Shown: positions 1-64,000 of the stretch, in pieces
Layout: each line of letters begins with the position of its first letter
Position numbering within the stretch: the first letter of the stretch is position 1
Sequence record: MN871440.1
Length of the DNA: 64,000 nt
Direction: 5' to 3' (one strand)
Made by a program: the position numbers and the translations under genes
The notes under the pieces: model-generated
What the model was told of the DNA's origin: nothing
Databases searched by the model: none
Seen by the model: the letters and a program-made list of their open reading frames with translations, nothing else

Positions 1-86
1 GTTTTACACAACAGAAAAAGTCGCGTCGGAACTGACACTCGTAAAGTCCAATTTTATACAAGAGAGTTCCGGACGCGCATTATTTT

Positions 87-168
87 GGGAGATTGGTGTA
101 ATTGGTAGCCGCAGTGGATTCAAAATCTACCGTCTTCTGACGTACCGGTTCGAGTCCGGTATCTCCCA
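87..168 (+). tRNA. tRNA-Leu(CAA), CCA not encoded
   Basis: GGGAGAT/ATCTCCC acceptor; loop TT-CAA-AA; long variable arm; T loop TTCGAGT. Confidence 0.9.
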
Positions 169-176
169 CGAATTTC

Positions 177-261
177 GCGGATATGGCGTAATCGGTAGCC
201 GCAGGGGATTTAAAATCCCAAGTCTTCGGGCGTGTGGGTTCGAGTCCCACTATCCGCACCA
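177..261 (+). tRNA. tRNA-Leu(UAA)
   Basis: GCGGATA/TATCCGC-ACCA; loop TT-TAA-AA. Confidence 0.93.
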
Positions 262-282
262 AACAAAAAAGAGATTGACACG

Positions 283-519
283 TTGAAATTGATCTGTATA
301 CTAGACCAAGATGAAGACGGAACCTTTAGCGGTCGCGTCTACGGTTTAAACGGCATCTGTATCTTTGCAGGTGAACGTCATGAATACCCGAGTGTTGTCG
401 CGCTAGAAGCTGCGAACGCTCACATCGAAATGTCAAAGGAAATGAATTTTAAAGTTTTCGTTGACGACAACGTTGGAATCATTCAGAATGACCAACACGT
501 ATTTTCTATAACTGTTTAA
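283..519 (+). CDS. hypothetical protein (start uncertain)
   Basis: ORF 232..519 overlaps the tRNA; in-frame TTG at 283 used. Confidence 0.5.
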   Translation: MKLICILDQDEDGTFSGRVYGLNGICIFAGERHEYPSVVALEAANAHIEMSKEMNFKVFVDDNVGIIQNDQHVFSITV

Positions 520-528
520 GGAATTATA

Positions 529-918
529 ATGTCTCGTTTTATCGTATCTCCGGTTGCTGGTAACATCACTCGTTTCGTAGTCAACTCCGAAAAAGTAGTT
601 GGTCTGGTTAAAACTCACGGCGGTCAGACTCTAATCACTGTTAAAGTTGAAGGTCAACTGCCGACTGTTTATCAAGTTGCCGAGAAGTTCGAAGATCTGG
701 CACTCAAGCTGAAAGACTGCTTTATCAAACGAACTGTTGTTACTCCGGTCGAAAGTCGCGGTGTCGCCAAGTTCGTTGTGAATGCCGAAAAGATCGTCGG
801 TCTGCATGAAAACGTGCAAGGCGAAGTTATGCTGAGTATTCGCGTCGCTGAGTTCGAGCGTCCGACCCGTCTGATGATTGAAGAATCCATCGACGCTGTT
901 CTGGAAGCTATTGCTTAA
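529..918 (+). CDS. tandem two-repeat protein, FlbD/SwrD-like
   Basis: Two ~63-aa repeats (FVVNSEKVVGL / FVVNAEKIVGL); SD AAGGA. Confidence 0.7.
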   Translation: MSRFIVSPVAGNITRFVVNSEKVVGLVKTHGGQTLITVKVEGQLPTVYQVAEKFEDLALKLKDCFIKRTVVTPVESRGVAKFVVNAEKIVGLHENVQGEVMLSIRVAEFERPTRLMIEESIDAVLEAIA

Positions 919-926
919 CAATTTGG

Positions 927-950
927 AAGCCCCTTAACTGGGGCTTTTTT
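927..950 (+). terminator. intrinsic terminator
   Basis: AAGCCCC-ttaact-GGGGCTT then T run. Confidence 0.85.
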
Positions 951-974
951 GTAACTTATCAAAGGGAAAATATC

Positions 975-2078
975 GTGGGTTCTTTCAATACTATTTGTGG
1001 TGTCAGTCGTCATATCGTGACTTGTGGTGAGCCGGTTGTTTTACTCGCGCTTGTCTGTCACGGCGAAACAATTCCAGCCGCTCCGGGTTGCTATAACTGG
1101 GATCGATACCAGCTTGCCATGCATCTTCCACTGTATGCGACTTATGATGACTATGGCAACTTCGATATCGAAGACAACGACGCATATCAAGCGTTTCAAG
1201 ACATGGTAAAGACGCATATCGTTTGTGACGAAGATCGCAAGATCAACATTGATGATCTGTTTGATCCGAACAAGCTGATTTATCAGGACTTAATGCACGA
1301 GGAACAATTGTTTATTCAACCGGCTTCCTCGTTTATGGGTTCAAAGAAATCGCCAGTCATGTTCATGGTAATCAAGCGCAAAGTCTATGATCTGATGGTA
1401 GCGGAGTACGACCGCACATTGGAACAATCTTGGAACAAAGATTACGCTATCGAGTCTCACAAAAAGATTCGTGAAGTCTTCGCCAAGCTTGAAATTCGAG
1501 ATCCAGATAAAAAACGCTTGACTAAAGAAGAATTACAGTTGAGAATGGAAGAAATCGAGAAAGCGCCTGAAATCATTCGTGCTGAACTGACAAATGATCT
1601 GTGTAATGAATATCTCAGTATGGGTTTCTCTTGGGAATACGATAGTGTTATCAACATTGGAATGGGTCCTTACTCTAAAAACAATTTGACAAATCGTGTT
1701 ATTAAATTCACTGCCGCTAATGCAGAGCTGCATATCGGACTTCGTAAGTTTGTTAGCATGTTGTGTGAACTTAACATCGAGTTTAACCCGCAGCAATACG
1801 GCAGTCAGGACAATGATCATCTTTATCACGCCGATCTGATGACTCGAATCGTGGTAGCTGGTGCTGAGAATGATCAGTCTCGCGAATACCCGCTGAAAAT
1901 TCATCCGAAATTAGTTGTTGACTTGAATGCGGATGCTGTGTCAGAATACGTATCAGCTAATAAGTGGAAAGAAAACCCGGATCTGATTCATGACGAGAAC
2001 GGTAATCTTGTTCCGTCAATGAGGAAATACGGTGAGTTCAACGAGATTTCAAATATCGTGGAGTTCAAGGAGGTCTAA
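975..2078 (+). CDS. hypothetical protein, 367 aa
   Basis: Long ORF, SD GGGA, GTG start. Confidence 0.85.
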   Translation: MGSFNTICGVSRHIVTCGEPVVLLALVCHGETIPAAPGCYNWDRYQLAMHLPLYATYDDYGNFDIEDNDAYQAFQDMVKTHIVCDEDRKINIDDLFDPNKLIYQDLMHEEQLFIQPASSFMGSKKSPVMFMVIKRKVYDLMVAEYDRTLEQSWNKDYAIESHKKIREVFAKLEIRDPDKKRLTKEELQLRMEEIEKAPEIIRAELTNDLCNEYLSMGFSWEYDSVINIGMGPYSKNNLTNRVIKFTAANAELHIGLRKFVSMLCELNIEFNPQQYGSQDNDHLYHADLMTRIVVAGAENDQSREYPLKIHPKLVVDLNADAVSEYVSANKWKENPDLIHDENGNLVPSMRKYGEFNEISNIVEFKEV

Positions 2079-2153
2079 TCGTGAAAGACGAATGGCCTGA
2101 TTTCTAAGAGGTGGCTCGAAAGAGCCGCCATATTAATGCGATAACGTATTACT

Positions 2154-2480
2154 ATGGCTAATGAGGAAATGAAAATGAAAATTGATAATCTGTTTGACTT
2201 TATGGACGCTTTGCGTAAGCAAGACGCACCGGAAGACTTTATCGACTCCGACGGTATTGATACCGCATTGGAAGAGGTCGTAAATTATGAGCTGGGCAAA
2301 CCAAATCATGGCAGTCGTCACTTCTACGGATACGGATACAAGCTTGACATGAACTGGATCACCGTTTACTATGAACAAGGTTGTTCTTGCTGCAACGAAA
2401 AGGAAGATTATTCAATCCCTTATCAAAAGTTGTGGGATCATCTTGTAAAAACAAATCGAGTTGTGGAGATTGAAGAATGA
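2154..2480 (+). CDS. hypothetical protein
   Basis: ORF; stop overlaps next ATG. Confidence 0.75.
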   Translation: MANEEMKMKIDNLFDFMDALRKQDAPEDFIDSDGIDTALEEVVNYELGKPNHGSRHFYGYGYKLDMNWITVYYEQGCSCCNEKEDYSIPYQKLWDHLVKTNRVVEIEE

Positions 2481-2626
2481 AAACTGCCGCGATTCTGCCT
2501 AAGTCTGAGGCGATTGTTGATAAAGTGTTGGACTCTGAGTCTCGCTGGTATCAGGGTAGCTCCATTAACGTTACCAAACGTTCTGTAACTCGCGCGAAAG
2601 AAGTGTATTCCTGCGAAACTCGTTAA
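2477..2626 (+). CDS. small hypothetical protein (49 aa)
   Basis: ATGA coupling with upstream gene. Confidence 0.55.
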   Translation: MKTAAILPKSEAIVDKVLDSESRWYQGSSINVTKRSVTRAKEVYSCETR

Positions 2627-2653
2627 ATGTTTACTACTAAATAAAGGTGTAGT

Positions 2654-2878
2654 ATGATTAAGTTCTTGTTGATTACTTCGTTGTTCGTTAACTTTGGTAC
2701 CAATTATGGCTCACATAGTCATGCAATTGAGAAGTTCGACACCGAAGCAGAGTGCAGAGCCGCGCTGAAAGTCGCGGAAGAAAATGCACAAGATACATAT
2801 GGCGAGAATCGCGTTGGATTCTTCGGTGGTCAAACCAAGTTCGAAGGTCAATGCAAGCCATATTATTACGACAAGTAA
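2654..2878 (+). CDS. small exported protein
   Basis: Hydrophobic N-terminus, two Cys, SD AAGG. Confidence 0.7.
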   Translation: MIKFLLITSLFVNFGTNYGSHSHAIEKFDTEAECRAALKVAEENAQDTYGENRVGFFGGQTKFEGQCKPYYYDK

Positions 2879-2889
2879 AGATTTCGAGA

Positions 2890-3142
2890 TTCGAGAAACC
2901 GTAAGATCTTTCCGAGCATGTATTGGTGGCATCATGCTCGTATGAACGGGACCAGCGCCCACCTAGCTAGTTGACAGTAGACACTAAATAACTTAGTGAC
3001 AGTGGAACCCCTTGCGCTAACACTGTGATGCGGACTGTCTTTTTCTCGGTATGCCGTAAACCTAACGTGGAAGTGAACCCTTATTCGGTCTTCGGACTCA
3101 ACCGGCAGTAGCATGAAACAATGTGGGGATATCGAGAAAAAG
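2890..3142 (+). ncRNA. candidate structured ncRNA
   Basis: No ORF; hairpins CGAGCATG/CATGCTCG, AGCGC/GCGCT, CACTAA/TTAGTG, TGCCG/CGGCA, TTTTCTCG/CGAGAAAA. Confidence 0.5.
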
Positions 3143-3250
3143 ATTGTTTACTCTATTAAAACACTGTGCTATCATTATCACATGCTCTTAAAGTAGAGCA
3201 TAAATAAAAGATAGTTTACAGCGTTGATAAACCGTGATACAATCTTTATA

Positions 3251-3304
3251 AGGCTCCGTTCAGCAATCAAAACTTTTCTGCGGATGAAAAACAAAAGTGA
3301 GCCT
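3251..3304 (+). ncRNA. stem-UUCAGCAA motif copy 1 (skipping-rope-like)
   Basis: AGGCTC/GAGCCT closing stem; TTCAGCAA 3259-3266; AAAA before 3' strand. Confidence 0.6.
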
Positions 3305-3373
3305 GTTAGAGTAAAGATTTAAGAAGTCTTTATTTACAATCACTAAATAGTAGTGTATAGTAAACAAAGATAA

Positions 3374-3436
3374 AGAGTGATTTCAGCAACCAACTTAAAA
3401 AGCCATTATTTTGAAATAGCCTATAAAGTTCACTCT
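3374..3436 (+). ncRNA. stem-UUCAGCAA motif copy 2
   Basis: AGAGTGA/TCACTCT stem; TTCAGCAA 3382-3389. Confidence 0.6.
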
Positions 3437-3462
3437 GTTTCTTATTTGCAAGTTGTTATTTG

Positions 3463-3543
3463 GGAGACGTGGCTCAAAGGTTGAGCGACGGACTGTTAAT
3501 CCGTGAGGTTAACTCTATGCTGGTTCGAGTCCAGCCGTCTCCG
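3463..3543 (+). tRNA. tRNA-Asn(GUU) with long variable arm, no CCA
   Basis: GGAGACG/CGTCTCC-G; ACGGA-CT-GTT-AA-TCCGT. Confidence 0.85.
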
Positions 3544-3567
3544 CAAATAACAATTTACCGTGCTACG

Positions 3568-3672
3568 GAAGATTTCAGCAAACCATTCGAATTTTTCTAT
3601 TAACAAGAAAACAGTGAGGTTCGATTCCTCAACTCTCTAGCACAAGAGTCCAGGTGGCAGTTAAAAGTCTTC
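3568..3672 (+). ncRNA. stem-UUCAGCAA motif copy 3 with internal tRNA-like arms
   Basis: GAAGAT/GTCTTC stem; TTCAGCAA 3574-3581; T arm TGAGG-TTCGATT-CCTCA 3615-3631. Confidence 0.6.
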
Positions 3673-3680
3673 TAGTTTAT

Positions 3681-3755
3681 AGCCATGTAGCTCAGTGGTA
3701 GAGCACACCCCTGATAAGGGTGGGGTCGGCAGTTCAATCCTGCCCATGGCTACCA
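3681..3755 (+). tRNA. tRNA-Ile(GAU)
   Basis: AGCCATG/CATGGCT-ACCA; CACCC-CT-GAT-AA-GGGTG. Confidence 0.95.
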
Positions 3756-3761
3756 GTTTCT

Positions 3762-3838
3762 AGTGACGTAGTTTAGTTGGTTAAAATTCCGGCCTGTCAC
3801 GTCGGAGAGCGCGGGTTCGAGCCCCGTCGTCACTGCCA
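3762..3838 (+). tRNA. tRNA-Asp(GUC)
   Basis: AGTGACG/CGTCACT-GCCA; CT-GTC-AC loop. Confidence 0.95.
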
Positions 3839-3901
3839 GTTTCTACCTAGTAGGAAAAATGAACTTACCCGACAGTAGTTCAATGTTCTTTGAAAATGCA
3901 T

Positions 3902-4044
3902 GGATTCACTTCTGCAACCAATACAAAACTTCAAATCTACTATTAAAAGATAGCACTCCTTTACTTCGGTAGTTGGATGTGCGGCTGAGAGGGAACAGCA
4001 GGTAAAAGTAACGTGGGTTAGTCACCACTCCCGTATGTGAATCC
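3902..4044 (+). ncRNA. stem-UUCUGCAA motif copy 4 (long)
   Basis: GGATTCAC/GTGAATCC stem; TTCTGCAA 3910-3917. Confidence 0.55.
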
Positions 4045-4113
4045 GAAGACTTGCGTAGGTACTTGCATAAAGTGCCTATTCTAATGTATACTTGCGAGTA
4101 TCTATTAGAATTT

Positions 4114-4187
4114 GGGGGTTTAGCTCAGTTGGAACGAGCGACTGGTTTGCAACCAGTAGGTCAAGGGTTCGAGCCCCTTAACCTCCA
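4114..4187 (+). tRNA. tRNA-Ala(UGC), no CCA
   Basis: GGGGGTT/AACCTCC with G3:U70; ACTGG-TT-TGC-AA-CCAGT. Confidence 0.93.
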
Positions 4188-4256
4188 CAAATTTTTAGAG
4201 TAGCTATCAGCTCACCGTTGAAAGAATACGGATAAGTCGGCTCGACTACTCGAAGT

Positions 4257-4330
4257 GCCTCATTGGTGTAGTGGTCACATACCGTCCTTCCAAGTCGTAG
4301 TGTCGGGTTCGATTCCCGAATGAGGCTCCA
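4257..4330 (+). tRNA. tRNA-Gly(UCC), two anticodon-stem mismatches
   Basis: GCCTCAT/ATGAGGC-TCCA; CT-TCC-AA; stem CCGTC/GTCGT. Confidence 0.85.
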
Positions 4331-4339
4331 ATTTAACAT

Positions 4340-4414
4340 GCGCAGGTAGCCAAGAGGTAAGGCAAGTGATTGCAAATCACTTTATCGTCTGTTCGATCCA
4401 GATCCTGTGCTCCA
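4340..4414 (+). tRNA. tRNA-Cys(GCA)
   Basis: GCGCAGG/CCTGTGC-TCCA; AGTGA-TT-GCA-AA-TCACT. Confidence 0.93.
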
Positions 4415-4430
4415 AATTGAGAAATAAGTT

Positions 4431-4853
4431 ATGAGCGCACCTAGTTGGGCGCTGTTCATGAAGAACGGCGATTGTGTTGGACACTGCTTTATCAACTGCG
4501 GTTGGTTTCAAGATGATGTTCGAACACTGAGGCAGATCATTAGATATACAGAAACGCCTGAATGTCCTATTGACTTTGATAGCGTAATCGCGTATGGTGT
4601 TGTCTATAGCGATGATTTGGAATTCGAACTTCTGAAAGCAGAAGAGACGGAAATCAAGTCTAAGCAGATTTCGGCGATTAAAAGACAACAGTATTGGGAT
4701 AAAGGAAATCAAGTGATCTTCAATAGACTTTCTGTTAGTCCTAGACTCGCTCCAAAGCTGATTGCTGATGAAATTTGCGGTGTTCAGCCTATGTCTGAAC
4801 ATACTTCGAAAATCTATACGCTAAGGGTTGACACCGATGTTGTTTCTTGCTAA
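4431..4853 (+). CDS. hypothetical protein
   Basis: ORF with SD between tRNAs. Confidence 0.75.
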   Translation: MSAPSWALFMKNGDCVGHCFINCGWFQDDVRTLRQIIRYTETPECPIDFDSVIAYGVVYSDDLEFELLKAEETEIKSKQISAIKRQQYWDKGNQVIFNRLSVSPRLAPKLIADEICGVQPMSEHTSKIYTLRVDTDVVSC

Positions 4854-5037
4854 GATACGTTATATGAAAAGCGAATACATGGGATCATCTAAGTCATTCG
4901 ATACCATTAAGTTGGTAGAAGCGGAAGATGTGGATGATGCCGATTGTAAAGTTCGCGCACATTACAACGATAAAAGTTCGGATTACGGCACGTATTATTC
5001 CGTTCTTGATGTCACAATCGAAGCTCCTATTCTGTAG
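4828..5037 (+). CDS. hypothetical protein
   Basis: ORF; start uncertain. Confidence 0.65.
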   Translation: MTPMLFLAKIRYMKSEYMGSSKSFDTIKLVEAEDVDDADCKVRAHYNDKSSDYGTYYSVLDVTIEAPIL

Positions 5038-5044
5038 GTGAAAA

Positions 5045-5224
5045 ATGAATAAAGTAAGGTTTACAAAGCTTGAGGTTCAGCGTATGATGGAACTCATGCA
5101 GATGCACGAAACGAACTTGATTGATGTTGAATATCAAAGCGGTTCAATCGGTACTGTAGTTAGTGCTAAAGCTGTCAAAGATGGAGCAAAGAGCGTTCCT
5201 ATTACGGATTTTGATAGCTGGTAA
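5045..5224 (+). CDS. hypothetical protein (59 aa)
   Basis: SD AGGTG; MNKVRFTKLEV... Confidence 0.65.
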   Translation: MNKVRFTKLEVQRMMELMQMHETNLIDVEYQSGSIGTVVSAKAVKDGAKSVPITDFDSW

Positions 5225-5230
5225 GAATAT

Positions 5231-5301
5231 AGGGGCGTAGCAAATCGGTTATGCGGCGGATTCCAAATCCGTTGAGGTGGGTTCGACTCCTACCGCCCCT
5301 G
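5231..5301 (+). tRNA. tRNA-Trp(CCA), no CCA end
   Basis: AGGGGCG/CGCCCCT-G; GCGGA-TT-CCA-AA-TCCGT. Confidence 0.92.
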
Positions 5302-5310
5302 CAAAACAAT

Positions 5311-5386
5311 GCGCTGTTAGCTCAATTGGTAGAGCTGCGGACCTTTAACCGATAGGTTGGTGGATCATACCCACCACGGCGGACCA
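5311..5386 (+). tRNA. aberrant tRNA-Lys(UUU)-like
   Basis: Canonical D arm and ACCA end; loop CC-TTT-AA; stem lacks base 39; T loop ATCATAC; G1:G72. Confidence 0.6.
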
Positions 5387-5388
5387 AA

Positions 5389-5567
5389 TAGTCGAGTCAA
5401 GCAATAGGCTATATACTTATTGCGTGGCGATAGGCTATAAAAAGCGGTGATTGTTGTGTGGGGCGAATAACTTAAACGTTACTATTGACACCAACGCGCT
5501 TCTTATACTGCGGCCTATATAGCGGTAGTATAAGTTAAATCAATATTATTGCCTCGGTATCGACTCT
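5389..5567 (+). ncRNA. candidate structured ncRNA
   Basis: GTCGA/TCGAC and GCAATA/TATTGC closing helices; CTTATACT/AGTATAAG hairpin. Confidence 0.45.
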
Positions 5568-5578
5568 TGATACCGTAT

Positions 5579-5653
5579 AGTGAATTAGCTCAGTGGTAGA
5601 GCAAGTGCTTCATACGCACTGGGTCACTGGTTCGAATCCAGTATTCACTACCA
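5579..5653 (+). tRNA. tRNA-Met/Ile2(CAU), elongator type
   Basis: AGTGAAT/ATTCACT-ACCA; AGTGC-TT-CAT-AC-GCACT. Confidence 0.92.
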
Positions 5654-5700
5654 AATTCAATCGCGCTTAAACCTCTGACTCGTTACGTTTAAGCCTTCTC

Positions 5701-5774
5701 GGGGACGTAGATAACTTCATAATCGCAGGTCACTGGGATCTGAGATACGAGTGGAAATCCCGCCGTCTCCACCA
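5701..5774 (+). ncRNA. degenerate tRNA-like RNA (CUG loop)
   Basis: GGGGACG/CGTCTCC-ACCA; CAGGT-CACTGGG-ATCTG; no TTC T loop. Confidence 0.55.
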
Positions 5775-5775
5775 A

Positions 5776-5907
5776 ATTTAAGTGCATTGCCCTAACCTAA
5801 ATGGGACGAGATAAGCCCTCGTATGTAGCTAAGAGCCGCAAGCTTGTGCGAACAAAGGCTAGTAGGTGGGAACCACCTGCGGGGATCGCGACAGTGCATT
5901 TAAATTT
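5776..5907 (+). ncRNA. candidate multibranch ncRNA
   Basis: About 15-bp closing helix plus 4-5 internal hairpins. Confidence 0.5.
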
Positions 5908-5945
5908 GGTACTAAATAGACTTGCTATTAAAGGAGTTTATAGAA

Positions 5946-6185
5946 ATGAGCAATGATTTAGACGCTCGCGCCAATCGTGGCTCGGGTAATCAGTGTAGTG
6001 CAGCATGGTACAATGCCCCTTTGTGGAAGAACGTTGGACCGCTTGCTAGAAAGAAAGCTGCGGAAGCAGCAGAAAAAGAAAAACAAAAAGATGTTTACTC
6101 TACTGCGGAAACATGCGATAATGTCTCTGTTGTCGAAGAAGACTTAAAAGCAAAACAAAGACGATTGTTTAGTTTCGCTTACTGA
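5946..6185 (+). CDS. hypothetical protein
   Basis: SD AAGGAG then ATG 5946. Confidence 0.7.
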   Translation: MSNDLDARANRGSGNQCSAAWYNAPLWKNVGPLARKKAAEAAEKEKQKDVYSTAETCDNVSVVEEDLKAKQRRLFSFAY

Positions 6186-6189
6186 CAGA

Positions 6190-6265
6190 TCTCCGTTCGT
6201 CTAGTGGACTAGGACACTGCCCTTTCACGGCGGTAACATGGATTCGAATTCCATACGGAGAACCA
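6190..6265 (+). tRNA. tRNA-Glu(UUC)
   Basis: TCTCCGT/ACGGAGA-ACCA; CT-TTC-AC. Confidence 0.93.
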
Positions 6266-6285
6266 AATTGATTAGTGCGCTAAGA

Positions 6286-6359
6286 TGCGAGTTGGAGGAG
6301 AGGCCGTCCTCGCTGGGCTCATATCCCAGAGATCACCTGTTCGAATCAGGTACTCGCTT
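6286..6359 (+). tRNA. initiator-type tRNA-fMet(CAU), no CCA
   Basis: 1:72 mismatch; CTGGG-CT-CAT-AT-CCCAG with three G-C pairs. Confidence 0.85.
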
Positions 6360-6384
6360 CTTAGCGTACTAAATAAAGAATAAT

Positions 6385-6476
6385 GGATGTGCTGCAATGA
6401 CGGTGGTATTGCACCAGACTGTAAATCTGGCCCCACAGGGTAAACGTTGTAGGTTCGAATCCTACCGCATCCACCA
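6385..6476 (+). tRNA. tRNA-Tyr(GUA)
   Basis: GGATGTG/CGCATCC-ACCA; CCAGA-CT-GTA-AA-TCTGG; long variable arm. Confidence 0.93.
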
Positions 6477-6485
6477 ATTTAAAAC

Positions 6486-6570
6486 GCTCGGTTGGCAGAG
6501 TGGTTGAATGCACTGGTTTTGTAATCCAGACCGAAAGGCATCGCAAGTTCGAATCTTGTGCCGAGCACCA
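6486..6570 (+). tRNA. tRNA-Thr(UGU) with class II body
   Basis: GCTCGGT/GCCGAGC-ACCA; TT-TGT-AA; variable hairpin CC-GAAA-GG. Confidence 0.8.
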
Positions 6571-6651
6571 TAAGAGGGATCCAGATGCCCCGTTTGTAGC
6601 ATCTGGTGTGTAACTCGTTACATAAATGCTTTCTTTCGAGTGATCATTTAT

Positions 6652-6727
6652 GTGGCGGTAGTTCAGTTGGTAGAACTCCAGGTTGTGATCCTGGTAGTCA
6701 CGGGTTCGAAGCCCGTCCGTCACCCCA
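6652..6727 (+). tRNA. tRNA-His(GUG)
   Basis: GTGGCGG/CCGTCAC-CCCA; TT-GTG-AT; position -1 is T. Confidence 0.93.
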
Positions 6728-6734
6728 AAATTTT

Positions 6735-6811
6735 GCATCGGTAACTCAGTATGGTAGAGTGGCGGATTGAAAATCCGCTGGTCACTGGTTCAAGTCCAGT
6801 CCGATGCACCA
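6735..6811 (+). tRNA. tRNA-Phe(GAA)
   Basis: GCATCGG/CCGATGC-ACCA; GCGGA-TT-GAA-AA-TCCGC. Confidence 0.95.
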
Positions 6812-6819
6812 AGTTCAAT

Positions 6820-6944
6820 CGCTTTGAAAGGTGAAATCGCTAATGCTTTTAAGTGCAATGAGATAGCTTCTCGAAAGTCGGGATATAGATTGCCCCGTCG
6901 GTATTGATTTCATGTGGAGTTCGATTCTCTACCTTAGCGTCCCA
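6820..6944 (+). ncRNA. tRNA-like RNA with T arm, long arm and CCA end
   Basis: GTGGAG-TTCGATT-CTCTAC; TGAAATC/GATTTCA; ends CGTCCCA. Confidence 0.5.
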
Positions 6945-6959
6945 TTTTATAAGAATATT

Positions 6960-7033
6960 CCGTCATTAGCGCAGTCCGGTAGCGCATCTGGTTTGGGATC
7001 AGAGGGTCATAGGTTCAAATCCTATATGACGGA
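6960..7033 (+). tRNA. tRNA-Pro(UGG), no CCA
   Basis: CCGTCAT/ATGACGG-A; TT-TGG-GA. Confidence 0.92.
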
Positions 7034-7146
7034 CAAAATTGATTCAGCGTTGCGTTGAATGATGTGGGGTTACACAAAGTAGGATTAAGTTACCGAAACG
7101 ATAAGACGATGACCCACGTTAAACGTTCATATTCGTCCCAGTTTAT

Positions 7147-7219
7147 AGGGGTATAGCCAAGTTGGTAAGGCAACGGACTTTGATTCCGTCATGCACTGGT
7201 TCGAGCCCAGTTACCCCCG
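7147..7219 (+). tRNA. tRNA-Gln(UUG), no CCA
   Basis: AGGGGTA/TACCCCC-G; ACGGA-CT-TTG-AT-TCCGT. Confidence 0.92.
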
Positions 7220-7360
7220 CATTTTTAGCTTGCTAAAGGCTAAATGAGCTGCTATGATTCCCGTAGCTCGTTAAATTATCAAACGGGAAGGTGATGCGCG
7301 TGTGTAGCCAGAACGTAATGTTCAAGAGTCATGACGACATAAAGCCGTGTCGAAGAATTT

Positions 7361-7455
7361 GGAAGCGTGGCAGAGTCCGGCTTATTGCACCAGTCTTGAA
7401 AACTGACGGCGAGGTATCCCCTCGTCCATCCGTTCGAATCGGATCGCTTCCGCCA
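7361..7455 (+). tRNA. tRNA-Ser(UGA)
   Basis: GGAAGCG/CGCTTCC-GCCA; CT-TGA-AA; long variable arm. Confidence 0.95.
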
Positions 7456-7479
7456 AATCAAACAATAGAGAGTTATATC

Positions 7480-7701
7480 ATGAAAGCAACAAAACAAGAT
7501 CTTGAGCTGGCATCCCGTTTCGCTGATAAAGCTGATTCATACGGTTTCGCTACTACTCAAGGTGATGCTAAGTGTACCAATCAACAGATTGAAAAGCTGT
7601 TAAAACTTGGACTTATCAAAGTTAGTCGCGGTGTTCATTGCATTGGACAAAAAGACTTTGGCGGTTTTGTTCGAAGAGGAACTCACTATTGCAAAGCTTA
7701 A
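7480..7701 (+). CDS. hypothetical protein
   Basis: SD GAGAG, ATG 7480 downstream of tRNA-Ser. Confidence 0.7.
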   Translation: MKATKQDLELASRFADKADSYGFATTQGDAKCTNQQIEKLLKLGLIKVSRGVHCIGQKDFGGFVRRGTHYCKA

Positions 7702-7811
7702 AACAAGAGATCGAGGAAAACGTAAGAGCCTCGTTCGTGTTATCCGGTCAGCGTGTTACTGATTCTCAATGGGAACAGATTAAACGAGCTGCTGAATACA
7801 TCAAAGAACAT

Positions 7812-7899
7812 GGAGAAATGACAGAGAGGCCGAACGTAGCGGATTGCTAATTCGTAGGCCCGCAAGGGTCCGTGGGTTCGAATCCCACTTTCTCCTCCA
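7812..7899 (+). tRNA. tRNA-Ser(GCU)
   Basis: GGAGAAA/TTTCTCC-TCCA; TT-GCT-AA; U73. Confidence 0.9.
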
Positions 7900-7905
7900 A
7901 ATAAT

Positions 7906-7990
7906 GCGGATGTGGTGAAATTGGCAGTCACACTAGATTTAGGATCTAGCGCCTCCGGGCATGTCGGTTCGAGTCCGACCATCCGTACCA
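7906..7990 (+). tRNA. tRNA-Leu(UAG)
   Basis: GCGGATG/CATCCGT-ACCA; CTAGA-TT-TAG-GA-TCTAG. Confidence 0.95.
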
Positions 7991-7997
7991 GATAAAT

Positions 7998-8022
7998 AAA
8001 GGGGAGCTTCGGCTCCCTTTTT
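7998..8022 (+). terminator. intrinsic terminator
   Basis: GGGAGC-TTCG-GCTCCC then T run. Confidence 0.9.
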
Positions 8023-8037
8023 CATTAGGAGAATACA

Positions 8038-8430
8038 ATGAGTAGTTCATTTAAAGATTTCAAAGGCGATACGAACTCAAGCGTTGGTGATCTAATCTGC
8101 AAGCTGTTGAAAAGCGTGGCCTACGTTCACCACAATCATCTGGTGACGACCGTCTATAGCAGACATATGGCACTAAACGAATATTACACAAGCTTACCTG
8201 AGTTGGTAGATGCGTTTGCCGAGGCTTCTATTGCTCGCGGTTATGCTCAGACATTTTCTGTGTCACATGCGGAAGTTGAAGTTGAAATGTTGATTGACAA
8301 TTTCCTGCAAGAGTGTACTATGGTGCATGAGTATCTGGAAACCAAACGTCATTTCGATCTGGTAAATCTGTTGGAAGACATCATGAGTTTCATGAGTTCT
8401 ATTCGATACAAACTGAATCTTAAAGGTTGA
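8038..8430 (+). CDS. ferritin/Dps-like four-helix protein
   Basis: HxxHW-like HHNHL, H-x-ALNEYY, LxExxD-like ELVDAFAE. Confidence 0.7.
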   Translation: MSSSFKDFKGDTNSSVGDLICKLLKSVAYVHHNHLVTTVYSRHMALNEYYTSLPELVDAFAEASIARGYAQTFSVSHAEVEVEMLIDNFLQECTMVHEYLETKRHFDLVNLLEDIMSFMSSIRYKLNLKG

Positions 8431-8464
8431 CAACAAATAGGGACTATGTAATAATGGTTCCTAT
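8427..8464 (+). promoter_or_regulatory. sigma70-type early promoter for the split tRNA; -10 inside inverted repeat
   Basis: TTGACA 8427-8432; TG-TAATAAT; IR 8437-8464. Confidence 0.75.
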
Positions 8465-8472
8465 AAACAAAC

Positions 8473-8507
8473 GGCCCCGTAGCTAGAGGGTTCAAGCAGG
8501 CGGCTCA
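8473..8507 (+). tRNA. 5' half of split tRNA-Ile2/Met-type gene
   Basis: GGCCCCG acceptor strand, D arm, GGCGG-CT-CA, then interrupted. Confidence 0.85.
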
Positions 8508-8511
8508 CATC

Positions 8512-8550
8512 GTCTCTTAGATGTATAAATAGATTCATAATCTAGGAGAC
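8512..8550 (+). promoter_or_regulatory. RBS-sequestering hairpin with T4 late promoter in loop
   Basis: GTCTCTTAGAT/ATCTAGGAGAC 11 bp; TATAAATA 8524-8531. Confidence 0.8.
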
Positions 8551-8555
8551 ATTAA

Positions 8556-9194
8556 ATGAACTGCGTATATTGCGACAAAACATGTAAGAACACAAATTCA
8601 CTGAGACAGCATGAAATCAGGTGCTCGAAAAATCCAAATAAAATACAGTTTCATTGTCCGAGTAGAAAAGGACAGAAAGGCGGAAATAAGTACACAAAAG
8701 CCGCGAAACTTGGATTGGATAAGCCGATTATCTCAGAAGAAACCAGAAAACGATTATCGGAATCCTCTAAGATGCAAAACCAATTTAGATGGACACCCGA
8801 AGCTAGACAAAAGTTTTCTGATGTTATGAAAGCGGTTGTTAGAAACAATCCGGATTCTTACAGTAAAAATAACGTATCTGGTCGCGTTAAGATGTATACG
8901 TTTGAAGGACAAACTTTCAAAGGAAAGTGGGAATTATTGGTTGCAAAGTGCCTTAGTTCTGTTAAGATTGAATACACAAACGATGTTTCTCCATTTGAGT
9001 ATGAGTGGGAAGGAAACAAACACTTATATTTTCCTGACTTTTATCTACCTTCTCTCGATCTTTATATCGAAGTAAAAGGTTACGAGAGGGAAAGAGACAG
9101 ATGTAAGTGGAAATCGGTTGACAATCTCGTTGTCCTTAAAAGTTCACATATTAAAGAACTGGAAAGTGGTAAATCCATAATCGAGTTCTTGTGA
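8556..9194 (+). CDS. homing endonuclease: C2H2 Zn finger, NUMOD-like repeats, PD-(D/E)xK domain
   Basis: CxxC..HxxxC; SEETRKRLS; PDFYLP..LYIEVKG. Confidence 0.85.
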   Translation: MNCVYCDKTCKNTNSLRQHEIRCSKNPNKIQFHCPSRKGQKGGNKYTKAAKLGLDKPIISEETRKRLSESSKMQNQFRWTPEARQKFSDVMKAVVRNNPDSYSKNNVSGRVKMYTFEGQTFKGKWELLVAKCLSSVKIEYTNDVSPFEYEWEGNKHLYFPDFYLPSLDLYIEVKGYERERDRCKWKSVDNLVVLKSSHIKELESGKSIIEFL

Positions 9195-9198
9195 AGAA

Positions 9199-9238
9199 TA
9201 ACCGCTCGTTGTGGGTTCGATTCCCACCGGGGCAACCA
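9199..9238 (+). tRNA. 3' half of split tRNA
   Basis: TAA-CCGCT-CGTT-GTGGG-TTCGATT-CCCAC-CGGGGCA-ACCA; pairs with 8473-8507. Confidence 0.85.
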
Positions 9239-9259
9239 AATTCATTTGAGGAAATAATT

Positions 9260-9466
9260 ATGTTTTATGTTGTAATTCGCTCATTCTTTGATATAGAATA
9301 CGGTGGAGAATATAAAGAGTTCTATGCCGTTCGCACCAACAAAAAGATCGCTGAATCTGTTGTTGCTCGCGCTACAGTCGAGTATTCTGAAAAGGGATAC
9401 AGCGAAAGCTACCGTTTCTCAATGGAAGAACATACCGAAGAAAGCTTTGGTGATTTGGATGTATAA
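9260..9466 (+). CDS. hypothetical protein
   Basis: SD GAGG, ATG 9260. Confidence 0.7.
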   Translation: MFYVVIRSFFDIEYGGEYKEFYAVRTNKKIAESVVARATVEYSEKGYSESYRFSMEEHTEESFGDLDV

Positions 9467-9468
9467 TT

Positions 9469-9780
9469 ATGCATTATATCGACGTTGACAAGGACAAGAA
9501 AGTCCGATTATCTCAGTTTCAACGACTCTATCTATCTCGACTATTCCACAACGGAGATCGAGTATGTCGTTATATCAACGAAATGCATCAACAAAACAAA
9601 GTTGTCTTTGTTGCACAATCTCCGTTTAACGCGGTAGAAGACAAAAAGATGTTGATTGCCTGTGCTAGTGAGTTCGCATTCAATCGAGAACTGGCTAGAC
9701 AGAAAGACGATTTCAACTTTAAAATGCACAAGGCTTTGCACAAAGCAAACTGGGAATACGAACATGATTCTGATGATTGA
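9469..9780 (+). CDS. hypothetical protein
   Basis: Co-oriented ORF. Confidence 0.7.
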   Translation: MHYIDVDKDKKVRLSQFQRLYLSRLFHNGDRVCRYINEMHQQNKVVFVAQSPFNAVEDKKMLIACASEFAFNRELARQKDDFNFKMHKALHKANWEYEHDSDD

Positions 9781-10033
9781 AGGCTACAAAAAGAAAGTTG
9801 TTCATCAACGCTGGCAAATCGTGGCATTTCTCGCCAGAAAAGATATCGTGGACGAAGATTATCTGGAAGATTGTGCGGATGAAATTCGCGACATCATGAA
9901 AAGTGGTGCTGAATACTGCTATGGTGATTTGGATCCATATCGCCGTGAGATCAACGAAGCTCGTTGTTTGATTGTTAGTGATAACGAAGAGAAGTTAGCA
10001 GAAATGGTGGCAGACGCTGCCGAAGAGATCTAA
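9773..10033 (+). CDS. hypothetical protein
   Basis: Overlap-coupled ATG 9773. Confidence 0.7.
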   Translation: MIEGYKKKVVHQRWQIVAFLARKDIVDEDYLEDCADEIRDIMKSGAEYCYGDLDPYRREINEARCLIVSDNEEKLAEMVADAAEEI

Positions 10034-10041
10034 TAAATAAT

Positions 10042-10126
10042 AGGTGTTAGTTGTAAGTCTCAATTGGAAGAGCTACTGGGCAGAAACCCAGTGGGGTGCG
10101 GGTTCGAGTCCCGCCTTCTGACGCCT
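10042..10126 (+). ncRNA. tRNA-like RNA with interrupted acceptor helix, no CCA
   Basis: D-like arm; ACTGGG-CAGAAA-CCCAGT; GCGGG-TTCGAGT-CCCGC; AGGTGTTAG/CTGACGCCT. Confidence 0.6.
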
Positions 10127-10208
10127 CTATAAGGAATATATGATTAGACATAAGTTTTCACACAAGGGACAGTTTTTTCATTGTTTTAACTAACAATGGA
10201 GATCCAAA

Positions 10209-10589
10209 ATGTCAAGAACTACCCGAGTTAAGAACAAGAATGAAGTCAAGTATCTGATCGGACACAACTTCTGGAAAGCGAACTGTAACGCATATTACCG
10301 AATTGGTAAGTACGATTTCTGGCGTTATCACATTCAGCAAGAACGTATCAATATGAACGTTTATGAAGAATATGATCGTGAGAAAAATCAGATCGTCCGT
10401 GGATACGACTGCGAAGTTTGCAAAACCGGCAATTACTCAAACAAGAGCTGCCGAGAGTATGTCAATCTGAGTCGCGCTAAAGTGAGAGATCAACTTAAAG
10501 CTATCACTTTGGAAAATTCCGATTGTGCTGACATCATTGATGACAGAAAACAAAGAACATGTACCTTCCGCTGGACCGTACAATGGTAA
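10209..10589 (+). CDS. hypothetical protein
   Basis: SD GGAG. Confidence 0.75.
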   Translation: MSRTTRVKNKNEVKYLIGHNFWKANCNAYYRIGKYDFWRYHIQQERINMNVYEEYDREKNQIVRGYDCEVCKTGNYSNKSCREYVNLSRAKVRDQLKAITLENSDCADIIDDRKQRTCTFRWTVQW

Positions 10590-10593
10590 ACAG

Positions 10594-10695
10594 AACCCGC
10601 TTCGGCGGGTTTTTTATTGGAAAAATTCCTTGCATTGTCCCGCTGTTCTGATAAGATAGCTCTATCGAAACAACGAATCACTTGAGGAATACATT
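10594..10695 (+). promoter_or_regulatory. terminator plus early promoter cassette
   Basis: ACCCGC-TTCG-GCGGGT-T run; TTGCAT..TAAGAT; ATCGAAAC..GAGGAATACATTATG. Confidence 0.75.
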
Positions 10696-11184
10696 ATGGC
10701 TACAATTCACGATTTTCTGTTTCCGTTTGAACTCAATGAAGGTTACCATGTTGCAATTATTGATGATCTTCGTGATACACTTTTGAAATGCACATACAGC
10801 CGCAAGATCTCACAGTATATCTTAGATCGTTTCGGCTATAAATCTGGCGTGTATATCAACAAAGGTAAATCTCCAGAACTGTATATCATTACCGAACGTG
10901 GTTACACTACCGTTGATAAAGCGTCCGATATCGATGTGTTTTTTGATAAAACTTGTGTTGACACACTAGACGATCTTGTGTATGCTGAAATTGATGATAG
11001 CGTTACCGAGATCGAAACGTCCGATTGTGTATACGAGCGCAGTCGTCAACTTGAACAGGAGTGGAAACCAATGTTCGGTGAGTGCATGATCTTTGGTTAC
11101 GAAGATTCAACACTGGTAGTCAAGAAAGACCACTATTTCGTTCTGAATGGTTTCTTTAACGTAGATATCAACAAACGAGGTTAA
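10696..11184 (+). CDS. hypothetical protein
   Basis: ORF after promoter. Confidence 0.8.
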   Translation: MATIHDFLFPFELNEGYHVAIIDDLRDTLLKCTYSRKISQYILDRFGYKSGVYINKGKSPELYIITERGYTTVDKASDIDVFFDKTCVDTLDDLVYAEIDDSVTEIETSDCVYERSRQLEQEWKPMFGECMIFGYEDSTLVVKKDHYFVLNGFFNVDINKRG

Positions 11185-11186
11185 TT

Positions 11187-11417
11187 ATGCGCAACATGAC
11201 GTTTAACTCGGCAAAAGAGTTCTGGGATTTTACTCTTGAGGAACTAGCTCAGTTTGACACAATCACGGTATCATTCGCGAATGAATGTGAACTGTATAAG
11301 CGGGATCGTGGTCTAGAACTTTACTACCACATTCACCGCAAACAAAAAGTGATTGCATTCAGCCACGATTATGGCTATGATAGTATTATTCGAACTGAAA
11401 ACGAGGAATCGAAATGA
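11187..11417 (+). CDS. hypothetical protein
   Basis: SD GAGG. Confidence 0.7.
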   Translation: MRNMTFNSAKEFWDFTLEELAQFDTITVSFANECELYKRDRGLELYYHIHRKQKVIAFSHDYGYDSIIRTENEESK

Positions 11418-11692
11418 AAGTCTTTGTAAAGAATATGGAAGAACTGTTGACCATGAATCTGATCGGGATTCGCATCGTTGATTGTCTTGGTAAGATCTAC
11501 AATCGCAACGATGATGCCGAACAACTGTTTGAAAACGTCTTTGGCGTTCGTCCATTCGTTTTCGTGAAAGACATGTATCACGACTGTGGTAGCATCATGT
11601 CCGAGTATGGCACAATGTATACAATCGTTGGCCAACGCTTTATCAAGTTCTACGGCGCTGATAATCTGTTTATGGACGTACAGGGCGAATGA
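11414..11692 (+). CDS. hypothetical protein
   Basis: ATGA coupling. Confidence 0.7.
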   Translation: MKVFVKNMEELLTMNLIGIRIVDCLGKIYNRNDDAEQLFENVFGVRPFVFVKDMYHDCGSIMSEYGTMYTIVGQRFIKFYGADNLFMDVQGE

Positions 11693-11865
11693 TGAAAAAA
11701 GTTCTTGCGTTTGTCGCTCTGATGTTGTTTAATAGCTCTGTGTTCGCATCATATGAAGGTGTTATTACTTGCTGGTTCCAAACCGGTGTGTATGTGAAAA
11801 CACCGGATGGCACGTTGATCAACAATCTTCAATCCGATAGTATGGATCGAATTGATATTGGATGA
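11689..11865 (+). CDS. small exported protein (58 aa)
   Basis: Signal peptide MMKKVLAFVALMLF. Confidence 0.6.
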   Translation: MMKKVLAFVALMLFNSSVFASYEGVITCWFQTGVYVKTPDGTLINNLQSDSMDRIDIG

Positions 11866-11933
11866 GTATTCAGATACAACAATAAATTGTATTATGTTAC
11901 CAACGCTGTGTGTTCTGTAATGAGGAATCAATA

Positions 11934-12140
11934 ATGAAGCATGTAATTTCGCTGTATAAAGAGTATTTCAATACCGAGTCTATGTTCTATCGTCTGCCAG
12001 CAGTCGATAAAGTCGGTGAAGTTGTAAAAGACATAATTGTGGATGATTTGTCCTTTACGCAAAACTATATCTCATTCAAATACAAAAATGAAACCTATCT
12101 GGTTTCTGGCTGCAAACTTATTGCTAAGGAAATGAAATGA
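11934..12140 (+). CDS. hypothetical protein
   Basis: SD GAGG. Confidence 0.65.
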   Translation: MKHVISLYKEYFNTESMFYRLPAVDKVGEVVKDIIVDDLSFTQNYISFKYKNETYLVSGCKLIAKEMK

Positions 12141-12562
12141 AAAAGATTATTCAAAACGTGATGTTCGTGTGTGCCATGCTGGCTGTTGGTGCCGTTAAAG
12201 CTGATACTCTGTATGAAGTAGAAACCTCAGGTCTGATCTTCAAAGATACTCTGAGTGTAGAAGTATTCAGCGACCCGGACTATCCGAACATTACTTGTTA
12301 CGTCAACCTGCCGTCTCGCTCTATGAGCATCGAAGACCAGACTGATGTTGACATGCAGTGTGTGACCGCACCGTTCGAATCTGGCGTTGAACTGACTTCT
12401 CGCAAAAACATCTTCTCACAGAAGAAAAGCTGGTTCTTCAAAAACATGGTAATCGACCGTGTTTATGACAAAGAGCATATGAACATGGTTTACGTAAGTT
12501 ACACCAAGAAAATGGATGGCGACAACGCTAGTTCCGCTATCACCGTGGTGCCTGTTCTGTAA
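12137..12562 (+). CDS. creA: CreA-family exported protein
   Basis: Signal peptide; VEVFSDPD..NITCYV; MVIDRVYD; AITVVPV match the CreA pattern. Confidence 0.8.
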   Translation: MKKIIQNVMFVCAMLAVGAVKADTLYEVETSGLIFKDTLSVEVFSDPDYPNITCYVNLPSRSMSIEDQTDVDMQCVTAPFESGVELTSRKNIFSQKKSWFFKNMVIDRVYDKEHMNMVYVSYTKKMDGDNASSAITVVPVL

Positions 12563-12571
12563 GGGAATTCT

Positions 12572-12898
12572 ATGATCCGTGTTCTGTTTCTTGTGTTCGT
12601 CGCGCTGTTATCTGGGTGCGGCGAACCAGAAAAGCCAATCGTGGTTCGAGAAGTGACGGCACAAGCAGCGCGATATAAGCCACAAGAGTGGAGAGGCAAG
12701 TTCTATCAAGAAGCTCGCGTTGAGTTTGATTACAACGGCATTCAAGTGTATACTATAGAAACCGGTAGCTGTACGATTGTGCCTGAGTTCAAACAAGAAA
12801 CCGTTGTGTTGCTGAAAGCCGTTTATTCGAATGGAATCAAATACTACATCAAGGACGACAAATACCAAGCTAACTTTTTAGCGAAATATTGTTACTGA
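12572..12898 (+). CDS. lipoprotein
   Basis: Lipobox LSGC. Confidence 0.75.
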   Translation: MIRVLFLVFVALLSGCGEPEKPIVVREVTAQAARYKPQEWRGKFYQEARVEFDYNGIQVYTIETGSCTIVPEFKQETVVLLKAVYSNGIKYYIKDDKYQANFLAKYCY

Positions 12899-12948
12899 TG
12901 TTTACTTGCCACGGAAGGCGAGCTATAGTAACAGAAAACGAGGAACTA

Positions 12949-13527
12949 ATGGCAAAGCTGTTTTTTACACATGCCGCGATGAATGTTGGTAAGAGTACAC
13001 AACTGTTACAAGTTGCATACAACTACAACGAGCGCGGTCAAAACGTACTGTTGTTTAAACCTGCTTTTGATACCAGAACTGAGGGAACAATCGGTTCTCG
13101 AATCGGGATCAATCGCGAATGTCGTTGTGTGCATCACAACGAAAATATGTTTACTTTGATTGAGAAAGAGAGTAAACTACAGAAAATTGATTGTGTACTT
13201 ATTGACGAAGCACAGTTTCTAACTGAAACTCAGATCTGGCAACTGTCTGATGTAGTCGATAAGCTCGATGTCCCTGTTATGTGTTACGGACTAAGAACTG
13301 ACTTTCTTGGTAATTTGTTTGAGGGTTCAAGAACTCTTTTAGCAATCGCTGATGAAATCAGACAGTTATCCGGGATCTGTGACTGTGGAAGAAAGTCATG
13401 TATGGTAGCTCGCATTGACGACGATGGTCGAGTTATTAAACGTGGTGAACAAATTTGCATTGGGGCTGAACAACGATATATTTCGTTCTGCCGCAAGTGT
13501 TGGAAAGAAAAACTGTCTCACGAATGA
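12949..13527 (+). CDS. tk: thymidine kinase
   Basis: AAMNVGKSTQLL; IDEAQFL; CYGLRTDF; Zn Cys pairs. Confidence 0.97.
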   Translation: MAKLFFTHAAMNVGKSTQLLQVAYNYNERGQNVLLFKPAFDTRTEGTIGSRIGINRECRCVHHNENMFTLIEKESKLQKIDCVLIDEAQFLTETQIWQLSDVVDKLDVPVMCYGLRTDFLGNLFEGSRTLLAIADEIRQLSGICDCGRKSCMVARIDDDGRVIKRGEQICIGAEQRYISFCRKCWKEKLSHE

Positions 13528-13562
13528 GACTATTTTAAACAAACCTGAAAGAGGTAATTTCT

Positions 13563-15005
13563 TTGTCTAAGTTTATGAATGCAATGACTCAAGCGCAAGC
13601 ACTGGCACGTACCGCTAACGGTGCAGTTACTAACTATACCACTGGTGATAAGTGTCTGAATCTGTTTTCTCAAATCGGTTCCGCTCGCGGTAAAGATCTG
13701 AGTTCCATGTTTGTGGAAGCTTACACCGAATCTCCGGATTGGGCAGTTCGTATTCTGCAATGGGCTCGCGATATTCGCGGTGGTGCTGGTGAGCGTGAAC
13801 AGTTCATTCGTCTGCTGAAACTGCTGGCACATCGTCATCAAGTTGACGCTACCGTCGTTCTGATGAACACACCGGAAATCGGTCGTTATAAGGACGTTGT
13901 TTCAATGATTGGTACTCCAATCGAAGATGCTGCGGTCGCTATCATGGTGGACGCGATTCTGATCAAACAGAACGGTCTTGCTGCTAAGTGGGCTCCTCGC
14001 AAAGGCAAAGAAGCTGGTATTCTGGCCAAAGCTATGCGTATGACTGCTAAAGAGTATCGTCAGACAATCGTCCGTATGTCGAACACCGTTGAACAAAAAA
14101 TGTGTGCTCGTCAGTGGGATGGAATTGATTTCGGTAAACTGCCGTCTGTTGCATCTGCCCGATATCAGAAAGCATTCCTGAAAAATGCGAATGAGCGTTA
14201 TGTTGCTTATCTTGAGTCTCTGAAAAAGGGCGAAGCTAAGATCAACGCTGGTGCTGTGTACCCGTATGACATGATCAAATCATTGCGTACCGGTTCTTCT
14301 GTTGCTGCTGATGCACAATGGAAAGCACAACGCGACTGGATGGCTGGCTCTACTGAAAACGTAATCGCAATGGTTGACGTTTCTGGCTCTATGAGCACCC
14401 CGACTGCCGTCGCTGGTCTGTCTGCTATGGATATCGCGATCTCTTTGGGTCTGTATATCGGTGAACGCTCTGGTGGTGTGTTCAAGAACGAAGTGATTAC
14501 CTTCGATGATAATCCTCAGTTCTACAACATCAAAGCGAAAGGCGATGATCTGCAAAGCATGGTGAATCATCTGGGACGCGCTCCGTGGGGTGGTTCTACC
14601 AACTTCGCTGGTGCATTCAAGATCATTCTTGATCGTGCCGTGAAACATCGAGTTCCGCAGTCTGATATGCCGTCTATGATGGTTGTATTGTCTGACATGG
14701 AATTCAACGTTGCAGACGGCGGTTATAGCGGATACTATCGTATGCGTGACCGCGAACGTACCAACTTTGAGGTGATTCGTCAGACTTACCGCGATGCTGG
14801 TTACGAAATGCCGAAACTTGTGTTCTGGAATCTTTGCCCGCGCCCGACTAACAATCCGGTGACCAAAGACGATCAAGGCACTGCGTTGGTATCTGGTTTT
14901 AGTCCTGCAATCATGGAGACAATCCTGAGTGCAAAAGAGTTTAACCCGATGCAAATCATGCTTGACAAGATCATGAGCGACCGATACGTCGGTATTGATT
15001 TCTAA
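13563..15005 (+). CDS. TROVE-like / vWA protein (DUF2828 type)
   Basis: ARDIRGGAGER; AAKWAPR; MIDAS VDVSGSM; GSTNF; VLSDMEF; FWNL. Confidence 0.85.
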   Translation: MSKFMNAMTQAQALARTANGAVTNYTTGDKCLNLFSQIGSARGKDLSSMFVEAYTESPDWAVRILQWARDIRGGAGEREQFIRLLKLLAHRHQVDATVVLMNTPEIGRYKDVVSMIGTPIEDAAVAIMVDAILIKQNGLAAKWAPRKGKEAGILAKAMRMTAKEYRQTIVRMSNTVEQKMCARQWDGIDFGKLPSVASARYQKAFLKNANERYVAYLESLKKGEAKINAGAVYPYDMIKSLRTGSSVAADAQWKAQRDWMAGSTENVIAMVDVSGSMSTPTAVAGLSAMDIAISLGLYIGERSGGVFKNEVITFDDNPQFYNIKAKGDDLQSMVNHLGRAPWGGSTNFAGAFKIILDRAVKHRVPQSDMPSMMVVLSDMEFNVADGGYSGYYRMRDRERTNFEVIRQTYRDAGYEMPKLVFWNLCPRPTNNPVTKDDQGTALVSGFSPAIMETILSAKEFNPMQIMLDKIMSDRYVGIDF

Positions 15006-15009
15006 AATT

Positions 15010-15064
15010 AAGCCACCTTCGGGTGGCTTTTTTATTGACATTATTTTCGTGATCTGAGAGAATA
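15010..15064 (+). promoter_or_regulatory. terminator plus promoter cassette
   Basis: AGCCACC-TTCG-GGTGGCT-T run immediately followed by TTGACA 15035. Confidence 0.8.
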
Positions 15065-15081
15065 CATAAAAGGAGAACAAT

Positions 15082-15396
15082 ATGTTCATAAACAAAAATG
15101 ATTGCGAAAAATTAAAACGGTGGGCAGATAGCGCACGATTCAAATGGAATCAAGATATTGCTACCGTTGAAACTTATCTCAAAGTGAGAACTACCACAAT
15201 TGATATCCGATTCTCTTATTTGGATGTCCACGTGGCATTTGATCATATGTGGTGGGAAGATGGCGCCGTGTTCTGCGTTGAAACTGACATCGGAACGAAA
15301 GACATCGATACCATTATCAACGATCTGAATTCTAAGTTCGGGGATCGATTGAAAGCAAAGCTTGACGAACGCAAGAAAAAGAGCAAGATAGACTAA
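15082..15396 (+). CDS. hypothetical protein, probably frameshifted (continues in -1 frame to 15467)
   Basis: Paralog of 15469..15882; -1 frame carries the missing C-terminus. Confidence 0.65.
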   Translation: MFINKNDCEKLKRWADSARFKWNQDIATVETYLKVRTTTIDIRFSYLDVHVAFDHMWWEDGAVFCVETDIGTKDIDTIINDLNSKFGDRLKAKLDERKKKSKID

Positions 15397-15468
15397 ATCA
15401 AATTGCTCAAAGAGAGCAACAAGAACGCGAAACCTATCTTAAACTGAAAGAGAAATTCGGAGAATAAC

Positions 15469-15882
15469 ATGTTCAAAAGTGAAGATTGCAAACGTATCGT
15501 GACGAAAGTCGAGGAACTGCGGATTGATTGGAACGCAAAAGTTTCTCAGTTCCATGATAAAGATAACATTCGTAAGTTGACAGGCAAATATTTGAATGTT
15601 AACATGGATCTCGAAGATATGACGATTAGCGTCACGTATGAGACTGGCTGGGACGACGACTTCCACGTTTGTAGCATTGACGTAAATGTTGATGATCGGG
15701 AAATTGATGATGTTCTGGAAGATATCGAATCCGAGATTGCTCGTTCATTCCAGCATATCAAACAACGAGACGAAGAATATCGAGTCAAGAAAGAAGCGTG
15801 GGAAGCTAATCAGAAGCAACAACGCTTAGAACAATACAAGCGACTGCAAGCCGAATTCGGTCAAATTTCAACTCCAATGTAA
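15469..15882 (+). CDS. hypothetical protein
   Basis: SD GGAG; similar to upstream ORF. Confidence 0.8.
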   Translation: MFKSEDCKRIVTKVEELRIDWNAKVSQFHDKDNIRKLTGKYLNVNMDLEDMTISVTYETGWDDDFHVCSIDVNVDDREIDDVLEDIESEIARSFQHIKQRDEEYRVKKEAWEANQKQQRLEQYKRLQAEFGQISTPM

Positions 15883-15890
15883 GGATTAAA

Positions 15891-16178
15891 ATGCGAAACG
15901 TAAACGAGTTGGTCTATAACATCAAGACTTTCAAACAAGCTATTGTCGAACACGCGAATGAAATCAAAGTGAACGGTGATTCCAACTGGGAATCAAATGA
16001 TGCTATCATTGATGATGCTGGCAACGTGGAGTTCTGGTTTCACTCGCACAAAGGCGAAGGTGATCACTATCGTACCAGTTTGAATCTGAAACTGTTTACC
16101 GATGATCGTGTTATCGATCATCATTTGGCAAACTGTAAAACAGAGCTGAAAGAGAAAATCGAACATGATGGCGTCTGA
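15891..16178 (+). CDS. hypothetical protein
   Basis: SD AAGGA. Confidence 0.75.
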   Translation: MRNVNELVYNIKTFKQAIVEHANEIKVNGDSNWESNDAIIDDAGNVEFWFHSHKGEGDHYRTSLNLKLFTDDRVIDHHLANCKTELKEKIEHDGV

Positions 16179-16368
16179 AAATCTGACTCGAATTCTCAGA
16201 ACCATTGATTGCATCGGCTATGATGAAGTGAGTACAGATCCACAAGATCGACATGATTTCATTAGTCAGCATGATCATGTTGAGTTGTTGAAACGTGGAT
16301 ACAATTTCCACATAAGACAGATCAAACAGAACGGTTATCATGTTTTCTTGGTGATGTCAAATGTTTGA
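16165..16368 (+). CDS. hypothetical protein
   Basis: Overlap-coupled ORF. Confidence 0.65.
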   Translation: MMASENLTRILRTIDCIGYDEVSTDPQDRHDFISQHDHVELLKRGYNFHIRQIKQNGYHVFLVMSNV

Positions 16369-16681
16369 AATGCTCTATCTGCTGATAATCGGTCATTTTG
16401 TGGCCGATTACGTCTTGCAAACTGATAGCATTGCAAGAGGAAAGAATCCTATCAACTCACCGCTCTATGGAGTGCATTGGCTTTACTGGCTAACTGCGCA
16501 TAGTGCTACTCATGCGCTCGTTGTTTACATTGCAACCAAGAGCGTCTGGCTGAGTTTGACAGAGCTTGTAAGTCACTGGATCATCGATTATGCTAAGTGT
16601 AATGGCAAAATCGGATTACACCAAGATCAGGCGCTACATATTTTTTGTAAAATTTTGATTGCTGCCTGTTTTATCGCTTGA
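16361..16681 (+). CDS. DUF3307-like membrane protein
   Basis: GHFVADYVLQ; H..TH; SHWIIDY.K; DQALH. Confidence 0.85.
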   Translation: MFEMLYLLIIGHFVADYVLQTDSIARGKNPINSPLYGVHWLYWLTAHSATHALVVYIATKSVWLSLTELVSHWIIDYAKCNGKIGLHQDQALHIFCKILIAACFIA

Positions 16682-16714
16682 CAACTAAATCGATGTCTCT
16701 ATAATGGGGACATC
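16678..16714 (+). promoter_or_regulatory. early promoter, -10 inside inverted repeat
   Basis: TTGACA-N16-TATAAT; GATGTCTC/GGGACATC. Confidence 0.8.
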
Positions 16715-16732
16715 AACTAAGAGGAAGTTAAT

Positions 16733-17209
16733 ATGAGTATGAAAGCTTTGGCAAAACTGTTGTTCCCGAATACTTATACCGCAATCGTAGAAGAAGGCAA
16801 GTGGGCTGGGATCGAACAGAAGCGCAAAGAGTACGAAGAACAGAAAGAGAAAGATCGTTTGATCATGCTTTCATACAAACGTCCTCTTGGTATTCCCATG
16901 ATCTCGTTTGATGGTTCTGGTAATGTTCGCGTCGTTGTTAACACGGATTACATGTATGACGGTGCCGTGACTAAATGTGTAGATCTGATTTCTGGTGAAG
17001 AGTTCATTGACTTCACTACTCAGATCCGATACAGTGAGGAATTCGCGGAGCTAGTCGCACGTAATCAGATCGAAGATGTTTACGCTTTGATTCATCGCGG
17101 TAACGCCAAGATCATGAAAATGAATCCGAATCGTGAGCCGTGTGTTCGTTTGAAATTCAAGCTGGCAGTGAAAAATTTCAACGAAAAGGGTTTACCTTCT
17201 AAGAAATAA
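16733..17209 (+). CDS. hypothetical protein
   Basis: SD GAGG. Confidence 0.8.
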   Translation: MSMKALAKLLFPNTYTAIVEEGKWAGIEQKRKEYEEQKEKDRLIMLSYKRPLGIPMISFDGSGNVRVVVNTDYMYDGAVTKCVDLISGEEFIDFTTQIRYSEEFAELVARNQIEDVYALIHRGNAKIMKMNPNREPCVRLKFKLAVKNFNEKGLPSKK

Positions 17210-17219
17210 GTGTTAAGAT
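17191..17219 (+). promoter_or_regulatory. promoter for the aberrant tRNA trio
   Basis: TTTACC-N17-TAAGAT. Confidence 0.6.
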
Positions 17220-17222
17220 AGT

Positions 17223-17353
17223 TTTGTTGTCGCGATTAGTTCAGTGGGAGAACACCTTTGATCGCAAAGAAGTATCGAGTACGGTTCGAATCCGTTATAG
17301 TGTGGGCACATCGAGAAACGTCGTTGGTTCGAATCCAACATCGCGACAACAAA
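17223..17353 (+). ncRNA. tRNA-like RNA with two T arms and 14-bp acceptor helix
   Basis: D arm; TTCGAAT hairpins 17281-17295 and 17323-17339; no anticodon arm; no CCA. Confidence 0.7.
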
Positions 17354-17364
17354 CAACATTATGC

Positions 17365-17478
17365 TGGCGGTTCGTCTAGTGGTAGGACACTGTAAAATTC
17401 ATTCTGACAAGAATGTTTTCCGCAATAAATAATCGCCTGTTAAGCCTGTAACGCTCGGTTCGAATCCGGCACCGCCAG
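17365..17478 (+). ncRNA. tRNA-Asn-like body with insertion in the anticodon arm
   Basis: TGGCGGT/ACCGCCA-G; D arm; insert 17394-17425; CT-GTT-AA 17437-17443. Confidence 0.7.
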
Positions 17479-17497
17479 CATAGTGTTGTGAAAATTT

Positions 17498-17617
17498 GGG
17501 GAAGTAGCTCAGTGGTAGAGCAGTAGACGCAAAAAGCGGAATCTGAGAAGATTCTTTACAGCAAGCCAACGCAAATTAAACTATTGGTCGCGGGTTCGAG
17601 TCCCGTCTTCCCCGCCA
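17498..17617 (+). ncRNA. tRNA body with ~50-nt insertion in the anticodon loop
   Basis: GGGGAAG/CTTCCCC-GCCA; perfect D and T arms; insert 17529-17575. Confidence 0.8.
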
Positions 17618-17667
17618 AAATCTGTCATTCGTGATAGTGTATTAAAAACCACCTGTAGGAAACAAAG

Positions 17668-17946
17668 ATGGAATTTCTGACTGAGAAAAAACTCCGCAAT
17701 CTGACCACCGAACGTCTGAATGCACTGCGTAAAACCGTGTTGAAGTCTCGCGCTGCTGCACAATATCATGCAGACAATCAAGACTGTTCTGATGCGGATA
17801 TGGAACGCGCTCACAATCTGGCCGAGTATTACGATCTGATCAAGTCTATCATGGACGAACGTGAACACATCGAAAAACCGGTAAAAGACAAATCTCGCCC
17901 TCGTCGTGATGGACGTAACGTAAAACGTTCTTGGGATAGTGAGTGA
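17668..17946 (+). CDS. hypothetical protein
   Basis: SD AGGA. Confidence 0.75.
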   Translation: MEFLTEKKLRNLTTERLNALRKTVLKSRAAAQYHADNQDCSDADMERAHNLAEYYDLIKSIMDEREHIEKPVKDKSRPRRDGRNVKRSWDSE

Positions 17947-17963
17947 TCAGTTAAGATAAATTT

Positions 17964-18063
17964 AAGCCACCTTCGGGTGGCTTTTTTGTTTTTAGTGCTT
18001 GACGTTGATATCGTGATATGAGAATATAGCTACATCGAAACGAAACACTCTGAGGAAAACATC
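17964..18063 (+). promoter_or_regulatory. terminator plus promoter cassette
   Basis: AGCCACC-TTCG-GGTGGCT; TTGACG 17999; ATAGCTACATCGAAACGAAAC leader. Confidence 0.8.
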
Positions 18064-18318
18064 ATGACCTATATTCAAGAAGTTATCGCAACTCGCCCGG
18101 CAGACCACGAATTCAAATACATGCTGCTGAGTCGTATGAAATCCGATTGTGAGTTCTTTCTGGGATACGGCAATCGTTCTGAATCTCGTCTGTGGGCTGG
18201 TAGTGTTGATGAACAAATCGAAAGCATGAAAGCACTGTTCGAAAGCTTTGAAACCAAGCCTGAGTGGATCACCATGCAGATGATCGAGAAATACGAAACT
18301 GATATGAAGGCGGAATGA
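18064..18318 (+). CDS. hypothetical protein (common phage family)
   Basis: KYMLLSRMKSDCEFFLGYGNR. Confidence 0.8.
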   Translation: MTYIQEVIATRPADHEFKYMLLSRMKSDCEFFLGYGNRSESRLWAGSVDEQIESMKALFESFETKPEWITMQMIEKYETDMKAE

Positions 18319-18383
18319 TGAAAAATCAAAAACTCGTTAAACAAATGGATTAAGAGTACAAGAAGGCCGTTGGCCTTCTTCGT

Positions 18384-18710
18384 GTGACTTATTGGTCACA
18401 GATCATGAATCGTCGTATGCCCAGAGCATTCGAACTAGACCGACTCATGATGATTCTGAAAGGGTATTATTCGGATTTCTCCGATCAAGATGAAAGCTTT
18501 GTTCCTGTTACTATGATCGAGTTTCTGAAAAACGAAAAACGACCGTTCGGTAGTAAAGCAAAATGGCAGTCAATCGCTTATAATCTCGGTTGTGATTACG
18601 GTCGTTGTCTATGTTTCGATTTACTCGATTTGCCTGATTTTGTTGAACTCGAAGCCAAATCACTATATAATGGACTTATTGAACAATTGGAGAAACAAAA
18701 TGAACACTAA
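18384..18710 (+). CDS. hypothetical protein; upstream in-frame TAA at 18351
   Basis: Frame continues back to coupled ATG 18315/18318. Confidence 0.6.
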   Translation: MTYWSQIMNRRMPRAFELDRLMMILKGYYSDFSDQDESFVPVTMIEFLKNEKRPFGSKAKWQSIAYNLGCDYGRCLCFDLLDLPDFVELEAKSLYNGLIEQLEKQNEH

Positions 18711-19266
18711 AGCAACCGATAGCATTGCCGAAATGCTGAAAGAACACGGTGTCACGTTCCGTTATCGTGATATTATCACGGGGTCAGGCAATCCAAAGAA
18801 CGTTTACGCGATCTCTCAAGTAGTAGAAGGTCAATCGGTTTACCACGTTTGCTTCTTCGATCTTGATGGTAAGTTTGACGGGCGTTATCTGGGTCGAGTA
18901 CCGTTAGCATTTCTCTCGTCTCTACAAACGGATGATACCGTGCTGATTGACGTTGACGTACCGAACGAAAGTAACTGTGATTGGGTACACATTCGAGTTA
19001 CTGCTGATTCTCGCGGTACCAGCGCACAAAATAGTCCGGTTCGTATCCCGTCAGAAAACATGAAGAATGTTAACATCGTCAACGGAATGGTAACAACTTC
19101 CGTTTCTCAAGCGGTGTTGAAATCTGATGTTGAAGAAGCAACGGAGAAATTAGTTGAAATTGCTGCCAACTCGTTCTATACTCGAATGGTGATTGAGACT
19201 CGTCTTGATCGAGAAGAACGACTGAAAACTATCGCCGAAAAGTTAGGAGTAAAATATGTTTCTTAA
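18700..19266 (+). CDS. hypothetical protein
   Basis: SD GGAG, ATG 18700. Confidence 0.8.
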   Translation: MNTKATDSIAEMLKEHGVTFRYRDIITGSGNPKNVYAISQVVEGQSVYHVCFFDLDGKFDGRYLGRVPLAFLSSLQTDDTVLIDVDVPNESNCDWVHIRVTADSRGTSAQNSPVRIPSENMKNVNIVNGMVTTSVSQAVLKSDVEEATEKLVEIAANSFYTRMVIETRLDREERLKTIAEKLGVKYVS

Positions 19267-19483
19267 TGAAATGTTACCAGAAAATGCTCGCAATGGACTT
19301 CGGATTCAAGGTAAACCCAAGTCAATGAGCGACAATGATTTTAAAAATGCGCGTCGCGTTATGATGAACATGATTAAACATCATGATATCATCATGCGAC
19401 TGATTGAAGATGCTGCGTTTGAATGCAAAGATGACAACGAACTGACTGCATTATCTCAGATTCATCGAGATCTTACCGTATGA
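19256..19483 (+). CDS. hypothetical protein
   Basis: SD AGGAG. Confidence 0.75.
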   Translation: MFLNEMLPENARNGLRIQGKPKSMSDNDFKNARRVMMNMIKHHDIIMRLIEDAAFECKDDNELTALSQIHRDLTV

Positions 19484-19671
19484 TTCTATTCGGTTGGATT
19501 GTTCTTGTTGTCATTGCTGTTGTTGTATCTTTCGCTACCGCGTTTGGTGCATACGCTCAACTAGCATTGAGCGGCAAGATTGATATCGGTACTCTTATCC
19601 CAGTGGCAGCAAGTGGCGCGCTTTGGTACGCTGTTTGTGTAAACTGTCCATTCATATTAGTAATGAGCTAA
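19480..19671 (+). CDS. small membrane protein
   Basis: Two hydrophobic segments. Confidence 0.7.
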   Translation: MILFGWIVLVVIAVVVSFATAFGAYAQLALSGKIDIGTLIPVAASGALWYAVCVNCPFILVMS

Positions 19672-19680
19672 GGAAAATAA

Positions 19681-19938
19681 ATGATTGACACACGAATGAA
19701 AGTAGATGGCAAATGGAATTTCAGCATGGATAACGTTTGGTACGGGATTGTCATGTTGACCTGTTCTTTGTTCATCGCGTTGGAACTGCTGGCAACGTAT
19801 CTGGTATTTTCAAATACCGGCGAGTTTAGAATCGGTGGCTTGATGATCGGCGCGATTCTGGTAATCGAACTCGCAAACACTCGTCGTCTTGCCGATAAAC
19901 TGGCGGTTCGAGTAAAAGCACTGGAGAGCGGGAAGTAA
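19681..19938 (+). CDS. small membrane protein
   Basis: Two hydrophobic segments. Confidence 0.7.
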   Translation: MIDTRMKVDGKWNFSMDNVWYGIVMLTCSLFIALELLATYLVFSNTGEFRIGGLMIGAILVIELANTRRLADKLAVRVKALESGK

Positions 19939-19954
19939 TTCCCGCTTTTTGCTC

Positions 19955-20218
19955 ATGAATCTACTTAACTACTTCAAGCGCAAACCGAAACTCAAGAAGT
20001 ACGATGTCACCGTTTGTGTAAAACGTCGCGATTTTATGAGTTGCATTGTTCAAATCGGTGAGATAAAATTCACTATAGATTCCGCAGTCGAGCCACATGC
20101 CGACAAAATGCGAAATCATCAAGACGTTATCGACTGTATTCAAGCGGATTTGAAACGTCGAAACAAAGACTCAGACAACTACTGGTTAGAAGAATATCAC
20201 GAGGAAGTAAATGATTAA
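19955..20218 (+). CDS. hypothetical protein
   Basis: Co-oriented ORF. Confidence 0.6.
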   Translation: MNLLNYFKRKPKLKKYDVTVCVKRRDFMSCIVQIGEIKFTIDSAVEPHADKMRNHQDVIDCIQADLKRRNKDSDNYWLEEYHEEVND

Positions 20219-20852
20219 AGTAATCAAAGCAAGTGCTAATGGCGGTAAAACTACCAAAGCAATTGAAATCGCAATCGAAGAAGCAAAGAAAGGACGTCAT
20301 GTTGTTTTTCTGAACAACGAAGAAACTCAAGAAAGCCTGATTGAGAAAATGGCTGATATCGAAACTGACTTTGGCACTGGCGAGATCGCTGTTGGTGAGG
20401 TTGACGGATCTACTATGACATCTCTACAGGATGCAGTTCACAAAGCTGCGGTAGAGCTTGGCAGTCAGCGTAAAATCGATGTAATGGTACTGGACTTCTC
20501 CGGTTATGCTGATTTCAATGGCACAGAAGCTCGTTTGGAGCAACTTCGTTCTTATCTGAAACGAATTGAAGTTGTTCACGAAATCGATGTTATTTTCACG
20601 ATTCAAGTAATTCGTAAGACTAAAGGAGTAACTCGTCCGACTGTTACCGAGATCTGGAAAGATCGTGAAGTCAAGTCGAAAGACGGTAAAACTCCTCCGT
20701 GTTTTGATAACATTGATGTAGTTTCAATTGATGTAACTAAGGCGAGTCCGATGTTGCAACATCGAGAAACACAAACCGTTATCTATCAAGAATTGACTGG
20801 TAACTATATCGGCAAGTACGTCGATTTCAAATACTACGGTTTCAAAGCATGA
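20211..20852 (+). CDS. RecA/DnaB-like P-loop protein
   Basis: ASANGGKT; VVFLNNEE; VMVLDF. Confidence 0.6.
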   Translation: MIKVIKASANGGKTTKAIEIAIEEAKKGRHVVFLNNEETQESLIEKMADIETDFGTGEIAVGEVDGSTMTSLQDAVHKAAVELGSQRKIDVMVLDFSGYADFNGTEARLEQLRSYLKRIEVVHEIDVIFTIQVIRKTKGVTRPTVTEIWKDREVKSKDGKTPPCFDNIDVVSIDVTKASPMLQHRETQTVIYQELTGNYIGKYVDFKYYGFKA

Positions 20853-21214
20853 TTCATAAGCGCCTTGATGATCCAAAAATGAATCTCATTAACTATATGT
20901 CGAGTGGAATAACAGGCTATACGTTTTTGGGATTCATAGAAATTCAGAAAGACGATTATTGGGGCATGAAAGTTGGCGAACGGACCTTCGCCGCTTGTCA
21001 TTTGCTCAACGAACGTTCAAAATGGCCTGTTTCTGAGGAAGAAGAAAAAGAGCAAAAATTCATTGACAGCGGGCACAATACCGTTCTGTATTTCAAGGGA
21101 ACCGATAACACCAGTTATCTGAAACGATTCAAATCTAAAGATATGGCAATCAAATGGTTTTATAAAACCAAAGTTTTTATTACCGATAACTCCTCTTGCT
21201 GGGTGAATAGCTAA
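20849..21214 (+). CDS. hypothetical protein
   Basis: ATGA coupling. Confidence 0.75.
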   Translation: MIHKRLDDPKMNLINYMSSGITGYTFLGFIEIQKDDYWGMKVGERTFAACHLLNERSKWPVSEEEEKEQKFIDSGHNTVLYFKGTDNTSYLKRFKSKDMAIKWFYKTKVFITDNSSCWVNS

Positions 21215-21597
21215 TGAGAATAGAACGAATTCGAGATCACGACGAATATTGCGACATCGGAGAAGTAACACACGATTATGTGGAAGTAAGCAAAGAAGAG
21301 TTTGACAAACTGCGAGATCAAGCAGAAGATCGCGATGTCACTGGATTGTGTTCTCCTCCGATTGAGTTTCTTTATTCAAAAGAGCTTCATTCGGAAGGTT
21401 GTGAGATTCTTGGTAAAGCTTACCTCTATGAATCTGAGAAACGTCCGGGGGCGCCAGAAGAAAATCGGTATTTGAAGTTGACAGAAATGCCGAAACCATA
21501 TAAGCTGGTAACACTGATGAAAGATGATTTGACTCTGGAGCAACGTCGAGCTTATCGTGAACGAGTCAAATCTGGTTACTACAAAACAAAAGGATAA
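21214..21597 (+). CDS. hypothetical protein
   Basis: TAATG coupling. Confidence 0.75.
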   Translation: MRIERIRDHDEYCDIGEVTHDYVEVSKEEFDKLRDQAEDRDVTGLCSPPIEFLYSKELHSEGCEILGKAYLYESEKRPGAPEENRYLKLTEMPKPYKLVTLMKDDLTLEQRRAYRERVKSGYYKTKG

Positions 21598-21600
21598 GAA

Positions 21601-22134
21601 ATGTTTTATCGTATTTCGAACATCAAAGACGTTCCTACCGAACTGGTAGAGATCAACAAAATGGAAAAGCCGTACAAAGACGAAACTAACGGTATTATGT
21701 TTAAACCGTTCGCTCGTTTTGGTATCGGTTCTGGTAGTGATGCTTATTCCACTATCTATCGAACTGTTTCCGAAGACGGTAAAATGGAAATGCAGTTCCG
21801 TTTGTACGGCGCTTATGACGTCGAAGTGATTCGGTTTGATCTTACCAATGGTGTTTACAAAATCAGCCGTCATAACGTCAAATCGCTTGGGATGAGCCGC
21901 AAGCCAAATAGCAGTGGTTTGTTCTGCGTAAAAGACGCATATCGAATTGGTGTTGGTCCGACTCTTGCTATTGGTGATGGAGTTACCAGTCGAAATGGAA
22001 ACTGCAAAGTTCTTCTGATCACAGAGGACGCTGTTGTTCTTAGCGATGACAAGAACAAAACCATTCTGATTCGTAAGAACGATCTCGGCGCATTGGAAGC
22101 ACACGGTATCGGTTATATCGATGAACTGTTGTAA
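21601..22134 (+). CDS. hypothetical protein
   Basis: SD AAGGA. Confidence 0.8.
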   Translation: MFYRISNIKDVPTELVEINKMEKPYKDETNGIMFKPFARFGIGSGSDAYSTIYRTVSEDGKMEMQFRLYGAYDVEVIRFDLTNGVYKISRHNVKSLGMSRKPNSSGLFCVKDAYRIGVGPTLAIGDGVTSRNGNCKVLLITEDAVVLSDDKNKTILIRKNDLGALEAHGIGYIDELL

Positions 22135-22142
22135 TCACGATT

Positions 22143-22163
22143 AAGGGCCTTCGGGCCCTTTTT
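22143..22163 (+). terminator. intrinsic terminator
   Basis: AAGGGCC-TTCG-GGCCCTT-TTT. Confidence 0.88.
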
Positions 22164-22172
22164 GGAGATAAG

Positions 22173-22454
22173 ATGAAAGCATATGAAACGAGACACTACA
22201 TTGAACACCCAGTATTACATAATCGATTGTTGTATCTGCTTAACGTTCTGAACAACTACTATCCCAAATCCAAAAAGATAGCAGAATCACAGGAGTTCGC
22301 GAATTTCAAGAGCGACACTTATTGGTTGTTTGACAAGCTTTGTCCAGAGTTGAGCTGTGCCAACAGCGAAGATTTTGTAGAAAGTTTCAATCGCGAACGT
22401 CACGCGAAAGGATATTTTCAGATTTATGTGAGAATAATTCCTAAAGTCGCTTGA
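22173..22454 (+). CDS. hypothetical protein
   Basis: SD GGAG. Confidence 0.7.
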   Translation: MKAYETRHYIEHPVLHNRLLYLLNVLNNYYPKSKKIAESQEFANFKSDTYWLFDKLCPELSCANSEDFVESFNRERHAKGYFQIYVRIIPKVA

Positions 22455-22509
22455 CATCAAATTCAGTTCTGTTAAGATAGCTACATCGAAACAAACTGAG
22501 GAACAAATC
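22451..22509 (+). promoter_or_regulatory. early promoter
   Basis: TTGACA-N16-TAAGAT; AGCTACATCGAAAC leader. Confidence 0.8.
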
Positions 22510-22707
22510 ATGATGACTACCGCTGAACTGAAAGCAAAACGCGCCAAACGTGGATTCGCAACCGAGAAAGATGTTTTGATCGAATCTCATGCATTCGCAC
22601 AACGCGCACTGTCACAAGCTGTTATCATGGAACACGCCGAGAACATCGATCTGTTCCGCAGTAAAATCAAAGTTTACGAAACTCGTATTAACGAAATCAC
22701 AATCTAA
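22510..22707 (+). CDS. hypothetical protein
   Basis: SD GAGG. Confidence 0.7.
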   Translation: MMTTAELKAKRAKRGFATEKDVLIESHAFAQRALSQAVIMEHAENIDLFRSKIKVYETRINEITI

Positions 22708-22716
22708 GGAAATATT

Positions 22717-23334
22717 ATGGCTTATTATCTGAAACACCAAGTAACTCTTCCAAAAGTCGAATACAACTATATCCGACTGATTGATATGAAACCAGGAGAA
22801 TCGATTACGATTAAAGATCGCTCTTATGTCCTACTGAACATCGAGCGAACTGGCACCAATGTTGAGCCCGTATATAATCTGGAAGCAAGTGATGAACGTG
22901 TTTCTATGCGTATTGTCAACGGTAACGCTCTGATCACCCGAGTCAACAAAGTTAACTTCGGCATCACCAACGAAAGTATCGAAGTCGGGAAAATGGGCTG
23001 GGTGAAACGTGGTGGATTCTATTCCCACAAAGTAAGAAAAGTAATGAATCCTGGTCTGATTACCGGTCGTGCTATCATCGAAGGTGATATGATCGAACTG
23101 CACCGGAATAGCGGTACTCGGATCGAAGTTCTGAAAATGGGCGGTGAGCCTATGATCGACCCGATGACACAAGAATACATCCTGCTGAAAATTATCAGCA
23201 AAGACAACAGCAAAGATCAAGTTGTGTTACACTCTGTCAAATCCGAAATGGATGATTGCAACCTGCAACGTGTTGCTGGTGATGTTGTCTATGTCAACAA
23301 CTACATGGAATCAATTATTCCACATCGTCGTTGA
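22717..23334 (+). CDS. hypothetical protein
   Basis: SD AAGGA. Confidence 0.8.
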   Translation: MAYYLKHQVTLPKVEYNYIRLIDMKPGESITIKDRSYVLLNIERTGTNVEPVYNLEASDERVSMRIVNGNALITRVNKVNFGITNESIEVGKMGWVKRGGFYSHKVRKVMNPGLITGRAIIEGDMIELHRNSGTRIEVLKMGGEPMIDPMTQEYILLKIISKDNSKDQVVLHSVKSEMDDCNLQRVAGDVVYVNNYMESIIPHRR

Positions 23335-23402
23335 TTTACATAGAAAGTTGAAGTACAATCTGTGCCTATCGAGTAAGGCCCTTTTTCATTTATGAGGATA
23401 TC

Positions 23403-24305
23403 ATGATCGACATTATCAAAAACACCACACAAGCTGCAATCATTGGCGATTGCGTAGGCGCATTCAACGAATTCAATTTCGGCACTAAAGGAAAGAAAAG
23501 ACTGCGTAACGTAGATCTCGAACTCCTGAAAACAAAACGCGATGTTTTTAACAATCAATACGGTAACTTCACAGACGATACCACTTGTGCGCTGATCACC
23601 ATGCGCAACTTCAAATATGGTGAGTTTGATGTTCCAGCTATTAAGCGCGATATGAAGCGTTGGATCGAGCGTGGTGCGTTTTCTTCCACTGGCGAGTGCT
23701 TTGATGTTGGTACAGGTACTGCCTATGCCATACTCAAGGACCAACCGGTAACAGACCCATCTAAAGGTGCCGGTAACGGCGCGCTCATGCGTATGTATCC
23801 AGTCGCGATTGCAACTTACGGTAGAAGTCCAGAAGATATCGAGCGAATCGTTAAATACATGACGGAGTTTACCCATCCGGTTCCGTTGTGTCTGCATTAC
23901 TCTATGCTATATGTTCGTATCATGCATCGGATATTCGACGGAGTAAACAAAAGGACGCTATCCAAAGAGTTTGGAGCGTATTTCGATGAAGACTCATGCT
24001 TGACTACTGGCTACGTTAAGGACTCGCTCACAATCGCTTGGAGAGTGTTCCTAGAGTTCGAACACAAAGAGTATGGGATTTTTCTCATAGCAAACATGGG
24101 ATTAGATAGCGACACAATCGCAAGTATCTATGGATCAATGATTGGCGCATATACAACTGTCCAGAACAAAAGTCAAGAGTTTACTCCTTGGCTAGTAGAG
24201 AATATCAAACGACAAGATCTAGTTGATAGTATTGTTAAAGAGTTCACTCACCGAGTTGTTTGTACAATGATTGATCATTTACCAAGTTATTTGCACAAAA
24301 GTTAA
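23403..24305 (+). CDS. ADP-ribosylglycohydrolase (DraG/ARH family)
   Basis: IGDCVG; FTDDT; GNGALMR; DSDTIASIYG. Confidence 0.92.
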   Translation: MIDIIKNTTQAAIIGDCVGAFNEFNFGTKGKKRLRNVDLELLKTKRDVFNNQYGNFTDDTTCALITMRNFKYGEFDVPAIKRDMKRWIERGAFSSTGECFDVGTGTAYAILKDQPVTDPSKGAGNGALMRMYPVAIATYGRSPEDIERIVKYMTEFTHPVPLCLHYSMLYVRIMHRIFDGVNKRTLSKEFGAYFDEDSCLTTGYVKDSLTIAWRVFLEFEHKEYGIFLIANMGLDSDTIASIYGSMIGAYTTVQNKSQEFTPWLVENIKRQDLVDSIVKEFTHRVVCTMIDHLPSYLHKS

Positions 24306-24432
24306 TCAGTTGTAGGAAGTCGCGCCAGCGACTGCGTAGCTAACTCGTTGATATCATTAAAGAAGAGAAGATAGATCTTCATTAAAAAAAAAAAACTCGT
24401 TAGTTTAGCGGCTTACGCCGCAGTGCGAACGC

Positions 24433-24440
24433 ACTAAATA
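24433..24440 (+). promoter_or_regulatory. late-promoter-like ACTAAATA
   Basis: Variant of TATAAATA 30 nt upstream of the PARP-like gene. Confidence 0.45.
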
Positions 24441-24469
24441 TAATAAATCAGTTCATTAAGAGGGACAAA

Positions 24470-27400
24470 ATGTTAACAACTAAACAATTATTCGAACGTC
24501 AAGAAGAACAAGGTTATGATCGCTTCTTGACTGAAAATACCTTGTATGATAAAGACACTAAATTGGCATTCATCAATGATGAAACTGCTATCATCAATGC
24601 CTTTACATTCAACTTCTTGGGTATTCTCGGGAGCTTTAACGCTGCTCGTCAACTGAACGATCAAACCACTCTGAAATTCATTCAGCGTTATTTCAAAACC
24701 GACGGTCAACTTCGTCTTGGTAATATCGAGGACAAGAACCACAACATTTCGCTGATCATCAAACTGATGAATGACAAGCAAATGTTTATCAGTACAGCTA
24801 AAGTAAACGAAATGACTCGTTTTCTGGTACTGTGTAAGTCCGGTGTTATTAACACTATCGATGATGATATTGTTCGCGCTTGGGTTGCTAATATCAAGAA
24901 TACCGCTTTGTTGAAAGCAGATACAAAACTGCGTGACGTTCTACTGAAATTCAAGAACGGCGCAATCAGTATGATTGATGCTTCTAAAGAAATGCGTCGT
25001 CAACGCACCAAACACGAAGAAATCAGCATGGAATATTGGGACGTTAGCAAGCGTATTCGTTTCAAGAACATGGATACCATGACCACTGGCACTGCTGCTG
25101 GTAACGCTCAGGACGCTGATGCTGCGATTTCTCAAGTTGACACTAGCGTTGATACTGTCGATAGCGTAGAAGATGCCACAGACGCACCTGAACCGGTTCC
25201 CGTTGTTGCGCCTGAACCAGTCAAACCCGCGTATCTGACCTATAATCACGATGCTGGATTTGCTGATGCTGTTATTTCAATCGTAGAACAACACATCAAT
25301 CAGAAAGGTCAAGGTATTTCTGGTATGAATGATTTTGATCCGAATGAATACATCATGGGAGATGACTTTAGCCCAACTGCTTTTGAATTTGATCTTGATG
25401 ATCCCGCACAGAAAGAGATCTATGATCGATATACAACTCAGTTTGCCGAAGTGACAAACAAACTCGCGTCGTACTGCCGTCAGTTTAAGTTGCATTCGTC
25501 TTCAATTGATAATATTCAGTCTGATGTCGGTACCTATCATCTGAACGATGAAACGTTCTTCATTAAGAATCGCGCTGAATTTGAAAATCTTTACAAGAAA
25601 TACGGATTGTATGGCATCGCAGATCCATTTAACGGTACAATCGAAATGTTTACCGTGATCTATGGGATTGCCGGTAGCAAAGTTGATAATAAATCTTGGC
25701 TGTTTGGCTTTAGTGCTGATGATATTCTTCGTGAACTGTTCAACGACAAACTCGGCAGCAAAGTTGAAGCTCATAGTTATGGCATGACACAAGACATGAT
25801 TATCACTCTTGCCATTCGTCTTGAGAACGCACCAGATGAACGTAGAATCGCTATCGTTGATCAATTTGCTGTTAGTTTCATCACAGTTTCAACTGTGCTT
25901 ATGGGACATCAAGGCACGGACATGAAACAGAACCCACTGTTTGGTTCTGAGTTTGATATTTTCACCAATACCAAGGCACAAGCCACATTGGTTAAAGTCT
26001 GTAACGAAGAGATTGCCAAGATTTACCCAACAATCCCGGGTCTGCCGACATGGGGCAAGGGTACCGAGCCGACTAACAAGTTCCGCAATATGGTTGTTTA
26101 TCTGACTCGCGATTATATTACTGGTGCTAACTTTGATTTCATTTCCGAATATTGGCTCAAGAAAATGTATCTTGATGATACCGAATTCGTTTACGAATAC
26201 AAGATGACCGCAGGCGCAAAACCAAATGAAATGACGCATATTCCATTGCGTTTCATGCCGTCTATTGCAGTTGCTCAATTGGCCAAGGCAGTTGTTCGTT
26301 ATACAAAACTGAACAGCGCGAATTATCCGCCGCTTGAGGCGCTGAAACTGTCAATGACTAAGTTCCCAGAAGTGACCAAAGAAATTCAAGAAATGATTTT
26401 GCAGAAGATTGATAATCCTGCCGAAGTGCATTACGCTATGCAACTGATGCCGACCTATCTTGACTCTGCTACAACAGAAACTCAGGTAGAAGAGCGTGTT
26501 AATTTCTTGCTTAATAACATCAAAACAAAAGATGGCGTTAGACGCTTTGTGTCTCGTATTGGTCAATGTGAACCACACGTTCGTGTTCCGATGTTGCTTG
26601 CAGCATATGAGCACTTTGGCGATGACATGGACGCACAGTATGTTGGTGACTTTACATATGACTTCATCAACAAGATTGATTTCGATGAAAAATCATCAGC
26701 TAAGTTTATGGCTCTTGAGGTCGAATTCGGATTTAAGTTCATGAACAAAGAAAATCTGACCGGTATTAGACGTCGTGATGATAAAGCGAAAGCACAACAA
26801 ACTCTGGTTGATATCATTTATAATGGTATGAAAGAAGATGAAGCGGTTGCTAACGCATTCTTTGAAGAACTGGAAACTTATTACAAGACCAAAGTTCGCA
26901 ATACTTTGACTGGTGTTAAGTTCATCTATAACCAAGTATCTGGTGGTCCGATCAACATGTTTGATACCCCTGATATGCGTCGCGTTAAGAAGATGTTCGA
27001 GTTTAACGAGATTGACCCAGACGAACTGGTAAAAGCTGCTAAGATTCGCGCTAAGAAAGGCGAAAACTTTAGTGATTATATTCGTCGTGTTGAATCTGCT
27101 GCTGATTCAAGCACAGTTGTTCCGCCTTGTGCTGTTAGCGATGACAATATCAGCGACGAACAGAAATATTTGATTGGTAAGCATCTGGTTGATACCTACT
27201 ATGCAGGCAAACACGGTAACACTTACCCATTGATTCACAAGTCTTTCACTGTTAACTTGTCTTATCCAGAATATAACGAGTTCTTGAAAGCTCAAGAATC
27301 TATTGGCAAACTGGAACAAATTGTGCCAGCTTTCCACGGTACTGGTGGTATCGCTGCTAACATGGTTCTTCGCTATGGTTTCAAGATCATCCCGAGTAAG

Positions 27401-28030
27401 GATAAATCGGTTGTTGGTCGTATGCTTGGCGATGGTCTTTACTTTAGTAACAAAATCGATAAGATTTTGCAATACGTGAGTAACGATGGTTATGGTCGTC
27501 ATGCTGGGACTCGTGGTTATGTGTTCGAAATGGAAACCATTCTTGGTGAGCGCAGACAAGATTATCGTTCTGCTGGTTGTCCGAATCCAACCGATCATCA
27601 TGCAGTTCGTTCACCAGAATGGGCCGTGTTTGATCCGAAGAAGCAAGTCAAGATCTTGAAATGCTATGAAGTTGAGCTGAACACTTTCAGCAAATACAAA
27701 GAGCATCAAATCAAAATGAAGGGAAGCATGAACGAAAGCAAAACAATGAAGTTCGGTGAAATGCTGACCGAAGCCAAGATGGCCAAGACTAGCGATTATG
27801 CGATTTATACTTTCTATGACGGTATGATCCCGATGCGCAAGAACGGAATTCTTGAGTATGTTGACCCGAAAGAGTTCGTTCCGGCTAACGGCGTAGAACT
27901 TGAGTATGGCGAAGACTCATATGTTTCTGTGTATATTCCATCGAAGTCAACAGAATACAATAGATATTCTATGTGTAAGAAACTTAAAGGAAAAGACTTG
28001 GAGAAATTCTTGTCCAGAGCCTGTAAGTAA
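24470..28030 (+). CDS. large protein with C-terminal PARP-like (H-Y-E) ADP-ribosyltransferase domain
   Basis: FHGT..LRYG; GRMLGDGLYF; K..QY; SPEWAVFD..QV, collinear with the PARP1 catalytic signature. Confidence 0.85.
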   Translation: MLTTKQLFERQEEQGYDRFLTENTLYDKDTKLAFINDETAIINAFTFNFLGILGSFNAARQLNDQTTLKFIQRYFKTDGQLRLGNIEDKNHNISLIIKLMNDKQMFISTAKVNEMTRFLVLCKSGVINTIDDDIVRAWVANIKNTALLKADTKLRDVLLKFKNGAISMIDASKEMRRQRTKHEEISMEYWDVSKRIRFKNMDTMTTGTAAGNAQDADAAISQVDTSVDTVDSVEDATDAPEPVPVVAPEPVKPAYLTYNHDAGFADAVISIVEQHINQKGQGISGMNDFDPNEYIMGDDFSPTAFEFDLDDPAQKEIYDRYTTQFAEVTNKLASYCRQFKLHSSSIDNIQSDVGTYHLNDETFFIKNRAEFENLYKKYGLYGIADPFNGTIEMFTVIYGIAGSKVDNKSWLFGFSADDILRELFNDKLGSKVEAHSYGMTQDMIITLAIRLENAPDERRIAIVDQFAVSFITVSTVLMGHQGTDMKQNPLFGSEFDIFTNTKAQATLVKVCNEEIAKIYPTIPGLPTWGKGTEPTNKFRNMVVYLTRDYITGANFDFISEYWLKKMYLDDTEFVYEYKMTAGAKPNEMTHIPLRFMPSIAVAQLAKAVVRYTKLNSANYPPLEALKLSMTKFPEVTKEIQEMILQKIDNPAEVHYAMQLMPTYLDSATTETQVEERVNFLLNNIKTKDGVRRFVSRIGQCEPHVRVPMLLAAYEHFGDDMDAQYVGDFTYDFINKIDFDEKSSAKFMALEVEFGFKFMNKENLTGIRRRDDKAKAQQTLVDIIYNGMKEDEAVANAFFEELETYYKTKVRNTLTGVKFIYNQVSGGPINMFDTPDMRRVKKMFEFNEIDPDELVKAAKIRAKKGENFSDYIRRVESAADSSTVVPPCAVSDDNISDEQKYLIGKHLVDTYYAGKHGNTYPLIHKSFTVNLSYPEYNEFLKAQESIGKLEQIVPAFHGTGGIAANMVLRYGFKIIPSKDKSVVGRMLGDGLYFSNKIDKILQYVSNDGYGRHAGTRGYVFEMETILGERRQDYRSAGCPNPTDHHAVRSPEWAVFDPKKQVKILKCYEVELNTFSKYKEHQIKMKGSMNESKTMKFGEMLTEAKMAKTSDYAIYTFYDGMIPMRKNGILEYVDPKEFVPANGVELEYGEDSYVSVYIPSKSTEYNRYSMCKKLKGKDLEKFLSRACK

Positions 28031-28034
28031 ACTA

Positions 28035-28137
28035 AAGCCACCTTCGGGTGGCTTTTTTGTGTAAAAGTCCTTGCGTCGATCTGCCGTTGTGTTACTATAC
28101 ACACATCGAAACGAAATACACAACTGAGGAAAACATC
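28035..28137 (+). promoter_or_regulatory. terminator plus promoter cassette
   Basis: AGCCACC-TTCG-GGTGGCT; TTGCGT 28071; ACATCGAAACGAAA leader. Confidence 0.75.
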
Positions 28138-28440
28138 ATGGATATGGCAATTCAAGCACAGTTCGACGCAATCGCAAAGCAGTTCAATGTTAATCGTGAC
28201 GCGCTTGAGCGTATGGCAAATGGTGTTGTGTCTCGTATCAAATACTTCGGTATCGAGAAGTTCAAGAAACTCCCGGAAGCTGAACAGCGTGTTATTCTGA
28301 GTGAAGCTGTTGCTCACTGGTTTCACGCTCAACAAAAGATCACCAACGATTATCTGATGAATCGTAATGGTTGTCGCGAAAAGCTGCAAAAGCAAGTCTG
28401 GAAAGAAATCCAGAAAAATCAGAAAAAAGTTCAAAAATAA
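28138..28440 (+). CDS. hypothetical protein
   Basis: SD GAGG, ATG 28138. Confidence 0.8.
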   Translation: MDMAIQAQFDAIAKQFNVNRDALERMANGVVSRIKYFGIEKFKKLPEAEQRVILSEAVAHWFHAQQKITNDYLMNRNGCREKLQKQVWKEIQKNQKKVQK

Positions 28441-28442
28441 GT

Positions 28443-28511
28443 TTGACACGACTAAGAGGCCATGTAATAATGGCCTCATTGAAACGAAACAATCACTCTG
28501 AGGAAAACATC
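28443..28511 (+). promoter_or_regulatory. early promoter, -10 inside inverted repeat
   Basis: TTGACA; GAGGCCA-TGTAATAA-TGGCCTC. Confidence 0.8.
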
Positions 28512-28739
28512 ATGAACAACATCGAAATCAAAGCCTACTTCGCTGTAACTGCTGCTAAGAAAACCAAAGCTCAAGTAGCTCGCGAACTGAACGTTTCCCC
28601 GCGTACCATCGGTCGTTACATCGACAAGACTGTGGAAATGGTTCGCGATCAAGTCGCTGCTAAACTGGAAGCTCAGTTCGCCGGTAAAGTACAACGTCGC
28701 AAAACCTACGTTTACAATAACCCGAAAAAATCAGCGTAA
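28512..28739 (+). CDS. HTH DNA-binding protein
   Basis: KAQVARELNVSPRTIGRY. Confidence 0.8.
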   Translation: MNNIEIKAYFAVTAAKKTKAQVARELNVSPRTIGRYIDKTVEMVRDQVAAKLEAQFAGKVQRRKTYVYNNPKKSA

Positions 28740-28749
28740 GGAGAAAATC

Positions 28750-29103
28750 ATGAATCAAGCTCTTGTTGAACAAGTAAAGTCCAAAATCGATTCTCGTCTG
28801 GTAGAATACGTGCGCGTTAAGTCTCGCAAGTCACTCGGCGAAGAGACAATGGAAGTGATCATGGTTGGTGCTAAGATTGGTTGTTCTGATCTTGAGTATT
28901 TCAACAATCGTTGGGCTCACTTCATGCTTCATGCTGGTGAAACCAAGTTTGAAGCTATCTGTGGTGATTGCAAGTGGAAATCCGGTGTGAAGTTTCCAGT
29001 TCTGCGGAAACAGAAAACCAGAGAACTGGCTTGTGATAAAATTGTTGAGTTCATCAACAAAAACACTCAGGCTTTCATTGACTGCTACAAACTGGAGGTA
29101 TAA
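28750..29103 (+). CDS. hypothetical protein
   Basis: SD GGAG. Confidence 0.8.
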   Translation: MNQALVEQVKSKIDSRLVEYVRVKSRKSLGEETMEVIMVGAKIGCSDLEYFNNRWAHFMLHAGETKFEAICGDCKWKSGVKFPVLRKQKTRELACDKIVEFINKNTQAFIDCYKLEV

Positions 29104-29403
29104 TTGACGTCGATTGATGTAATCGGTATTGTCGCTGGTGTTATTCTTGCTGTTGTTTCGCTGATGACTATGTTCATTGAGTTCTATAGCTCTCGGCGAA
29201 TCAAGAAAAACTGGGATATCATTCAGCACAATTCCAAAAAACAAGGGTATGAACTCAAACAAAAGAATATTCTAACGTTCTATTTTGAGTCCGAAACTCG
29301 AATGAGTCGTGAGCTTTATCCATCGGAAGTGTTTGACTTCTGGGTACAGTGCGCCGACGATCTCGATACTCATACTCTTCCAAAAAACGAAACTGGAGAA
29401 TAA
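29104..29403 (+). CDS. membrane-anchored hypothetical protein
   Basis: TTG after GGAGG; N-terminal TM segment. Confidence 0.65.
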   Translation: MTSIDVIGIVAGVILAVVSLMTMFIEFYSSRRIKKNWDIIQHNSKKQGYELKQKNILTFYFESETRMSRELYPSEVFDFWVQCADDLDTHTLPKNETGE

Positions 29404-29404
29404 A

Positions 29405-29782
29405 ATGGCTTACGCTGCCGCTATGATGACAACTCTTTTCATTGCTTTTGCTGCCATCGTTTACTTTGTTGCCAGCTATTTCAAAGAACGTTCGCAAACT
29501 CAGTTCAATATGCGCCGTTCTTGGATTCGCGAACACTGGAACGAGATCTTTGCCGCAATGCAAAGCAAGAGTATCACCGTTCGAATTCACGATTCGTATG
29601 GTATCCCGAAAATTCCGACCGATACCACTAACGGATATTCTTTTATTAGTGACGCTGGTCAACAAACTCGGGTTCTGTCGATTGACGAAACCTATAATCT
29701 GCTTCGAAAGGCGGAGAATGCCAAAGATCTGAACAAGCTGATCTTTGGCAAGTATCTGTATCGTCAGTTTAATGTCAAGTAA
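29405..29782 (+). CDS. membrane-anchored hypothetical protein
   Basis: SD GGAG; N-terminal TM segment. Confidence 0.75.
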   Translation: MAYAAAMMTTLFIAFAAIVYFVASYFKERSQTQFNMRRSWIREHWNEIFAAMQSKSITVRIHDSYGIPKIPTDTTNGYSFISDAGQQTRVLSIDETYNLLRKAENAKDLNKLIFGKYLYRQFNVK

Positions 29783-29999
29783 GTATCAAGACATTAGCGG
29801 ACCGAATAAAGATATTGTGTTGCGCAATTTCGAGAAAATGTTACAAGGTCAAGATTTCAGTCAGAAATACATCCCTGTATATGCTACTCTCGAAACAAAA
29901 ATAATGGAAAAACCACTTGTAACTTCCTCTCCCGTTGTGATAAGATCTAATACATCAAATGACATGAGAGACGACGACAAATGGTGGCGAAAGGATTAA
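29772..29999 (+). CDS. hypothetical protein
   Basis: Overlap-coupled ORF. Confidence 0.55.
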   Translation: MSSKYQDISGPNKDIVLRNFEKMLQGQDFSQKYIPVYATLETKIMEKPLVTSSPVVIRSNTSNDMRDDDKWWRKD

Positions 30000-30117
30000 A
30001 TGTAATATGTGATATTGCGTTAGTTCTGAACGTGATAATCTGGGCCATGATCGGGAGTAACGACTTCATGATCATGGTTCTCAAAGCGATTTTACCTATA
30101 CTGAAGTGGCTTGAAAT

Positions 30118-30444
30118 ATGAAAAAATTTGCTGTAATTGCTCTTGCATTTGCTCTAATGGGATGCGATACTGTAACAACTGAGACCACGAACGCATATCA
30201 AATGCCGGAAGGTCTAACTGGCTGTAAAGTGTTTTATCTACGGTCCAAATCAGATCAAAATCTATATGTGACTCGTTGCCCAGATACAACTTCGACTCAT
30301 TGGTCTGTGAATCATGGCAAATCGACATCACATTATGATTCGACCGCTGATAATTATGATCCGAATGCTGAGACTATGGATCAAGCTATCGAGCGACTGA
30401 ACAAAAACTTGGCTGAACTCTATCAACAAAAGGCGATGCAGTAA
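30118..30444 (+). CDS. lipoprotein
   Basis: Lipobox LMGC. Confidence 0.8.
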   Translation: MKKFAVIALAFALMGCDTVTTETTNAYQMPEGLTGCKVFYLRSKSDQNLYVTRCPDTTSTHWSVNHGKSTSHYDSTADNYDPNAETMDQAIERLNKNLAELYQQKAMQ

Positions 30445-30791
30445 TGAACGTTATTGAAATTGGTCTGAAAGAAGTTATTATTCTTTTCGTGTTCCTGCTC
30501 GTTTGTCGTCTTGTCTACGTCAAGATCATGAACTATCTGGATCGCGATAAATTCTTGAGCAAGCTGCCGGTTCTGAATAAGAATCTGCTTCGATATGGGA
30601 TTCAGATTCAAGAACAAGAGAAGTATTTCGTTTTTCTGGGTTGGAATCGGACTACCGGTCCAATGACGATAAGCCAAGCAAAAATGTTCATGAGTGCTAT
30701 GGGTCGAAACGAACAAACCGTGGTTGATTATTTCAAAGAAAGTTCAAGTCAAATCACAAAATCTGTTGACTTCTTCGAGGAAACTAAATGA
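30444..30791 (+). CDS. membrane-anchored hypothetical protein
   Basis: TAATG coupling; N-terminal TM segment. Confidence 0.75.
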   Translation: MNVIEIGLKEVIILFVFLLVCRLVYVKIMNYLDRDKFLSKLPVLNKNLLRYGIQIQEQEKYFVFLGWNRTTGPMTISQAKMFMSAMGRNEQTVVDYFKESSSQITKSVDFFEETK

Positions 30792-31762
30792 AAACTCTAA
30801 TGAAAACCGTGTTCGGCTCGCATTTGTATGGGCTGAGTACGCCAACATCCGACCGAGATTATAAAGGGATCTTTATCCCTACTGCTCGCGAAATCATTCT
30901 TGGTGGACGTGAGGTCTACAACGAATCGACTGGCGGTAAAGGTAAAAATACCGTTGATGATATCGATACCGAAATGATGTCCTTGCGTCAGTTCTTGCGA
31001 CTCGCAAGCAAAGGCGAAACTATGTGCATTGATATGTTGCATAGTAATCAACTGATCGAAACCACGAAATATTGGGATTACATTCATCAAAAACGCTCGA
31101 TGTTCTACACTACCAAGATGGACGCTTTCTTGGGTTACTGTCGCAAACAAGCAACAAAGTACGGTGTGAAAGGTACGCGATTGGCCGCTCTGGAACGAGT
31201 TATGGCAGTAGTCAAAGCAGTACCACAAGACGAACGTGGCTACCGTCTGTCCAGCTTCGTTGGACGACTGCCTACCGATGAATTCACGTTCCCGGGTGCT
31301 GAAATTAGTCGAACCGGTGAAGTTGTTCAATTCTATGAAGTGTTGGGTCGCAAGTATCTTTATGGCATCAAGTTTACTGAATTTGAGCATCAGATCACAA
31401 AGATCTGGGAAGAATACGGTGATCGTGCTAAGAAAGCCAAAGAAGAGGTCGGTGTTGACTGGAAAGCACTGTCTCATGCCGTGCGCGGAGGTGAGCAACT
31501 GCTTGAGATCTATCGAACTGGTGATCTGAAATTCCCACTGAAACATCGCGAATTTATCCTTGACATCAAGCTAGGAAAGCGTAGTCTTGTCGATGAAGTT
31601 AACCCGTATCTCGAACAGCTCATGAATGACGTCGAGAAAGAGATTGTTATCGCCAAGAAAAACGGTATGCGTGAAAAAGTGGATACCGAGTTCTGGGATA
31701 ATTTCCTTTACGAAATGTACGTTGAAGAAGTAAACTATGGTGACAGGAGTAATCTGCTGTGA
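30788..31762 (+). CDS. pol-beta-family nucleotidyltransferase (RlaP / T4 NrdC.11-like)
   Basis: FGSHLYGLSTPTSDRDYKGIF; WKALSHAVR. Confidence 0.88.
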   Translation: MKTLMKTVFGSHLYGLSTPTSDRDYKGIFIPTAREIILGGREVYNESTGGKGKNTVDDIDTEMMSLRQFLRLASKGETMCIDMLHSNQLIETTKYWDYIHQKRSMFYTTKMDAFLGYCRKQATKYGVKGTRLAALERVMAVVKAVPQDERGYRLSSFVGRLPTDEFTFPGAEISRTGEVVQFYEVLGRKYLYGIKFTEFEHQITKIWEEYGDRAKKAKEEVGVDWKALSHAVRGGEQLLEIYRTGDLKFPLKHREFILDIKLGKRSLVDEVNPYLEQLMNDVEKEIVIAKKNGMREKVDTEFWDNFLYEMYVEEVNYGDRSNLL

Positions 31763-31998
31763 GTCAAGATGCACTTCATCAACACGAATTGATCGAGCAA
31801 CGAGAAAACTGGTATCGTCGCGGTGGAAATAGTTTGGTTGGTTCAATCTATATTCCGAAAACACACAAAATCGTGAAAAAAGAGTTGACATTACAAGACA
31901 TTAGTCTTATCATAAAAGCTCTTGATATATCGATTTCGGATAATCACCCGCTATTCGAGCAAGCAAAACAACAAGGATTATTTGATGCGACCGTTTGA
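31759..31998 (+). CDS. hypothetical protein
   Basis: GTGA coupling. Confidence 0.6.
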   Translation: MSQDALHQHELIEQRENWYRRGGNSLVGSIYIPKTHKIVKKELTLQDISLIIKALDISISDNHPLFEQAKQQGLFDATV

Positions 31999-32218
31999 AA
32001 ACGGAGATCGAGTTGAAGTTGAACTTGTCTCCAAGAAAGTCGGCAACGTTGGCAAGTATAAAGCTACCGTTGTTGGCGTAGCAACAAACAGTGAAATTCC
32101 TTTTCTCGGTTATGGGTTTATCATCAAGGTAGACCCTAATCAAGATTGGGACGACATTACTGGATTTGACTCCGATTATACAATCGCGTATAGTCGATAT
32201 ATGACGGAGTTACTGTAA
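31985..32218 (+). CDS. hypothetical protein
   Basis: SD AAGGA. Confidence 0.65.
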   Translation: MRPFENGDRVEVELVSKKVGNVGKYKATVVGVATNSEIPFLGYGFIIKVDPNQDWDDITGFDSDYTIAYSRYMTELL

Positions 32219-32489
32219 GGACGATTGGTTTGATTTTCTTCACCGACCGTCAACCATCGTAGCAATATGGGCTTGTACGATATTGTTTGCAATATACTGG
32301 AACTAATGTATAATCAACATAAGTTCTTGAGCTTAACGTTTTTGATAGTTCCGTTAGCAATCGCAAAAAATAGCAATAGAACATCGTATACTAGAGACGT
32401 TAAGCAAACATAGTAACAACAAGGTACTAATCATAATGTTGATTCTTGTTGTTGCTTTAATTTCAACTAACTAAAGAGGTAATACCTTG

Positions 32490-33164
32490 ATGTCTAAGAA
32501 TTTTGTTCACTCCGTAATCGTAGGTTTGGCTGTGGCTGCTGCCGCTTTTGGTTGTACTCAGCGCGTTCAAGCGTCTGAAATCACCGAAACGCTGGCTCAG
32601 GTACAACTGGAAAAGGTTTATATCGAGCGTAACACTAACACCGATGTAACCGAATACGGTATGGGTGTTGCTCTGCCAGCTGACTACTTCATGGAAGTAA
32701 AGCACGAAACCAACAAACACACCGCTGGTGTTCTGGGTAAGAGCCTGCAAGTGTCCGATGATTTCACCTTTGTTCCGAGTGTCGAATACGGCATTTTCGA
32801 AGGCGACAACACCGATCACGAAACCTACGTTCAGGGCATTGTTGAATATATGCCGTTCGCTAAACTGTATACCTACGCTGGTGCCGGTTATAGCTTCATG
32901 AACGAAGGTCAAGACTACAGCAAAGTGAAAGCTGGCGTTAGTTATGAACTGCATCCGGAAATGACTGTTGGTTACAACTACACTCGCAAAGGTTTCCATG
33001 AGCGTACCGATTTCGATCTGAACACTCCGACCTCAAATGAGCATGAAGTTGCAATGACTTTCACCGGTCATATGATTCAGCCGTATGTCAAGATGCGTCA
33101 CACCGTCACCACTGGCGTTGGTTATGACAACTCCGCAGTTCTCGGCGCTGCACTGGTATTCTGA
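32490..33164 (+). CDS. outer-membrane beta-barrel protein
   Basis: Signal peptide; alternating amphipathic strands; C-terminal Phe. Confidence 0.8.
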   Translation: MSKNFVHSVIVGLAVAAAAFGCTQRVQASEITETLAQVQLEKVYIERNTNTDVTEYGMGVALPADYFMEVKHETNKHTAGVLGKSLQVSDDFTFVPSVEYGIFEGDNTDHETYVQGIVEYMPFAKLYTYAGAGYSFMNEGQDYSKVKAGVSYELHPEMTVGYNYTRKGFHERTDFDLNTPTSNEHEVAMTFTGHMIQPYVKMRHTVTTGVGYDNSAVLGAALVF

Positions 33165-33287
33165 TAACGTGAAGGGGTAGAAAATACCCCTCACAAAAAG
33201 CTTGTTTTGTGTCTAAAGATATGAGACAATCTTTTTGTGATAAGAAATCACAAAACAAAAACATCAATCAATGAAGGGAGCCTTCAA

Positions 33288-34733
33288 ATGAACGTATTTA
33301 AATCCAATCTGTGTGTTTCCACTGACTCTTACAAAATCAGCCATCCTTGGCAGTTCCCAGAAGGTAGCGATGCCGCTAGTTTCTACGCCGAACCGCGAAT
33401 CGATGATCCTGTGATGTTGTCTGGTCTTCACTTTCTTGCGCGTGTCCTGGAGCAGGGTATTACTGTCGCTGACGTAACTCGCGCAAACTTGCTTTACAAA
33501 TCTCACTTCGGCCGCGATATCTTCGCGTATGACATGTGGATGAAAATTGCAACTGAACGTGGTGGTAAACTGCCGGTTAATATGTACGGTGCAAAAGACG
33601 GTCAAGTTATTCCGGGTCGTAATGCAACTATGGTTCTGGAGACTTTCGGTTCTGCTTTCAGCATCGGTGGTCACCTCGAAACTTTCGTGTTGCGCGGTCA
33701 CTGGTATCCCAGCTCTGTTGCAACTCTGAGTTTCAAAATCAAGAAGCTTTGCAAAAAGTATCTGAAAGAAACCTCAGATCTGGAAGGTGCTGATCTTGAC
33801 TTTGTTCTGAAAACTCGCCTGCACGACTTCGGTGCTCGCGGTGCGACTTGCGAACAAGCGGCGAAACTGGGTGGTCTGGCGCATCTGATCAACTTCATGG
33901 GTACTGATACCGTTGAAGCTCTGATTCTTGCACAAGACATCTATAACATGGCTCATGATATCGCTGTTGGTATCAGTATCCCAGCGCGTGAGCATAGCAC
34001 TACCATTTGCTATGGTGATGAAGGTTTGCTGACTCCTGAACAAGAAGACGAAGCATTCTGGAACAGCATTCGCAACTGGGGCGACGGTGTTTATGCGATT
34101 GTTGCTGACTCTATCGACTACAAAGCAGCGGTTGATCGTCTGACCACTGGTGAATTCAAGAAAGAGATTCTGGCTCGCGGCGGTACTTGCGTGATTCGTC
34201 CTGACTCTGGCGACATGTTTGATAATATCGGATATGCTCTGGAGACTATCGCGAAAAACGTTGGTTTCACTGTGAACAGCAAAGGCTATAAAGTTCTGCA
34301 TGGTAGCTATCGTGTGATTCAAGGCGACGGTCTGAGTTCTGATAAGGACATCGAAGCTTGCCTGAAGTTCATCAAAGAACTGGGTTTCAGTGTCGAAAAC
34401 GTTGCTTTCGGTATGGGTGGTGGACTGTTGCAGAAATGCGACCGCGACACCCAGAAGTGGGCTTACAAATGCTCTGCAATTCGCGTAAATGGCAAATGGC
34501 GTGGTGTTCGTAAGAATCCGAAAGACGCTGCATGGAAAGCTTCTAAAGCTGGTCGTATGCGTCTCGTCAAGATTGACGGTCAATATAAGACTGTAAACGT
34601 TCTTGACCCGCGTTTTGCTCAGTATGAGCACAGCAACGAGTTTGTTACTTATCTGATGGACGGGACTTGCTCCCATCAATACACCAAAGAGTTGTTTGAC
34701 GAAGCTCGCGCACGTAGCGACGAACAAGCGTAA
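33288..34733 (+). CDS. nadV: nicotinamide phosphoribosyltransferase
   Basis: TDSYKISH; LHDFGARG; SIPAREHS; IRPDSGD; FGMGGGLLQK. Confidence 0.95.
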   Translation: MNVFKSNLCVSTDSYKISHPWQFPEGSDAASFYAEPRIDDPVMLSGLHFLARVLEQGITVADVTRANLLYKSHFGRDIFAYDMWMKIATERGGKLPVNMYGAKDGQVIPGRNATMVLETFGSAFSIGGHLETFVLRGHWYPSSVATLSFKIKKLCKKYLKETSDLEGADLDFVLKTRLHDFGARGATCEQAAKLGGLAHLINFMGTDTVEALILAQDIYNMAHDIAVGISIPAREHSTTICYGDEGLLTPEQEDEAFWNSIRNWGDGVYAIVADSIDYKAAVDRLTTGEFKKEILARGGTCVIRPDSGDMFDNIGYALETIAKNVGFTVNSKGYKVLHGSYRVIQGDGLSSDKDIEACLKFIKELGFSVENVAFGMGGGLLQKCDRDTQKWAYKCSAIRVNGKWRGVRKNPKDAAWKASKAGRMRLVKIDGQYKTVNVLDPRFAQYEHSNEFVTYLMDGTCSHQYTKELFDEARARSDEQA

Positions 34734-34739
34734 AAATAA

Positions 34740-34823
34740 AAGCCACCTTCGGGTGGCTTTTTTGTTGACATCAAATGTGGACATGATAATATAGCTACAT
34801 CGAAACGAACTGAGTGAATCAAA
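34740..34823 (+). promoter_or_regulatory. terminator plus promoter cassette
   Basis: AGCCACC-TTCG-GGTGGCT; TTGACA 34765; GATAAT; AGCTACATCGAAAC. Confidence 0.82.
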
Positions 34824-35138
34824 ATGATCAACATCAACGAAAAGACTAGCACTGGTGAATCCCGTTATGCTCTCGCTGTTGAGCGTGGTGACATTGTTGC
34901 GTGTATGACTCCAGAAGGTTTGAGTGATGATTTTTGCTGTACTATCATTCTGGAAGGAATTGATTCTCCGGTTCGTTATCGGTTGAAGCACGTTTTTCGT
35001 GGTAAGATTGTTAATGCCGAAGATGATAGCTATTATATGAATGCTTTCTCTGTTGCAACTGCTTTTATGAAAAAGATCAAGGCAAAAGGTTATGTTGATC
35101 TCTATCATTGGAAACAAGAAATTGATTGTTTAAACTAA
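34824..35138 (+). CDS. hypothetical protein
   Basis: ORF after promoter. Confidence 0.75.
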   Translation: MININEKTSTGESRYALAVERGDIVACMTPEGLSDDFCCTIILEGIDSPVRYRLKHVFRGKIVNAEDDSYYMNAFSVATAFMKKIKAKGYVDLYHWKQEIDCLN

Positions 35139-35378
35139 GGAGAAAATTATGTTGACTATCTATATGCTGTTGAGTGTTTTTGTTCTTGGTGTTATCACCT
35201 TGTGGTGGAGCACAAGAGTGTTTCTTGATTGTGTTATCAAGATGTTTTTGTTTTGTCTGACATCAGTTGGTGTCTATCAGATCATCACCAATCCGACAAT
35301 CGAATTTCTTATCAAATAACACTTGCTTGTTGTTGATAGAATCTGATACAATCACTTTATCAAATCGAGGAGCTAATC

Positions 35379-35564
35379 ATGAAATTTTATCCGTTCGTAT
35401 GTGCTGTAGGTATTTCCCGTGTTGATTATACTGTTTCTTATGATACTGCGGAGAAAGCGGAACAAGCGGCAAAGAATATCATGATTGGCAATCATCGCAA
35501 GTGGAAACAGTATGGCTACTATTCAAGTGGTAAAACTGTTGTAACCGGGGAGCGTCTTATTTGA
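35379..35564 (+). CDS. hypothetical protein
   Basis: SD GAGGAG. Confidence 0.7.
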   Translation: MKFYPFVCAVGISRVDYTVSYDTAEKAEQAAKNIMIGNHRKWKQYGYYSSGKTVVTGERLI

Positions 35565-35833
35565 GCGAACTAAAAACCGAGACTAAGCTGACAAGGATCA
35601 ACAACAAGTATCATTGTCGGCTTTATGTCAATGACAAGCTTTATGATGAAATGGCTTGCGAATTCAGAATGGACGTGGGACTCTGTTTCCGTATCATGAT
35701 GCGCTGGCTAGACAAAACGAGCGGTGGTAATGAACACACAAGTGCCGTTAGACGCCGTATGTGGGATAAAGAACGGTATCAACATACCAGTGTTGGTAAA
35801 CTGTGGTATATAGGACTGAAAAATGCAAATTGA
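35561..35833 (+). CDS. hypothetical protein
   Basis: TTGA coupling. Confidence 0.7.
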   Translation: MSELKTETKLTRINNKYHCRLYVNDKLYDEMACEFRMDVGLCFRIMMRWLDKTSGGNEHTSAVRRRMWDKERYQHTSVGKLWYIGLKNAN

Positions 35834-36110
35834 TATTTTGGAAATATACAAGCGGTTGCAAGAGCGACAATTGTCGGCTGATTATCAGTTGAACTGCATT
35901 CGAGCAATCGAGCTTGAGAAGCAAGCACAAACCGAAAACGGTAAGTTGTCTCGCGATGGTGTCAAGATTTTGAATCGTCTTGATGATCTGTATATGCATC
36001 GGATGAACGTGATTGTTCCAGAACTGGCACAAGCCAAACGTGATTTCTATAACGCCGCTTGTGCTGAAATGGAAATGCGAATCTTAAAAGGGAGATCAAA
36101 TGAATCCTGA
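35823..36110 (+). CDS. hypothetical protein
   Basis: Overlap-coupled ORF. Confidence 0.7.
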   Translation: MQIDILEIYKRLQERQLSADYQLNCIRAIELEKQAQTENGKLSRDGVKILNRLDDLYMHRMNVIVPELAQAKRDFYNAACAEMEMRILKGRSNES

Positions 36111-36471
36111 TTTTGCAAGTAAATTCGGAGTAATATCTCGCGAACTTGCGTTCGAACTCCGACATATGAATCGACTTCGTATGAATCTGGCTGAGTTTTC
36201 TAAGTTCGATGAACAATACCAGAAAGTGGTAGAACGTTTCAACGAACTGAAAGCACTACTTCAAACTATTCCGTCTGAAATGCTTAATACGCAATCCATG
36301 CGTACCTATCTGACCGGTATCGGTGGCTATCTCGGTAAGTATATCAGAGATAGTAAGAACAATCGAGAATTCTATCGAGATATGGATAACATCTCAGATC
36401 CATATGAAAAGAGCATCAAGATATATCGAGAAATGGTATATAGTGCCGGTCGAAATGGAAAAGATTACTAA
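36100..36471 (+). CDS. hypothetical protein
   Basis: SD GGGAG. Confidence 0.75.
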   Translation: MNPDFASKFGVISRELAFELRHMNRLRMNLAEFSKFDEQYQKVVERFNELKALLQTIPSEMLNTQSMRTYLTGIGGYLGKYIRDSKNNREFYRDMDNISDPYEKSIKIYREMVYSAGRNGKDY

Positions 36472-36564
36472 TTTTCGAAAAAAGTAGTTGACCGTCGGCG
36501 TGGCTATGATAATATAGTCACATCAAGACGAAACAGTCTCAACGAAAACTCTGAGGATTACATC

Positions 36565-36987
36565 ATGCTGCACTTCAATATGAACACCAAAGAAATCTAC
36601 ACCAACGCTACCGACGCAATGAAAGCTCGCGAAGCTGATCGTACTCACTACATCGTTTCTCGCTGGGACTTCAAATCACTGGAGAATGCTCAAGCTATCG
36701 TTGATGAATTCGAAGGTAAAAACCTGCTGGCAATCGACAAAGGCGAATGGGTAAGCCCGCGCTTTGATGTAATCGAAATGCCGAAAGTTGGTGATGAAGT
36801 GAGCATGACTTTCAATGGTGATTACTACCCGTGTGGTACCATCGTGAAAATCTCCGAGAGTCTGAAAACTATCAAGACCTCTAACGGTCGTGTGTTCTGG
36901 CGCAAAAAGCTGACTGGTCAGTGGCTGTACTCCAAGACCTTTGCTCTTGTTTCCGGTACTCATAGCAAAATGAACCCAGAGTTCTAA
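36565..36987 (+). CDS. hypothetical protein (common phage family)
   Basis: PKVGDEVSMTFNGDYYPCGTI. Confidence 0.8.
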   Translation: MLHFNMNTKEIYTNATDAMKAREADRTHYIVSRWDFKSLENAQAIVDEFEGKNLLAIDKGEWVSPRFDVIEMPKVGDEVSMTFNGDYYPCGTIVKISESLKTIKTSNGRVFWRKKLTGQWLYSKTFALVSGTHSKMNPEF

Positions 36988-37052
36988 AATAGCTTGTAGT
37001 CCAAAACAGTGCGATCTATAATGGTCGCACTTAATCAACTGAGGAATAAATC

Positions 37053-37505
37053 ATGACTCTATCTAAACTTTATGCACTGGTAGCAACTGCATTTGCCGAT
37101 GTCAATGACAAAGGTGGTCACCCGTATTTCGAACACTGTCTAGCAGTTTTGAAGGGACTTCCTGAGTGTGCTGATGAAGCTACCAAACAAGCTGCATTGG
37201 CTCACGATATCATCGAAGACATCGAAAACGGTCGAGATCTGTTGATCTCTAACGGCATGAGTCTTGACGCGATTCAACTCGTTGAAAACGTGAGCAAGCG
37301 TCCGGGCGAAAGTAAAGAAGATTACAAAGCTCGGGTTAAACTGGACATTCGTTCTGTTTATATCAAAATGAGCGATCTTCGGACTAATAGCGATATTCGA
37401 CGTTTGAAGGGCATTGGTCCGAAGGACATCATTCGAACAATCGAGTATCAAGCATTCTATCAAGAGCTGAAAGAATACGCTATCAACTATCATAATGGTA
37501 ATTAA
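37053..37505 (+). CDS. HD-domain hydrolase (RelA/SpoT HD-like)
   Basis: PYFEH; AALAHDIIED; IKMSDLRTN. Confidence 0.88.
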   Translation: MTLSKLYALVATAFADVNDKGGHPYFEHCLAVLKGLPECADEATKQAALAHDIIEDIENGRDLLISNGMSLDAIQLVENVSKRPGESKEDYKARVKLDIRSVYIKMSDLRTNSDIRRLKGIGPKDIIRTIEYQAFYQELKEYAINYHNGN

Positions 37506-37727
37506 ATGACAATCGCAATTGGGTGGCTTGTATTTCTGATCGTAACTTTGGTGTTGGCTAACTCTCGCGGTCGATCTGTGCTGGGTTGGTTTATCATCAC
37601 TGTGTTTCTGACCCCGCTTTTCTCTATCATTCTGCTGTTGATTCTTCCGAATCTGCGCAAAGAGAAAGAAGAACAAAGACGACACGATCTAATGATGGCT
37701 GCTATGTTAGCATCAAAGAAAGACTAA
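37506..37727 (+). CDS. small membrane protein
   Basis: Two TM segments; A.SRGRS..GW. Confidence 0.75.
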   Translation: MTIAIGWLVFLIVTLVLANSRGRSVLGWFIITVFLTPLFSIILLLILPNLRKEKEEQRRHDLMMAAMLASKKD

Positions 37728-37748
37728 ACCCGCTTCGGCGGGTTTTTT
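37727..37748 (+). terminator. intrinsic terminator
   Basis: AACCCGC-TTCG-GCGGGTT-TTTT. Confidence 0.88.
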
Positions 37749-37955
37749 AATGTCTCGAAAAATAATTGGTTAAAAAATCACCTAAAGTCCTTGTGTACCT
37801 AATTGGTTCTGTTAATATAGCTACATCGAAACGAGGAATCATTATGTCAGATCAACTATTCGGTAAGATTGTTGTTGTAATCCTTTTAGGATTGGCACTC
37901 GCATATGCCGAAGCACTGTCTAGTTTACTGAATCAACTCAACTGAGTAAAATATT

Positions 37956-38147
37956 ATGAATCTGCAAATCGTGAATGACCAAGTTATGATGTCACTGCCT
38001 AATGGTGAGATCTCTGTTACTACCGCATCGGTCGAGCAAGTAATGCAAATGGCTGATTACGTTCGAGTTAAGTGGTATCAGTTCTGGCGTAAGCGTCAAA
38101 CCGTGATCGTTATCCACAAAAGCGAAATCGTTAAATTTAAAATCTGA
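37956..38147 (+). CDS. hypothetical protein
   Basis: Co-oriented ORF. Confidence 0.65.
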   Translation: MNLQIVNDQVMMSLPNGEISVTTASVEQVMQMADYVRVKWYQFWRKRQTVIVIHKSEIVKFKI

Positions 38148-38155
38148 GGCAAATC

Positions 38156-38497
38156 ATGGCAACTTATAGCGTAACAACTGAGGGCGATTGTGAAGGTCGC
38201 TCAATTCGTCACCTTGGTGTTTACTCTGGTGAGATCAAAAAGATTGTAAGTCTTCTGCTGTTGCAGGGAAAGAACCCATACTATGGCTACAATTTTCAGC
38301 CAGTTGAGGTTCTGAATGCAAATCATCTGAATGAAGCAAACGGTGTGAAAGTCACAAAATCTTTCGGTGATTCTTTTCGTGTTGTTGTTGATGAAAAGCA
38401 GAATCGAGATCACAATCTGTTGGAAGAAGCGAAGAAACAACTTCGCGGTCTGAGTGCCGATCATCTTCGAGTATTAAAGGATCACTTGAATGCTTGA
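38156..38497 (+). CDS. hypothetical protein
   Basis: SD GAGG. Confidence 0.75.
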   Translation: MATYSVTTEGDCEGRSIRHLGVYSGEIKKIVSLLLLQGKNPYYGYNFQPVEVLNANHLNEANGVKVTKSFGDSFRVVVDEKQNRDHNLLEEAKKQLRGLSADHLRVLKDHLNA

Positions 38498-38657
38498 TTC
38501 AATTATTAGTGTGTTTTCGTGGATTATCGAAAACTGGGTTTATATTGCCAGTGTCGCACTTGGTTTCTGTGTGGTTGTTATCGTGCTGCTTATTGCCGCA
38601 GTTGGTACAATCGCTGATATTGGTTCATCCGTAATTAAAAACGTAAGAGGTTAATAT

Positions 38658-39008
38658 ATGAAAAAGAAACTGAGTGTACGTGCTGCCGTTCTGATGTATG
38701 CTATTCCGGCTATCAAAAGTGTTCCGTTTGTGAAATTCAGTAACAATGATATCGTTGATTATCTGCGCGAAAACTCAGATTTCAACAAACATCTGGACAT
38801 GTATAATCGAAAAGACGACAAGATCAACGAGTTTGTTAAAACTCGCTGGGTTGAGACTTGGGAGCGCGACGTTCGCAATGCATTCAAACAGTCCGAAGAA
38901 AACATCGAGCATATGCGCAAGACTCATGGTATCGTGTTTGATCAATACATGCACAACGGTAAAAAAGTTCGATTCTGGCATTTTGATCCAAAAGCTTTGA
39001 AAAAGTGA
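38658..39008 (+). CDS. hypothetical protein
   Basis: SD GAGG. Confidence 0.75.
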   Translation: MKKKLSVRAAVLMYAIPAIKSVPFVKFSNNDIVDYLRENSDFNKHLDMYNRKDDKINEFVKTRWVETWERDVRNAFKQSEENIEHMRKTHGIVFDQYMHNGKKVRFWHFDPKALKK

Positions 39009-39065
39009 TTGACGCCATGGTTCATTAGCGTATAATGAACCATATCAAGACAAGAGGAATACACC
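39009..39065 (+). promoter_or_regulatory. early promoter, -10 inside inverted repeat
   Basis: TTGACG-N16-TATAAT; ATGGTTCATT/AATGAACCAT. Confidence 0.8.
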
Positions 39066-39329
39066 ATGTTTAATCCGAATAACGTTCGCAATGCTCTGTT
39101 TGTTTCTAACAACGCTGGTGCTAAAGCCGCTGTGATTGACTGGACTGGGTGTGGTCGCACTCACGCGCATCAAGAAGTTGTTATGTTTCTGAAAGAAAAC
39201 GGCTACACAATCGAGCAAGTTGATAATCATCTTGGTTATTTGACCGCTCGCAAAGATGGCGTGATGTCTTTCTTTGACTATGACGCAAACCCGAAAGACC
39301 GTGAGATCGTTATTCTGGAGGACATGTAA
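39066..39329 (+). CDS. hypothetical protein
   Basis: SD GAGG. Confidence 0.75.
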   Translation: MFNPNNVRNALFVSNNAGAKAAVIDWTGCGRTHAHQEVVMFLKENGYTIEQVDNHLGYLTARKDGVMSFFDYDANPKDREIVILEDM

Positions 39330-39517
39330 TGACTATTCGTTTGGCAAAAGATAATACCAAGATCAACGCTATTTCAGAACGTGAGCGTATCCTTCGTCGC
39401 ACGTTCAAGATGTATATCCGCAAGGGTAAGTACGAACAAAGCGAGTTCCACGACTTCTGTAAATTCGCTAAGGGCAAGTCCGAATACAAACTTCTGTCCG
39501 AACTGGGGATTATGTGA
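39329..39517 (+). CDS. hypothetical protein
   Basis: TAATG coupling. Confidence 0.7.
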   Translation: MTIRLAKDNTKINAISERERILRRTFKMYIRKGKYEQSEFHDFCKFAKGKSEYKLLSELGIM

Positions 39518-40077
39518 TGCGCCTTAAATCTGAAATGGATGCCAAACTGTTTAAAAAGTCTACCGGACGCAAACCGATTCAAGACGATTTGGAGCGCGTG
39601 AACTGTAAACAAGCAGGTAAGATGGGTCACAGTCATTGTGGCTGGAACCATCGAACAAATCGTCCGATGTATGAAGACAGTCATGAAAATCTGTTTGTTG
39701 ATCTGCAACGTCATTGTGGCGCATTCGACTATCATGGCAAGTGGAAATACAATTTCAACACAATGTTCCCTCTTGGTGCGGTCATGCATAGCATCGAGGA
39801 AGTGCGAAAATATGCCGCAGTTGCAAAGCGTGAAAGCTTTGATTTCTATGCCTACAGCTTGACCAAAGCGCGTGGTATCGAAGGCGAGTTTGTTGTTGCT
39901 ACTGCCGAGTTTACAATCGTTGCTGACGGCGATTGGGAAGCAAAAGAAAAGTTCGATAAAATCGTTGAAATATTGGTGAAAGCTGATAAACTAGATCTGT
40001 ATTCAAAGCTCTGTATCGAAAAAGACCTGGTAGTGCAACTTAGTCAAGAAGCACTACAAACATTCAAATTTATCTGA
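39514..40077 (+). CDS. hypothetical protein
   Basis: Coupled ORF; contains DDLERVNC..AG..GH..CGW. Confidence 0.75.
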   Translation: MMRLKSEMDAKLFKKSTGRKPIQDDLERVNCKQAGKMGHSHCGWNHRTNRPMYEDSHENLFVDLQRHCGAFDYHGKWKYNFNTMFPLGAVMHSIEEVRKYAAVAKRESFDFYAYSLTKARGIEGEFVVATAEFTIVADGDWEAKEKFDKIVEILVKADKLDLYSKLCIEKDLVVQLSQEALQTFKFI

Positions 40078-40085
40078 GGTGAAAA

Positions 40086-40508
40086 ATGGCTGTAAAAACT
40101 TCTTATCGTGGTATGGTTCGTGTAAACAACGTAAAATCTAAGCATCACGGCGCTGTTGCTAAGATGGAAGATTATACTTGGCGTGATGGTGTTTGTTCTG
40201 GTGTTCTGCGCATTGACGGCAAACGTGTTTATCTGAGTATCAAGTCTCTGGATGAGATCAACGATACCGAAGCCAAGAAGATCATGAGTGATATTGGTGT
40301 TGGTGTCAAACAAGGCAAACTGACCTCTATCGTTCAAATTACTAATGCAGACGGTCAAAGCGTGTTTATGAGTCCTATGACTGATAAACACGCGATGGAA
40401 GTTGCTCGTGAACACAAGATCAAGAACACGACCGACACCGTTTCTATCTGGAAACTGAGTGGTCATATTGCCAATCCGCGAATCATCGCCGATTTCGTTA
40501 CTGCGTAA
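40086..40508 (+). CDS. hypothetical protein
   Basis: SD GAGGTG. Confidence 0.8.
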   Translation: MAVKTSYRGMVRVNNVKSKHHGAVAKMEDYTWRDGVCSGVLRIDGKRVYLSIKSLDEINDTEAKKIMSDIGVGVKQGKLTSIVQITNADGQSVFMSPMTDKHAMEVAREHKIKNTTDTVSIWKLSGHIANPRIIADFVTA

Positions 40509-40584
40509 TTTGCTAATGAGCACTTTAATTAGTGCTCATTGTCGAAAAAACTTATACACATCAAAACAAAGAGAGATATAAATC

Positions 40585-41058
40585 ATGGCTCAGAACGTAC
40601 AAAATCTTCAATCTGGTGATGTTGCTGTTTTCGTTGATGGCAAGAACAAAAATGTATTTGGTGTTCTTTCTTTAGTTGCTCCGTTCCGTACTACCTTCGG
40701 TGGTCGTATTGATGTAGACAACATCTGGACGCAAGTTGATGGCATTTATTATCGAGTTCGTTCTCTTATCGGTGCGTCGAATCTGGACTTTGGTATTACA
40801 AACGCGGTTCGCGTTGAGTGTGAAACTGACGTACTGGATAATCTGAATGGCAAAATCGATGAATCTCGCTATGAGATTATTAAAGAGTCTGCTACCGCAA
40901 AATATCCGTTTGAAAATCCAGAGCTTTATATCCGATTGAACGGTGAGATTGTTGGTATTGAGAAAGAAGATCTGATTGAAATCATGAAAGATTTCGAAAT
41001 GACCGAGATCGAAGTTTATCGTCGTTCTTCTATTAGCATTAAAGATCTGGAAGGTTAA
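40585..41058 (+). CDS. hypothetical protein
   Basis: Co-oriented ORF. Confidence 0.8.
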   Translation: MAQNVQNLQSGDVAVFVDGKNKNVFGVLSLVAPFRTTFGGRIDVDNIWTQVDGIYYRVRSLIGASNLDFGITNAVRVECETDVLDNLNGKIDESRYEIIKESATAKYPFENPELYIRLNGEIVGIEKEDLIEIMKDFEMTEIEVYRRSSISIKDLEG

Positions 41059-41059
41059 G

Positions 41060-41521
41060 ATGCAAGGTCGTAGACTTAGACGAGTTCGTCCGTCGAAGGT
41101 TCTAAAACTCAATCAACAACTTCAAGAGATTAACGATTGCATTGCTGAAAGCAATCGTATTTTGAATGGTGTTGAACGAACTGTATTGCCGGGCGACTGG
41201 AAGAATGGACGAATTCAAGATCACTTTTGTTATAACACTTGGCGAACTGTTGGTTGTCTGAATCTGTCAGACCACTTTTTAGTTCGCTATATGGAACGAG
41301 TTCGAGATTATAAGTTTGACGAAGAACAAATAAAACTGGAATATGGCTTGTATCCTGTTGTTGACTCTGATATGATGAAAATCAGATGGGGTAATAGACA
41401 CGGAATGTTCACGGAAAAGCTACAAAACGAAATTCGTGAGTATGTTAAAAATCCACCTAATGATGTTCGCATTATTCGACGCGAAGACCGTGTTATTACA
41501 TTACTTACATTTGAGGAATAA
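41060..41521 (+). CDS. hypothetical protein
   Basis: LSDHFLVRYMER motif. Confidence 0.75.
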   Translation: MQGRRLRRVRPSKVLKLNQQLQEINDCIAESNRILNGVERTVLPGDWKNGRIQDHFCYNTWRTVGCLNLSDHFLVRYMERVRDYKFDEEQIKLEYGLYPVVDSDMMKIRWGNRHGMFTEKLQNEIREYVKNPPNDVRIIRREDRVITLLTFEE

Positions 41522-41523
41522 TC

Positions 41524-41838
41524 ATGAAGTATTATTTTCAGGAAAAGCAATACGATATTAGCGATAGTACCTATGATGGTCCGGTTCCTCGTGGTGCTTA
41601 TGCTGTTGCATTCGCTACCAAAAAAGAACGAGTTAGTCGTGTGTGGGGAGTATCTGAATACAAATATTCAGATCACTGGGTAGTTCTGAGAAGTGTTTAT
41701 TCTCACGAAACATCAAACTTTGATAACATTTACATGTGGCAAATCGTGCAAGTATTTGGTGAAACTGAACTCGAAATCGCAAAAAATTTCAAAAACACCT
41801 TGACCTCAGTCGCTAAAGAGATTACTATAGCTTCATAA
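41524..41838 (+). CDS. hypothetical protein
   Basis: SD GAGG. Confidence 0.75.
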   Translation: MKYYFQEKQYDISDSTYDGPVPRGAYAVAFATKKERVSRVWGVSEYKYSDHWVVLRSVYSHETSNFDNIYMWQIVQVFGETELEIAKNFKNTLTSVAKEITIAS

Positions 41839-41861
41839 CGAAACAACAAAGAGACTTAATC

Positions 41862-42401
41862 ATGAATTTCAAGAAATCTGTATTTGCAATGCTGTTCGGC
41901 TTTTCCTGTGTAGCGAATGCCGCTACCGTCGAAAACTTTGTTCAACTGACTATGGACGAAGTTCAAGCACAACTGGCAGCAAAACGAAGTGCTAACGTGT
42001 GTACCATCGACTTTACAGGCGAAGTTGGTCCCGAACAACTCGGTATCGGTGTGAATCTGAAATCCAATACCGTTGTTGTTATCGGCTACATGCTGGAAGG
42101 TAATCAAGCTCTTTCTCCGATGTTTGGCGCAATGAGCAAAGCAAATGCAACTGAGTTTGCCCGTCAAATCAAACTGGTTGCAAACTCCGATGTTAAAGAA
42201 TTGGTTGATGACGAATTCTTCCAGTATGAATACGTTTCTTCCAATGAGGTAAAGGTTGACGTCGATAAGTATGCAACCGGCGAAGTTTATCTCGGTGTTC
42301 AAGATGATTCTTCCCTCGTTGGTGGTTATGCTGTTGATATCAACGGATCGGCAGACATGATTTCCGGTTGTGTTGAATCCGCTACTTCTTATCTGAAATA
42401 A
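41862..42401 (+). CDS. exported protein
   Basis: Signal peptide ending ANA. Confidence 0.8.
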   Translation: MNFKKSVFAMLFGFSCVANAATVENFVQLTMDEVQAQLAAKRSANVCTIDFTGEVGPEQLGIGVNLKSNTVVVIGYMLEGNQALSPMFGAMSKANATEFARQIKLVANSDVKELVDDEFFQYEYVSSNEVKVDVDKYATGEVYLGVQDDSSLVGGYAVDINGSADMISGCVESATSYLK

Positions 42402-42415
42402 CAAATTGGAGACGG

Positions 42416-42516
42416 GACCCACTAACGGTAGCTCTTTTCTTACACTAACTTTTAACTTAACTTAATTGTTTGTGCTAGGTGAATGGGGGCATTCTTAGAG
42501 CTATCGTTAGTGGGTC
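42416..42516. other. 20-bp intergenic inverted repeat
   Basis: GACCCACTAACGGTAGCTCT / AGAGCTATCGTTAGTGGGTC. Confidence 0.8.
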
Positions 42517-42527
42517 GCGAAAATAAA

Positions 42528-42857
42528 ATGAAAATGAAAAATCTGTTTCTTGTTGCTACTCTGTTTTCTTTCGGCGCTACCGCTGCCACTACCGAGTGCG
42601 AAACTTTCACCAAAGAAGGTGGTTATGATCGCTCTCTGATGTCTTTCGCTCACATTGGACAAAAAACCGGTGTTGTGTTCACTAGCTACACTGCCGACCC
42701 GTTTAATCCAACCGACCCGTCTCATTTCTTTTTTGAAATGAGCAAACAGGAACTGGTTGACAACATCAACAATCCTGTGTTAAAAAATGATCGCGTTGAA
42801 ATCAATCTCACGCCGTCCGATTTCCGTATTTTTGTTAACTGTGTAGGTGCCAAATGA
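42528..42857 (+). CDS. exported protein
   Basis: Signal peptide ending ATA. Confidence 0.75.
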   Translation: MKMKNLFLVATLFSFGATAATTECETFTKEGGYDRSLMSFAHIGQKTGVVFTSYTADPFNPTDPSHFFFEMSKQELVDNINNPVLKNDRVEINLTPSDFRIFVNCVGAK

Positions 42858-43396
42858 AACGTCTTATTCTGATTGCTGGTTTACTGCTTGGTGGTTGTGC
42901 TTCTATCCCGTCCGATGAATACGACCTCGGTGCGCGTCATAGTCAGATCAACTTTCTGAACAACATGGAAGAACAAGCCAAACAGCTTACAATCAATCTG
43001 GAAGAACGCGAAGCGCGTAACGCTATCGAAGCAGAGCAGAAAGAATGGTCTCGCCAGAACGACGCCAAGATCGATCAACGAATCGCAGAAGATGAAGCCA
43101 AGAACTTCTCTTTCAATCTGGGTCGTGGACTTGGTATCACCAGTAAGTGTGCTCAAGCTCGGATGTCAAATTCCAGCTACTACAATCACTTTAAGACCAA
43201 AGTTCTGAAAGATGCGAAATCTAATCCGAACTATGATGCCGCTAAGGTTCAAGCCGGTTTCGAACAAGGCGTTGTGATTGGTTCTCAGTTGATGCACACC
43301 AACCCATACATGATGCTTCGAGGCTGTACTCAGATGAATGCGGCGGTTGAAAGCGATGTAAGCGTGAATCATACAAAAGTTTCCGATTTTCAATAA
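42854..43396 (+). CDS. lipoprotein
   Basis: Lipobox LGGC. Confidence 0.8.
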   Translation: MKRLILIAGLLLGGCASIPSDEYDLGARHSQINFLNNMEEQAKQLTINLEEREARNAIEAEQKEWSRQNDAKIDQRIAEDEAKNFSFNLGRGLGITSKCAQARMSNSSYYNHFKTKVLKDAKSNPNYDAAKVQAGFEQGVVIGSQLMHTNPYMMLRGCTQMNAAVESDVSVNHTKVSDFQ

Positions 43397-43458
43397 AAAT
43401 GATTGACCACGGTGTATGTATCGAGTATGATATCTTCATCGTAACAAAGGAGAGATAA

Positions 43459-43866
43459 ATGAGCAGTACCGAGTATGTTGAGTATGGTGTTAAGGATGCG
43501 GCGTTTCGAGTTGATGTGCCTGCCGGTAATAAAGAACAAATTGCCGCCGCAAAACACTTTCTGAGTGTTATTGCCAAAAAACATCTTAATGATAAGACCT
43601 ATATCGCTGGTTTTTATGTTGGGAAAAAACATAAAGAAGGGTATAGTACACTTGCCACGAAACTGCGAAACTCAGGCAAAAAAGTTGGTTTTAGTTCATC
43701 CGATCTAACAAAAGCATTGATGAATGAAAGTTTTTGTGGTAATATTGATCTCGAAATCACAATACACCGTGACGTCGTGACTCAAAAGGTTATTATGTCG
43801 GTTCGAATTAAAGATAGTTCTTTGATTCATGCTTACAAACTGTTTGAAGATAAACAATCCAAATAA
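43459..43866 (+). CDS. hypothetical protein
   Basis: SD AGGAG. Confidence 0.75.
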   Translation: MSSTEYVEYGVKDAAFRVDVPAGNKEQIAAAKHFLSVIAKKHLNDKTYIAGFYVGKKHKEGYSTLATKLRNSGKKVGFSSSDLTKALMNESFCGNIDLEITIHRDVVTQKVIMSVRIKDSSLIHAYKLFEDKQSK

Positions 43867-43884
43867 GATTAGGAAATATAAATT

Positions 43885-44937
43885 ATGAAAATGTTTGACA
43901 CCATGACTCCCGATATCAAGAACGTACTGATCAAAGAGCTGTATGCGGAGGCAAAAACACCTTTGATTCAGCGCAATCACGAACAGCGCGTGAATGATGG
44001 AGAAGTTGAATATTTCGGTGATATCGATTTGTACCCGCAGTTGAAAAACTACGCTGTCGCTATCTGCAATAGCAAGACCAAAATAGAAATTGAGTGTGGT
44101 AAAGATGTTTTCATTATTAACCCGGGTGATATTTTCCTTATCGACGGAAACACACGACGCGAATTCTACATGCAACGTCGTCATGGCGTTCCAAAGATTG
44201 ACGATATGATCGAAACTGAATATGCGACCGTCGCTGTTAAGTATTTCTCCGACTCCGACACACTGGAGAAATACTACGGTACATTTGATTCAAAAGATCA
44301 GTTGAAGAAGACCAAGCACGTTAAGCAGAGTGCGGCATCACTCGCAGGTCTGAAACGCGAACCATATTTTGAAGTCACTAATGCTCTGAAAAAGGTTTGT
44401 AAGTTCAAGAAAGATAAAGACGAAACCGAAGAACAATATCTTACTCGAATGATGAAACATTTTGGGTGTGATGTTATCGATAAATTCTGTGATTTGCTTG
44501 ACGTTTACAAATCACAAACCGGTTTCATTCTGCCAAAAAGCTATGGTATTGGTTCTTGGATGATTGCTTATCGCTCGTTGCGTTTGAAATACTCAACTCG
44601 CGTTTCTGACGTTGAAAAGGCAATGCTTCGAGTTTGGACATACGACTTTAAAGATATCATCGCTGAGTATGAAGATAATCAAAAACCGGGTCGTAAATCA
44701 CCGAGTCGTTCATCCTTGCTTTCATTGGGGATTCTGTACTGCGGATTTACTTATCATGAATATCTGCAACCAGCTCGCTTGATCTTACAAGCAAAGAACG
44801 GTGGCGATAAGATCCCGGTACAAAGCATGACGATTTACACTCTGTTGTCAAACTACCTCAATGGCAACGATGCTTATAGCCGACTGCATGATTTTGACGA
44901 AGCGCGAAATATGTTTGCGTCCACTCTGACAGTGTAG
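43885..44937 (+). CDS. protein with ParB/Srx-like N-terminal motif
   Basis: FLIDGNTR. Confidence 0.55.
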   Translation: MKMFDTMTPDIKNVLIKELYAEAKTPLIQRNHEQRVNDGEVEYFGDIDLYPQLKNYAVAICNSKTKIEIECGKDVFIINPGDIFLIDGNTRREFYMQRRHGVPKIDDMIETEYATVAVKYFSDSDTLEKYYGTFDSKDQLKKTKHVKQSAASLAGLKREPYFEVTNALKKVCKFKKDKDETEEQYLTRMMKHFGCDVIDKFCDLLDVYKSQTGFILPKSYGIGSWMIAYRSLRLKYSTRVSDVEKAMLRVWTYDFKDIIAEYEDNQKPGRKSPSRSSLLSLGILYCGFTYHEYLQPARLILQAKNGGDKIPVQSMTIYTLLSNYLNGNDAYSRLHDFDEARNMFASTLTV

Positions 44938-44996
44938 TATAATGATGAAGAAATGAGGGATTTGCCCTCATTTCTTTTTCGAATTTTGGAGATTAG

Positions 44997-45866
44997 ATGA
45001 AAGTAACGCCTTTATTCAAGTGGGCAGGCGGAAAGCGCAAGATGCTTGTGAGATATGATGAAGCCATCAAGATACAAAAGCCCGCTGCTTTTGTTGATCT
45101 GTTTGGTGGTTCTGGTATCGTATCGGTTTATTTCTACAAAAAATATGGTGTTGACATCTATCTGAATGAGTTAAATCAAGATATATTCAATATCTACAGT
45201 CAAATAAAACACAACTATAAGAATTTCATCGTCAAGGTACAATCACTTGAGATCGACTATCTCAAGTTGGATCTCGCACAACGAAAACAGTTTTATTTGA
45301 ATCTCAGAGAGGACTATCACGATAACTATCAATCTCTGAGTTTTGATGACAAAACTCCGATGTTGTTTTTCATGATGTGTACGAATTTCAACGGTATATG
45401 GCAAGCCAAGAAATCGACTGGGATTTACTACACACCATTTGGAAATGGAAATCAAGTTGGTGGTGTGTATGATCGCAAAGCTATGTCCGATTTCAAAGAT
45501 ATGATCGATCATGCCGTCATTTCAAATCTATCGTATGAGCAAGTAACCGGGTTTCCCGTAAACTCGTTGGTGTTTATGGACCCGCCATACATCAATAGCT
45601 TTACCAGATATGACGATAGAAACTCGTTTGGCTATAAGTTGCAAGAAGAATCATCGCGTTATGCTTTGAATCTTATGAATAAACATAAGGTCATTTTCTG
45701 CAACAAAAAACATCAACTGTTTGATGAAACGTTTGGAATTGATCGCATTGTTGATTTTGCGGTTACATATACCGGTGGTTCAAAGACGAAAAGCGATCAT
45801 GAGATTATTGCCACAAACGTCGAGAAAAAAGAAAAATCTTCTTTGATGAAAATGTTTGACATCTGA
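44997..45866 (+). CDS. dam: DNA adenine methyltransferase (Dam/D12 class)
   Basis: KWAGGKR; DLFGGSG; LNELN; DPPY. Confidence 0.92.
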   Translation: MKVTPLFKWAGGKRKMLVRYDEAIKIQKPAAFVDLFGGSGIVSVYFYKKYGVDIYLNELNQDIFNIYSQIKHNYKNFIVKVQSLEIDYLKLDLAQRKQFYLNLREDYHDNYQSLSFDDKTPMLFFMMCTNFNGIWQAKKSTGIYYTPFGNGNQVGGVYDRKAMSDFKDMIDHAVISNLSYEQVTGFPVNSLVFMDPPYINSFTRYDDRNSFGYKLQEESSRYALNLMNKHKVIFCNKKHQLFDETFGIDRIVDFAVTYTGGSKTKSDHEIIATNVEKKEKSSLMKMFDI

Positions 45867-45911
45867 TTCGTGCGAGTGTAAGATAGCTCTACTTTCTGAG
45901 AGGAGCTTATC

Positions 45912-46145
45912 ATGAAATATGTTTTCACTGTAGTTGTACCGACCGAGCGTTATATCTCCATCACCAACAACAACGAAATTCTGTTGGTTGATACTGTGAT
46001 GAAAGCTGTAGCTGTTCGCTCTAAAGCTGGTGATGTAATCGGTTTTAACGCAACAACAACGATTGAAGATTTTAAGAAAGCTTGTCGTCTTGAAACAAAA
46101 CTGAAAAACAACGGGTTTCACGTTGTAATCAGAAAAGTAGATTAA
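45912..46145 (+). CDS. hypothetical protein
   Basis: SD GAGGAG. Confidence 0.7.
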   Translation: MKYVFTVVVPTERYISITNNNEILLVDTVMKAVAVRSKAGDVIGFNATTTIEDFKKACRLETKLKNNGFHVVIRKVD

Positions 46146-46259
46146 AAAGTCGGGGACTTGTTCCCCACTTTCTTAAAACTTTTACAAGAGGGTTAAGAAA
46201 GTGGAAACACTGACAATAATACTTATCATGGCATTATGCCTATTCTGTTTGAGGTACAA

Positions 46260-46583
46260 ATGAAAAAATCAATTCTGGCTATCGCTCTGTTTTCTATGAT
46301 CGGTTCTGCTAACGCTGCTATTAGCATGAGTCGTCCAATGACTATCAGCCGACCGATGACCGTATCGCGTCCAGTCTCAGTTAGCGCACCGGTTCGCCCT
46401 GCTACTACAGTGAGCAATGTCGCAGTTCATACCAACACTGCCGCAAACGTGGTAACTACCATGATGCTTATGAATGCTATGCAGAATGGTAACGATCAAC
46501 AAGTCGATAATGGTACTAACGAAGAAGAGGTGCTGTGTGATGATTCCGTTCTTCCCGAAGAATGTGAAGAATCTGGCAACTAA
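46260..46583 (+). CDS. exported low-complexity protein
   Basis: Signal peptide; SRPM(T) repeats. Confidence 0.75.
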   Translation: MKKSILAIALFSMIGSANAAISMSRPMTISRPMTVSRPVSVSAPVRPATTVSNVAVHTNTAANVVTTMMLMNAMQNGNDQQVDNGTNEEEVLCDDSVLPEECEESGN

Positions 46584-47073
46584 GATAGCAATGGCGTTTG
46601 TGGTTTGTTCTGCAAACGCCGCTATTGTAGATCAGTCGGATTTCTATAATCAGTTGATTGCCAACAATAAGGAAGCGGTTGCTTGTTCTGGCGTTGGCGT
46701 CAATCAGTTTTACACTATTTCATTTTATATCAAAGATCATACTACAGTGATGGAGGTAACTGAGAACTTTAATAAAAAGGTTTTGTTTCAGTTGCCGAAA
46801 CGAGAGGACCACGATAAGTTTGTTAGGTTTATCGAGAGATCGAATTCTATCGTAACCGAATCCGTGTTCAAATCTAAAGACATTCAAGTCGGTCGAATGA
46901 AAATCAATGATTCAAGACTTGGTGTTAGAACGTCAAAAGAGAACGTGATTTTTGATATGAATAGCGACGGTGATTTTACCACGTTGACTATCAAGAAAGA
47001 AAAACTTGGTGAGCTAATTCAGTGTGTAAAAAACGTGGATTATGCGAGAAAAGTCCTTGACGTAGAATACTGA
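46564..47073 (+). CDS. exported protein
   Basis: GTG 46564 gives signal peptide MKNLATKIAMAFVVCSANA. Confidence 0.65.
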   Translation: MKNLATKIAMAFVVCSANAAIVDQSDFYNQLIANNKEAVACSGVGVNQFYTISFYIKDHTTVMEVTENFNKKVLFQLPKREDHDKFVRFIERSNSIVTESVFKSKDIQVGRMKINDSRLGVRTSKENVIFDMNSDGDFTTLTIKKEKLGELIQCVKNVDYARKVLDVEY

Positions 47074-47114
47074 TCTGTTAAGATAGCTACATCAAAACAA
47101 AAGAGGAATACATC

Positions 47115-47339
47115 ATGTTGGCTCAAATCTCCGCTATCGAAACCGTGAAATACATCAATCTTGATCTGGACAATCAGAATGAAATGAATGTCCACATGAA
47201 GAACGGTCGAGTTTTTACTGTAGCACAACGCGAAGATGAAGATTACGGCACGGTGTTTAGTGTCAATGATGAATCTGGTGTTGGCGTGGAATCTGCTAAC
47301 TTTGGCGACATCGTTGATTATATCAAAGCGGAGGCTTAA
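47115..47339 (+). CDS. hypothetical protein
   Basis: After promoter TTGACG 47057; SD GAGG. Confidence 0.75.
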   Translation: MLAQISAIETVKYINLDLDNQNEMNVHMKNGRVFTVAQREDEDYGTVFSVNDESGVGVESANFGDIVDYIKAEA

Positions 47340-47341
47340 TA

Positions 47342-48220
47342 ATGAAAAAAGAACGTAAGCAGGTATTCAAGGACAAGAAATTCAAAAACTTCGTTGTTCG
47401 TATGAATCAGATCCTGTTCTGTGAAAACGTGACTATCGACGGTAAGACTCAGACCCGTGCGTTTGACGGTAATATGTTTTCCAGTACCAATCTGGTCCGT
47501 ATTGCATCCGCATTCGTAGCGATGTTTGGTACCGATAGTTTCTTTAGCAAATCGTTGTATAACAACGTCAATGCGGAATATGACCAATACGAAAAATTGC
47601 GCCCGATTTGGCCTAGTCTTCAAACGAGCATTTGGCAATATCGTGTGATTTCTCCTACGCAAATCGCATTGTATTTCAAATCACAAGTTCCTGAGAAGCT
47701 GCTTAATTCAAATCTCGGCAAACACTTCTCTATGGAGAACTGGGGATTCAAAGACGGCGAAACCGGTATGCGTGTCTGGCACTGTGACCCAACACAATAT
47801 AAGAGTCGTGTTGTTATCACTGTTCCTGTGTTTGGTGAAAACAAACTGTTTGATGTTCGCACGGATAAAAATTCAATAGGCTTTGATATCTGCTATAAAA
47901 ACACCAGAACCGAGAACGTCCGAACTCTGGAAGAAATGAGCAAGAAAGAAGTTCAAAGTCAAGATGTTTTTAATATCGATTTCGAAAAAGTTCTGCCTGG
48001 TTTCGCTCAACTTCAAGAACTGGAGCGTGTTGTTGAATCTAAGAGTGTCAACGTGAAGCAGTTCAAGCAACTGTTGGCACAAGCACAATCACAGCTTGAT
48101 CAGGCTGTTGCAGAACAACAACAAGCATATGCAGAATATCATGAGGTGATGTTGACTTTGCAACCGAAAATCACTATCATGACTCAAATTCTCGACAAAT
48201 ACAGCTTTAAGGAAGCGTAA
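47342..48220 (+). CDS. hypothetical protein with C-terminal coiled coil
   Basis: Long ORF, SD GGAGG. Confidence 0.8.
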   Translation: MKKERKQVFKDKKFKNFVVRMNQILFCENVTIDGKTQTRAFDGNMFSSTNLVRIASAFVAMFGTDSFFSKSLYNNVNAEYDQYEKLRPIWPSLQTSIWQYRVISPTQIALYFKSQVPEKLLNSNLGKHFSMENWGFKDGETGMRVWHCDPTQYKSRVVITVPVFGENKLFDVRTDKNSIGFDICYKNTRTENVRTLEEMSKKEVQSQDVFNIDFEKVLPGFAQLQELERVVESKSVNVKQFKQLLAQAQSQLDQAVAEQQQAYAEYHEVMLTLQPKITIMTQILDKYSFKEA

Positions 48221-49011
48221 TGAGCAGTCAAGTAAAATCAAATCGGAATAAGATGAAAGAATCAATCAAGAATCATAACGCTTGTCGTGCGATTCTGAAT
48301 CACATCTTTTTCAAGAATGTTACCGTAAAAGGTCAAACCATTCGCGTGTATAACGATTATACCGCCGAACACGTAAAGAAAGCTGATCGTCTTGAAACCA
48401 ATCTCAACATGAAACGTAAGTTCTATCGTGCATTTGGTGATGAAGCTGTGGTGTGTGATACTGCGTCTGTTGTTCGCGCTATCAATCAGTTTGCATCGTT
48501 TCACTGTATTCGTATGGTCATTCGTTCCAAATACGTGAATCATATGGAAAACTCCAACATGGTTAAGTTGGGGTATGCCAAGATTGTGAACGGTGTTATT
48601 CAACTGGATGCTCACATCTTTATGTCTCCGGATCTGAAAACACTGAAACCGCTGAAAATGATGCCGTATCTTAAACAAGAAAACAAAGAATTGGTTGCTG
48701 CCGATCTGGTGAAACCATACAAAAAGGAAGAAACTGTGGAAGTAGTACAACTGGATGAACCGACCATCACTTCTTCTCTGCCTCCGGTCAGTGAGAACGA
48801 AATGAAGCGTCAGTATCTGGTAAGCGTGAATCGTTTCATCGAACTGAATCACGGTGAGAAGTTTGACCGTATTCGTTTGCTGAATGAGAAGATGCGACTG
48901 CACGACGCTGAAATTGAGCGTCTTCGTAAAGAGCGAGTCGAAATGGCAAAAGAAGAACAAGCAATCATCGAAGAAATCAACAAAGCTCGTTCAAATCTTC
49001 TGACATTCTAA
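48220..49011 (+). CDS. hypothetical protein with C-terminal coiled coil
   Basis: TAATG coupling. Confidence 0.8.
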   Translation: MSSQVKSNRNKMKESIKNHNACRAILNHIFFKNVTVKGQTIRVYNDYTAEHVKKADRLETNLNMKRKFYRAFGDEAVVCDTASVVRAINQFASFHCIRMVIRSKYVNHMENSNMVKLGYAKIVNGVIQLDAHIFMSPDLKTLKPLKMMPYLKQENKELVAADLVKPYKKEETVEVVQLDEPTITSSLPPVSENEMKRQYLVSVNRFIELNHGEKFDRIRLLNEKMRLHDAEIERLRKERVEMAKEEQAIIEEINKARSNLLTF

Positions 49012-49072
49012 GTTTACAAGCGCGTGACATTGTGGTAAATTACAGTCACGCGCTTTTTATTGGAGGAATTTA

Positions 49073-50251
49073 ATGAGTCTCGAACAATTTACCGACGAAA
49101 GTGGATATATCACTCGCGAAACCAAAGTTGAACTCGACGCTATTGTCGTTGAAGTAACCAAGCAAATGGATTTTGAGTTTGATGGAACTACCACTACCAA
49201 GATCAAGAATCTGATGCCACATGAAGTACCGAAAGAATACGGCATTGGTTTGATTGTTGGTCCAAGTGGTAGTGGTAAGTCAACCATTCTTCGTAATTTC
49301 GGTATCGAAAAAGAAGTAAAGTGGGAACACAACAAAGCGATTGCTTCACACTTTGATAGTGTTGAAGATGCGCAAGAACGACTTGGTGCCGTTGGTTTCA
49401 ACTCTGTTCCGCACTGGGCAAAACCGTTTCATTCTCTTTCTAATGGTCAACAGTTTCGCGCTAACTTGGCCCGTAGTCTGGTTGATAATACCGTTATTGA
49501 CGAGTTTACATCGGTTGTTGACCGTAACGTTGCTATTTCTTGCTCAAAGAGTATCAGAAAATACGTTGATCGTACTGGCATCAAAGGTCTTGTGTTTGCG
49601 TCTTGTCACTATGATATCATCGAGTGGCTGCAACCGGATTGGGTGTTTGACGTATCGAATGAGCAACTAATTATTCGGGGGTCGGAAAGGCGGTTTCCAG
49701 CGATTGCGCTCGACATCACACCTGTATCAGCAAAAGCCTACTCAGATCTTGGGTTTGCCGACCATCACTATCTCTCTCGCGAAATCAACGTGGCAAGCCA
49801 TTGTTACTTGATGAAATGGGGTGATGTACCGGTTGGATTCGTTAGTATTCTCCCGTTGCCATCTGGCACAGTCAAAGATGCGTGGATTGCACATCGTCTT
49901 GTTGTGCTTCCAGACTTTCAGGGAATGGGGATTGGTCCGAAGATGACGGAAGCCGTCGCCTACCAGCTTCTGGCGAGAGGTAAGAGATTCTATACTCGTA
50001 CCACTAACCCTAAGCTCGGAGAGTACCACGAACGTTCTATCAAGTGGAAAGCGACGTCCAGCAATAGAACACCAGTTACACCAAACAAAATGATGAAACA
50101 CTCGGTCGATCCCAAGTTTGTGAAAGATCGCGTTAGTTATTCTCATGAGTTTATTGGTGTTCCGTCTGAACTCGAAGCGTATAAGAAAGCAATCGAAGCA
50201 CACGATAAAGAAAATGCTAAATCTGGGCTTGATTTTATGTTTGGTATCTAA
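49073..50251 (+). CDS. ABC-type ATPase fused to GNAT acetyltransferase
   Basis: GPSGSGKST; LSNGQ; IDEF; RLVVLPDFQGMGIG. Confidence 0.9.
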   Translation: MSLEQFTDESGYITRETKVELDAIVVEVTKQMDFEFDGTTTTKIKNLMPHEVPKEYGIGLIVGPSGSGKSTILRNFGIEKEVKWEHNKAIASHFDSVEDAQERLGAVGFNSVPHWAKPFHSLSNGQQFRANLARSLVDNTVIDEFTSVVDRNVAISCSKSIRKYVDRTGIKGLVFASCHYDIIEWLQPDWVFDVSNEQLIIRGSERRFPAIALDITPVSAKAYSDLGFADHHYLSREINVASHCYLMKWGDVPVGFVSILPLPSGTVKDAWIAHRLVVLPDFQGMGIGPKMTEAVAYQLLARGKRFYTRTTNPKLGEYHERSIKWKATSSNRTPVTPNKMMKHSVDPKFVKDRVSYSHEFIGVPSELEAYKKAIEAHDKENAKSGLDFMFGI

Positions 50252-50290
50252 TATAGTGAGAGGGTTAAAAGCCCTCTCATTGGAGAAATT

Positions 50291-50986
50291 ATGAACGAAA
50301 AACGAAAGTTGGTTGCTCGCAATCAGTGGTACAAATTTCTGAATATTGCGTGTGAAACTCATACCAAGCCAGCTGGAACTAAAGTCGATATCGACCCAGC
50401 GAAGTTCCGCAAAAACATCAGACGCTATACAGAAAACATGATCGGTAGTCGTCCGTTCAGCAAAGCGCATCTGAACGAACTGTTTGGCGCATATATTGAA
50501 GACGGTCGAATCCCAGAGTTGATGGGTGTTAATGTAACGAAACTTGACGAAGGCATAATTGTTAATATCGTTGAGTTTGAATTCAGTCGTGGTAGTCAAT
50601 CTATCATTGACGAGATTTTCATTCGAATGAAAGATTTTTCTCCTTTCGCGGCAAAGCGCACCGATTATGGATTCAAAATGAACGTTCGTATACCCGAACG
50701 CAAAATCGATTTGCTACAAAAAGCTACTAAGCAACCGAAACCGGAGATCATCGCTAAAGTGGAAAAGGACATCAAAGAAGTTTCTACCGACATTTTGAAA
50801 CTTCAAATCAAACAAATTGAAGCTGAAATCAAGCGACGTCATGCACTCGAACTCGATGTAATGATGAATGATTATATCGTCGAACGTGGTAAGCTGGTAA
50901 AAATGAACATCGCTATTATGAAGATTGCGAAAGAGTTCGGCATGGAGCGCGAATACAGCGAGCGATTGAGCACTCATGCGCTTTGA
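50291..50986 (+). CDS. hypothetical protein
   Basis: SD GGAG. Confidence 0.8.
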   Translation: MNEKRKLVARNQWYKFLNIACETHTKPAGTKVDIDPAKFRKNIRRYTENMIGSRPFSKAHLNELFGAYIEDGRIPELMGVNVTKLDEGIIVNIVEFEFSRGSQSIIDEIFIRMKDFSPFAAKRTDYGFKMNVRIPERKIDLLQKATKQPKPEIIAKVEKDIKEVSTDILKLQIKQIEAEIKRRHALELDVMMNDYIVERGKLVKMNIAIMKIAKEFGMEREYSERLSTHAL

Positions 50987-52223
50987 TTATATGATCGCAA
51001 ACCCGCCATATAGTGCGGGTTTGCACGTTGACTTTGTTAACTTAGGGGTAAAGAAATGTGATGTCACAATCGCTGTGCATCCGTCTGGCCCCTTTGTAAA
51101 CAGAAAGCCGACCCGACAAACAAAGCGAGTTGCTGAACTTCTTGGCAACATGAAAGCGCACAAAACGAGTATTCATTTGTTCGACGGTAACGCCGTTTTC
51201 AAAGCTGGGTTTCTGACTCCGCTTAGTATAACTGTTATTGATACCACAAAGAAATCAGATCTAATCGATGTCTCTGGATATTACACTGCTAAATTGCCTT
51301 TAGACAAAATCAATATGCTTGGCGATTGGTGTTCTGATGTCTATGACAAGATGAAATATCCTAGCGTAGCGCATATGGAATGCTCCGGTGAGGTTATTGG
51401 CGCAAGTCATTACGTCACTATAGCGAGTGTTAGAGGACACCCACCAGAAGCTGGCAAACGCTTTAATTCTGATTTCTTTACCATGTTTCCGACCGACTAC
51501 GTTCCGACAACTGAAATGCCTAAGCGTGGTCAAAACTTTGCATTCAAAACGTTAGAAGAGGCAGAGAACTTTGTTGCTTATCTGAAAACAGATTTCGCTA
51601 GATTCATGCTTTCTTTGTATAAGATGAACATTCATCTTGACAGCGGAGAACTGAATGCGATACCATGGTTAGATATGACCAGACGCTGGACTGATGATGA
51701 ACTATTTGAGAAATTTGAATTAACTCATATCAGACATAAAGTGCCGGAAGTAATCGAAGATTACTATTCTGGTATCAGACACAAAACGAAAGTTGTTGAT
51801 GAAACCAGAAACTTCACTAGCACAATCGAGCGAGAACGTCAAAAGAAAACGGCAGAATTCTTTACTCCGATTGAAATCGTTAATCAGATGTTAGATTATA
51901 CGGACATCGATGATCCGAATTCAGGTTCGACTTTCTTTGAGCCATCGTGCGGTGACGGTAACATACTCGAAGGTATTGTAAAGCGTATGCTCAACGCTGG
52001 TCAGGATGCTACCAGAATCGTTTCTCGTATCTACGCTTGCGAGTATATGCTGGACAATAGAAACGCTGCCATAGAGCGTTTGGTTGCGTTGCTTGGTGAA
52101 GAACAACGTTCGCAGTTAGAATATTGTATTGCTTATTGCAACACACTAGACGAAACTGATACCAGCGATGATAGAGAATATCCGTCTTGGCTGAAAGATA
52201 CAATGTGGACGCTTGACATATGA
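50976..52223 (+). CDS. N6-adenine DNA methyltransferase with permuted motif order
   Basis: N-terminal IANPPY; C-terminal AEFFTP, FEPSCGDGN, YACE. Confidence 0.85.
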   Translation: MRFDYMIANPPYSAGLHVDFVNLGVKKCDVTIAVHPSGPFVNRKPTRQTKRVAELLGNMKAHKTSIHLFDGNAVFKAGFLTPLSITVIDTTKKSDLIDVSGYYTAKLPLDKINMLGDWCSDVYDKMKYPSVAHMECSGEVIGASHYVTIASVRGHPPEAGKRFNSDFFTMFPTDYVPTTEMPKRGQNFAFKTLEEAENFVAYLKTDFARFMLSLYKMNIHLDSGELNAIPWLDMTRRWTDDELFEKFELTHIRHKVPEVIEDYYSGIRHKTKVVDETRNFTSTIERERQKKTAEFFTPIEIVNQMLDYTDIDDPNSGSTFFEPSCGDGNILEGIVKRMLNAGQDATRIVSRIYACEYMLDNRNAAIERLVALLGEEQRSQLEYCIAYCNTLDETDTSDDREYPSWLKDTMWTLDI

Positions 52224-52708
52224 AAGAACTGAGAGTATTGTTTCTCGATGTTGATGGCGTTTATCATTCTGATTCTAGCTATCTGAAATATGGACAAATG
52301 GTAGATATAGGGGCTGTAAAGCTCCTATCAAAACTTATCGTTGACTACAATTTGAAAGTGGTATACAGTAGCACTTGGAGACTTGGCTGTGATGTTCAGA
52401 TGGTGAGAGATCATCTAGCACTAGCTGGATTTCCTCCCGGATGTCTGCACGAAGATTTCAAGACTCGGGATCTCGTTGGTGAACATCGCGGAGAGCTAAT
52501 CAAAGAATGGTTAGACAAACACCTCGATTGTAAAAAGTATGTTATCATTGACGATGATGACGATATGTTGGAATCACAAAAAGAAAATTTCATTCACGTT
52601 GATAGTGCTAATGGCTTTACAGTCAAGGACTATTATCGTGCCAGAAGTGTATTTGATGGTTATAGGACTACGCAATGTCAGGAACACAAGAACATGGGTC
52701 GGATCTGA
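52220..52708 (+). CDS. HAD phosphatase, Swiss-army-knife RNA-repair-like type
   Basis: LFLDVDGV; VYSSTWR; YVIIDDD. Confidence 0.85.
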   Translation: MKELRVLFLDVDGVYHSDSSYLKYGQMVDIGAVKLLSKLIVDYNLKVVYSSTWRLGCDVQMVRDHLALAGFPPGCLHEDFKTRDLVGEHRGELIKEWLDKHLDCKKYVIIDDDDDMLESQKENFIHVDSANGFTVKDYYRARSVFDGYRTTQCQEHKNMGRI

Positions 52709-52908
52709 AAAAAGATGTTGACACCGAGGCAGAATCCAGTAAACTTAATCTCAACGAACAGATAAAAGCTTATCTGAAAGAAAATCTGAATGTATCGCTT
52801 TATACACAATGCGGTCGAATCCGCGTTGATATAAACATCGGAGACGAAACGATTTCAAGCAGTTCCGAATACATTTGTGACATGATCAATCAAAAGGATG
52901 AATGGTAA
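52675..52908 (+). CDS. hypothetical protein
   Basis: Paralog of next ORF (I..YL...L...ISSS.EY). Confidence 0.65.
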   Translation: MSGTQEHGSDLKKDVDTEAESSKLNLNEQIKAYLKENLNVSLYTQCGRIRVDINIGDETISSSSEYICDMINQKDEW

Positions 52909-53096
52909 TGAGCGATAAAGACAAAGAACGCTGCCGTCATGACAATGGCTGGTTTGAAGAGAAAATTCAGGAATATCTGGAACAACATCTGAGCATCAAT
53001 ATTAACCGTCGTCATGGTTATTATAATGATGTCACTTTGGAAGTGTCGATCACTCTGAACGGTAAAGAAATCAGTTCTTCAACGGAGTATCTGTAA
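52902..53096 (+). CDS. hypothetical protein
   Basis: Paralog of previous ORF. Confidence 0.7.
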   Translation: MVMSDKDKERCRHDNGWFEEKIQEYLEQHLSININRRHGYYNDVTLEVSITLNGKEISSSTEYL

Positions 53097-53425
53097 TGAA
53101 TCTGAAACGCGAAAAAGTTTATGAAATCTCGGTTGCTACCGACGAGCGTCAATCCGATGTGTTCTGTTACTCAACCAACGAATCTCTGGGGCTGGAATTG
53201 TCTAAGGGTAAAGGTTGGTATGGTGGTAATGGTGCTTGCTACTCTGGTGCAAAAGATGTAATGACTTTTGATATCGACGGCGAAGAATTCAGCTTCCTAG
53301 TTAAAAATCGCATTACCGTTATTCGCAAACGCGAAGACTATGAAACAAAAATCAAAAATGAGAAGAAAGCCGCGGCACTTGCTAAACTGAGTGACGAAGA
53401 AAAGAAAATTCTTGGCTTAATCTAG
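53096..53425 (+). CDS. hypothetical protein
   Basis: C-terminal ALAKLSDEEKKILGL. Confidence 0.8.
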   Translation: MNLKREKVYEISVATDERQSDVFCYSTNESLGLELSKGKGWYGGNGACYSGAKDVMTFDIDGEEFSFLVKNRITVIRKREDYETKIKNEKKAAALAKLSDEEKKILGLI

Positions 53426-53482
53426 TTGACATCAGGTCCTGTTCATGTAGAATAGGACCTATCTTATCAAGAGGAATATATC
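53426..53482 (+). promoter_or_regulatory. early promoter, -10 inside inverted repeat
   Basis: TTGACA-N16-TAGAAT; AGGTCCT/AGGACCT. Confidence 0.8.
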
Positions 53483-53767
53483 ATGTTCTATGCAATGCGT
53501 CATAAAGAGAAGAAAGATCTGTGGCTTGGTATCTCAACTACCGCAAACGAAAATGCTGAGTTCTGCAATTCGGTGACCGCTGATTTCGATTTCATGTGTT
53601 CTGTCCCGTTTATTTCATCAGATCGCGGTATCTTCGAAAACGTGATTCATCACAATCAAGTTACTAAGTGGTTTAACTCTGGCATTGATGATCCGTCTCT
53701 GACTGATTATGATACCAAGCGTAAGACTGCCGATGACTATGAACTGATCGAACTCGGGGTAATCTGA
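53483..53767 (+). CDS. hypothetical protein
   Basis: SD GAGG. Confidence 0.75.
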   Translation: MFYAMRHKEKKDLWLGISTTANENAEFCNSVTADFDFMCSVPFISSDRGIFENVIHHNQVTKWFNSGIDDPSLTDYDTKRKTADDYELIELGVI

Positions 53768-53894
53768 TGTTTATCGAATCCAATTTGTTGCTATCTGCGG
53801 CTGTGTTTTTGTTAATAGTTGGCAACAATATAACTCGCGGTGCCATTATTGGATTCGGTGTAGCTTTTTACTTACTCACTAATGGACTAATAAA

Positions 53895-54083
53895 ATGACC
53901 GGACTTGGCATTCTTTTGTTGAATATGATGTATACAATCTCGATTGTAATATCACTTCATGGCGCGTTGTTTGCCGATACATTACAAAAACGAAAGAACT
54001 CGTTTTACTTTTTTGTTGCATTCATATGGCTGATTGTGTTGGCTCAATTTGGTGTCAAGTCGGTTATGTTCATTTCTCACTAA
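53895..54083 (+). CDS. small membrane protein
   Basis: Two TM segments. Confidence 0.65.
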   Translation: MTGLGILLLNMMYTISIVISLHGALFADTLQKRKNSFYFFVAFIWLIVLAQFGVKSVMFISH

Positions 54084-54105
54084 ATACAGTTTTAGGAGAA
54101 TAAAA

Positions 54106-54366
54106 ATGACCGATGAAGAAGAACTGAAAAAAGTATTGGCCGGGTTTGATGTCAAATTCTTTCAAAAACTGTGTTGCACACTTTGGCAACTGTTGCTAGG
54201 TTCTATGGCATTCGCTGCTGGACAAGCGTGGATTACGGATACATTCGTTGAGAGTGATGGTCCGTTTGCGCTCTATTTCTCTGGTGTTATTGTTGTTTTT
54301 GTTGTTGCTGATTTGATGCTACGCGCAAAGATTCGTAAGGAGACAAAGAGTGAAGACGTTAAGTAA
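54106..54366 (+). CDS. small membrane protein
   Basis: SD AGGAG; two TM segments. Confidence 0.7.
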   Translation: MTDEEELKKVLAGFDVKFFQKLCCTLWQLLLGSMAFAAGQAWITDTFVESDGPFALYFSGVIVVFVVADLMLRAKIRKETKSEDVK

Positions 54367-54895
54367 TTTTCTTGCTGAGAGTGTGAAAGAAGCTCCCGAA
54401 CCAAAGCAAGTATACAAAAGTAAAAATCAGGTCGTCGAGCTGACCAAAGAGCAGGAGTTTGAACTATCAAAGAAATCTAAACTGAATACCAAAATGAAAG
54501 TTGGTGTTTATGATTTCATGAGTTCTATTCATGCACAGGCTCGCGCTGCACAACGTCGCAATGATGTATCCGCAGAAGACTGGAAAGCGTTTTATCGTAA
54601 GATTGCGCATTATGTCGAAGATGAAAAAATCCGAAGTGGTCAGTTTATGTTCCATTCGAAGTCAATGGATATTAGCGTTGCTGGTCGTGTGAAGAACAGA
54701 CAGATCGAAATTGCTACTGTGTATCCAAAGGGAACTGCTGGATTTCAATCCAAGAAACGTACCGAAATGGGACAAAAGCAAGCTATTTTCGAAAGCGTTG
54801 AACAATTCTATGATTCACCGGATACGTCCGATTGGATTGAAGAAGCAGAGAGCATTATGGGCGAAAGTCTGACTGATGTTATCTTGGTAAAATAA
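54350..54895 (+). CDS. hypothetical protein, possible capsid-internal protein
   Basis: N-terminal MKTLSNFLAES resembles T4 head-targeting leaders. Confidence 0.65.
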   Translation: MKTLSNFLAESVKEAPEPKQVYKSKNQVVELTKEQEFELSKKSKLNTKMKVGVYDFMSSIHAQARAAQRRNDVSAEDWKAFYRKIAHYVEDEKIRSGQFMFHSKSMDISVAGRVKNRQIEIATVYPKGTAGFQSKKRTEMGQKQAIFESVEQFYDSPDTSDWIEEAESIMGESLTDVILVK

Positions 54896-54983
54896 AACCA
54901 CCTTCGGGTGGTTTTTTCGTTTTTAGTGCTTGCAATCTGATTTTGTTCTGTTAATATAGCTCTATCGAAACGAGGAGATAATC
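54896..54983 (+). promoter_or_regulatory. terminator plus promoter cassette
   Basis: AACCACC-TTCG-GGTGGTT; TTGCAA 54930; TAATAT; ATCGAAACGAGG. Confidence 0.78.
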
Positions 54984-55172
54984 ATGAACAATCAAGAAAT
55001 CATCGCACTTTGTCTGACACTGATAAACGTTGTATATGGACTTGGTGTAGTATGTTTCTTGGAAGTCTGGGATGAAGGTCAAACGATGAAACGTTATATC
55101 GTTGGCTTGACTACCATGATTCCGTTCATTAGTCTGTCTTATTTTCTGTTTAACTATTGTGGGATTATCTAA
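54984..55172 (+). CDS. small membrane protein
   Basis: Two TM segments. Confidence 0.7.
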   Translation: MNNQEIIALCLTLINVVYGLGVVCFLEVWDEGQTMKRYIVGLTTMIPFISLSYFLFNYCGII

Positions 55173-55411
55173 TGAGTTATTGGCAAGAGACTAAAGATCA
55201 CGTAAACAAGATCATGCTGGCGACTTTCTTTAAGCATCGTCCGCTGAAAGATCCGGTGTCTGCGATCTACAACAACAATCTGCCGGGCGCAATGGACAAG
55301 GTGATGCGTCATATTGCTGTATACGGTCACGATGAAAGCATTAGCGAAAGCATCGAAGCAGTTCGCGAAGCGTGTAAAGTTCTTGATACTAAGGGGTTTT
55401 TGAGTGAGTAA
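55172..55411 (+). CDS. hypothetical protein
   Basis: TAATG coupling. Confidence 0.7.
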   Translation: MSYWQETKDHVNKIMLATFFKHRPLKDPVSAIYNNNLPGAMDKVMRHIAVYGHDESISESIEAVREACKVLDTKGFLSE

Positions 55412-55500
55412 AATTGAAGAATGTGTGAAGAAACTGGAAGTTGGTACTCCGTTTGTTGAGTTTGTAAAATCTAACATCGAAAAATTCTGAGGAAATAATC

Positions 55501-55677
55501 ATGCAAAACAAAGTAGCAATCGAAGTCCTGAGTTCACAAATCAAGTATCTGCAAAATCAAATCGAATCATCTTATGATGAAGTGTGGACACCCGAAGGCG
55601 CAGATAAGCGTGATGTATGGGAAAAAGAAATCGAAAGCATTTTGCATTCCATCTATGTTCTGGAGACTAACGTATGA
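55501..55677 (+). CDS. hypothetical protein (58 aa)
   Basis: SD GAGG. Confidence 0.65.
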   Translation: MQNKVAIEVLSSQIKYLQNQIESSYDEVWTPEGADKRDVWEKEIESILHSIYVLETNV

Positions 55678-55979
55678 CTACCAAGCAAGAACTTCAAATT
55701 GTTGTAAAGCAACTGTTAGAGAAGCTGGGTTACAGTTATCACAACGTTGTAGTTAGTTCTACTGAATTCGGTAATCGCTTTAAGCTGGAAGTATGGATTT
55801 CAGATCACGTTCGGGCACAAGCAATCGCTGATATCTTTGTGAAGCAAACAAACTTCCGTTGTATCTCTACTGCAAGCTATAAGAAGCGTATGTGTGATAA
55901 AGTATCGACTATCTTTGGTTCGGATGTTGAAATGATTCAAGCGATTCAAGCGTGGAATGCAAAGTTAACCGTATGTTGA
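55674..55979 (+). CDS. hypothetical protein
   Basis: ATGA coupling. Confidence 0.7.
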   Translation: MTTKQELQIVVKQLLEKLGYSYHNVVVSSTEFGNRFKLEVWISDHVRAQAIADIFVKQTNFRCISTASYKKRMCDKVSTIFGSDVEMIQAIQAWNAKLTVC

Positions 55980-56236
55980 TCGCAGATATCAAGAAAATGA
56001 TTATGAAGCGGCGAGTTGATGAACTAGCAAAGCGACTCAAGAAAGAAAATATTGCATTCGAACGGTATCGTGATTGCTGTGTTGTCTCGTTGGAGTGCAT
56101 GAAGCTTTGGGTTACTCCCGGTCTAATGCAATACAAGATTACAAATGATTGCACACCAGAAGTGGTTGAAATCAATCATATCAAAGGTGCAATTGCTTTT
56201 GTCAAGACTCTAATCAAACTGGACAAAGATCTATGA
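55973..56236 (+). CDS. hypothetical protein
   Basis: Overlap-coupled ORF. Confidence 0.65.
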   Translation: MLIADIKKMIMKRRVDELAKRLKKENIAFERYRDCCVVSLECMKLWVTPGLMQYKITNDCTPEVVEINHIKGAIAFVKTLIKLDKDL

Positions 56237-57162
56237 CTGAACTCTGGAAAATCAATGAAGATGGTTGCATCGAAGCGTTAGTAGATTACAACTTTTATCA
56301 TCCTGCCGCTAGTCGCGACAAATTTGTTAAAGCTGGCGATGTTGGTGCCAAGATTGAAAGTTTTGTCAAGTTGCCTAAAACCACAGAAAGATTGTGGGTA
56401 GGTAAAGGTACCACTTTCTATCCTCATATAATGAGTTCCAAACTCGGAAGCTGTTATATCGGTGAGAATTGCGTGATCGAAGGTCGCGCTCGAATCAAAG
56501 ACGATGTAATGATTTCAGATGTAGTTCAAATCGGCATGAACGTTTTGATTATGTCGAATACTCTTATTCAAAACAGCGTCAGAATCGGTTACAATACATC
56601 GATTTATGAAAGATGTTGTATTTGTAGTGGTGCTAGAATCGGTTCGAGTTGCACATTAGGTACCGGTACCAAAATCGGTTACAATACGCATCTATGGGAT
56701 GGAGTTAATATTAGTCGTTCTAATATCGGACGAGATAGCGAGATCAAACGTTCTGTGTCTATTGACAAATCATCGATTGGTGATTATAGTGTTATCGATC
56801 AATGTGTTGATTTGCATTTCGTTCAAGCTGGTTCGGCTAAGATTGGCGAGAGTGTCAAACTGTCTAATACTAAGCTGCCGGATCGCGCTGAACTGAATCT
56901 CGGTGATCATTTCATGCTTGCTGGGTGTGGAAAGTACGGTCGCAACGTGTTGTTCTTTACTCATGAAAATGAGGTTTGTGTGAGTGCTGGTTGTCAGAAT
57001 GGCATTACCTATAAGAAGTTTAAAGAGCGAATCAGAAACGCTCATGGTACTAGCACAGAAAGCGCAGATCGTTACAAGCAGATCATGCCTATCATGAATG
57101 CGATCATCAGAGATTTGAAGTGGAAAATTATTAAGAAAAAAGTTCGAATTTTCTTTTCTTAA
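56233..57162 (+). CDS. left-handed beta-helix (hexapeptide repeat) protein
   Basis: Repeats IGENCV/IEGRAR/IGMNVL/IGYNTS. Confidence 0.85.
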   Translation: MTELWKINEDGCIEALVDYNFYHPAASRDKFVKAGDVGAKIESFVKLPKTTERLWVGKGTTFYPHIMSSKLGSCYIGENCVIEGRARIKDDVMISDVVQIGMNVLIMSNTLIQNSVRIGYNTSIYERCCICSGARIGSSCTLGTGTKIGYNTHLWDGVNISRSNIGRDSEIKRSVSIDKSSIGDYSVIDQCVDLHFVQAGSAKIGESVKLSNTKLPDRAELNLGDHFMLAGCGKYGRNVLFFTHENEVCVSAGCQNGITYKKFKERIRNAHGTSTESADRYKQIMPIMNAIIRDLKWKIIKKKVRIFFS

Positions 57163-57165
57163 TGC

Positions 57166-57221
57166 TTGACGATATGGCTCGTTACTGTATAATGAGCCAT
57201 ATCAAGACAGGAGAAAGTATC
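57166..57221 (+). promoter_or_regulatory. early promoter, -10 inside 13-bp inverted repeat
   Basis: TTGACG-N16-TATAAT; GATATGGCTCGTT/AATGAGCCATATC. Confidence 0.82.
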
Positions 57222-57476
57222 ATGACCAAAGAAATCACTCAAGTTATCATCTATTCTTATGAAGCTGTTGTTGATCAAGATGAAAATGATGAAGATGTTT
57301 TGGAAGAGCATTACGGTGTTAAAGCAACTGGTGCTGCCGAAGATGTTTTTGGTCAAGAGATTTTCGAAGATTTCGAAGATAGTTTGGTCGATGCACACGA
57401 AACCGCGCAACAAATCGCTGATGAATGTGGCATCGAAATCACTTGGGAATGTTACAAACCGGGTTGGGCCAAATAA
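57222..57476 (+). CDS. acidic hypothetical protein
   Basis: SD AGGAG; Asp/Glu-rich. Confidence 0.75.
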   Translation: MTKEITQVIIYSYEAVVDQDENDEDVLEEHYGVKATGAAEDVFGQEIFEDFEDSLVDAHETAQQIADECGIEITWECYKPGWAK

Positions 57477-57751
57477 TGTTTGAGTTCATCAAAGAAAGAA
57501 AATGCGAAAAACTCATTGCTTCCTTTAAAATGCTGGGATACAATGGTTATAGATCGATAGCGTTTCCGGGGAATTCTGTCTACATCAGAATGCCAGTCTC
57601 TAAGATGTTAGTTGTTTATCCAAAGATTTTCGGATATACTGTTTATTATTATAATGACGTTACCGATAATCTGGAACCAACTATCTTCGAAGATGCGGAT
57701 CTAGAATTCATCGAAAGCATTATCAATTCAATCAAAAGCTATGAGGAATAA
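57476..57751 (+). CDS. hypothetical protein
   Basis: TAATG coupling. Confidence 0.7.
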   Translation: MFEFIKERKCEKLIASFKMLGYNGYRSIAFPGNSVYIRMPVSKMLVVYPKIFGYTVYYYNDVTDNLEPTIFEDADLEFIESIINSIKSYEE

Positions 57752-57754
57752 ATC

Positions 57755-58156
57755 ATGAAAAAGATGAAAGCAAAGAATATCAAAGCTGGTCAGACTGTTT
57801 ACTATGCTCACGCTCTTGGTGAACACTCATTCGTTACCAAATACATTGTTCGTTCGCGTCCGTATGTGAGTCCAAGAACTGGATACATCTTTGTTCGAGC
57901 TGGGTTTGTATTCTCTGATGGTACTATCGGTAAATTCGATAGCGATTTCAGCCTTGGTGATTGCAACGTTGACGAAATCAACAATTATAACTATCACCGG
58001 TTGTTCTTCAAAAAGAAAGCTGCGGATCGTTATGTGAAAATGTGCAAAGAACTCGATATTATCAAGCAACGAAATACCGATTCTGGCTCTTGGGATTATC
58101 CTCTTGAAATGGATGATTACTGGGATGAACCATCACTGGATGATGATCGCAGTTAA
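57755..58156 (+). CDS. hypothetical protein
   Basis: SD GAGG. Confidence 0.75.
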   Translation: MKKMKAKNIKAGQTVYYAHALGEHSFVTKYIVRSRPYVSPRTGYIFVRAGFVFSDGTIGKFDSDFSLGDCNVDEINNYNYHRLFFKKKAADRYVKMCKELDIIKQRNTDSGSWDYPLEMDDYWDEPSLDDDRS

Positions 58157-58243
58157 TTGAAAAAGTTTTTTGAAAGTTGTTGACGAACGCCAAGAGACAT
58201 GCGATAATGTCTCTATCAAATCAAGACAACTGAGGAATACATC

Positions 58244-58531
58244 ATGAAAAACGTAGCCGCTGAATTCAAAGCACTGTTCGCAACTCGCAAATACTCTGTT
58301 CGTAATGTGCAAATCATCGTTAACTTCGATGGTAAATGTGAAGGCAATAACATGATTGTTGTTACTTCCGACTACGTTGGCACACTGCAAGCAATCGAGC
58401 GCGACCTGTCTCGTTCTAAGATGTTCACCAATGCTTCTATCACTGAGCAATGGGATCACACCGCTTGGTTGTCTGGTGCTGGTGATTCTGAAAAGGTTAT
58501 GCAACTCACAATGATTTGTAAAGCCGAATAA
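58244..58531 (+). CDS. hypothetical protein
   Basis: After IR promoter 58180-58214. Confidence 0.75.
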   Translation: MKNVAAEFKALFATRKYSVRNVQIIVNFDGKCEGNNMIVVTSDYVGTLQAIERDLSRSKMFTNASITEQWDHTAWLSGAGDSEKVMQLTMICKAE

Positions 58532-58599
58532 AAAGTTGTTGACTAACGCACAGAGCCATGCGATAATGGCTCTATCAAATAACGAATGAGGAATACATT

Positions 58600-58944
58600 A
58601 TGCACTTTGTTACTGTAAAAGCTAAAATCAATGCTCGTGGTATCTACAATGCAACTCGCGCAAACATGGTTACTAGCCCGAATGTTCAAAATCTGATTGC
58701 TTTGTTTGATAACAAAGAAATCGAAATCAGAGTGTATGGTGTTAACAATTTCTGTTTCTCAGTCACCGAACAAATGATACGTGATGCCTGGGAAACTTAC
58801 GAAACCGATAACTTTCGTCTTAATGATGCTGTTATCGATCAACTGGTGAATCACTTTTGTGATTCTAATCTAAGCTGCTCTCTCCCAGCTTTTAACGTCG
58901 AAAATTATCAAGATGTTATGGGAGAATATAAAAGGAATGTTTAA
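58600..58944 (+). CDS. hypothetical protein
   Basis: After IR promoter 58539-58573. Confidence 0.75.
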   Translation: MHFVTVKAKINARGIYNATRANMVTSPNVQNLIALFDNKEIEIRVYGVNNFCFSVTEQMIRDAWETYETDNFRLNDAVIDQLVNHFCDSNLSCSLPAFNVENYQDVMGEYKRNV

Positions 58945-59891
58945 TGAACGATATGTTTAAACTTGGTGGTGTTGCTGTTGGTGGTCTGTTTGCTGCTATT
59001 CTGGCAATGAACTCTTACACAATCGTTGATGCTGGTACTACCAAAGTCGGTACCATCATGGGTGAAGTTCAAGATCGTCCTCTGGAAGAAGGTTTGCACT
59101 TTGTAAACCCGCTGATGGGATTCGATACTTTCGACACTCGTAACAACAAGTTTGTTAAAGAGAATCTGTTGATTCCGACCAAAGACCGTTTCAACAGTAC
59201 CGCGAACGTTGCCGTTCTGTATCGTGTTGATAACTCCAAGACCCCGTTCATCAAAAAGAACTACGGTACTATGGAAATGTTTGTTGATAAAGCGATGTCT
59301 CAGTTCCTGACCAGCATTATCAAAGACGAAGGTCGTAAAATTGCGGATTCACGTGGTCTGGCTGACAGTTTCAACGTTACCACCATGCAAGAGAATACCA
59401 AGCGTCGCCTGCAAGAAGCATTGACTGGAACCGGTATCACTCTGCAAGAAATTCTGATTCAGGACGTAACTTTCGATCCGCGTATTCAGAATCAGATTCT
59501 GCAAACTCAAGATCGAATTCAGAAAGAAGAAGCTGAGAAATCTCAACTGCGAATCGCTACCACTGCCGCACAGACTACCGAAGCAACCGCTAAGGGTAAC
59601 GCTGCCGCGAACAAAGCGAAGTTTGAAGCAGAAGCTTACAAGACATTCGTGGAAGCCAAAGCATATGCTGATGGCGTAAAACAAAAAGCTGATGCAGATC
59701 GTTACATGGCTGAACAAACCGCGATTGGTAACCAGAAATTGGCATCTTCTCTGACTCCGCAGATTATCGAGCTGAAGCGTCTGGAAGTTCAAATGAAACA
59801 AGCTGGTGAAGGTTGGAATGGTCAAGTTCCTGCTAACTTCACTATGATGGGCAACGGTCAAGCTCCTCTGTTTCTGAAACAAATGCAGTAA
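58944..59891 (+). CDS. SPFH/band 7 (prohibitin-like) membrane protein
   Basis: N-terminal TM segment; GLHFVNP; Ala/Glu-rich coiled coil. Confidence 0.9.
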   Translation: MNDMFKLGGVAVGGLFAAILAMNSYTIVDAGTTKVGTIMGEVQDRPLEEGLHFVNPLMGFDTFDTRNNKFVKENLLIPTKDRFNSTANVAVLYRVDNSKTPFIKKNYGTMEMFVDKAMSQFLTSIIKDEGRKIADSRGLADSFNVTTMQENTKRRLQEALTGTGITLQEILIQDVTFDPRIQNQILQTQDRIQKEEAEKSQLRIATTAAQTTEATAKGNAAANKAKFEAEAYKTFVEAKAYADGVKQKADADRYMAEQTAIGNQKLASSLTPQIIELKRLEVQMKQAGEGWNGQVPANFTMMGNGQAPLFLKQMQ

Positions 59892-59896
59892 TCATT

Positions 59897-59918
59897 AAGA
59901 GGGCGAAAGCCCTCTTTT
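59897..59918 (+). terminator. intrinsic terminator
   Basis: AAGAGGGC-GAAA-GCCCTCTT-TT. Confidence 0.85.
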
Positions 59919-59933
59919 CATTTAAGGAGAAGT

Positions 59934-60230
59934 ATGAAATACGTTCAATTTGTCTTGTTGTATGTTCTCTATCATATCGCCGCTTTTATTGATCGAATGG
60001 TGGTAAAATCTGGAATCTATCGAGATCAATTCGAATCGTCCTTGATGCGGTCAATAACCAAGAATCGAATCAAGCGATATCGTGGGTTTGACAGTGCCGA
60101 TGATGTTTATCAAGCGTATGCCGATGCACTGCCAGATTTAAACCCAGCTGATTTGACAGAACAAATCAAAACGAATATTGATAGCGCACAACTCAGGCAC
60201 TCGCTGAAAATGGCTACAAAGAAAGTCTAA
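59934..60230 (+). CDS. hypothetical protein
   Basis: SD AAGGAG. Confidence 0.7.
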   Translation: MKYVQFVLLYVLYHIAAFIDRMVVKSGIYRDQFESSLMRSITKNRIKRYRGFDSADDVYQAYADALPDLNPADLTEQIKTNIDSAQLRHSLKMATKKV

Positions 60231-60342
60231 ACCACCTTCGGGTGGTTTTTTTTTATTTTTTATCCGGAAAAGTCCTTGCACAGAATCCGGTTTCTGTTAA
60301 TATAGCTACATCGAAACGAGATACACAACTGAGGAAAACATC
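60230..60342 (+). promoter_or_regulatory. terminator plus promoter cassette
   Basis: AACCACC-TTCG-GGTGGTT; TTGCAC 60276; TAATAT; AGCTACATCGAAACG. Confidence 0.8.
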
Positions 60343-61260
60343 ATGCTGACTACAATCGAAATGAAACAAAACGCCATCGCTGCTCTGACCGCTCGCATCA
60401 ATCACGATCTGAAAATGGCAAACGAACACTTCGACGCGAATCTGGTAATCGGTAAGAATCTGAAAGTTGAATTCAATCTGAAAGGTCGGGCCGCTGGTCA
60501 AGCTGTTATGACTGGTCGCAAAGCTGGTGGTTTTGACTCTCGCAAATATGCCATTCGTTTCAACGTCAACATGATGATCATGAACGAAAAAGCTTGGTGG
60601 CATATGCTGGACGAAACCGTTAGCCACGAAATCGCTCACGTTGTTGATTATGTTCAGCGTCAAAAAAGCGGTCATGACTCTCGTTGGAAGTTCCTGCATG
60701 AAATGCTGGGTGGTCAAGCTCACACTTATCACCAACTGGAACTGGCCACCGCTGAATATGAATACAATGTTCACGGTAAATCTATTAAACTCGGTCAAGT
60801 TCGTCATAACAAAGTGATGGCAGGTCATTACTACTTGACCACTGTTAACGGCGTTTCCCGTCGTCTGGACAAATCTCACTTTGTTGGCGAAGTTCAGAAA
60901 ACTGCAATGAATGTTGTTCCGACCCGTGATAACGAAGTCGCTCCTTACACTGTTAAAACTAACGTGGTTGACACTCAGAAGAAAGTTGCTATTGCTAAAG
61001 CCAAGGTTGTTACTCCTGTTGCTGTAGTAGCTCCTAAAGCTCTGCCGGTTGCTGCTAATACCGCAGTCGCTACCCCGAAGCGTCACATGGCTCCGAGTGG
61101 TCTGTTGGTTGCTCACAAACCGTCCAAGACCGCTGTTCAAATCTGGGAAAACGGGATCAAGACCAAAGCGGAATTCATCGCTGCTTATGAAGCTGCCGGT
61201 TGCAAAAACGCTGATCGCACTTTCTCTCTGGTAGTTGCTTGGTTTGTTGGTAAAAAGTGA
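60343..61260 (+). CDS. SprT-like zinc metalloprotease
   Basis: LKGRAAG; TVSHEIAH; GHDSRWK. Confidence 0.88.
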   Translation: MLTTIEMKQNAIAALTARINHDLKMANEHFDANLVIGKNLKVEFNLKGRAAGQAVMTGRKAGGFDSRKYAIRFNVNMMIMNEKAWWHMLDETVSHEIAHVVDYVQRQKSGHDSRWKFLHEMLGGQAHTYHQLELATAEYEYNVHGKSIKLGQVRHNKVMAGHYYLTTVNGVSRRLDKSHFVGEVQKTAMNVVPTRDNEVAPYTVKTNVVDTQKKVAIAKAKVVTPVAVVAPKALPVAANTAVATPKRHMAPSGLLVAHKPSKTAVQIWENGIKTKAEFIAAYEAAGCKNADRTFSLVVAWFVGKK

Positions 61261-61314
61261 TTGACGAAAATCCGGGAGCATGTAATAATGCTCCCATCTT
61301 AAAAGGAGATTGTT

Positions 61315-61542
61315 ATGAAAGGTCAAAATCGAATATTTCATTGGAAACATCACACAATCAATCTGACCGAACTGGATCAAAAAATCAACTGGCATTTGAA
61401 AATGCAAAGTTCTGTTGGTTTTAGCGAGTTCGATTACTTTTTGGAATCTCTGCGTCGTCACATGATCGCGGGTGGAGAAGACGTTGTTTCTTATGCTAAC
61501 GCTCGTGGTTTCGAACAACAACTGATGGAATTTGTCAAATGA
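61315..61542 (+). CDS. hypothetical protein
   Basis: After IR promoter 61261-61295. Confidence 0.7.
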   Translation: MKGQNRIFHWKHHTINLTELDQKINWHLKMQSSVGFSEFDYFLESLRRHMIAGGEDVVSYANARGFEQQLMEFVK

Positions 61543-62111
61543 AAAAACTGATTACCGATACGGATAAACTCCGTATCAATATCGCACAGAAAGACGCGCT
61601 GAAACTGCTTGGTGTGTTTGAAGCTAAAGATCGACCTAATGCACAAAAGATCATTGCATATATGGCCGAGCAATGGGAACGCGCTATCAAACAGCGTCAT
61701 ACTACCGTTAATCTGGATCTGGCTATCTCTCGGGGTCTATCAGACGAAACGATTCTCAAGATCGATCAACTGCAACGATATCGCGATTTGCATGTAAAGC
61801 GTCTAAAGAACGAGGAACTTTACAATGTTGGAACTGTTGGTCAAGTAGTTCAGAAACAACGCATTGCTGATCATCTTGCTTGGCTACGGGATATCGAATA
61901 CGAATTGCAATCTCTCTGGGGTTTTGATATCGATTCGTCTTTCCACAAGTACAATTTGCCGCACTGCACTTGTCCACAACACATACCGGGTAATGTGTTC
62001 CGTCGAGTGAATCGAGATTGTCCGTTGCATAATGAAGAAATGAAAGAACTGGTAAACGAATTTTTCGATAAAATCGATCACAACTATAATACAACTGGTA
62101 TCGAAAAATAA
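61539..62111 (+). CDS. hypothetical protein
   Basis: LQSLWGF..D; CTCP; CPLH motifs. Confidence 0.8.
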   Translation: MKKLITDTDKLRINIAQKDALKLLGVFEAKDRPNAQKIIAYMAEQWERAIKQRHTTVNLDLAISRGLSDETILKIDQLQRYRDLHVKRLKNEELYNVGTVGQVVQKQRIADHLAWLRDIEYELQSLWGFDIDSSFHKYNLPHCTCPQHIPGNVFRRVNRDCPLHNEEMKELVNEFFDKIDHNYNTTGIEK

Positions 62112-62185
62112 TTAAGAAAGTGCTTGCGCGTGTGGCTGTATCTGTTATTATGGCCACATCGAAACGAAACATTGAGGAAAACATC

Positions 62186-62566
62186 ATGAAAGCAGCAATC
62201 GAGCAAATGATCCGTGAAATGAATGAGTTCAGTGAAAATCATTACTGGAACATTCTTATCCCTGACATGAAAAAGCGTTATGATGAAGACCACGTTAAAT
62301 GTTTCATGAAGCAAAACCTTAATCGCAATGTCTACGGTGTAGAATACGGTCGTAAGAATGCCCGAGTTTATCGCGCTGATTACAACGGTAGCTCCAGAAG
62401 TGTTGTGTGGTTTGTTGACTTGGAAAACGGTAACATCATGAAAGCGAATGGCTGGAAAGCTGCTTCTAAGTATGTTCGTGGTAACGTTTCCGATTGGCGT
62501 TCCGCAATGAGCCAAGCATCCGCTCATGGTATCTTTGGTTTTATTTCTTGTCGTGAGGGTCGTTAA
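62186..62566 (+). CDS. hypothetical protein (common phage family)
   Basis: FVDLENGNIMKANGWKA..VRGN. Confidence 0.8.
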   Translation: MKAAIEQMIREMNEFSENHYWNILIPDMKKRYDEDHVKCFMKQNLNRNVYGVEYGRKNARVYRADYNGSSRSVVWFVDLENGNIMKANGWKAASKYVRGNVSDWRSAMSQASAHGIFGFISCREGR

Positions 62567-62793
62567 TGAAAGCACGTATCAAAGATTTTGGAATCAACAT
62601 CGAAGCCTTTGTTTCATCCGATGTAAGTGATTATCTGTATGGACTTATTGGTATTCACGGTATTCATGTTTTCTTCTATCATGCCGAACAAAAGACCGAG
62701 TTTGAAATTGAAGAGACGGAAAACGGATATAGCTTTGAGTTGAATTGTGTTTTGTTTGAAGATATCCCATCAAAATTCATTGAGCTGATTTAA
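62566..62793 (+). CDS. hypothetical protein
   Basis: TAATG coupling. Confidence 0.7.
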   Translation: MKARIKDFGINIEAFVSSDVSDYLYGLIGIHGIHVFFYHAEQKTEFEIEETENGYSFELNCVLFEDIPSKFIELI

Positions 62794-62802
62794 GGAAATA
62801 CT

Positions 62803-63156
62803 ATGTTTATCAAGAAAGAAGATTGGAAAGCGTCTCTGGCTGTTTATCAACAAATGATTGATAATGGTCACATCGAAGGAATTCGAATCAAAGAGCTTTT
62901 CACTATTCCCGTTATGATCAAGAAAAAAGTTACCGGTTATTTGTTCCGGACTATTCACGGTGTTTTTGTTCGAGAACAGGTAGAGCGTGAGATCAAAGTC
63001 CCGAATATTGATGGCGAGCGCGAACTGATCGGCTATGATGTCACAGTGGTAGCAAAGAAACCCGTTTTGTTTGAAGGTATAGTGGCTCGTCCTGAGTTCG
63101 GATATACCTTCAATCGTAAAAAACATCACGAATTTATGAAAAAGTGCTTGCACTGA
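62803..63156 (+). CDS. hypothetical protein
   Basis: SD AAGGA. Confidence 0.75.
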   Translation: MFIKKEDWKASLAVYQQMIDNGHIEGIRIKELFTIPVMIKKKVTGYLFRTIHGVFVREQVEREIKVPNIDGERELIGYDVTVVAKKPVLFEGIVARPEFGYTFNRKKHHEFMKKCLH

Positions 63157-63210
63157 TCCGTGGTTCTGATATTATATCCTCATTGAAGCAAAACAACTGA
63201 GGAAAACATA

Positions 63211-63429
63211 ATGCAAGCAAAAGCAAAAATCGTTAAACTGGACATGGTAGACGCATCCGAGTGGGAATTCTCTTATGGTGATGTAGTGTTCGGTAAGCTG
63301 TTGAAAGCACAGGTGTATGGCGAACACGTAACAATCATTTGTGCAAACGTCTATAACTCATTTGATGTTGTGTTGCGAGACGGCACCAAAGTTGAAGCAA
63401 TAAACGGTATACATCTGAGTGAAATCTAA
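63211..63429 (+). CDS. hypothetical protein
   Basis: After promoter TTGCAC 63148; SD GAGG. Confidence 0.75.
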   Translation: MQAKAKIVKLDMVDASEWEFSYGDVVFGKLLKAQVYGEHVTIICANVYNSFDVVLRDGTKVEAINGIHLSEI

Positions 63430-63433
63430 AAAC

Positions 63434-63455
63434 AAAGGGCCTTCGGGCCCTTTTT
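63434..63455 (+). terminator. intrinsic terminator
   Basis: AAAGGGCC-TTCG-GGCCCTTT-TT. Confidence 0.88.
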
Positions 63456-63469
63456 CATTGAAGAAATAA

Positions 63470-63928
63470 ATGAGAGTACAAATTATAAACATGGTTGATT
63501 TCTATGAATTCGAAAATAAACCAGATCTATCGAAAGAACAAGTAATCGAGCTGTATCACTCACAGCTTACCAATCGCGTTTTGGAGGCTGATATCCTAAC
63601 TGAATACAGTGTCATGCTAAAGCTAAAGGATGCTGAGGTGCCTATGCCTATGCGCTTTATTCGCAAGATTGACATCGAGATTAAGCCACAAGAGTTCGAT
63701 CAAGATTTCATTAGTAGCGGTTGCATAGTAAACACTGGTAAAAATGTGCTGGTCAAAATGAGTTCAGATAGAACAGATCAAGGCATTGCCAACACTCTGC
63801 AATGGGCAAGTCCGAATTGTAAGATCGGTTATAGCAATGTATGTACCGAGTATGGTCGCTGGTATAACATCACATTAGATTATAGTACCAATAACATTGT
63901 GTTAACTCGCTTCAATCTAAGATACTAA
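63470..63928 (+). CDS. hypothetical protein
   Basis: Co-oriented ORF. Confidence 0.7.
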   Translation: MRVQIINMVDFYEFENKPDLSKEQVIELYHSQLTNRVLEADILTEYSVMLKLKDAEVPMPMRFIRKIDIEIKPQEFDQDFISSGCIVNTGKNVLVKMSSDRTDQGIANTLQWASPNCKIGYSNVCTEYGRWYNITLDYSTNNIVLTRFNLRY

Positions 63929-64000
63929 ATGTGCGTAGCACTGCGGCTTTGCCGCTAAATGTTAAAAGAAGAGAAGATAAAGTTCCTTATATACCTTTAA

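What the first reader, a model, noticed from the sequence alone, without database searches (positions are those of the whole stretch)
8473..9238. tRNA gene split inside its anticodon by a homing endonuclease, with no visible intron core
Seen: the 5' half (8473-8507, ending CT-CA) and 3' half (9199-9238, starting T-AA) rebuild a full Ile2/Met-type tRNA(CAU). They flank 691 nt that is almost entirely a Zn-finger/PD-(D/E)xK ORF (48 nt before, 4 nt after), and a dedicated promoter lies upstream. I see no group I P1/IGS or P7 elements. An alternative U/omega-G junction (8505/9197) would give loop CT-AAT-AA, also Ile-decoding. TCACA (8505-8509) can pair with TGTGA (9190-9194), bringing the junctions together. 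Knowledge: Aeh1 nrdA is split by mobE yet functional; I-Ssp6803I sits in a tRNA-fMet group I intron; T4-like phages encode Rnl/Pnk. Inference: protein-mediated tRNA splicing or assembly from halves, or a selfish insertion that destroys its own target.
Basis: partly seen in the sequence, partly recalled or inferred. Interest (0 to 1): 0.9.

Follow-up and report, generated by a model that had tools for sequence, protein, structure and literature searches.

The report
Homing endonuclease gene splits phage tRNA
A selfish "homing" nuclease gene has copied itself into the anticodon of a phage isoleucine/methionine-type tRNA gene, with nothing that could splice it out. Its many relatives in other phages use the same insertion point and usually bring a spare tRNA gene, so the split tRNA is most likely dead.

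Summary
Window 8473-8507 and 9199-9238 are the two halves of a tRNA(CAU) that is intact at the same locus in Aeh1, avDM12-TAAL and Ah1. They flank a 691-nt insert that is almost entirely one ORF.

The insert is a free-standing homing-endonuclease cassette, not an intron:
- Its 48-nt leader is a T4-style late promoter (TATAAATA) inside a hairpin that hides the ribosome-binding site.
- The ORF encodes a zinc finger, NUMOD3-like motifs and a T7-endonuclease-I-like PD-(D/E)xK nuclease.
- Rfam finds no group I or II core here or in related inserts.

Among 97 full-length family members, the cassette characteristically follows a tRNA 5' fragment ending ...ACTC (46 of 97; C34 of a CAU anticodon loop). 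In 52 of 97 it carries a whole spare tRNA(CAU) directly behind the nuclease gene. The interrupted halves appear in all stages of decay. Acinetobacter Lazarusvirus phages show a clean presence/absence polymorphism at the same site.

In the window's clade the halves carry damaging changes (C72A here, CCA to CTA in PX29), and the PX29-type nuclease gene is a pseudogene.

Verdict: a selfish insertion that inactivates its target tRNA. RNA-level rejoining is unsupported but not excluded without RNA data. I found no description of this family in the literature I could search.

The parts
8427..8455 (+). Sigma-70-like early promoter (TTGACA, 17 nt, AATAAT, TG-extended). It overlaps the stop codon of mobD.6. 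It is ancestral to the tRNA gene and now also drives the 5' half and the endonuclease mRNA.
   Evidence: 11 of 12 matches. The same promoter precedes the intact tRNA in Aeh1.
8473..8507 (+). 5' half of tRNA(CAU), Ile2-like: acceptor strand, D arm, 5' strand of the anticodon stem, and C32 U33 C34 A35.
   Evidence: Ortholog of Aeh1 L002 1964-1998.
8508..9198 (+). Inserted homing-endonuclease cassette, 691 nt. It could equally be 8507-9197, because the junction is ambiguous by one base.
   Evidence: Absent from Aeh1, avDM12-TAAL and Ah1. Present at the same site in PX29, AsFcp_2, AsFcp_4 and L014.
8512..8550 (+). RNA hairpin (arms 8512-8522 and 8540-8550) that sequesters the Shine-Dalgarno AGGAG (8544-8548).
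   Evidence: -14.6 kcal/mol, z = -3.7. Equivalent hairpins occur in PX29 (with a compensatory G-C to A-T change), AM101 and L012.
8524..8531 (+). T4-type late promoter TATAAATA in the hairpin loop. Late transcripts would lack the 5' arm and be translatable.
   Evidence: Read directly from the sequence. TATAAATA or a close variant is visible in most printed cassette leaders. The arrangement is described for I-TevI/II/III, segB and Aeh1 mobE in PMC2988022.
8556..9194 (+). Homing endonuclease ORF, 212 aa: N-terminal CCHC zinc finger (C3, C6, H19, C23), NUMOD3-like DNA-binding motifs, and a C-terminal T7-endonuclease-I-like PD-(D/E)xK nuclease (E126, P160-D161, E172-V173-K174).
   Evidence: invariant residues; family profile against T7 endonuclease I, E = 5e-6; NUMOD3 in 3 members, DUF7487 in 29 of 34; model with mean pLDDT 88.7; only weak PD-(D/E)xK-fold matches.
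9199..9238 (+). 3' half of tRNA(CAU): U36 A37 A38, 3' strand of the anticodon stem, variable loop, T arm, acceptor strand and ACCA. Position 72 (9234) is A, which breaks the G1-C72 pair.
   Evidence: Compared with Aeh1 and PX29.

Best explanation
**What it is.** A free-standing homing endonuclease gene copied itself by DNA double-strand-break repair (homing) into the anticodon loop, after C34, of the phage's Ile2-like tRNA(CAU) gene. The window matches Aeromonas phage AsFcp_1 at 100%.

**How it most likely works.**
- The nuclease has a zinc finger, NUMOD3-like motifs and a T7-endonuclease-I-like PD-(D/E)xK domain. It most likely recognises the D-stem to anticodon-stem-loop DNA of uninterrupted tRNA(CAU) genes in co-infecting relatives (inferred).
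- It cuts there, and repair from the endonuclease-bearing genome copies the cassette in. The insertion destroys the recognition site, so the carrier is immune (inferred).
- Early transcripts from the old tRNA promoter carry the ORF with its ribosome-binding site locked in a hairpin. A late promoter inside the hairpin loop gives translatable late transcripts. This is the same regulatory logic as for I-TevI, segB and mobE.

**Consequence for the tRNA.** There is no ribozyme, so the tRNA is not rebuilt. The two halves are a young pseudogene. The phage tolerates the loss, presumably because this tRNA is dispensable when the host's own tRNA can decode AUA (inferred). Most relatives of the cassette avoid this cost by carrying a complete spare tRNA(CAU) directly behind the nuclease gene. 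The AsFcp_1/PX29, AM101 and L012 lineages are endonuclease-only versions.

**Shown:** the anatomy, the family-wide insertion point, the presence/absence polymorphism, the decay of orphan halves, and the pseudogenisation of the PX29-type allele.

**Inferred:** the cleavage specificity, homing itself, and the absence of mature tRNA.
For: 1. **Intact ortholog.** The tRNA is uninterrupted at the same locus in Aeh1, avDM12-TAAL and Ah1.
2. **No intron.** The cmscan at E <= 10 on 8300-9400, and at E <= 1 on the AM101, L012, PhaxI, L010 and PX29 loci, gives no group I or II hit. Only 52 nt are non-coding, and a promoter-plus-hairpin module fills the 48-nt leader (PMC2988022).
3. **Nuclease.** The catalytic E...PD...ExK residues and the CCHC finger are invariant in 34 relatives. 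The family profile hits T7 endonuclease I at E = 5e-6. Some members carry NUMOD3.
4. **Mobility.**
   - Nine Acinetobacter phage records of the AM101 group carry the cassette in tRNA(CAU): AM101, AB-Navy97, MD-2021a, DLP2, Apostate, AC4.
   - Many relatives with up to 99.4% identical flanks have the intact tRNA.
   - AC4 carries the cassette in a different tRNA allele.
5. **Family anatomy** (97 full-length members).
   - 46 have a significant orphan tRNA 5' fragment ending ...ACT(C), mostly 17-60 nt before the ATG (1% expected from controls).
   - 52 have a whole tRNA(CAU) directly downstream, often with the ORF's stop codon being the tRNA's U8-A9-G10.
   - At least 9 show an orphan 3' fragment after the spare tRNA (L108, L090, L024, L107, L138, L141, L103, L023, L077).
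   - Many orphans are truncated. Endonuclease-only loci with decayed or missing halves exist (L022, L066, L125, L109, L025).
6. **Window clade.**
   - Flanks are 98-100% identical to PX29, but the insert is only 75-77% identical.
   - The halves differ at 3 of 75 positions, including C72A (window) and CCA to CTA (PX29). Sixteen of 21 other tRNAs are identical.
   - PX29, AsFcp_2 and L014 carry one 99%-identical endonuclease allele with different frameshifts and stop codons.
7. **Phylogeny.** The endonuclease-only split state needs at least 2-3 origins within a mostly spare-tRNA family.
Against: - No RNA data exist, so absence of a mature tRNA is inferred, not shown.
- In three lineages (window, AM101, L012) both halves still fold into a near-perfect cloverleaf. 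I attribute this to recent homing, but continued selection would give the same picture.
- The three differences in the halves between AsFcp_1 and PX29 are too few for a rate test.
- Cleavage specificity and homing were not measured.
- Rfam models can miss atypical or ORF-embedded ribozymes.
- Twenty-seven family members have no tRNA directly downstream. Several of them have no clear orphan either, so the family is not uniform.
Confidence: 0.85

Rival explanations
1. Protein-mediated tRNA splicing. An endoribonuclease, host-encoded or phage-encoded or the PD-(D/E)xK protein itself, cuts the precursor at both junctions. The halves are held together by the acceptor and anticodon stems. A T4-type Pnk/Rnl repair pathway then seals the anticodon loop and restores tRNA(CAU).
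For: - Both halves are still near-perfect in three lineages with an intact endonuclease gene.
- T4-like phages are known to repair anticodon-loop breaks (established knowledge of T4 Pnk/Rnl1).
- The archaeal and eukaryal tRNA-splicing endonuclease has been related to the PD-(D/E)xK fold (own knowledge; the PMC3424549 abstract, lists tRNA-intron splicing among superfamily functions).
Against: - The 5' ends of the inserts are unrelated between lineages: ACATCG, ATGCTT, CTCCGC.
- The 5-bp junction pairing is not kept in PX29.
- Most relatives carry a spare tRNA and let the interrupted halves decay.
- The halves in this clade gained C72A and CCA to CTA.
- The PX29-type endonuclease is a pseudogene, so it cannot act as a maturase there.
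- In AM101, L012 and PX29 the ORF's stop codon lies inside the 3' half.
Confidence: 0.04
2. A cryptic self-splicing intron (group I-like or new) whose catalytic core is embedded in the coding sequence of the endonuclease.
For: - A U/G junction is arithmetically possible in the window and in L012. The 5' exon would end at U33 (8505) and the intron at G (9196), giving an AAU anticodon.
- Group I introns with a PD-(D/E)xK endonuclease are known in tRNA-fMet anticodon loops (Bonocora and Shub 2001, cited in PMC3984707).
Against: - No Rfam intron hit even at E <= 10.
- Only 4 nt follow the stop codon, and the promoter-plus-hairpin module takes up the 48-nt leader.
- The U/G junction would give a 6-nt loop in AM101.
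- The insert is 23-25% diverged between AsFcp_1 and PX29, with frameshifts, which does not look like a constrained ribozyme.
- Spare tRNAs and decaying orphans across the family.
Confidence: 0.02
3. The halves are not rejoined but keep some other use. The 5' half might serve as a processing or stability element of the endonuclease mRNA (RNase P or RNase E entry). It might be an operator or half-site bound by the endonuclease for autoregulation. It might be the homology arm the selfish element needs to home.
For: The orphan 5' fragment ...GGTTAGAGCA-NNNNN-CT(C) is retained next to the cassette in 46 of 97 loci. It persists even when its first ~16 nt are gone. It lies directly upstream of the late promoter. 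I-TevI is known to repress its own late promoter by binding an operator (own knowledge).
Against: - The fragment is absent or unrecognisable in about half of the loci.
- Retention can be explained by recent insertion alone.
- Nothing was tested directly.
- This rival is compatible with the best explanation, because the tRNA itself is still dead.
Confidence: 0.07

Closest known systems
I-Ssp6803I in the group I intron of cyanobacterial tRNA-fMet genes (Bonocora and Shub 2001; cited in PMC3984707)
   Same: A homing endonuclease of the PD-(D/E)xK superfamily whose gene sits in the anticodon loop of a tRNA(CAU) gene and whose target is the anticodon region of the uninterrupted gene.
   Different: That gene lies inside a self-splicing group I intron, so the tRNA is restored. 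Here no ribozyme is detectable and only 52 nt are non-coding. The family profile and the single sequence do not retrieve that protein from the PDB at E <= 10; they retrieve T7 endonuclease I. This protein also has a zinc finger and NUMOD3-like motifs.
T4 SegB, the free-standing GIY-YIG homing endonuclease of the T4 tRNA cluster (PMC2330249)
   Same: A free-standing endonuclease gene inside a phage tRNA cluster. It recognises a conserved tRNA-gene motif and drives inheritance of itself and neighbouring tRNA genes. It has the late-promoter and hairpin regulation (PMC2988022). In E. coli phage F25 the present family occupies the tRNA-Ile/tRNA-Arg interval that PMC2988022 lists as segB's insertion site in T4.
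   Different: SegB is GIY-YIG, recognises the T-psi-C stem-loop motif and sits between tRNA genes. This family is PD-(D/E)xK, is found at the anticodon loop of tRNA(CAU), and splits the gene.
Genes in pieces made by endonuclease insertion: Aeh1 nrdA/mobE, T4 gene 39/60 and mobA (PMC2988022)
   Same: A free-standing homing endonuclease gene inserted inside a functional gene of a T4-like phage without an intron or intein.
   Different: Those split proteins reassemble from two polypeptides and stay active. A tRNA broken within its anticodon has no known way to work without ligation. Relatives of this cassette compensate with a spare tRNA instead.
T7 endonuclease I (Pfam PF05367, PDB 1M0D)
   Same: The catalytic core E...PD...E-x-K aligns.
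   Different: T7 endonuclease I is a structure-specific junction resolvase without the zinc finger or NUMOD3 region. The window protein scores below Pfam's cut-off (16.6 against 29.1 bits). The Foldseek search gave only weak PD-(D/E)xK-fold matches.
Split and intron-containing tRNA genes of Archaea (Nanoarchaeum halves, bulge-helix-bulge introns)
   Same: A tRNA gene interrupted in or near the anticodon loop with no ribozyme.
   Different: Those rely on a bulge-helix-bulge motif, a dedicated splicing endonuclease and an RNA ligase, or on long complementary leaders. None of these is evident here. The only junction pairing is 5 bp and is not conserved.

Membership tests
Group I intron in a tRNA anticodon loop | Conserved catalytic core (P3-P9) recognisable by a covariance model | tested here: not met
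   No Intron_gpI or any intron family at E <= 10 in window 8300-9400. None at E <= 1 in the AM101, L012, PX29, PhaxI and L010 loci.
Group I intron in a tRNA anticodon loop | 5' exon ends in U (U.G pair in P1) and the intron ends in G, at junctions that restore the tRNA | tested here: not met
   CAU-restoring junctions end the 5' exon in C34 or A35 and the insert in A. The alternative U33/G junction gives an AAU loop in the window and L012 but a 6-nt loop in AM101.
Group I intron in a tRNA anticodon loop | Enough non-coding RNA to hold a core | tested here: not met
   48 nt before and 4 nt after the ORF. The 48 nt form the Shine-Dalgarno-sequestering hairpin with the late promoter.
Group I intron in a tRNA anticodon loop | Self-splicing of the transcript | not testable with these tools
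   Needs in vitro transcription and splicing, or RNA from infected cells.
Free-standing homing endonuclease gene (intronless homing) | Encodes a nuclease with conserved catalytic residues and DNA-binding modules | tested here: met
   E126, D161, E172, K174 and the CCHC finger are invariant in 34 relatives. T7 endonuclease I profile hit at E = 5e-6. NUMOD3 in some members.
Free-standing homing endonuclease gene (intronless homing) | Sporadic presence/absence among close relatives, with precise boundaries at one site | tested here: met
   Acinetobacter Lazarusvirus: 9 records with the cassette and many without, flanks up to 99.4% identical. Aeromonas: AsFcp_1/2/4 and PX29 with it; Aeh1, avDM12-TAAL and Ah1 without.
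Free-standing homing endonuclease gene (intronless homing) | T4-type control: late promoter inside a hairpin that hides the ribosome-binding site | tested here: met
   (z = -3.3 to -4.5 in four lineages). TATAAATA at 8524-8531. Described for I-TevI, segB and mobE in PMC2988022.
Free-standing homing endonuclease gene (intronless homing) | Site-specific cleavage of the allele lacking the gene, and super-Mendelian inheritance in mixed infection | not testable with these tools
   Needs purified protein and phage crosses.
Phage_endo_I / T7 endonuclease I family (PF05367) | Score above Pfam's gathering threshold | tested here: not met
   Window protein scores 16.6 bits against a 29.1-bit cut-off. 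22 of 34 relatives match only at E <= 0.01. Related at superfamily level only.
PD-(D/E)xK nuclease superfamily | The E...PD...(D/E)xK motif on the characteristic alpha-beta core | tested here: met
   Motif FPDFY...IEVKG. The model has mean pLDDT 88.7, with beta-strands carrying the motif. Weak but consistent Foldseek matches to PD-(D/E)xK nucleases such as Bax1, PvuRts1I, AbaSI, the I-Bth0305I catalytic domain and RecE.
Genes in pieces that stay functional (Aeh1 nrdA-mobE type) | The product of the interrupted gene remains functional | tested here: inconclusive
   No RNA data. Indirect evidence is against it: C72A and CCA to CTA in the halves, spare tRNAs and decaying orphans in relatives.
Archaeal-type split or bulge-helix-bulge-intron tRNA | Bulge-helix-bulge motif or long complementary leaders at the junctions, plus a splicing endonuclease | tested here: not met
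   Only a 5-bp TCACA/TGTGA complement, lost in PX29. No conserved junction sequence between lineages. A search for an EndA homologue was not done.

The most novel reading that the evidence does not exclude
The endonuclease-only split tRNAs (AsFcp_1, AM101 group, L012) are rejoined at the RNA level. A nuclease would cut both junctions and a T4-type Pnk/RNA-ligase step would seal the loop. That would be a ribozyme-free tRNA splicing pathway in a bacterial virus. My evidence argues against this but cannot exclude it without RNA data.

A separate and much better supported novelty (about 0.75 that it is real, and I found no description of it): this is an undescribed family of PD-(D/E)xK homing endonucleases. 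It homes into the anticodon loop of tRNA(CAU) genes and usually carries its own replacement tRNA. That would be a mechanism that moves tRNA genes between phages.
Probability: 0.04. Interest if true: 0.9.

Novelty: new variant of a known kind. Interest (0 to 1): 0.55.

Why it matters
Homing endonuclease genes are thought to persist inside genes only when an intron or intein hides them, or else to sit between genes. This family sits inside a tRNA gene with no splicing element.

Across phages of Aeromonas, Acinetobacter, Escherichia, Salmonella, Vibrio and Stenotrophomonas, and in many metagenomic contigs, it solves the cost differently. It brings a spare tRNA(CAU) and abandons the interrupted copy. 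The window shows the uncompensated form.

If confirmed, this gives three things:
- A concrete mechanism for turnover and spread of tRNA genes in phage tRNA clusters.
- A new modular nuclease scaffold (zinc finger, NUMOD3-like motifs and a T7-endonuclease-I-like core) with a long, conserved tRNA-gene target.
- A warning for annotation. Standard tRNA finders miss these split genes, and the endonuclease is often annotated only as 'endonuclease', 'endonuclease I' or hypothetical protein.

Tried and rejected
- **Single-protein scan.** The scan of viral contigs with the window protein alone found no relatives. An alignment was needed.
- **Rate test on the halves.** AsFcp_1 and PX29 are about 99% identical in the flanks, so 3 differences in 75 nt carry little statistical weight. 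I use their nature (positions 72 and 75), not their number.
- **Fold search.** It gave no match at E <= 0.001 and only weak PD-(D/E)xK-fold hits. It did not retrieve T7 endonuclease I, which the sequence profile does find.
- **False split calls.** ARAGORN's intron mode gives many false split tRNAs by joining halves of neighbouring tRNAs (L001 tRNA-His, L016, L027, L029, L051 and others). These were filtered by requiring no overlap with ordinary tRNA calls.
- **ARAGORN's junction choice.** Its default placement (37/38, anticodon CAC) was rejected in favour of the placement fixed by the intact ortholog.
- **Second tRNA copy.** A search for another intact copy of this tRNA in AsFcp_1 or PX29 showed none among the listed best matches, all >= 81% identity. 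This is not exhaustive.
- **Literature.** The CBA120 paper only notes a putative endonuclease that 'overlaps the predicted Met tRNA' (PMC3184105). Petrov et al. 2010 list two homing endonuclease genes for PX29 without mentioning this locus.
- **Assembly artefact.** Rejected. The same structure occurs in four separately deposited genomes and one metagenomic contig.
Full report
**Identity of the window.** Bases 8000-9800 are 100% identical to Aeromonas phage AsFcp_1 (MN871440). This is a T4-like myovirus related to PX29, AsFcp_2/4 (Angelvirus) and, more distantly, Aeh1. The finding lies at the right end of a cluster of more than 20 tRNA genes.

- The 5' half (8473-8507) and the 3' half (9199-9238) flank a 691-nt insert. 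The ORF 8556-9194 fills the insert except for 48 nt before and 4 nt after.
- Ordinary ARAGORN does not see the gene. With intron search it reports a tRNA at 8473..9238 with a 691-nt insert. Joining the flanks in silico gives a 75-nt tRNA(CAU).
- The decisive control is comparative. Aeh1, avDM12-TAAL and Ah1 have an uninterrupted tRNA(CAU) at exactly this place, between the same mobD.6/rI.-1 gene and the same downstream ORFs. The Aeh1 record annotates it as Ile-type if modified.
- The insertion point is after C34 or after A35; one base is ambiguous.
- The window has two other CAU tRNAs, at 5579-5653 (elongator-like) and 6286-6360 (initiator-like, with a 1:72 mismatch and GGG/CCC in the anticodon stem). 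Aeh1 has those two plus the intact third. The split gene is therefore the only Ile2-like copy seen.

**What the insert is.**
- *Protein.* The ORF has an invariant CCHC zinc finger (C3, C6, H19, C23). Its middle region resembles NUMOD3, a DNA-binding motif found in homing endonucleases. The C-terminal domain has invariant E126, P160-D161 and E172-V173-K174. A profile of 34 relatives hits T7 endonuclease I at E = 5e-6 over the catalytic core. The single sequence is below Pfam's threshold. The AlphaFold model is confident (mean pLDDT 88.7) but gives only weak PD-(D/E)xK-fold matches in the PDB.
- *Leader.* The 48-nt leader is not spare RNA. Arms 8512-8522 and 8540-8550 form an 11-bp hairpin (-14.6 kcal/mol, z = -3.7) that buries the Shine-Dalgarno AGGAG. 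The T4 late-promoter consensus TATAAATA (8524-8531) sits in its loop.
- *Conservation of the leader.* The same design is present in PX29 (with a compensatory G-C to A-T change), AM101 and L012. It is the regulation described for I-TevI/II/III, segB and Aeh1 mobE (PMC2988022).
- *No ribozyme.* Rfam finds no group I, group II or other ribozyme at E <= 10 here, or at E <= 1 in five related loci.

**The promoter.** The sigma-70-like promoter at 8427-8455 is also upstream of the intact tRNA in Aeh1. It is therefore the old tRNA promoter, not one dedicated to the insert.

**Mobility.**
- A tblastn search and a protein search show a large family, 745 proteins at E <= 1e-5. Every annotated example examined lies in a phage tRNA cluster: E. 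coli phage F25, Acinetobacter AM101, Stenotrophomonas IME13, Kuttervirus PhaxI and Vibrio phage Kuja.
- In Acinetobacter Lazarusvirus phages the cassette sits in the anticodon loop of a clean tRNA(CAU) in nine records. Many close relatives have the uninterrupted tRNA, with flanks up to 99.4% identical.
- AC4 carries the cassette in a tRNA allele with a different, fully compensated T stem. The cassette has therefore entered or recombined with more than one allele.
- A metagenomic phage (L012/L013) shows the same endonuclease-only split.
- The one junction compatible with all three lineages is CTC | insert | ATAA, that is, after C34.

**Family anatomy argues against splicing.** I collected 146 loci and found 97 full-length family members.
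- In 52 of them a complete tRNA(CAU) lies directly behind the endonuclease gene. Very often it overlaps the ORF by 10 nt, so that the stop codon is the tRNA's U8-A9-G10.
- In 46 of 97 a tRNA 5' fragment precedes the ATG, mostly ending ...ACT(C) 17-60 nt upstream. It scores above the 99th percentile of control alignments.
- In at least nine loci a matching orphan 3' fragment follows the spare tRNA. Examples are L108, L090, L024, L107, L138, L141, L103, L023 and L077.
- The usual element is therefore: orphan 5' half, then hairpin with late promoter, then endonuclease gene, then spare tRNA(CAU), then orphan 3' half.
- The orphans are found complete, 5'-truncated to about 18 nt, 3'-truncated or gone. 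Some endonuclease-only loci have halves that no longer pair, or lack the 3' half (L022, L066, L125, L109, L025).
- An interrupted tRNA that was spliced would not need a spare and would not decay.
- On a protein tree the window groups with PX29, then with L012 (split only), then less securely with L010 (spare tRNA). The split-only state needs at least 2-3 origins.

**The window's own clade.**
- AsFcp_1 and PX29 are 98-100% identical in the flanking genes, spacers and most tRNAs. The insert is only 75-77% identical. Two diverged endonuclease alleles therefore occupy the same site.
- PX29, AsFcp_2 and the metagenomic contig L014 share one allele (98.8-99.4% identical). Each carries different frameshifts and stop codons, as expected for an endonuclease gene decaying after fixation. 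AsFcp_1 has an intact allele.
- The tRNA halves differ at three of 75 positions. G27/A27 is conservative. C72A in AsFcp_1 breaks the first acceptor pair. CCA to CTA in PX29 removes the encoded 3' end. By comparison, 16 of 21 other tRNAs are identical between the two phages.
- The numbers are small, but they point to relaxed constraint rather than purifying selection.
- PX29 also lacks the small ORF 9261-9466 that AsFcp_1 and Aeh1 have.

- The TCACA/TGTGA pairing is present but only 5 bp, and PX29 has TTAAA at that place.
- The U33/G junction gives an AAU anticodon in the window and in L012, but only a 6-nt loop in AM101.
- The 5' ends of the inserts are unrelated between lineages.
- In AM101, L012 and PX29 the ORF ends at the TAA formed by U36-A37-A38 of the 3' half. 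This shows how tightly the ORF abuts the tRNA remnant.

**Mechanism proposed.**
- Shown: the anatomy, the polymorphism, the common insertion point, and the decay of orphans and of the PX29-type gene.
- Inferred: the enzyme recognises the D-stem to anticodon-stem-loop DNA of tRNA(CAU) genes, cuts near the anticodon, and is copied in by recombination-dependent repair. The insertion destroys the site. Expression is delayed to late infection by the hairpin and late-promoter device.
- In AsFcp_1 the tRNA is lost and tolerated, presumably because the host's own tRNA can decode AUA.

**Comparison with known systems.**
- The closest analogue by target is I-Ssp6803I, which lives in a group I intron.
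- The closest analogue by lifestyle is T4 SegB. It is GIY-YIG, recognises the T-loop motif and lies between tRNA genes (PMC2330249).
- The closest analogue by consequence is the mobE insertion in Aeh1 nrdA, where the product stays active (PMC2988022).
- I found no paper describing this family or a phage tRNA split in this way. The library is incomplete, so prior description cannot be excluded.

**Verdict.** The exciting interpretation, protein-mediated splicing, is not supported; I put it at about 4%. The selfish-insertion reading is well supported, at about 85%. The family-level pattern, an anticodon-targeting endonuclease that usually brings its own spare tRNA, is the more interesting result and appears to be undescribed.

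Noticed in passing
window 5700-5773: A tRNA-like sequence, GGGGACGTAGATAACTTCATAATCGC...CGTCTCCACCA. It has a 7-bp acceptor stem, ACCA and a CAU-type loop, but no normal D arm. Neither ARAGORN nor Rfam (gathering threshold) calls it.
   Followed up: no
window 5311-5383: A tRNA missed by ARAGORN but just above Rfam's threshold (31.4 bits). It corresponds to the tRNA-Lys annotated in PX29 and Aeh1 and has an unusual T loop (GGTGGATCATACCCACC).
   Followed up: partly
window 5579-5653: This tRNA-Met(CAU) is only 77% identical to the PX29 allele, while neighbouring tRNAs and spacers are 100% identical. It looks like an allele replacement inside the cluster. tRNA-Ser(UGA) at 7361-7455 is also divergent (87%).
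   Followed up: no
window 6286-6360: An initiator-like tRNA(CAU) with a T1:T72 mismatch, a GGG/CCC anticodon stem and no encoded CCA. ARAGORN calls it, Rfam at gathering threshold does not, and PX29 annotates it as 'tRNA-OTHER'.
   Followed up: no
L008 (PhaxI) about 1822-1925; L010 about 2350-2432: Structured tRNA-like RNAs that begin GGGGC... and end ...CCCCGCCA. They lie just upstream of the orphan 5' half of the cassette. This is the unannotated ~2-kb region noted for CBA120 in PMC3184105. Their nature is unknown.
   Followed up: no
L071, L085, L015, L099 (the 3' end of the endonuclease ORF and the next ~60 nt): The spare tRNA(CAU) of these cassettes has an unusual shape (GGACYCTTATCGGCTCTCGCTCATAACGAG..AAACCGTAATTGGT..., then T arm). 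ARAGORN does not find it. The ORF reads about 40-50 nt into it.
   Followed up: no
L012 1920-2038: An Rfam tRNA hit 119 nt long (57.7 bits), meaning a tRNA with an insert of about 45 nt. It lies about 380 nt upstream of the split tRNA in the same metagenomic phage.
   Followed up: no
PX29 NC_023688 101162-101261; Aeh1 NC_005260 114904-115008 (just left of the window's start): PX29 annotates a two-piece tRNA-Lys, and Aeh1 a 105-nt 'tRNA-Glu', at the same position next to gene 57B. This may be another interrupted or atypical tRNA.
   Followed up: no
Many loci, e.g. L107, L026/L136, L137, L143, L125, L015, L066, L028, L030 (17-60 nt upstream of the endonuclease ATG): When the orphan 5' half is truncated, what remains is consistently its last ~18 nt (GGTTAGAGCA-NNNNN-CTC). 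It often starts a few bases after the ACCA of the preceding tRNA. This could be a half-site kept as a homology arm or as an operator next to the late promoter. That is speculative.
   Followed up: partly
L005 (E. coli phage vB_Eco_F25) 1858-2697: In this Tequatrovirus the endonuclease lies between tRNA-Ile(CAU) and tRNA-Arg, the interval that PMC2988022 lists as segB's insertion site in T4. The ORF overlaps tRNA-Arg by 38 nt. The tRNA coordinates and strands annotated in the record do not match ARAGORN's.
   Followed up: partly

What the first reader, a model, noticed from the sequence alone, without database searches (positions are those of the whole stretch)
17355..17617. Two tRNA bodies carry a circularly permuted UUCAGCAA motif in the anticodon arm
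Seen: 17394-17425 reads AAAA-TT-CATTCT-GACA-AGAATG-TTTTCCGCAA and 17531-17564 reads AAAAA-GCG-GAATCT-GAGA-AGATTC-TTTACAGCAA. These have the same A-tract, helix and (A/C)GCAA parts as the free copies at 3251-4044, but permuted: the helix is capped by GANA and the tRNA occupies the cargo position. Both bodies are Asn-like (G73). The first has two canonical anticodon loops (CT-GTA-AA 17390-17396; CT-GTT-AA 17437-17443). The second insert is flanked by a 7-nt direct repeat ACGCAAA (17527, 17569) and keeps perfect D/T arms and CCA. Inference: a small tRNA intron-like or mobile RNA element, or tRNA-scaffolded decoys/regulators. I know no description of this arrangement.
Basis: partly seen in the sequence, partly recalled or inferred. 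Interest (0 to 1): 0.88.

Follow-up and report, generated by a model that had tools for sequence, protein, structure and literature searches.

The report
tRNA-shaped partner RNAs of phage Ro60-like protein
Two tRNA-shaped RNAs of an Aeromonas T4-like phage carry, in place of a normal anticodon arm, a capped and circularly permuted copy of a small-RNA module encoded next to a Ro60-like (DUF2828) gene in many unrelated phages, so they are probably RNA partners of that protein rather than ordinary or intron-containing tRNAs.

Summary
At 17387-17431 and 17526-17570, two tRNA-shaped bodies (B1, B2) carry an A-tract, a 6-7 bp GNNA-capped hairpin and UU(N)CNGCAA.

A covariance model was built only from free small RNAs next to DUF2828 genes of other phages, cut and rejoined in silico. 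Its two best hits in the 64-kb window are exactly these inserts (35.2 and 31.6 bits, E about 1e-6 and 1e-5).

The module sits in tRNA-like genes of many unrelated phage contigs, and its hairpin covaries strongly. Free versions cluster on the coding strand beside DUF2828 genes, about 10-fold enriched. Some of them carry a tRNA-like domain with a capped acceptor, as YrlA does.

The window's DUF2828 protein (13563-15005) is predicted to fold like Ro60.

The free RNAs share their architecture and 11-nt motif (CCUUACAGCAA) with Dictyostelium Class I RNAs.

Best reading: B1 and B2 are Y-RNA-like partners of a phage Ro60-like protein, with the tRNA end open and the protein-binding helix capped. Protein binding and the biological role are inferred, not shown.

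The intron, mobile-element and "Asn-like" readings are not supported. I found no description of this arrangement.

The parts
17498..17617 (+). B2: tRNA-shaped body. It has a 7-bp acceptor stem GGGGAAG/CTTCCCC, G73 and an encoded CCA, D- and T-arms, and an anticodon stem GTAG/CTAT that encloses a 52-54-nt insert.
   Evidence: Rfam tRNA model scores 54.3 bits with a 54-nt insertion. Conserved with compensatory D-, T- and anticodon-stem changes in Aeh1, avDM12, Ah1, phiAS5 and phiWae14. Annotated as tRNA-Leu with intron in PX29 and tRNA-Val in Aeh1.
17526..17570 (+). B2 module: A-tract 17531-17535; hairpin GGAATCT-GAGA-AGATTCT 17538-17555; motif TTACAGCAA 17556-17564; then GCCAAC.
   Evidence: Model R1 (permuted free RNAs of other phages) scores 35.2 bits, E 1.2e-6, the best hit in the window. 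The stem changes GAATCT/AGATTC to GATTCT/AGAATC in phiAS5.
17366..17483 (+). B1: tRNA-shaped body. Acceptor TGGCGGT/ACCGCCA is extended to 11 bp by ATGC/GCAT (17362-17486). It has G73 but no CCA, a Glu-type D-arm GTCT-AGTGGTA-GGAC, and T-arm CTCGG-TTCGAAT-CCGGC. The anticodon arm is replaced by the module plus a degenerate GC-CTGTTAA-GC hairpin.
   Evidence: Sequence. The T-stem covaries CTCGG/CCGGC to CTGGG/CCCAG, and the interior is almost invariant in 7 phages. Not called by Rfam or ARAGORN.
17387..17431 (+). B1 module: A-tract 17394-17397; hairpin CATTCT-GACA-AGAATG 17400-17415; motif TTTTCCGCAA 17416-17425.
   Evidence: R1 scores 31.6 bits, E 1e-5, the second best hit in the window.
3251..3305 (+). 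F1: free small RNA. Terminal helix GGCTC/GAGCC, motif GTTCAGCAA, 3' end ..CCTGT. It has its own early-type promoter TTTACA-17-TACAAT at 3215-3243.
   Evidence: (GGCTC/GAGCC becomes GGCTG/CAGCC in phiAS5). A homologue lies in the FelixO1-like phage CL1. Weak Rfam Class I hit, 17.1 bits.
3374..3440 (+). F2: free small RNA. Helix AGAGTGA/TCACTCT, motif TTTCAGCAA, 3' tail GTTT. Promoter at 3333-3361.
   Evidence: (AGAGTGA/TCACTCT becomes GGAATGA/TCATTCC).
3566..3675 (+). F3: free YrlA-like RNA. Helix GGAAGAT/GTCTTCT, motif TTTCAGCAA, T-arm GAGGTTCGATTCCTC, and a capped acceptor-like hairpin.
   Evidence: two compensatory changes, in Aeh1 and avDM12.
3902..4044 (+). F4: free RNA. Helix GGATTCAC/GTGAATCC, motif TTCTGCAA, about 115 nt of structured cargo.
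13563..15005 (+). Ro60-like protein gene (DUF2828 PF11443 + DUF7788 PF25043 + vWA); the proposed binding partner.
   Evidence: Pfam. The AlphaFold model (pLDDT 86, pTM 0.86) matches Ro60/TROVE structures over its full length: 9kop, 1yvr, 1yvp, 9nf8, E 6e-9 to 7e-8, TM 0.53-0.64.
16678..16705 (+). Consensus sigma-70-type promoter TTGACA-16-TATAAT upstream of ORF 16733-17209 and the B0-B1-B2 cluster. Co-transcription is inferred.

Best explanation
B1 and B2 are Y-RNA-like non-coding RNAs built on a tRNA scaffold.

The phage encodes a Ro60-like ring protein (DUF2828 + vWA, ORF 13563-15005). It also encodes a family of small RNAs whose signature is a short helix (5'-AAGAWUNN / NNAWUCUG-3') followed by (C)CUUACAGCAA / UUCNGCAA.

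[quoted passage not shown] In F3 and in many relatives the cargo is a tRNA-like domain with a capped acceptor stem, as in bacterial YrlA.

In B1 and B2 the same RNA is circularly permuted. The ends of the helix are joined by a GNNA loop (..CUG|NN|AAG..). The tRNA-like domain is opened at its natural acceptor end, and B2 even encodes CCA.

Proposed steps:
1. An early transcript starts from the promoter at 16678 (inferred).
2. Processing occurs at the tRNA-like ends (inferred).
3. The L-shaped body folds with the module projecting from the D/anticodon junction (structure supported by covariation).
4. The module binds the Ro60-like protein (inferred from association).
5. The RNP couples a tRNA-shaped handle to the ring. 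It may recruit, or compete for, tRNA-binding enzymes or tRNA-targeting nucleases during infection, as Y RNAs tether Ro60 to PNPase (speculative).
For: - Permutation and homology: model R1, made only from rejoined free RNAs of 35 other loci, picks out the two inserts as the top two hits in 64 kb.
- The same capped module lies in tRNA-like genes of many unrelated phage contigs, about 31 of 114 pattern matches, against 0 of 120 in cellular genomes. Its hairpin covaries strongly.
- Association with the protein: the regex TT[AT]?C.GCAA gives 58 hits on the coding strand in the first 500 nt after 78 DUF2828 genes. That is 1.55 per kb against about 0.15 per kb elsewhere, with 14 on the other strand. 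The strict helix-plus-motif composite gives 147 on the + strand against 20 on the - strand.
- Free and embedded copies sit beside the gene in phage CL1, phage APT65, locus L201, locus L048 and mycobacteriophage Snenia. In the window B0-B2 lie 2.2 kb downstream on the same strand.
- The protein has a Ro60 fold.
- Free relatives carry a T-arm, a capped acceptor and a D-arm, the YrlA design of Chen 2014, PMC4201824.
- B1 has an 11-bp end helix and no CCA. The programs find no consistent anticodon.
Against: - No binding, expression or processing data exist. The association is genomic only.
- The 78 loci include related contigs, so the counts overstate independent events.
- Selection of the free set imposed the motif, a G after the 3' strand and a helix of at least 7 bp. 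Part of what R1 learned was therefore imposed.
- B2 has a perfect acceptor stem, G73 and CCA. B1-type relatives keep anticodon-like loops in which only the three anticodon letters vary. That hints at a decoding or aminoacylation-related role which the Y-RNA reading does not explain.
- In nt-1 the embedded copies lie about 15 kb from the gene.
Confidence: 0.6

Rival explanations
1. Intron-containing tRNAs. The insert is removed by an endonuclease and a ligase, giving functional tRNAs (B1 Asn-GUU; B2 Cys, Leu or Val) and a small, perhaps circular, DUF2828-binding RNA.
For: Annotation pipelines call B2 an intron-containing tRNA. B2 has a canonical acceptor stem and CCA. B1 keeps an invariant CUGUUAA. 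B1-like relatives have a hairpin UUCC-AUNNNAA-GGAA in which only the anticodon letters vary. RNA ligase genes occur in these phages (gp57B annotations).
Against: The programs give four different identities for B2 (Leu, Val, Cys, Trp), with no U33. The putative anticodon differs between close relatives (CAA, CAC, none) while the body stays conserved. 14 of 36 embedded copies give no tRNA call even with introns allowed, and the predicted intron positions scatter over 31-40. In most relatives the module lies between nucleotide 26 and a complete anticodon hairpin, not in the loop. No bulge-helix-bulge motif or group I core is present. The phage already has tRNA-Asn(GUU) and tRNA-Cys(GCA). B1 has an 11-bp end helix and no CCA.
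Confidence: 0.15
2. A selfish small mobile element that inserted into tRNA genes, leaving a 7-nt target-site duplication, with no function for the phage.
For: Direct repeats flank the module: ACGCAAA twice in B2 and ATAGC twice in L035 and L048. The module occurs in tRNA bodies of different types (Glu-, Lys-, Asp- and Tyr-like loops).
Against: The inserts are more conserved than the flanking genes and show compensatory stem changes. The repeat co-varies in both copies between relatives instead of decaying. Orientation and place in the tRNA fold are always the same. No transposase or homing endonuclease was seen next to them in the loci inspected (not searched systematically). The module is homologous to expressed-type free RNAs that have their own promoters.
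Confidence: 0.05
3. tRNA-shaped decoys that act independently of the Ro60-like protein. They could soak up host anticodon nucleases or other tRNA-targeting defence enzymes through their anticodon-like heptamers.
For: B1 carries three UGU-type heptamers: CUGUAAA, CUGUUAA and CUGUAAC. Relatives vary only the anticodon letters. DUF2828 genes and these RNAs sit in or beside phage tRNA clusters.
Against: This does not explain the conserved helix plus CAGCAA module, its free versions, or its tight linkage to DUF2828 genes. B2 has no anticodon-like hairpin at all.
Confidence: 0.12
4. Chance resemblance of two degenerate pseudo-tRNAs to the upstream repeats.
For: The 8-mer alone is common: 129 matches with up to 1 mismatch in the window.
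Against: R1 gives E about 1e-6 and 1e-5, with nothing else above 19 bits in 128 kb of strand. The inserts are conserved and covary in relatives and in unrelated phages.
Confidence: 0.01

Closest known systems
Bacterial and phage Y RNAs of the YrlA type bound by Ro60/Rsr (Chen et al. 2014, PMC4201824; Thermus phage phiLo Ro60-Yrl, PMC12135203)
   Same: Small RNAs are encoded next to, and on the same strand as, a ring-shaped TROVE+vWA protein. A protein-binding helix with an adjacent conserved single-stranded motif is combined with a tRNA-like domain (T-arm, D-arm, acceptor). There are several different RNAs per protein. F3 and relatives in CL1, L181, L184 and Snenia have exactly the YrlA topology.
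   Different: The protein belongs to the DUF2828/DUF7788 family and is related to Ro60 only at the fold level (HMM E 0.6; Foldseek E 6e-9). The motif is (C)CUUACAGCAA, not GNCGAAN0-1G. In B1 and B2 the topology is permuted: the acceptor is open (with CCA in B2) and the binding helix is capped by GNNA.
Dictyostelium Class I RNAs (Rfam RF01414; Kjellin et al. 2021, PMC7919456; pattern GTTGRCCTTACAGCAA...GTCAACTG in PMC5054030)
   Same: The free phage RNAs share a 5' AAG start, a 6-8 bp helix joining the two ends, the 11-nt motif CCUUACAGCAA directly after the 5' strand (T3, C6, C9, A10, A11 kept), a variable interior and a 3' end ..CUG(U). The Rfam consensus is GaUcuCCUUACAGCAA...GagAuCUG. B2's 11-mer CUUUACAGCAA matches 10 of 11 positions.
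   Different: Scores stay below Rfam's gathering score: 17-24 bits against 41.5. The host is a phage, not a dictyostelid. Class I RNAs were reported as unique to Dictyostelia and have no known tRNA-like cargo and no known Ro-like partner. I could not test whether dictyostelids encode DUF2828.
Intron-containing tRNA genes (archaeal/eukaryal bulge-helix-bulge introns; bacterial group I introns in anticodon loops)
   Same: Extra sequence interrupts the anticodon-arm region of an otherwise tRNA-like gene. Gene finders report B2 as such.
   Different: There is no bulge-helix-bulge motif and no group I core. The position is not 37/38 in most copies. No conserved mature anticodon loop results. The insert is itself a conserved functional-looking module.
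Phage T4 stable RNAs species 1 and 2 (rnaC, rnaD)
   Same: They are tRNA-cluster-associated stable RNAs of T4-like phages with tRNA-like features (rnaC has a T-arm) and unknown function.
   Different: They carry no CAGCAA module or matching helix (0 composite hits in the T4 region). No DUF2828 gene lies in the 5-kb T4 stretch inspected; the rest of the T4 genome was not checked.
Aggregatibacter sRNA JA04 (Rfam RF02732)
   Same: Its consensus contains AAAAUUGGUUCCUUA, the 5' helix strand plus the start of the motif of one phage subgroup.
   Different: The match is only partial and sub-threshold (15.6 bits against 81). The function of JA04 is unknown and I did not examine it.

Membership tests
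tRNA (Rfam RF00005) | Cloverleaf scoring above the gathering score (29 bits) | tested here: inconclusive
   B2 scores 54.3 bits, but only with a 54-nt insertion in the anticodon arm. B1 gives no hit even at E up to 10.
tRNA (Rfam RF00005) | A 7-nt anticodon loop with U33, closed by a 5-bp stem, and an anticodon conserved among close relatives | tested here: not met
   B2 encloses 52-54 nt, has no U33, and is called Leu, Val, Cys or Trp by different tools and records. B1's CUGUUAA is closed by only 2 bp.
Intron-containing tRNA | An intron at a defined position (37/38) with a bulge-helix-bulge motif or group I core, whose removal restores a canonical anticodon arm | tested here: not met
   ARAGORN with introns allowed finds nothing in 14 of 36 copies, and its positions scatter over 31-40 in the rest. 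In most relatives the module lies 5' of a complete anticodon hairpin.
Y RNA / YrlA (Ro60 partner RNAs) | Encoded within a few kb of, and on the same strand as, the ring-protein gene | tested here: met
   In the window the gene ends at 15005 and B0-B2 lie at 17226-17617 on the + strand. Enrichment next to 78 DUF2828 genes. Also seen in CL1, APT65, L201 and Snenia.
Y RNA / YrlA (Ro60 partner RNAs) | The partner protein is a Ro60 orthologue (TROVE HEAT-repeat ring plus vWA) | tested here: inconclusive
   Similarity is at the fold level only: Foldseek E 6e-9 to 7e-8, TM 0.53-0.64 over the full length. The sequence profile against PDB Ro60 gives E 0.6. Pfam assigns DUF2828/DUF7788, not TROVE.
Y RNA / YrlA (Ro60 partner RNAs) | The conserved GNCGAAN0-1G / GGUCCGA motif in the binding helix | tested here: not met
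   The motif here is (C)CUUACAGCAA / UUCNGCAA.
Y RNA / YrlA (Ro60 partner RNAs) | A tRNA-like domain with T- and D-arms | tested here: met
   B1 and B2 have D-loop GG and T-loop TTCGA(A/G)T with covarying stems. F3 has a T-arm.
Y RNA / YrlA (Ro60 partner RNAs) | 5' and 3' ends lie in the protein-binding helix, and the acceptor-like stem is capped | tested here: not met
   This is reversed in B1 and B2 (helix capped, acceptor open). It is met by F3 and by relatives in CL1, L181, L184 and Snenia.
Y RNA / YrlA (Ro60 partner RNAs) | Physical binding to the ring protein | not testable with these tools
   Needs RIP/CLIP or gel-shift assays.
Dictyostelium Class I RNA (RF01414) | The 11-nt motif with T3, C6, C9, A10 and A11 next to the stem | tested here: met
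   B2's CUUUACAGCAA matches 10 of 11. B1's GUUUUCCGCAA matches 7 of 11, with all five near-invariant positions kept. The free copies carry TTCAGCAA or TTCTGCAA (PMC7919456).
Dictyostelium Class I RNA (RF01414) | A short stem joining the 5' (AAG) and 3' (CUGU) ends | tested here: not met
   This is met by F1-F4 and by the free relatives. In B1 and B2 the stem is closed by a GNNA loop that equals the joined ends (..CUG-NN-AAG..).
Dictyostelium Class I RNA (RF01414) | Score at or above the Rfam gathering score (41.5 bits) | tested here: not met
   17.1 bits (F1), 24 and 19.7 bits (CL1 copies) and 21.5 bits (L138 copy). No hit at gathering score in 131 kb of DUF2828 loci.

The most novel reading that the evidence does not exclude
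The phage DUF2828 protein and its CAGCAA-motif RNAs form a second, widespread branch of Ro60/Y-RNA-type particles, and Dictyostelium Class I RNAs belong to the same RNA family. On that reading Class I RNAs, whose mechanism of action is still unclear, would be the 'Y RNAs' of a DUF2828-type ring protein. B1 and B2 would be the first RNAs in which a real, possibly chargeable tRNA end is hard-wired to such a ring through a circularly permuted binding module. Such a device could deliver, shield or sequester tRNA-handling factors during infection.
Probability: 0.3. Interest if true: 0.9.

Novelty: new variant of a known kind. Interest (0 to 1): 0.8.

Why it matters
Ro60/Y-RNA particles are known from animals, from bacteria and from a few phages, and the tRNA-like domain of bacterial Y RNAs is still unexplained.

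This work points to a much larger phage family. DUF2828 has more than 7000 protein clusters and 710 hits among GenBank phage records. It has its own RNA signature, usually sits beside phage tRNA clusters, and shows a permuted form in which the tRNA end is free.

That gives a concrete handle on three questions:
- what Ro-like rings do with tRNA-shaped RNAs;
- how tRNA-rich phages manage or protect their tRNA pools;
- what Dictyostelium Class I RNAs bind, because they share the motif and architecture.

It also shows that 'intron-containing' or 'pseudo' tRNA annotations in several phage genomes (PX29 tRNA-Leu, Aeh1 tRNA-Val) are probably wrong.

Tried and rejected
- Rfam at gathering and at E up to 10 found no family for the inserts or for F1-F4 beyond tRNA. 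Only sub-threshold Class I and JA04 hits appeared.
- T4 rnaC and rnaD were fetched and read. They carry no module.
- Single-sequence folding z-scores were weak (-0.4 to -2.6) and not decisive.
- Known small ribozymes (hammerhead CUGANGA, twister, pistol, hatchet), the k-turn, the sarcin-ricin motif and the preQ1-I aptamer were compared from memory only. None fits the conserved positions. This was not a formal test.
- Promoter reading: sigma-70-like matches fall inside both inserts (17404-17433, 17555-17582), but the count is as expected by chance (4 found against 2.2 ± 1.4). It also cannot explain the covarying helices.
- A single-protein locus search found only close relatives. An alignment was needed.
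- My first hairpin scanner on DUF2828 flanks gave mostly noise.
- A sequence-profile search of the PDB was inconclusive until the fold search.
- The Annual Review on bacterial Ro60 and Avesson 2011 are not held in the library.
- I could not determine whether Dictyostelium encodes DUF2828.
- The bacterial and archaeal genome scan gave 0 true embedded copies among its first 120 matches.
Full report
CONTEXT. The window is 99-100% identical to Aeromonas salmonicida T4-like phages AsFcp_1, AsFcp_4 and PX29 (Straboviridae, Angelvirus), and 77-89% identical to Aeh1, Ah1, avDM12, phiAS5 and phiWae14. It holds a large tRNA cluster at 87-7990. A separate group of three tRNA-like bodies lies at 17226-17617, between ORF 16733-17209 and an rI.1-like ORF. 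A perfect TTGACA-16-TATAAT promoter sits at 16678-16705.

OBSERVATION.
- B2 (17498-17617) is a good tRNA apart from its anticodon arm. It has a 7-bp acceptor stem, U8, D-arm GCTC-AGTGGTA-GAGC, a T-arm, G73 and an encoded CCA. Rfam's tRNA model scores it 54.3 bits with a 54-nt insertion.
- B1 (17366-17483) has an acceptor helix that runs on to 11 bp with no CCA, a Glu-type D-arm and a T-arm. Rfam and ARAGORN do not call it.
- Both carry an A-tract, a 6-7 bp hairpin capped by GACA or GAGA, and then UUUUCCGCAA or UUUACAGCAA.
- 'Asn-like' is not supported.

CONSERVATION. All three bodies are kept in six related phages.
- B1's interior is almost invariant, while its T-stem changes CTCGG/CCGGC to CTGGG/CCCAG.
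- B2 shows compensatory changes in the D-stem, the anticodon stem, the T-stem and the insert hairpin (GAATCT/AGATTC to GATTCT/AGAATC).
- The PX29 record calls B2 tRNA-Leu with an intron. The Aeh1 record calls it tRNA-Val(CAC). Nolan et al. 2006 list 'Val CAC' and three pseudo-tRNAs without comment (PMC1524935).

THE SAME INSERT ELSEWHERE.
- Vibrio phage nt-1 has three embedded copies and one free copy in a 1.8-kb non-coding stretch.
- A pattern scan of IMG/VR returned 114 loci, of which about 31 are tRNA-like genes with the same module. They come from unrelated contigs and different tRNA bodies.
- In most of them the module lies between the D-arm and a complete anticodon hairpin. In B1-like relatives that hairpin is UUCC-AUNNNAA-GGAA, and only the three anticodon letters vary.
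- The same scan of one genome per bacterial or archaeal species gave 0 true cases among its first 120 matches.

FREE COPIES AND THE PROTEIN.
- F1 and F2 have their own early-type promoters and covarying terminal helices.
- F3's true helix is GGAAGAU/GUCUUCU, with two compensatory changes. F3 also contains a T-arm and a capped acceptor-like hairpin.
- ORF 13563-15005 is DUF2828 + DUF7788 + vWA. Homologues occur in 710 GenBank phage records, many from tRNA-rich groups (Felixounavirus, KVP40-like, and Campylobacter, Listeria, Enterococcus, Staphylococcus, Bacillus and Mycobacterium phages), and in more than 7000 protein clusters.
- In the FelixO1-like phage CL1 the gene is followed at once by a tRNA cluster that holds four free copies. 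These include clear homologues of F1 and F2, and one copy with a T-arm, a capped acceptor and a D-arm.
- In Aeromonas phage APT65 (a different genus), five free and two embedded copies lie within 1.2 kb upstream of the gene.
- In mycobacteriophage Snenia three such RNAs follow the gene, one of them YrlA-like.
- Around 78 DUF2828 genes from IMG/VR, TT[AT]?C.GCAA occurs 58 times on the coding strand in the first 500 nt downstream. That is 1.55 per kb against about 0.15 per kb elsewhere, with 14 on the other strand.
- The strict composite (helix of at least 7 bp, linker, motif, then G) gives 147 on the + strand against 20 on the - strand.
- L201 and L048 carry embedded copies next to the gene.

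THE PERMUTATION TEST.
- I took 49 non-redundant free RNAs from 35 loci, none from this phage group and none embedded in a tRNA.
- I joined each 3' end to its 5' end in silico: 12 nt upstream, the 3' strand, 2 nt, then 2 nt, the 5' strand, the linker and the motif. I aligned them and built model R1.
- The artificial loops read GUAA, GAAA or GGGA, the same GNNA type as the natural caps.
- On the whole window R1's two best hits are the B2 insert (17526-17570, 35.2 bits, E 1.2e-6) and the B1 insert (17387-17431, 31.6 bits, E 1e-5). The next hit scores 19 bits. F1-F4 match only through the motif, as expected for unpermuted copies.
- R1 also recovers the embedded copies of other phages. On that 36-sequence alignment the hairpin is 95% paired, 6 of 7 pairs change on both sides, and the covariation score is 0.515 against 0.117 in shuffles (0 of 500).
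- Caveats: E-values come from a short calibration, and the selection rules for the free set fixed the motif and the G after the 3' strand.

THE PROTEIN'S FOLD. An AlphaFold model (pLDDT 86, pTM 0.86) matches Ro60/TROVE structures over its whole length. The hits are Thermus phage Ro60 9kop, Xenopus 1yvr and 1yvp, and human 9nf8 and 9nep, at E 6e-9 to 7e-8 and TM 0.53-0.64. Sequence profiles alone do not show this.

COMPARISON WITH KNOWN RNAS.
- YrlA-type Y RNAs combine a Ro-binding end helix with a tRNA-like domain whose acceptor is capped, and they lie beside Ro60 genes (PMC4201824). F3 and many relatives have this design, but with the motif (C)CUUACAGCAA instead of GNCGAAN0-1G.
- The free RNAs also match Dictyostelium Class I RNAs feature for feature: an AAG start, a short end-joining stem, the 11-nt CCUUACAGCAA motif and a CUG(U) end (PMC7919456, PMC5054030; Rfam consensus). 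Their scores stay below Rfam's threshold, at 17-24 bits against 41.5.
- Full-text searches for DUF2828, for YrlA with phage, for Class I RNA with TROVE, Ro60 or bacteriophage, and for the motif itself found no paper linking these things or describing the embedded form.

ALTERNATIVES.
- Intron: ARAGORN finds none of 36 embedded copies without introns. With introns allowed it finds 22, with scattered positions and arbitrary anticodons. B2 comes out as Cys or Trp depending on the flanks. There is no U33 and no conserved anticodon among close relatives.
- Mobile element: the flanking repeat (ACGCAAA twice) co-varies in relatives instead of decaying, and the insert is under clear structural selection.
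- Promoter: matches inside the inserts are at chance level.

MECHANISM: SHOWN AND INFERRED.
- Shown: the module is real. It is homologous to the free RNAs, permuted, structurally constrained, widespread in phage tRNA-like genes and tightly linked to DUF2828 genes. The protein has a predicted Ro60 fold.
- Inferred: the module is the protein's binding site. B1 and B2 act as Y-RNA-like partners whose tRNA-shaped part is presented with a free acceptor end.
- Speculative: the particle recruits or competes for tRNA-handling enzymes or tRNA-targeting nucleases, or takes part in tRNA surveillance and repair.

UNEXPLAINED. Three things remain open: the flanking direct repeats, the self-complementary 'closed' form of F1-type RNAs, and the anticodon-like loops in B1-type RNAs.

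Noticed in passing
window 17226-17350 (+): B0 is a third tRNA-like body just upstream of B1. It has a 13-bp end helix (TTGTTGTCGCGAT/ATCGCGACAACAA), a D-arm, a short anticodon-like hairpin and two T-arms (17278-17294, 17321-17337). It is conserved with compensatory changes in relatives and has no CAGCAA module. ARAGORN calls part of it tRNA-Ala(CGC); Rfam gives 22 bits.
   Followed up: partly
window 2890-3140 (+): About 250 nt of strongly conserved non-coding sequence with several hairpins lies between ORF 2654-2878 and F1. It is alignable across Aeh1, avDM12, Ah1 and phiAS5. No Rfam family reaches threshold.
   Followed up: no
window 3251-3305; L132 21879-21940: In F1-type free RNAs the motif itself (CGUUC-A-GCA in the window, UAUUC-A-GCAA in phage CL1) is complementary to a conserved downstream UGC-GGAUG / UUGC-GGAUA. 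The pairing covaries between the two phages, so this may be a self-sequestered form.
   Followed up: partly
window 17527-17533 and 17569-17575; L035, L048: Short direct repeats flank the capped module: ACGCAAA twice in B2, UCGAAA twice in phiAS5, and AUAGC twice in L035 and L048. In B2 either copy could pair with the GCG just 5' of the hairpin (CGC..GCG in the window, CGA..UCG in phiWae14).
   Followed up: partly
window 3463-3544 (+): The phage tRNA-Asn(GUU) has an 11-nt extra variable region, which is unusual for tRNA-Asn.
   Followed up: no
window 47058-47101 (+): The third-best R1 hit (19.1 bits, E 0.02) reads GAUCU-GUUA-AGAU followed by CUACAUCAAA. It lies at the end of ORF 46474-47073 and in the following intergenic spacer. 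It is probably chance.
   Followed up: partly
L138 5471-5532 (Rfam RF02732): The consensus of the Aggregatibacter sRNA JA04 family contains AAAAUUGGUUCCUUA, the 5' part of one subgroup of DUF2828-adjacent RNAs. JA04 may be a prophage-derived member.
   Followed up: no
L332 3981-4245 (Mycobacterium phage Snenia): A DUF2828-type gene annotated 'RNA-binding protein' here and 'Ro-like RNA binding protein' in related mycobacteriophages is followed by three RNAs with helix GUGGAC../..GUCCAG and (A)CAGCAA. The middle one is YrlA-like, with a T-arm, a capped acceptor and a D-arm.
   Followed up: partly
L036, L051, L066, L079, L086, L114 (B1-like tRNAs): After the module comes a hairpin UUCC-AUNNNAA-GGAA in which only the three 'anticodon' letters differ between contigs (UUC, GUC, UCU, GUU).
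   Followed up: partly
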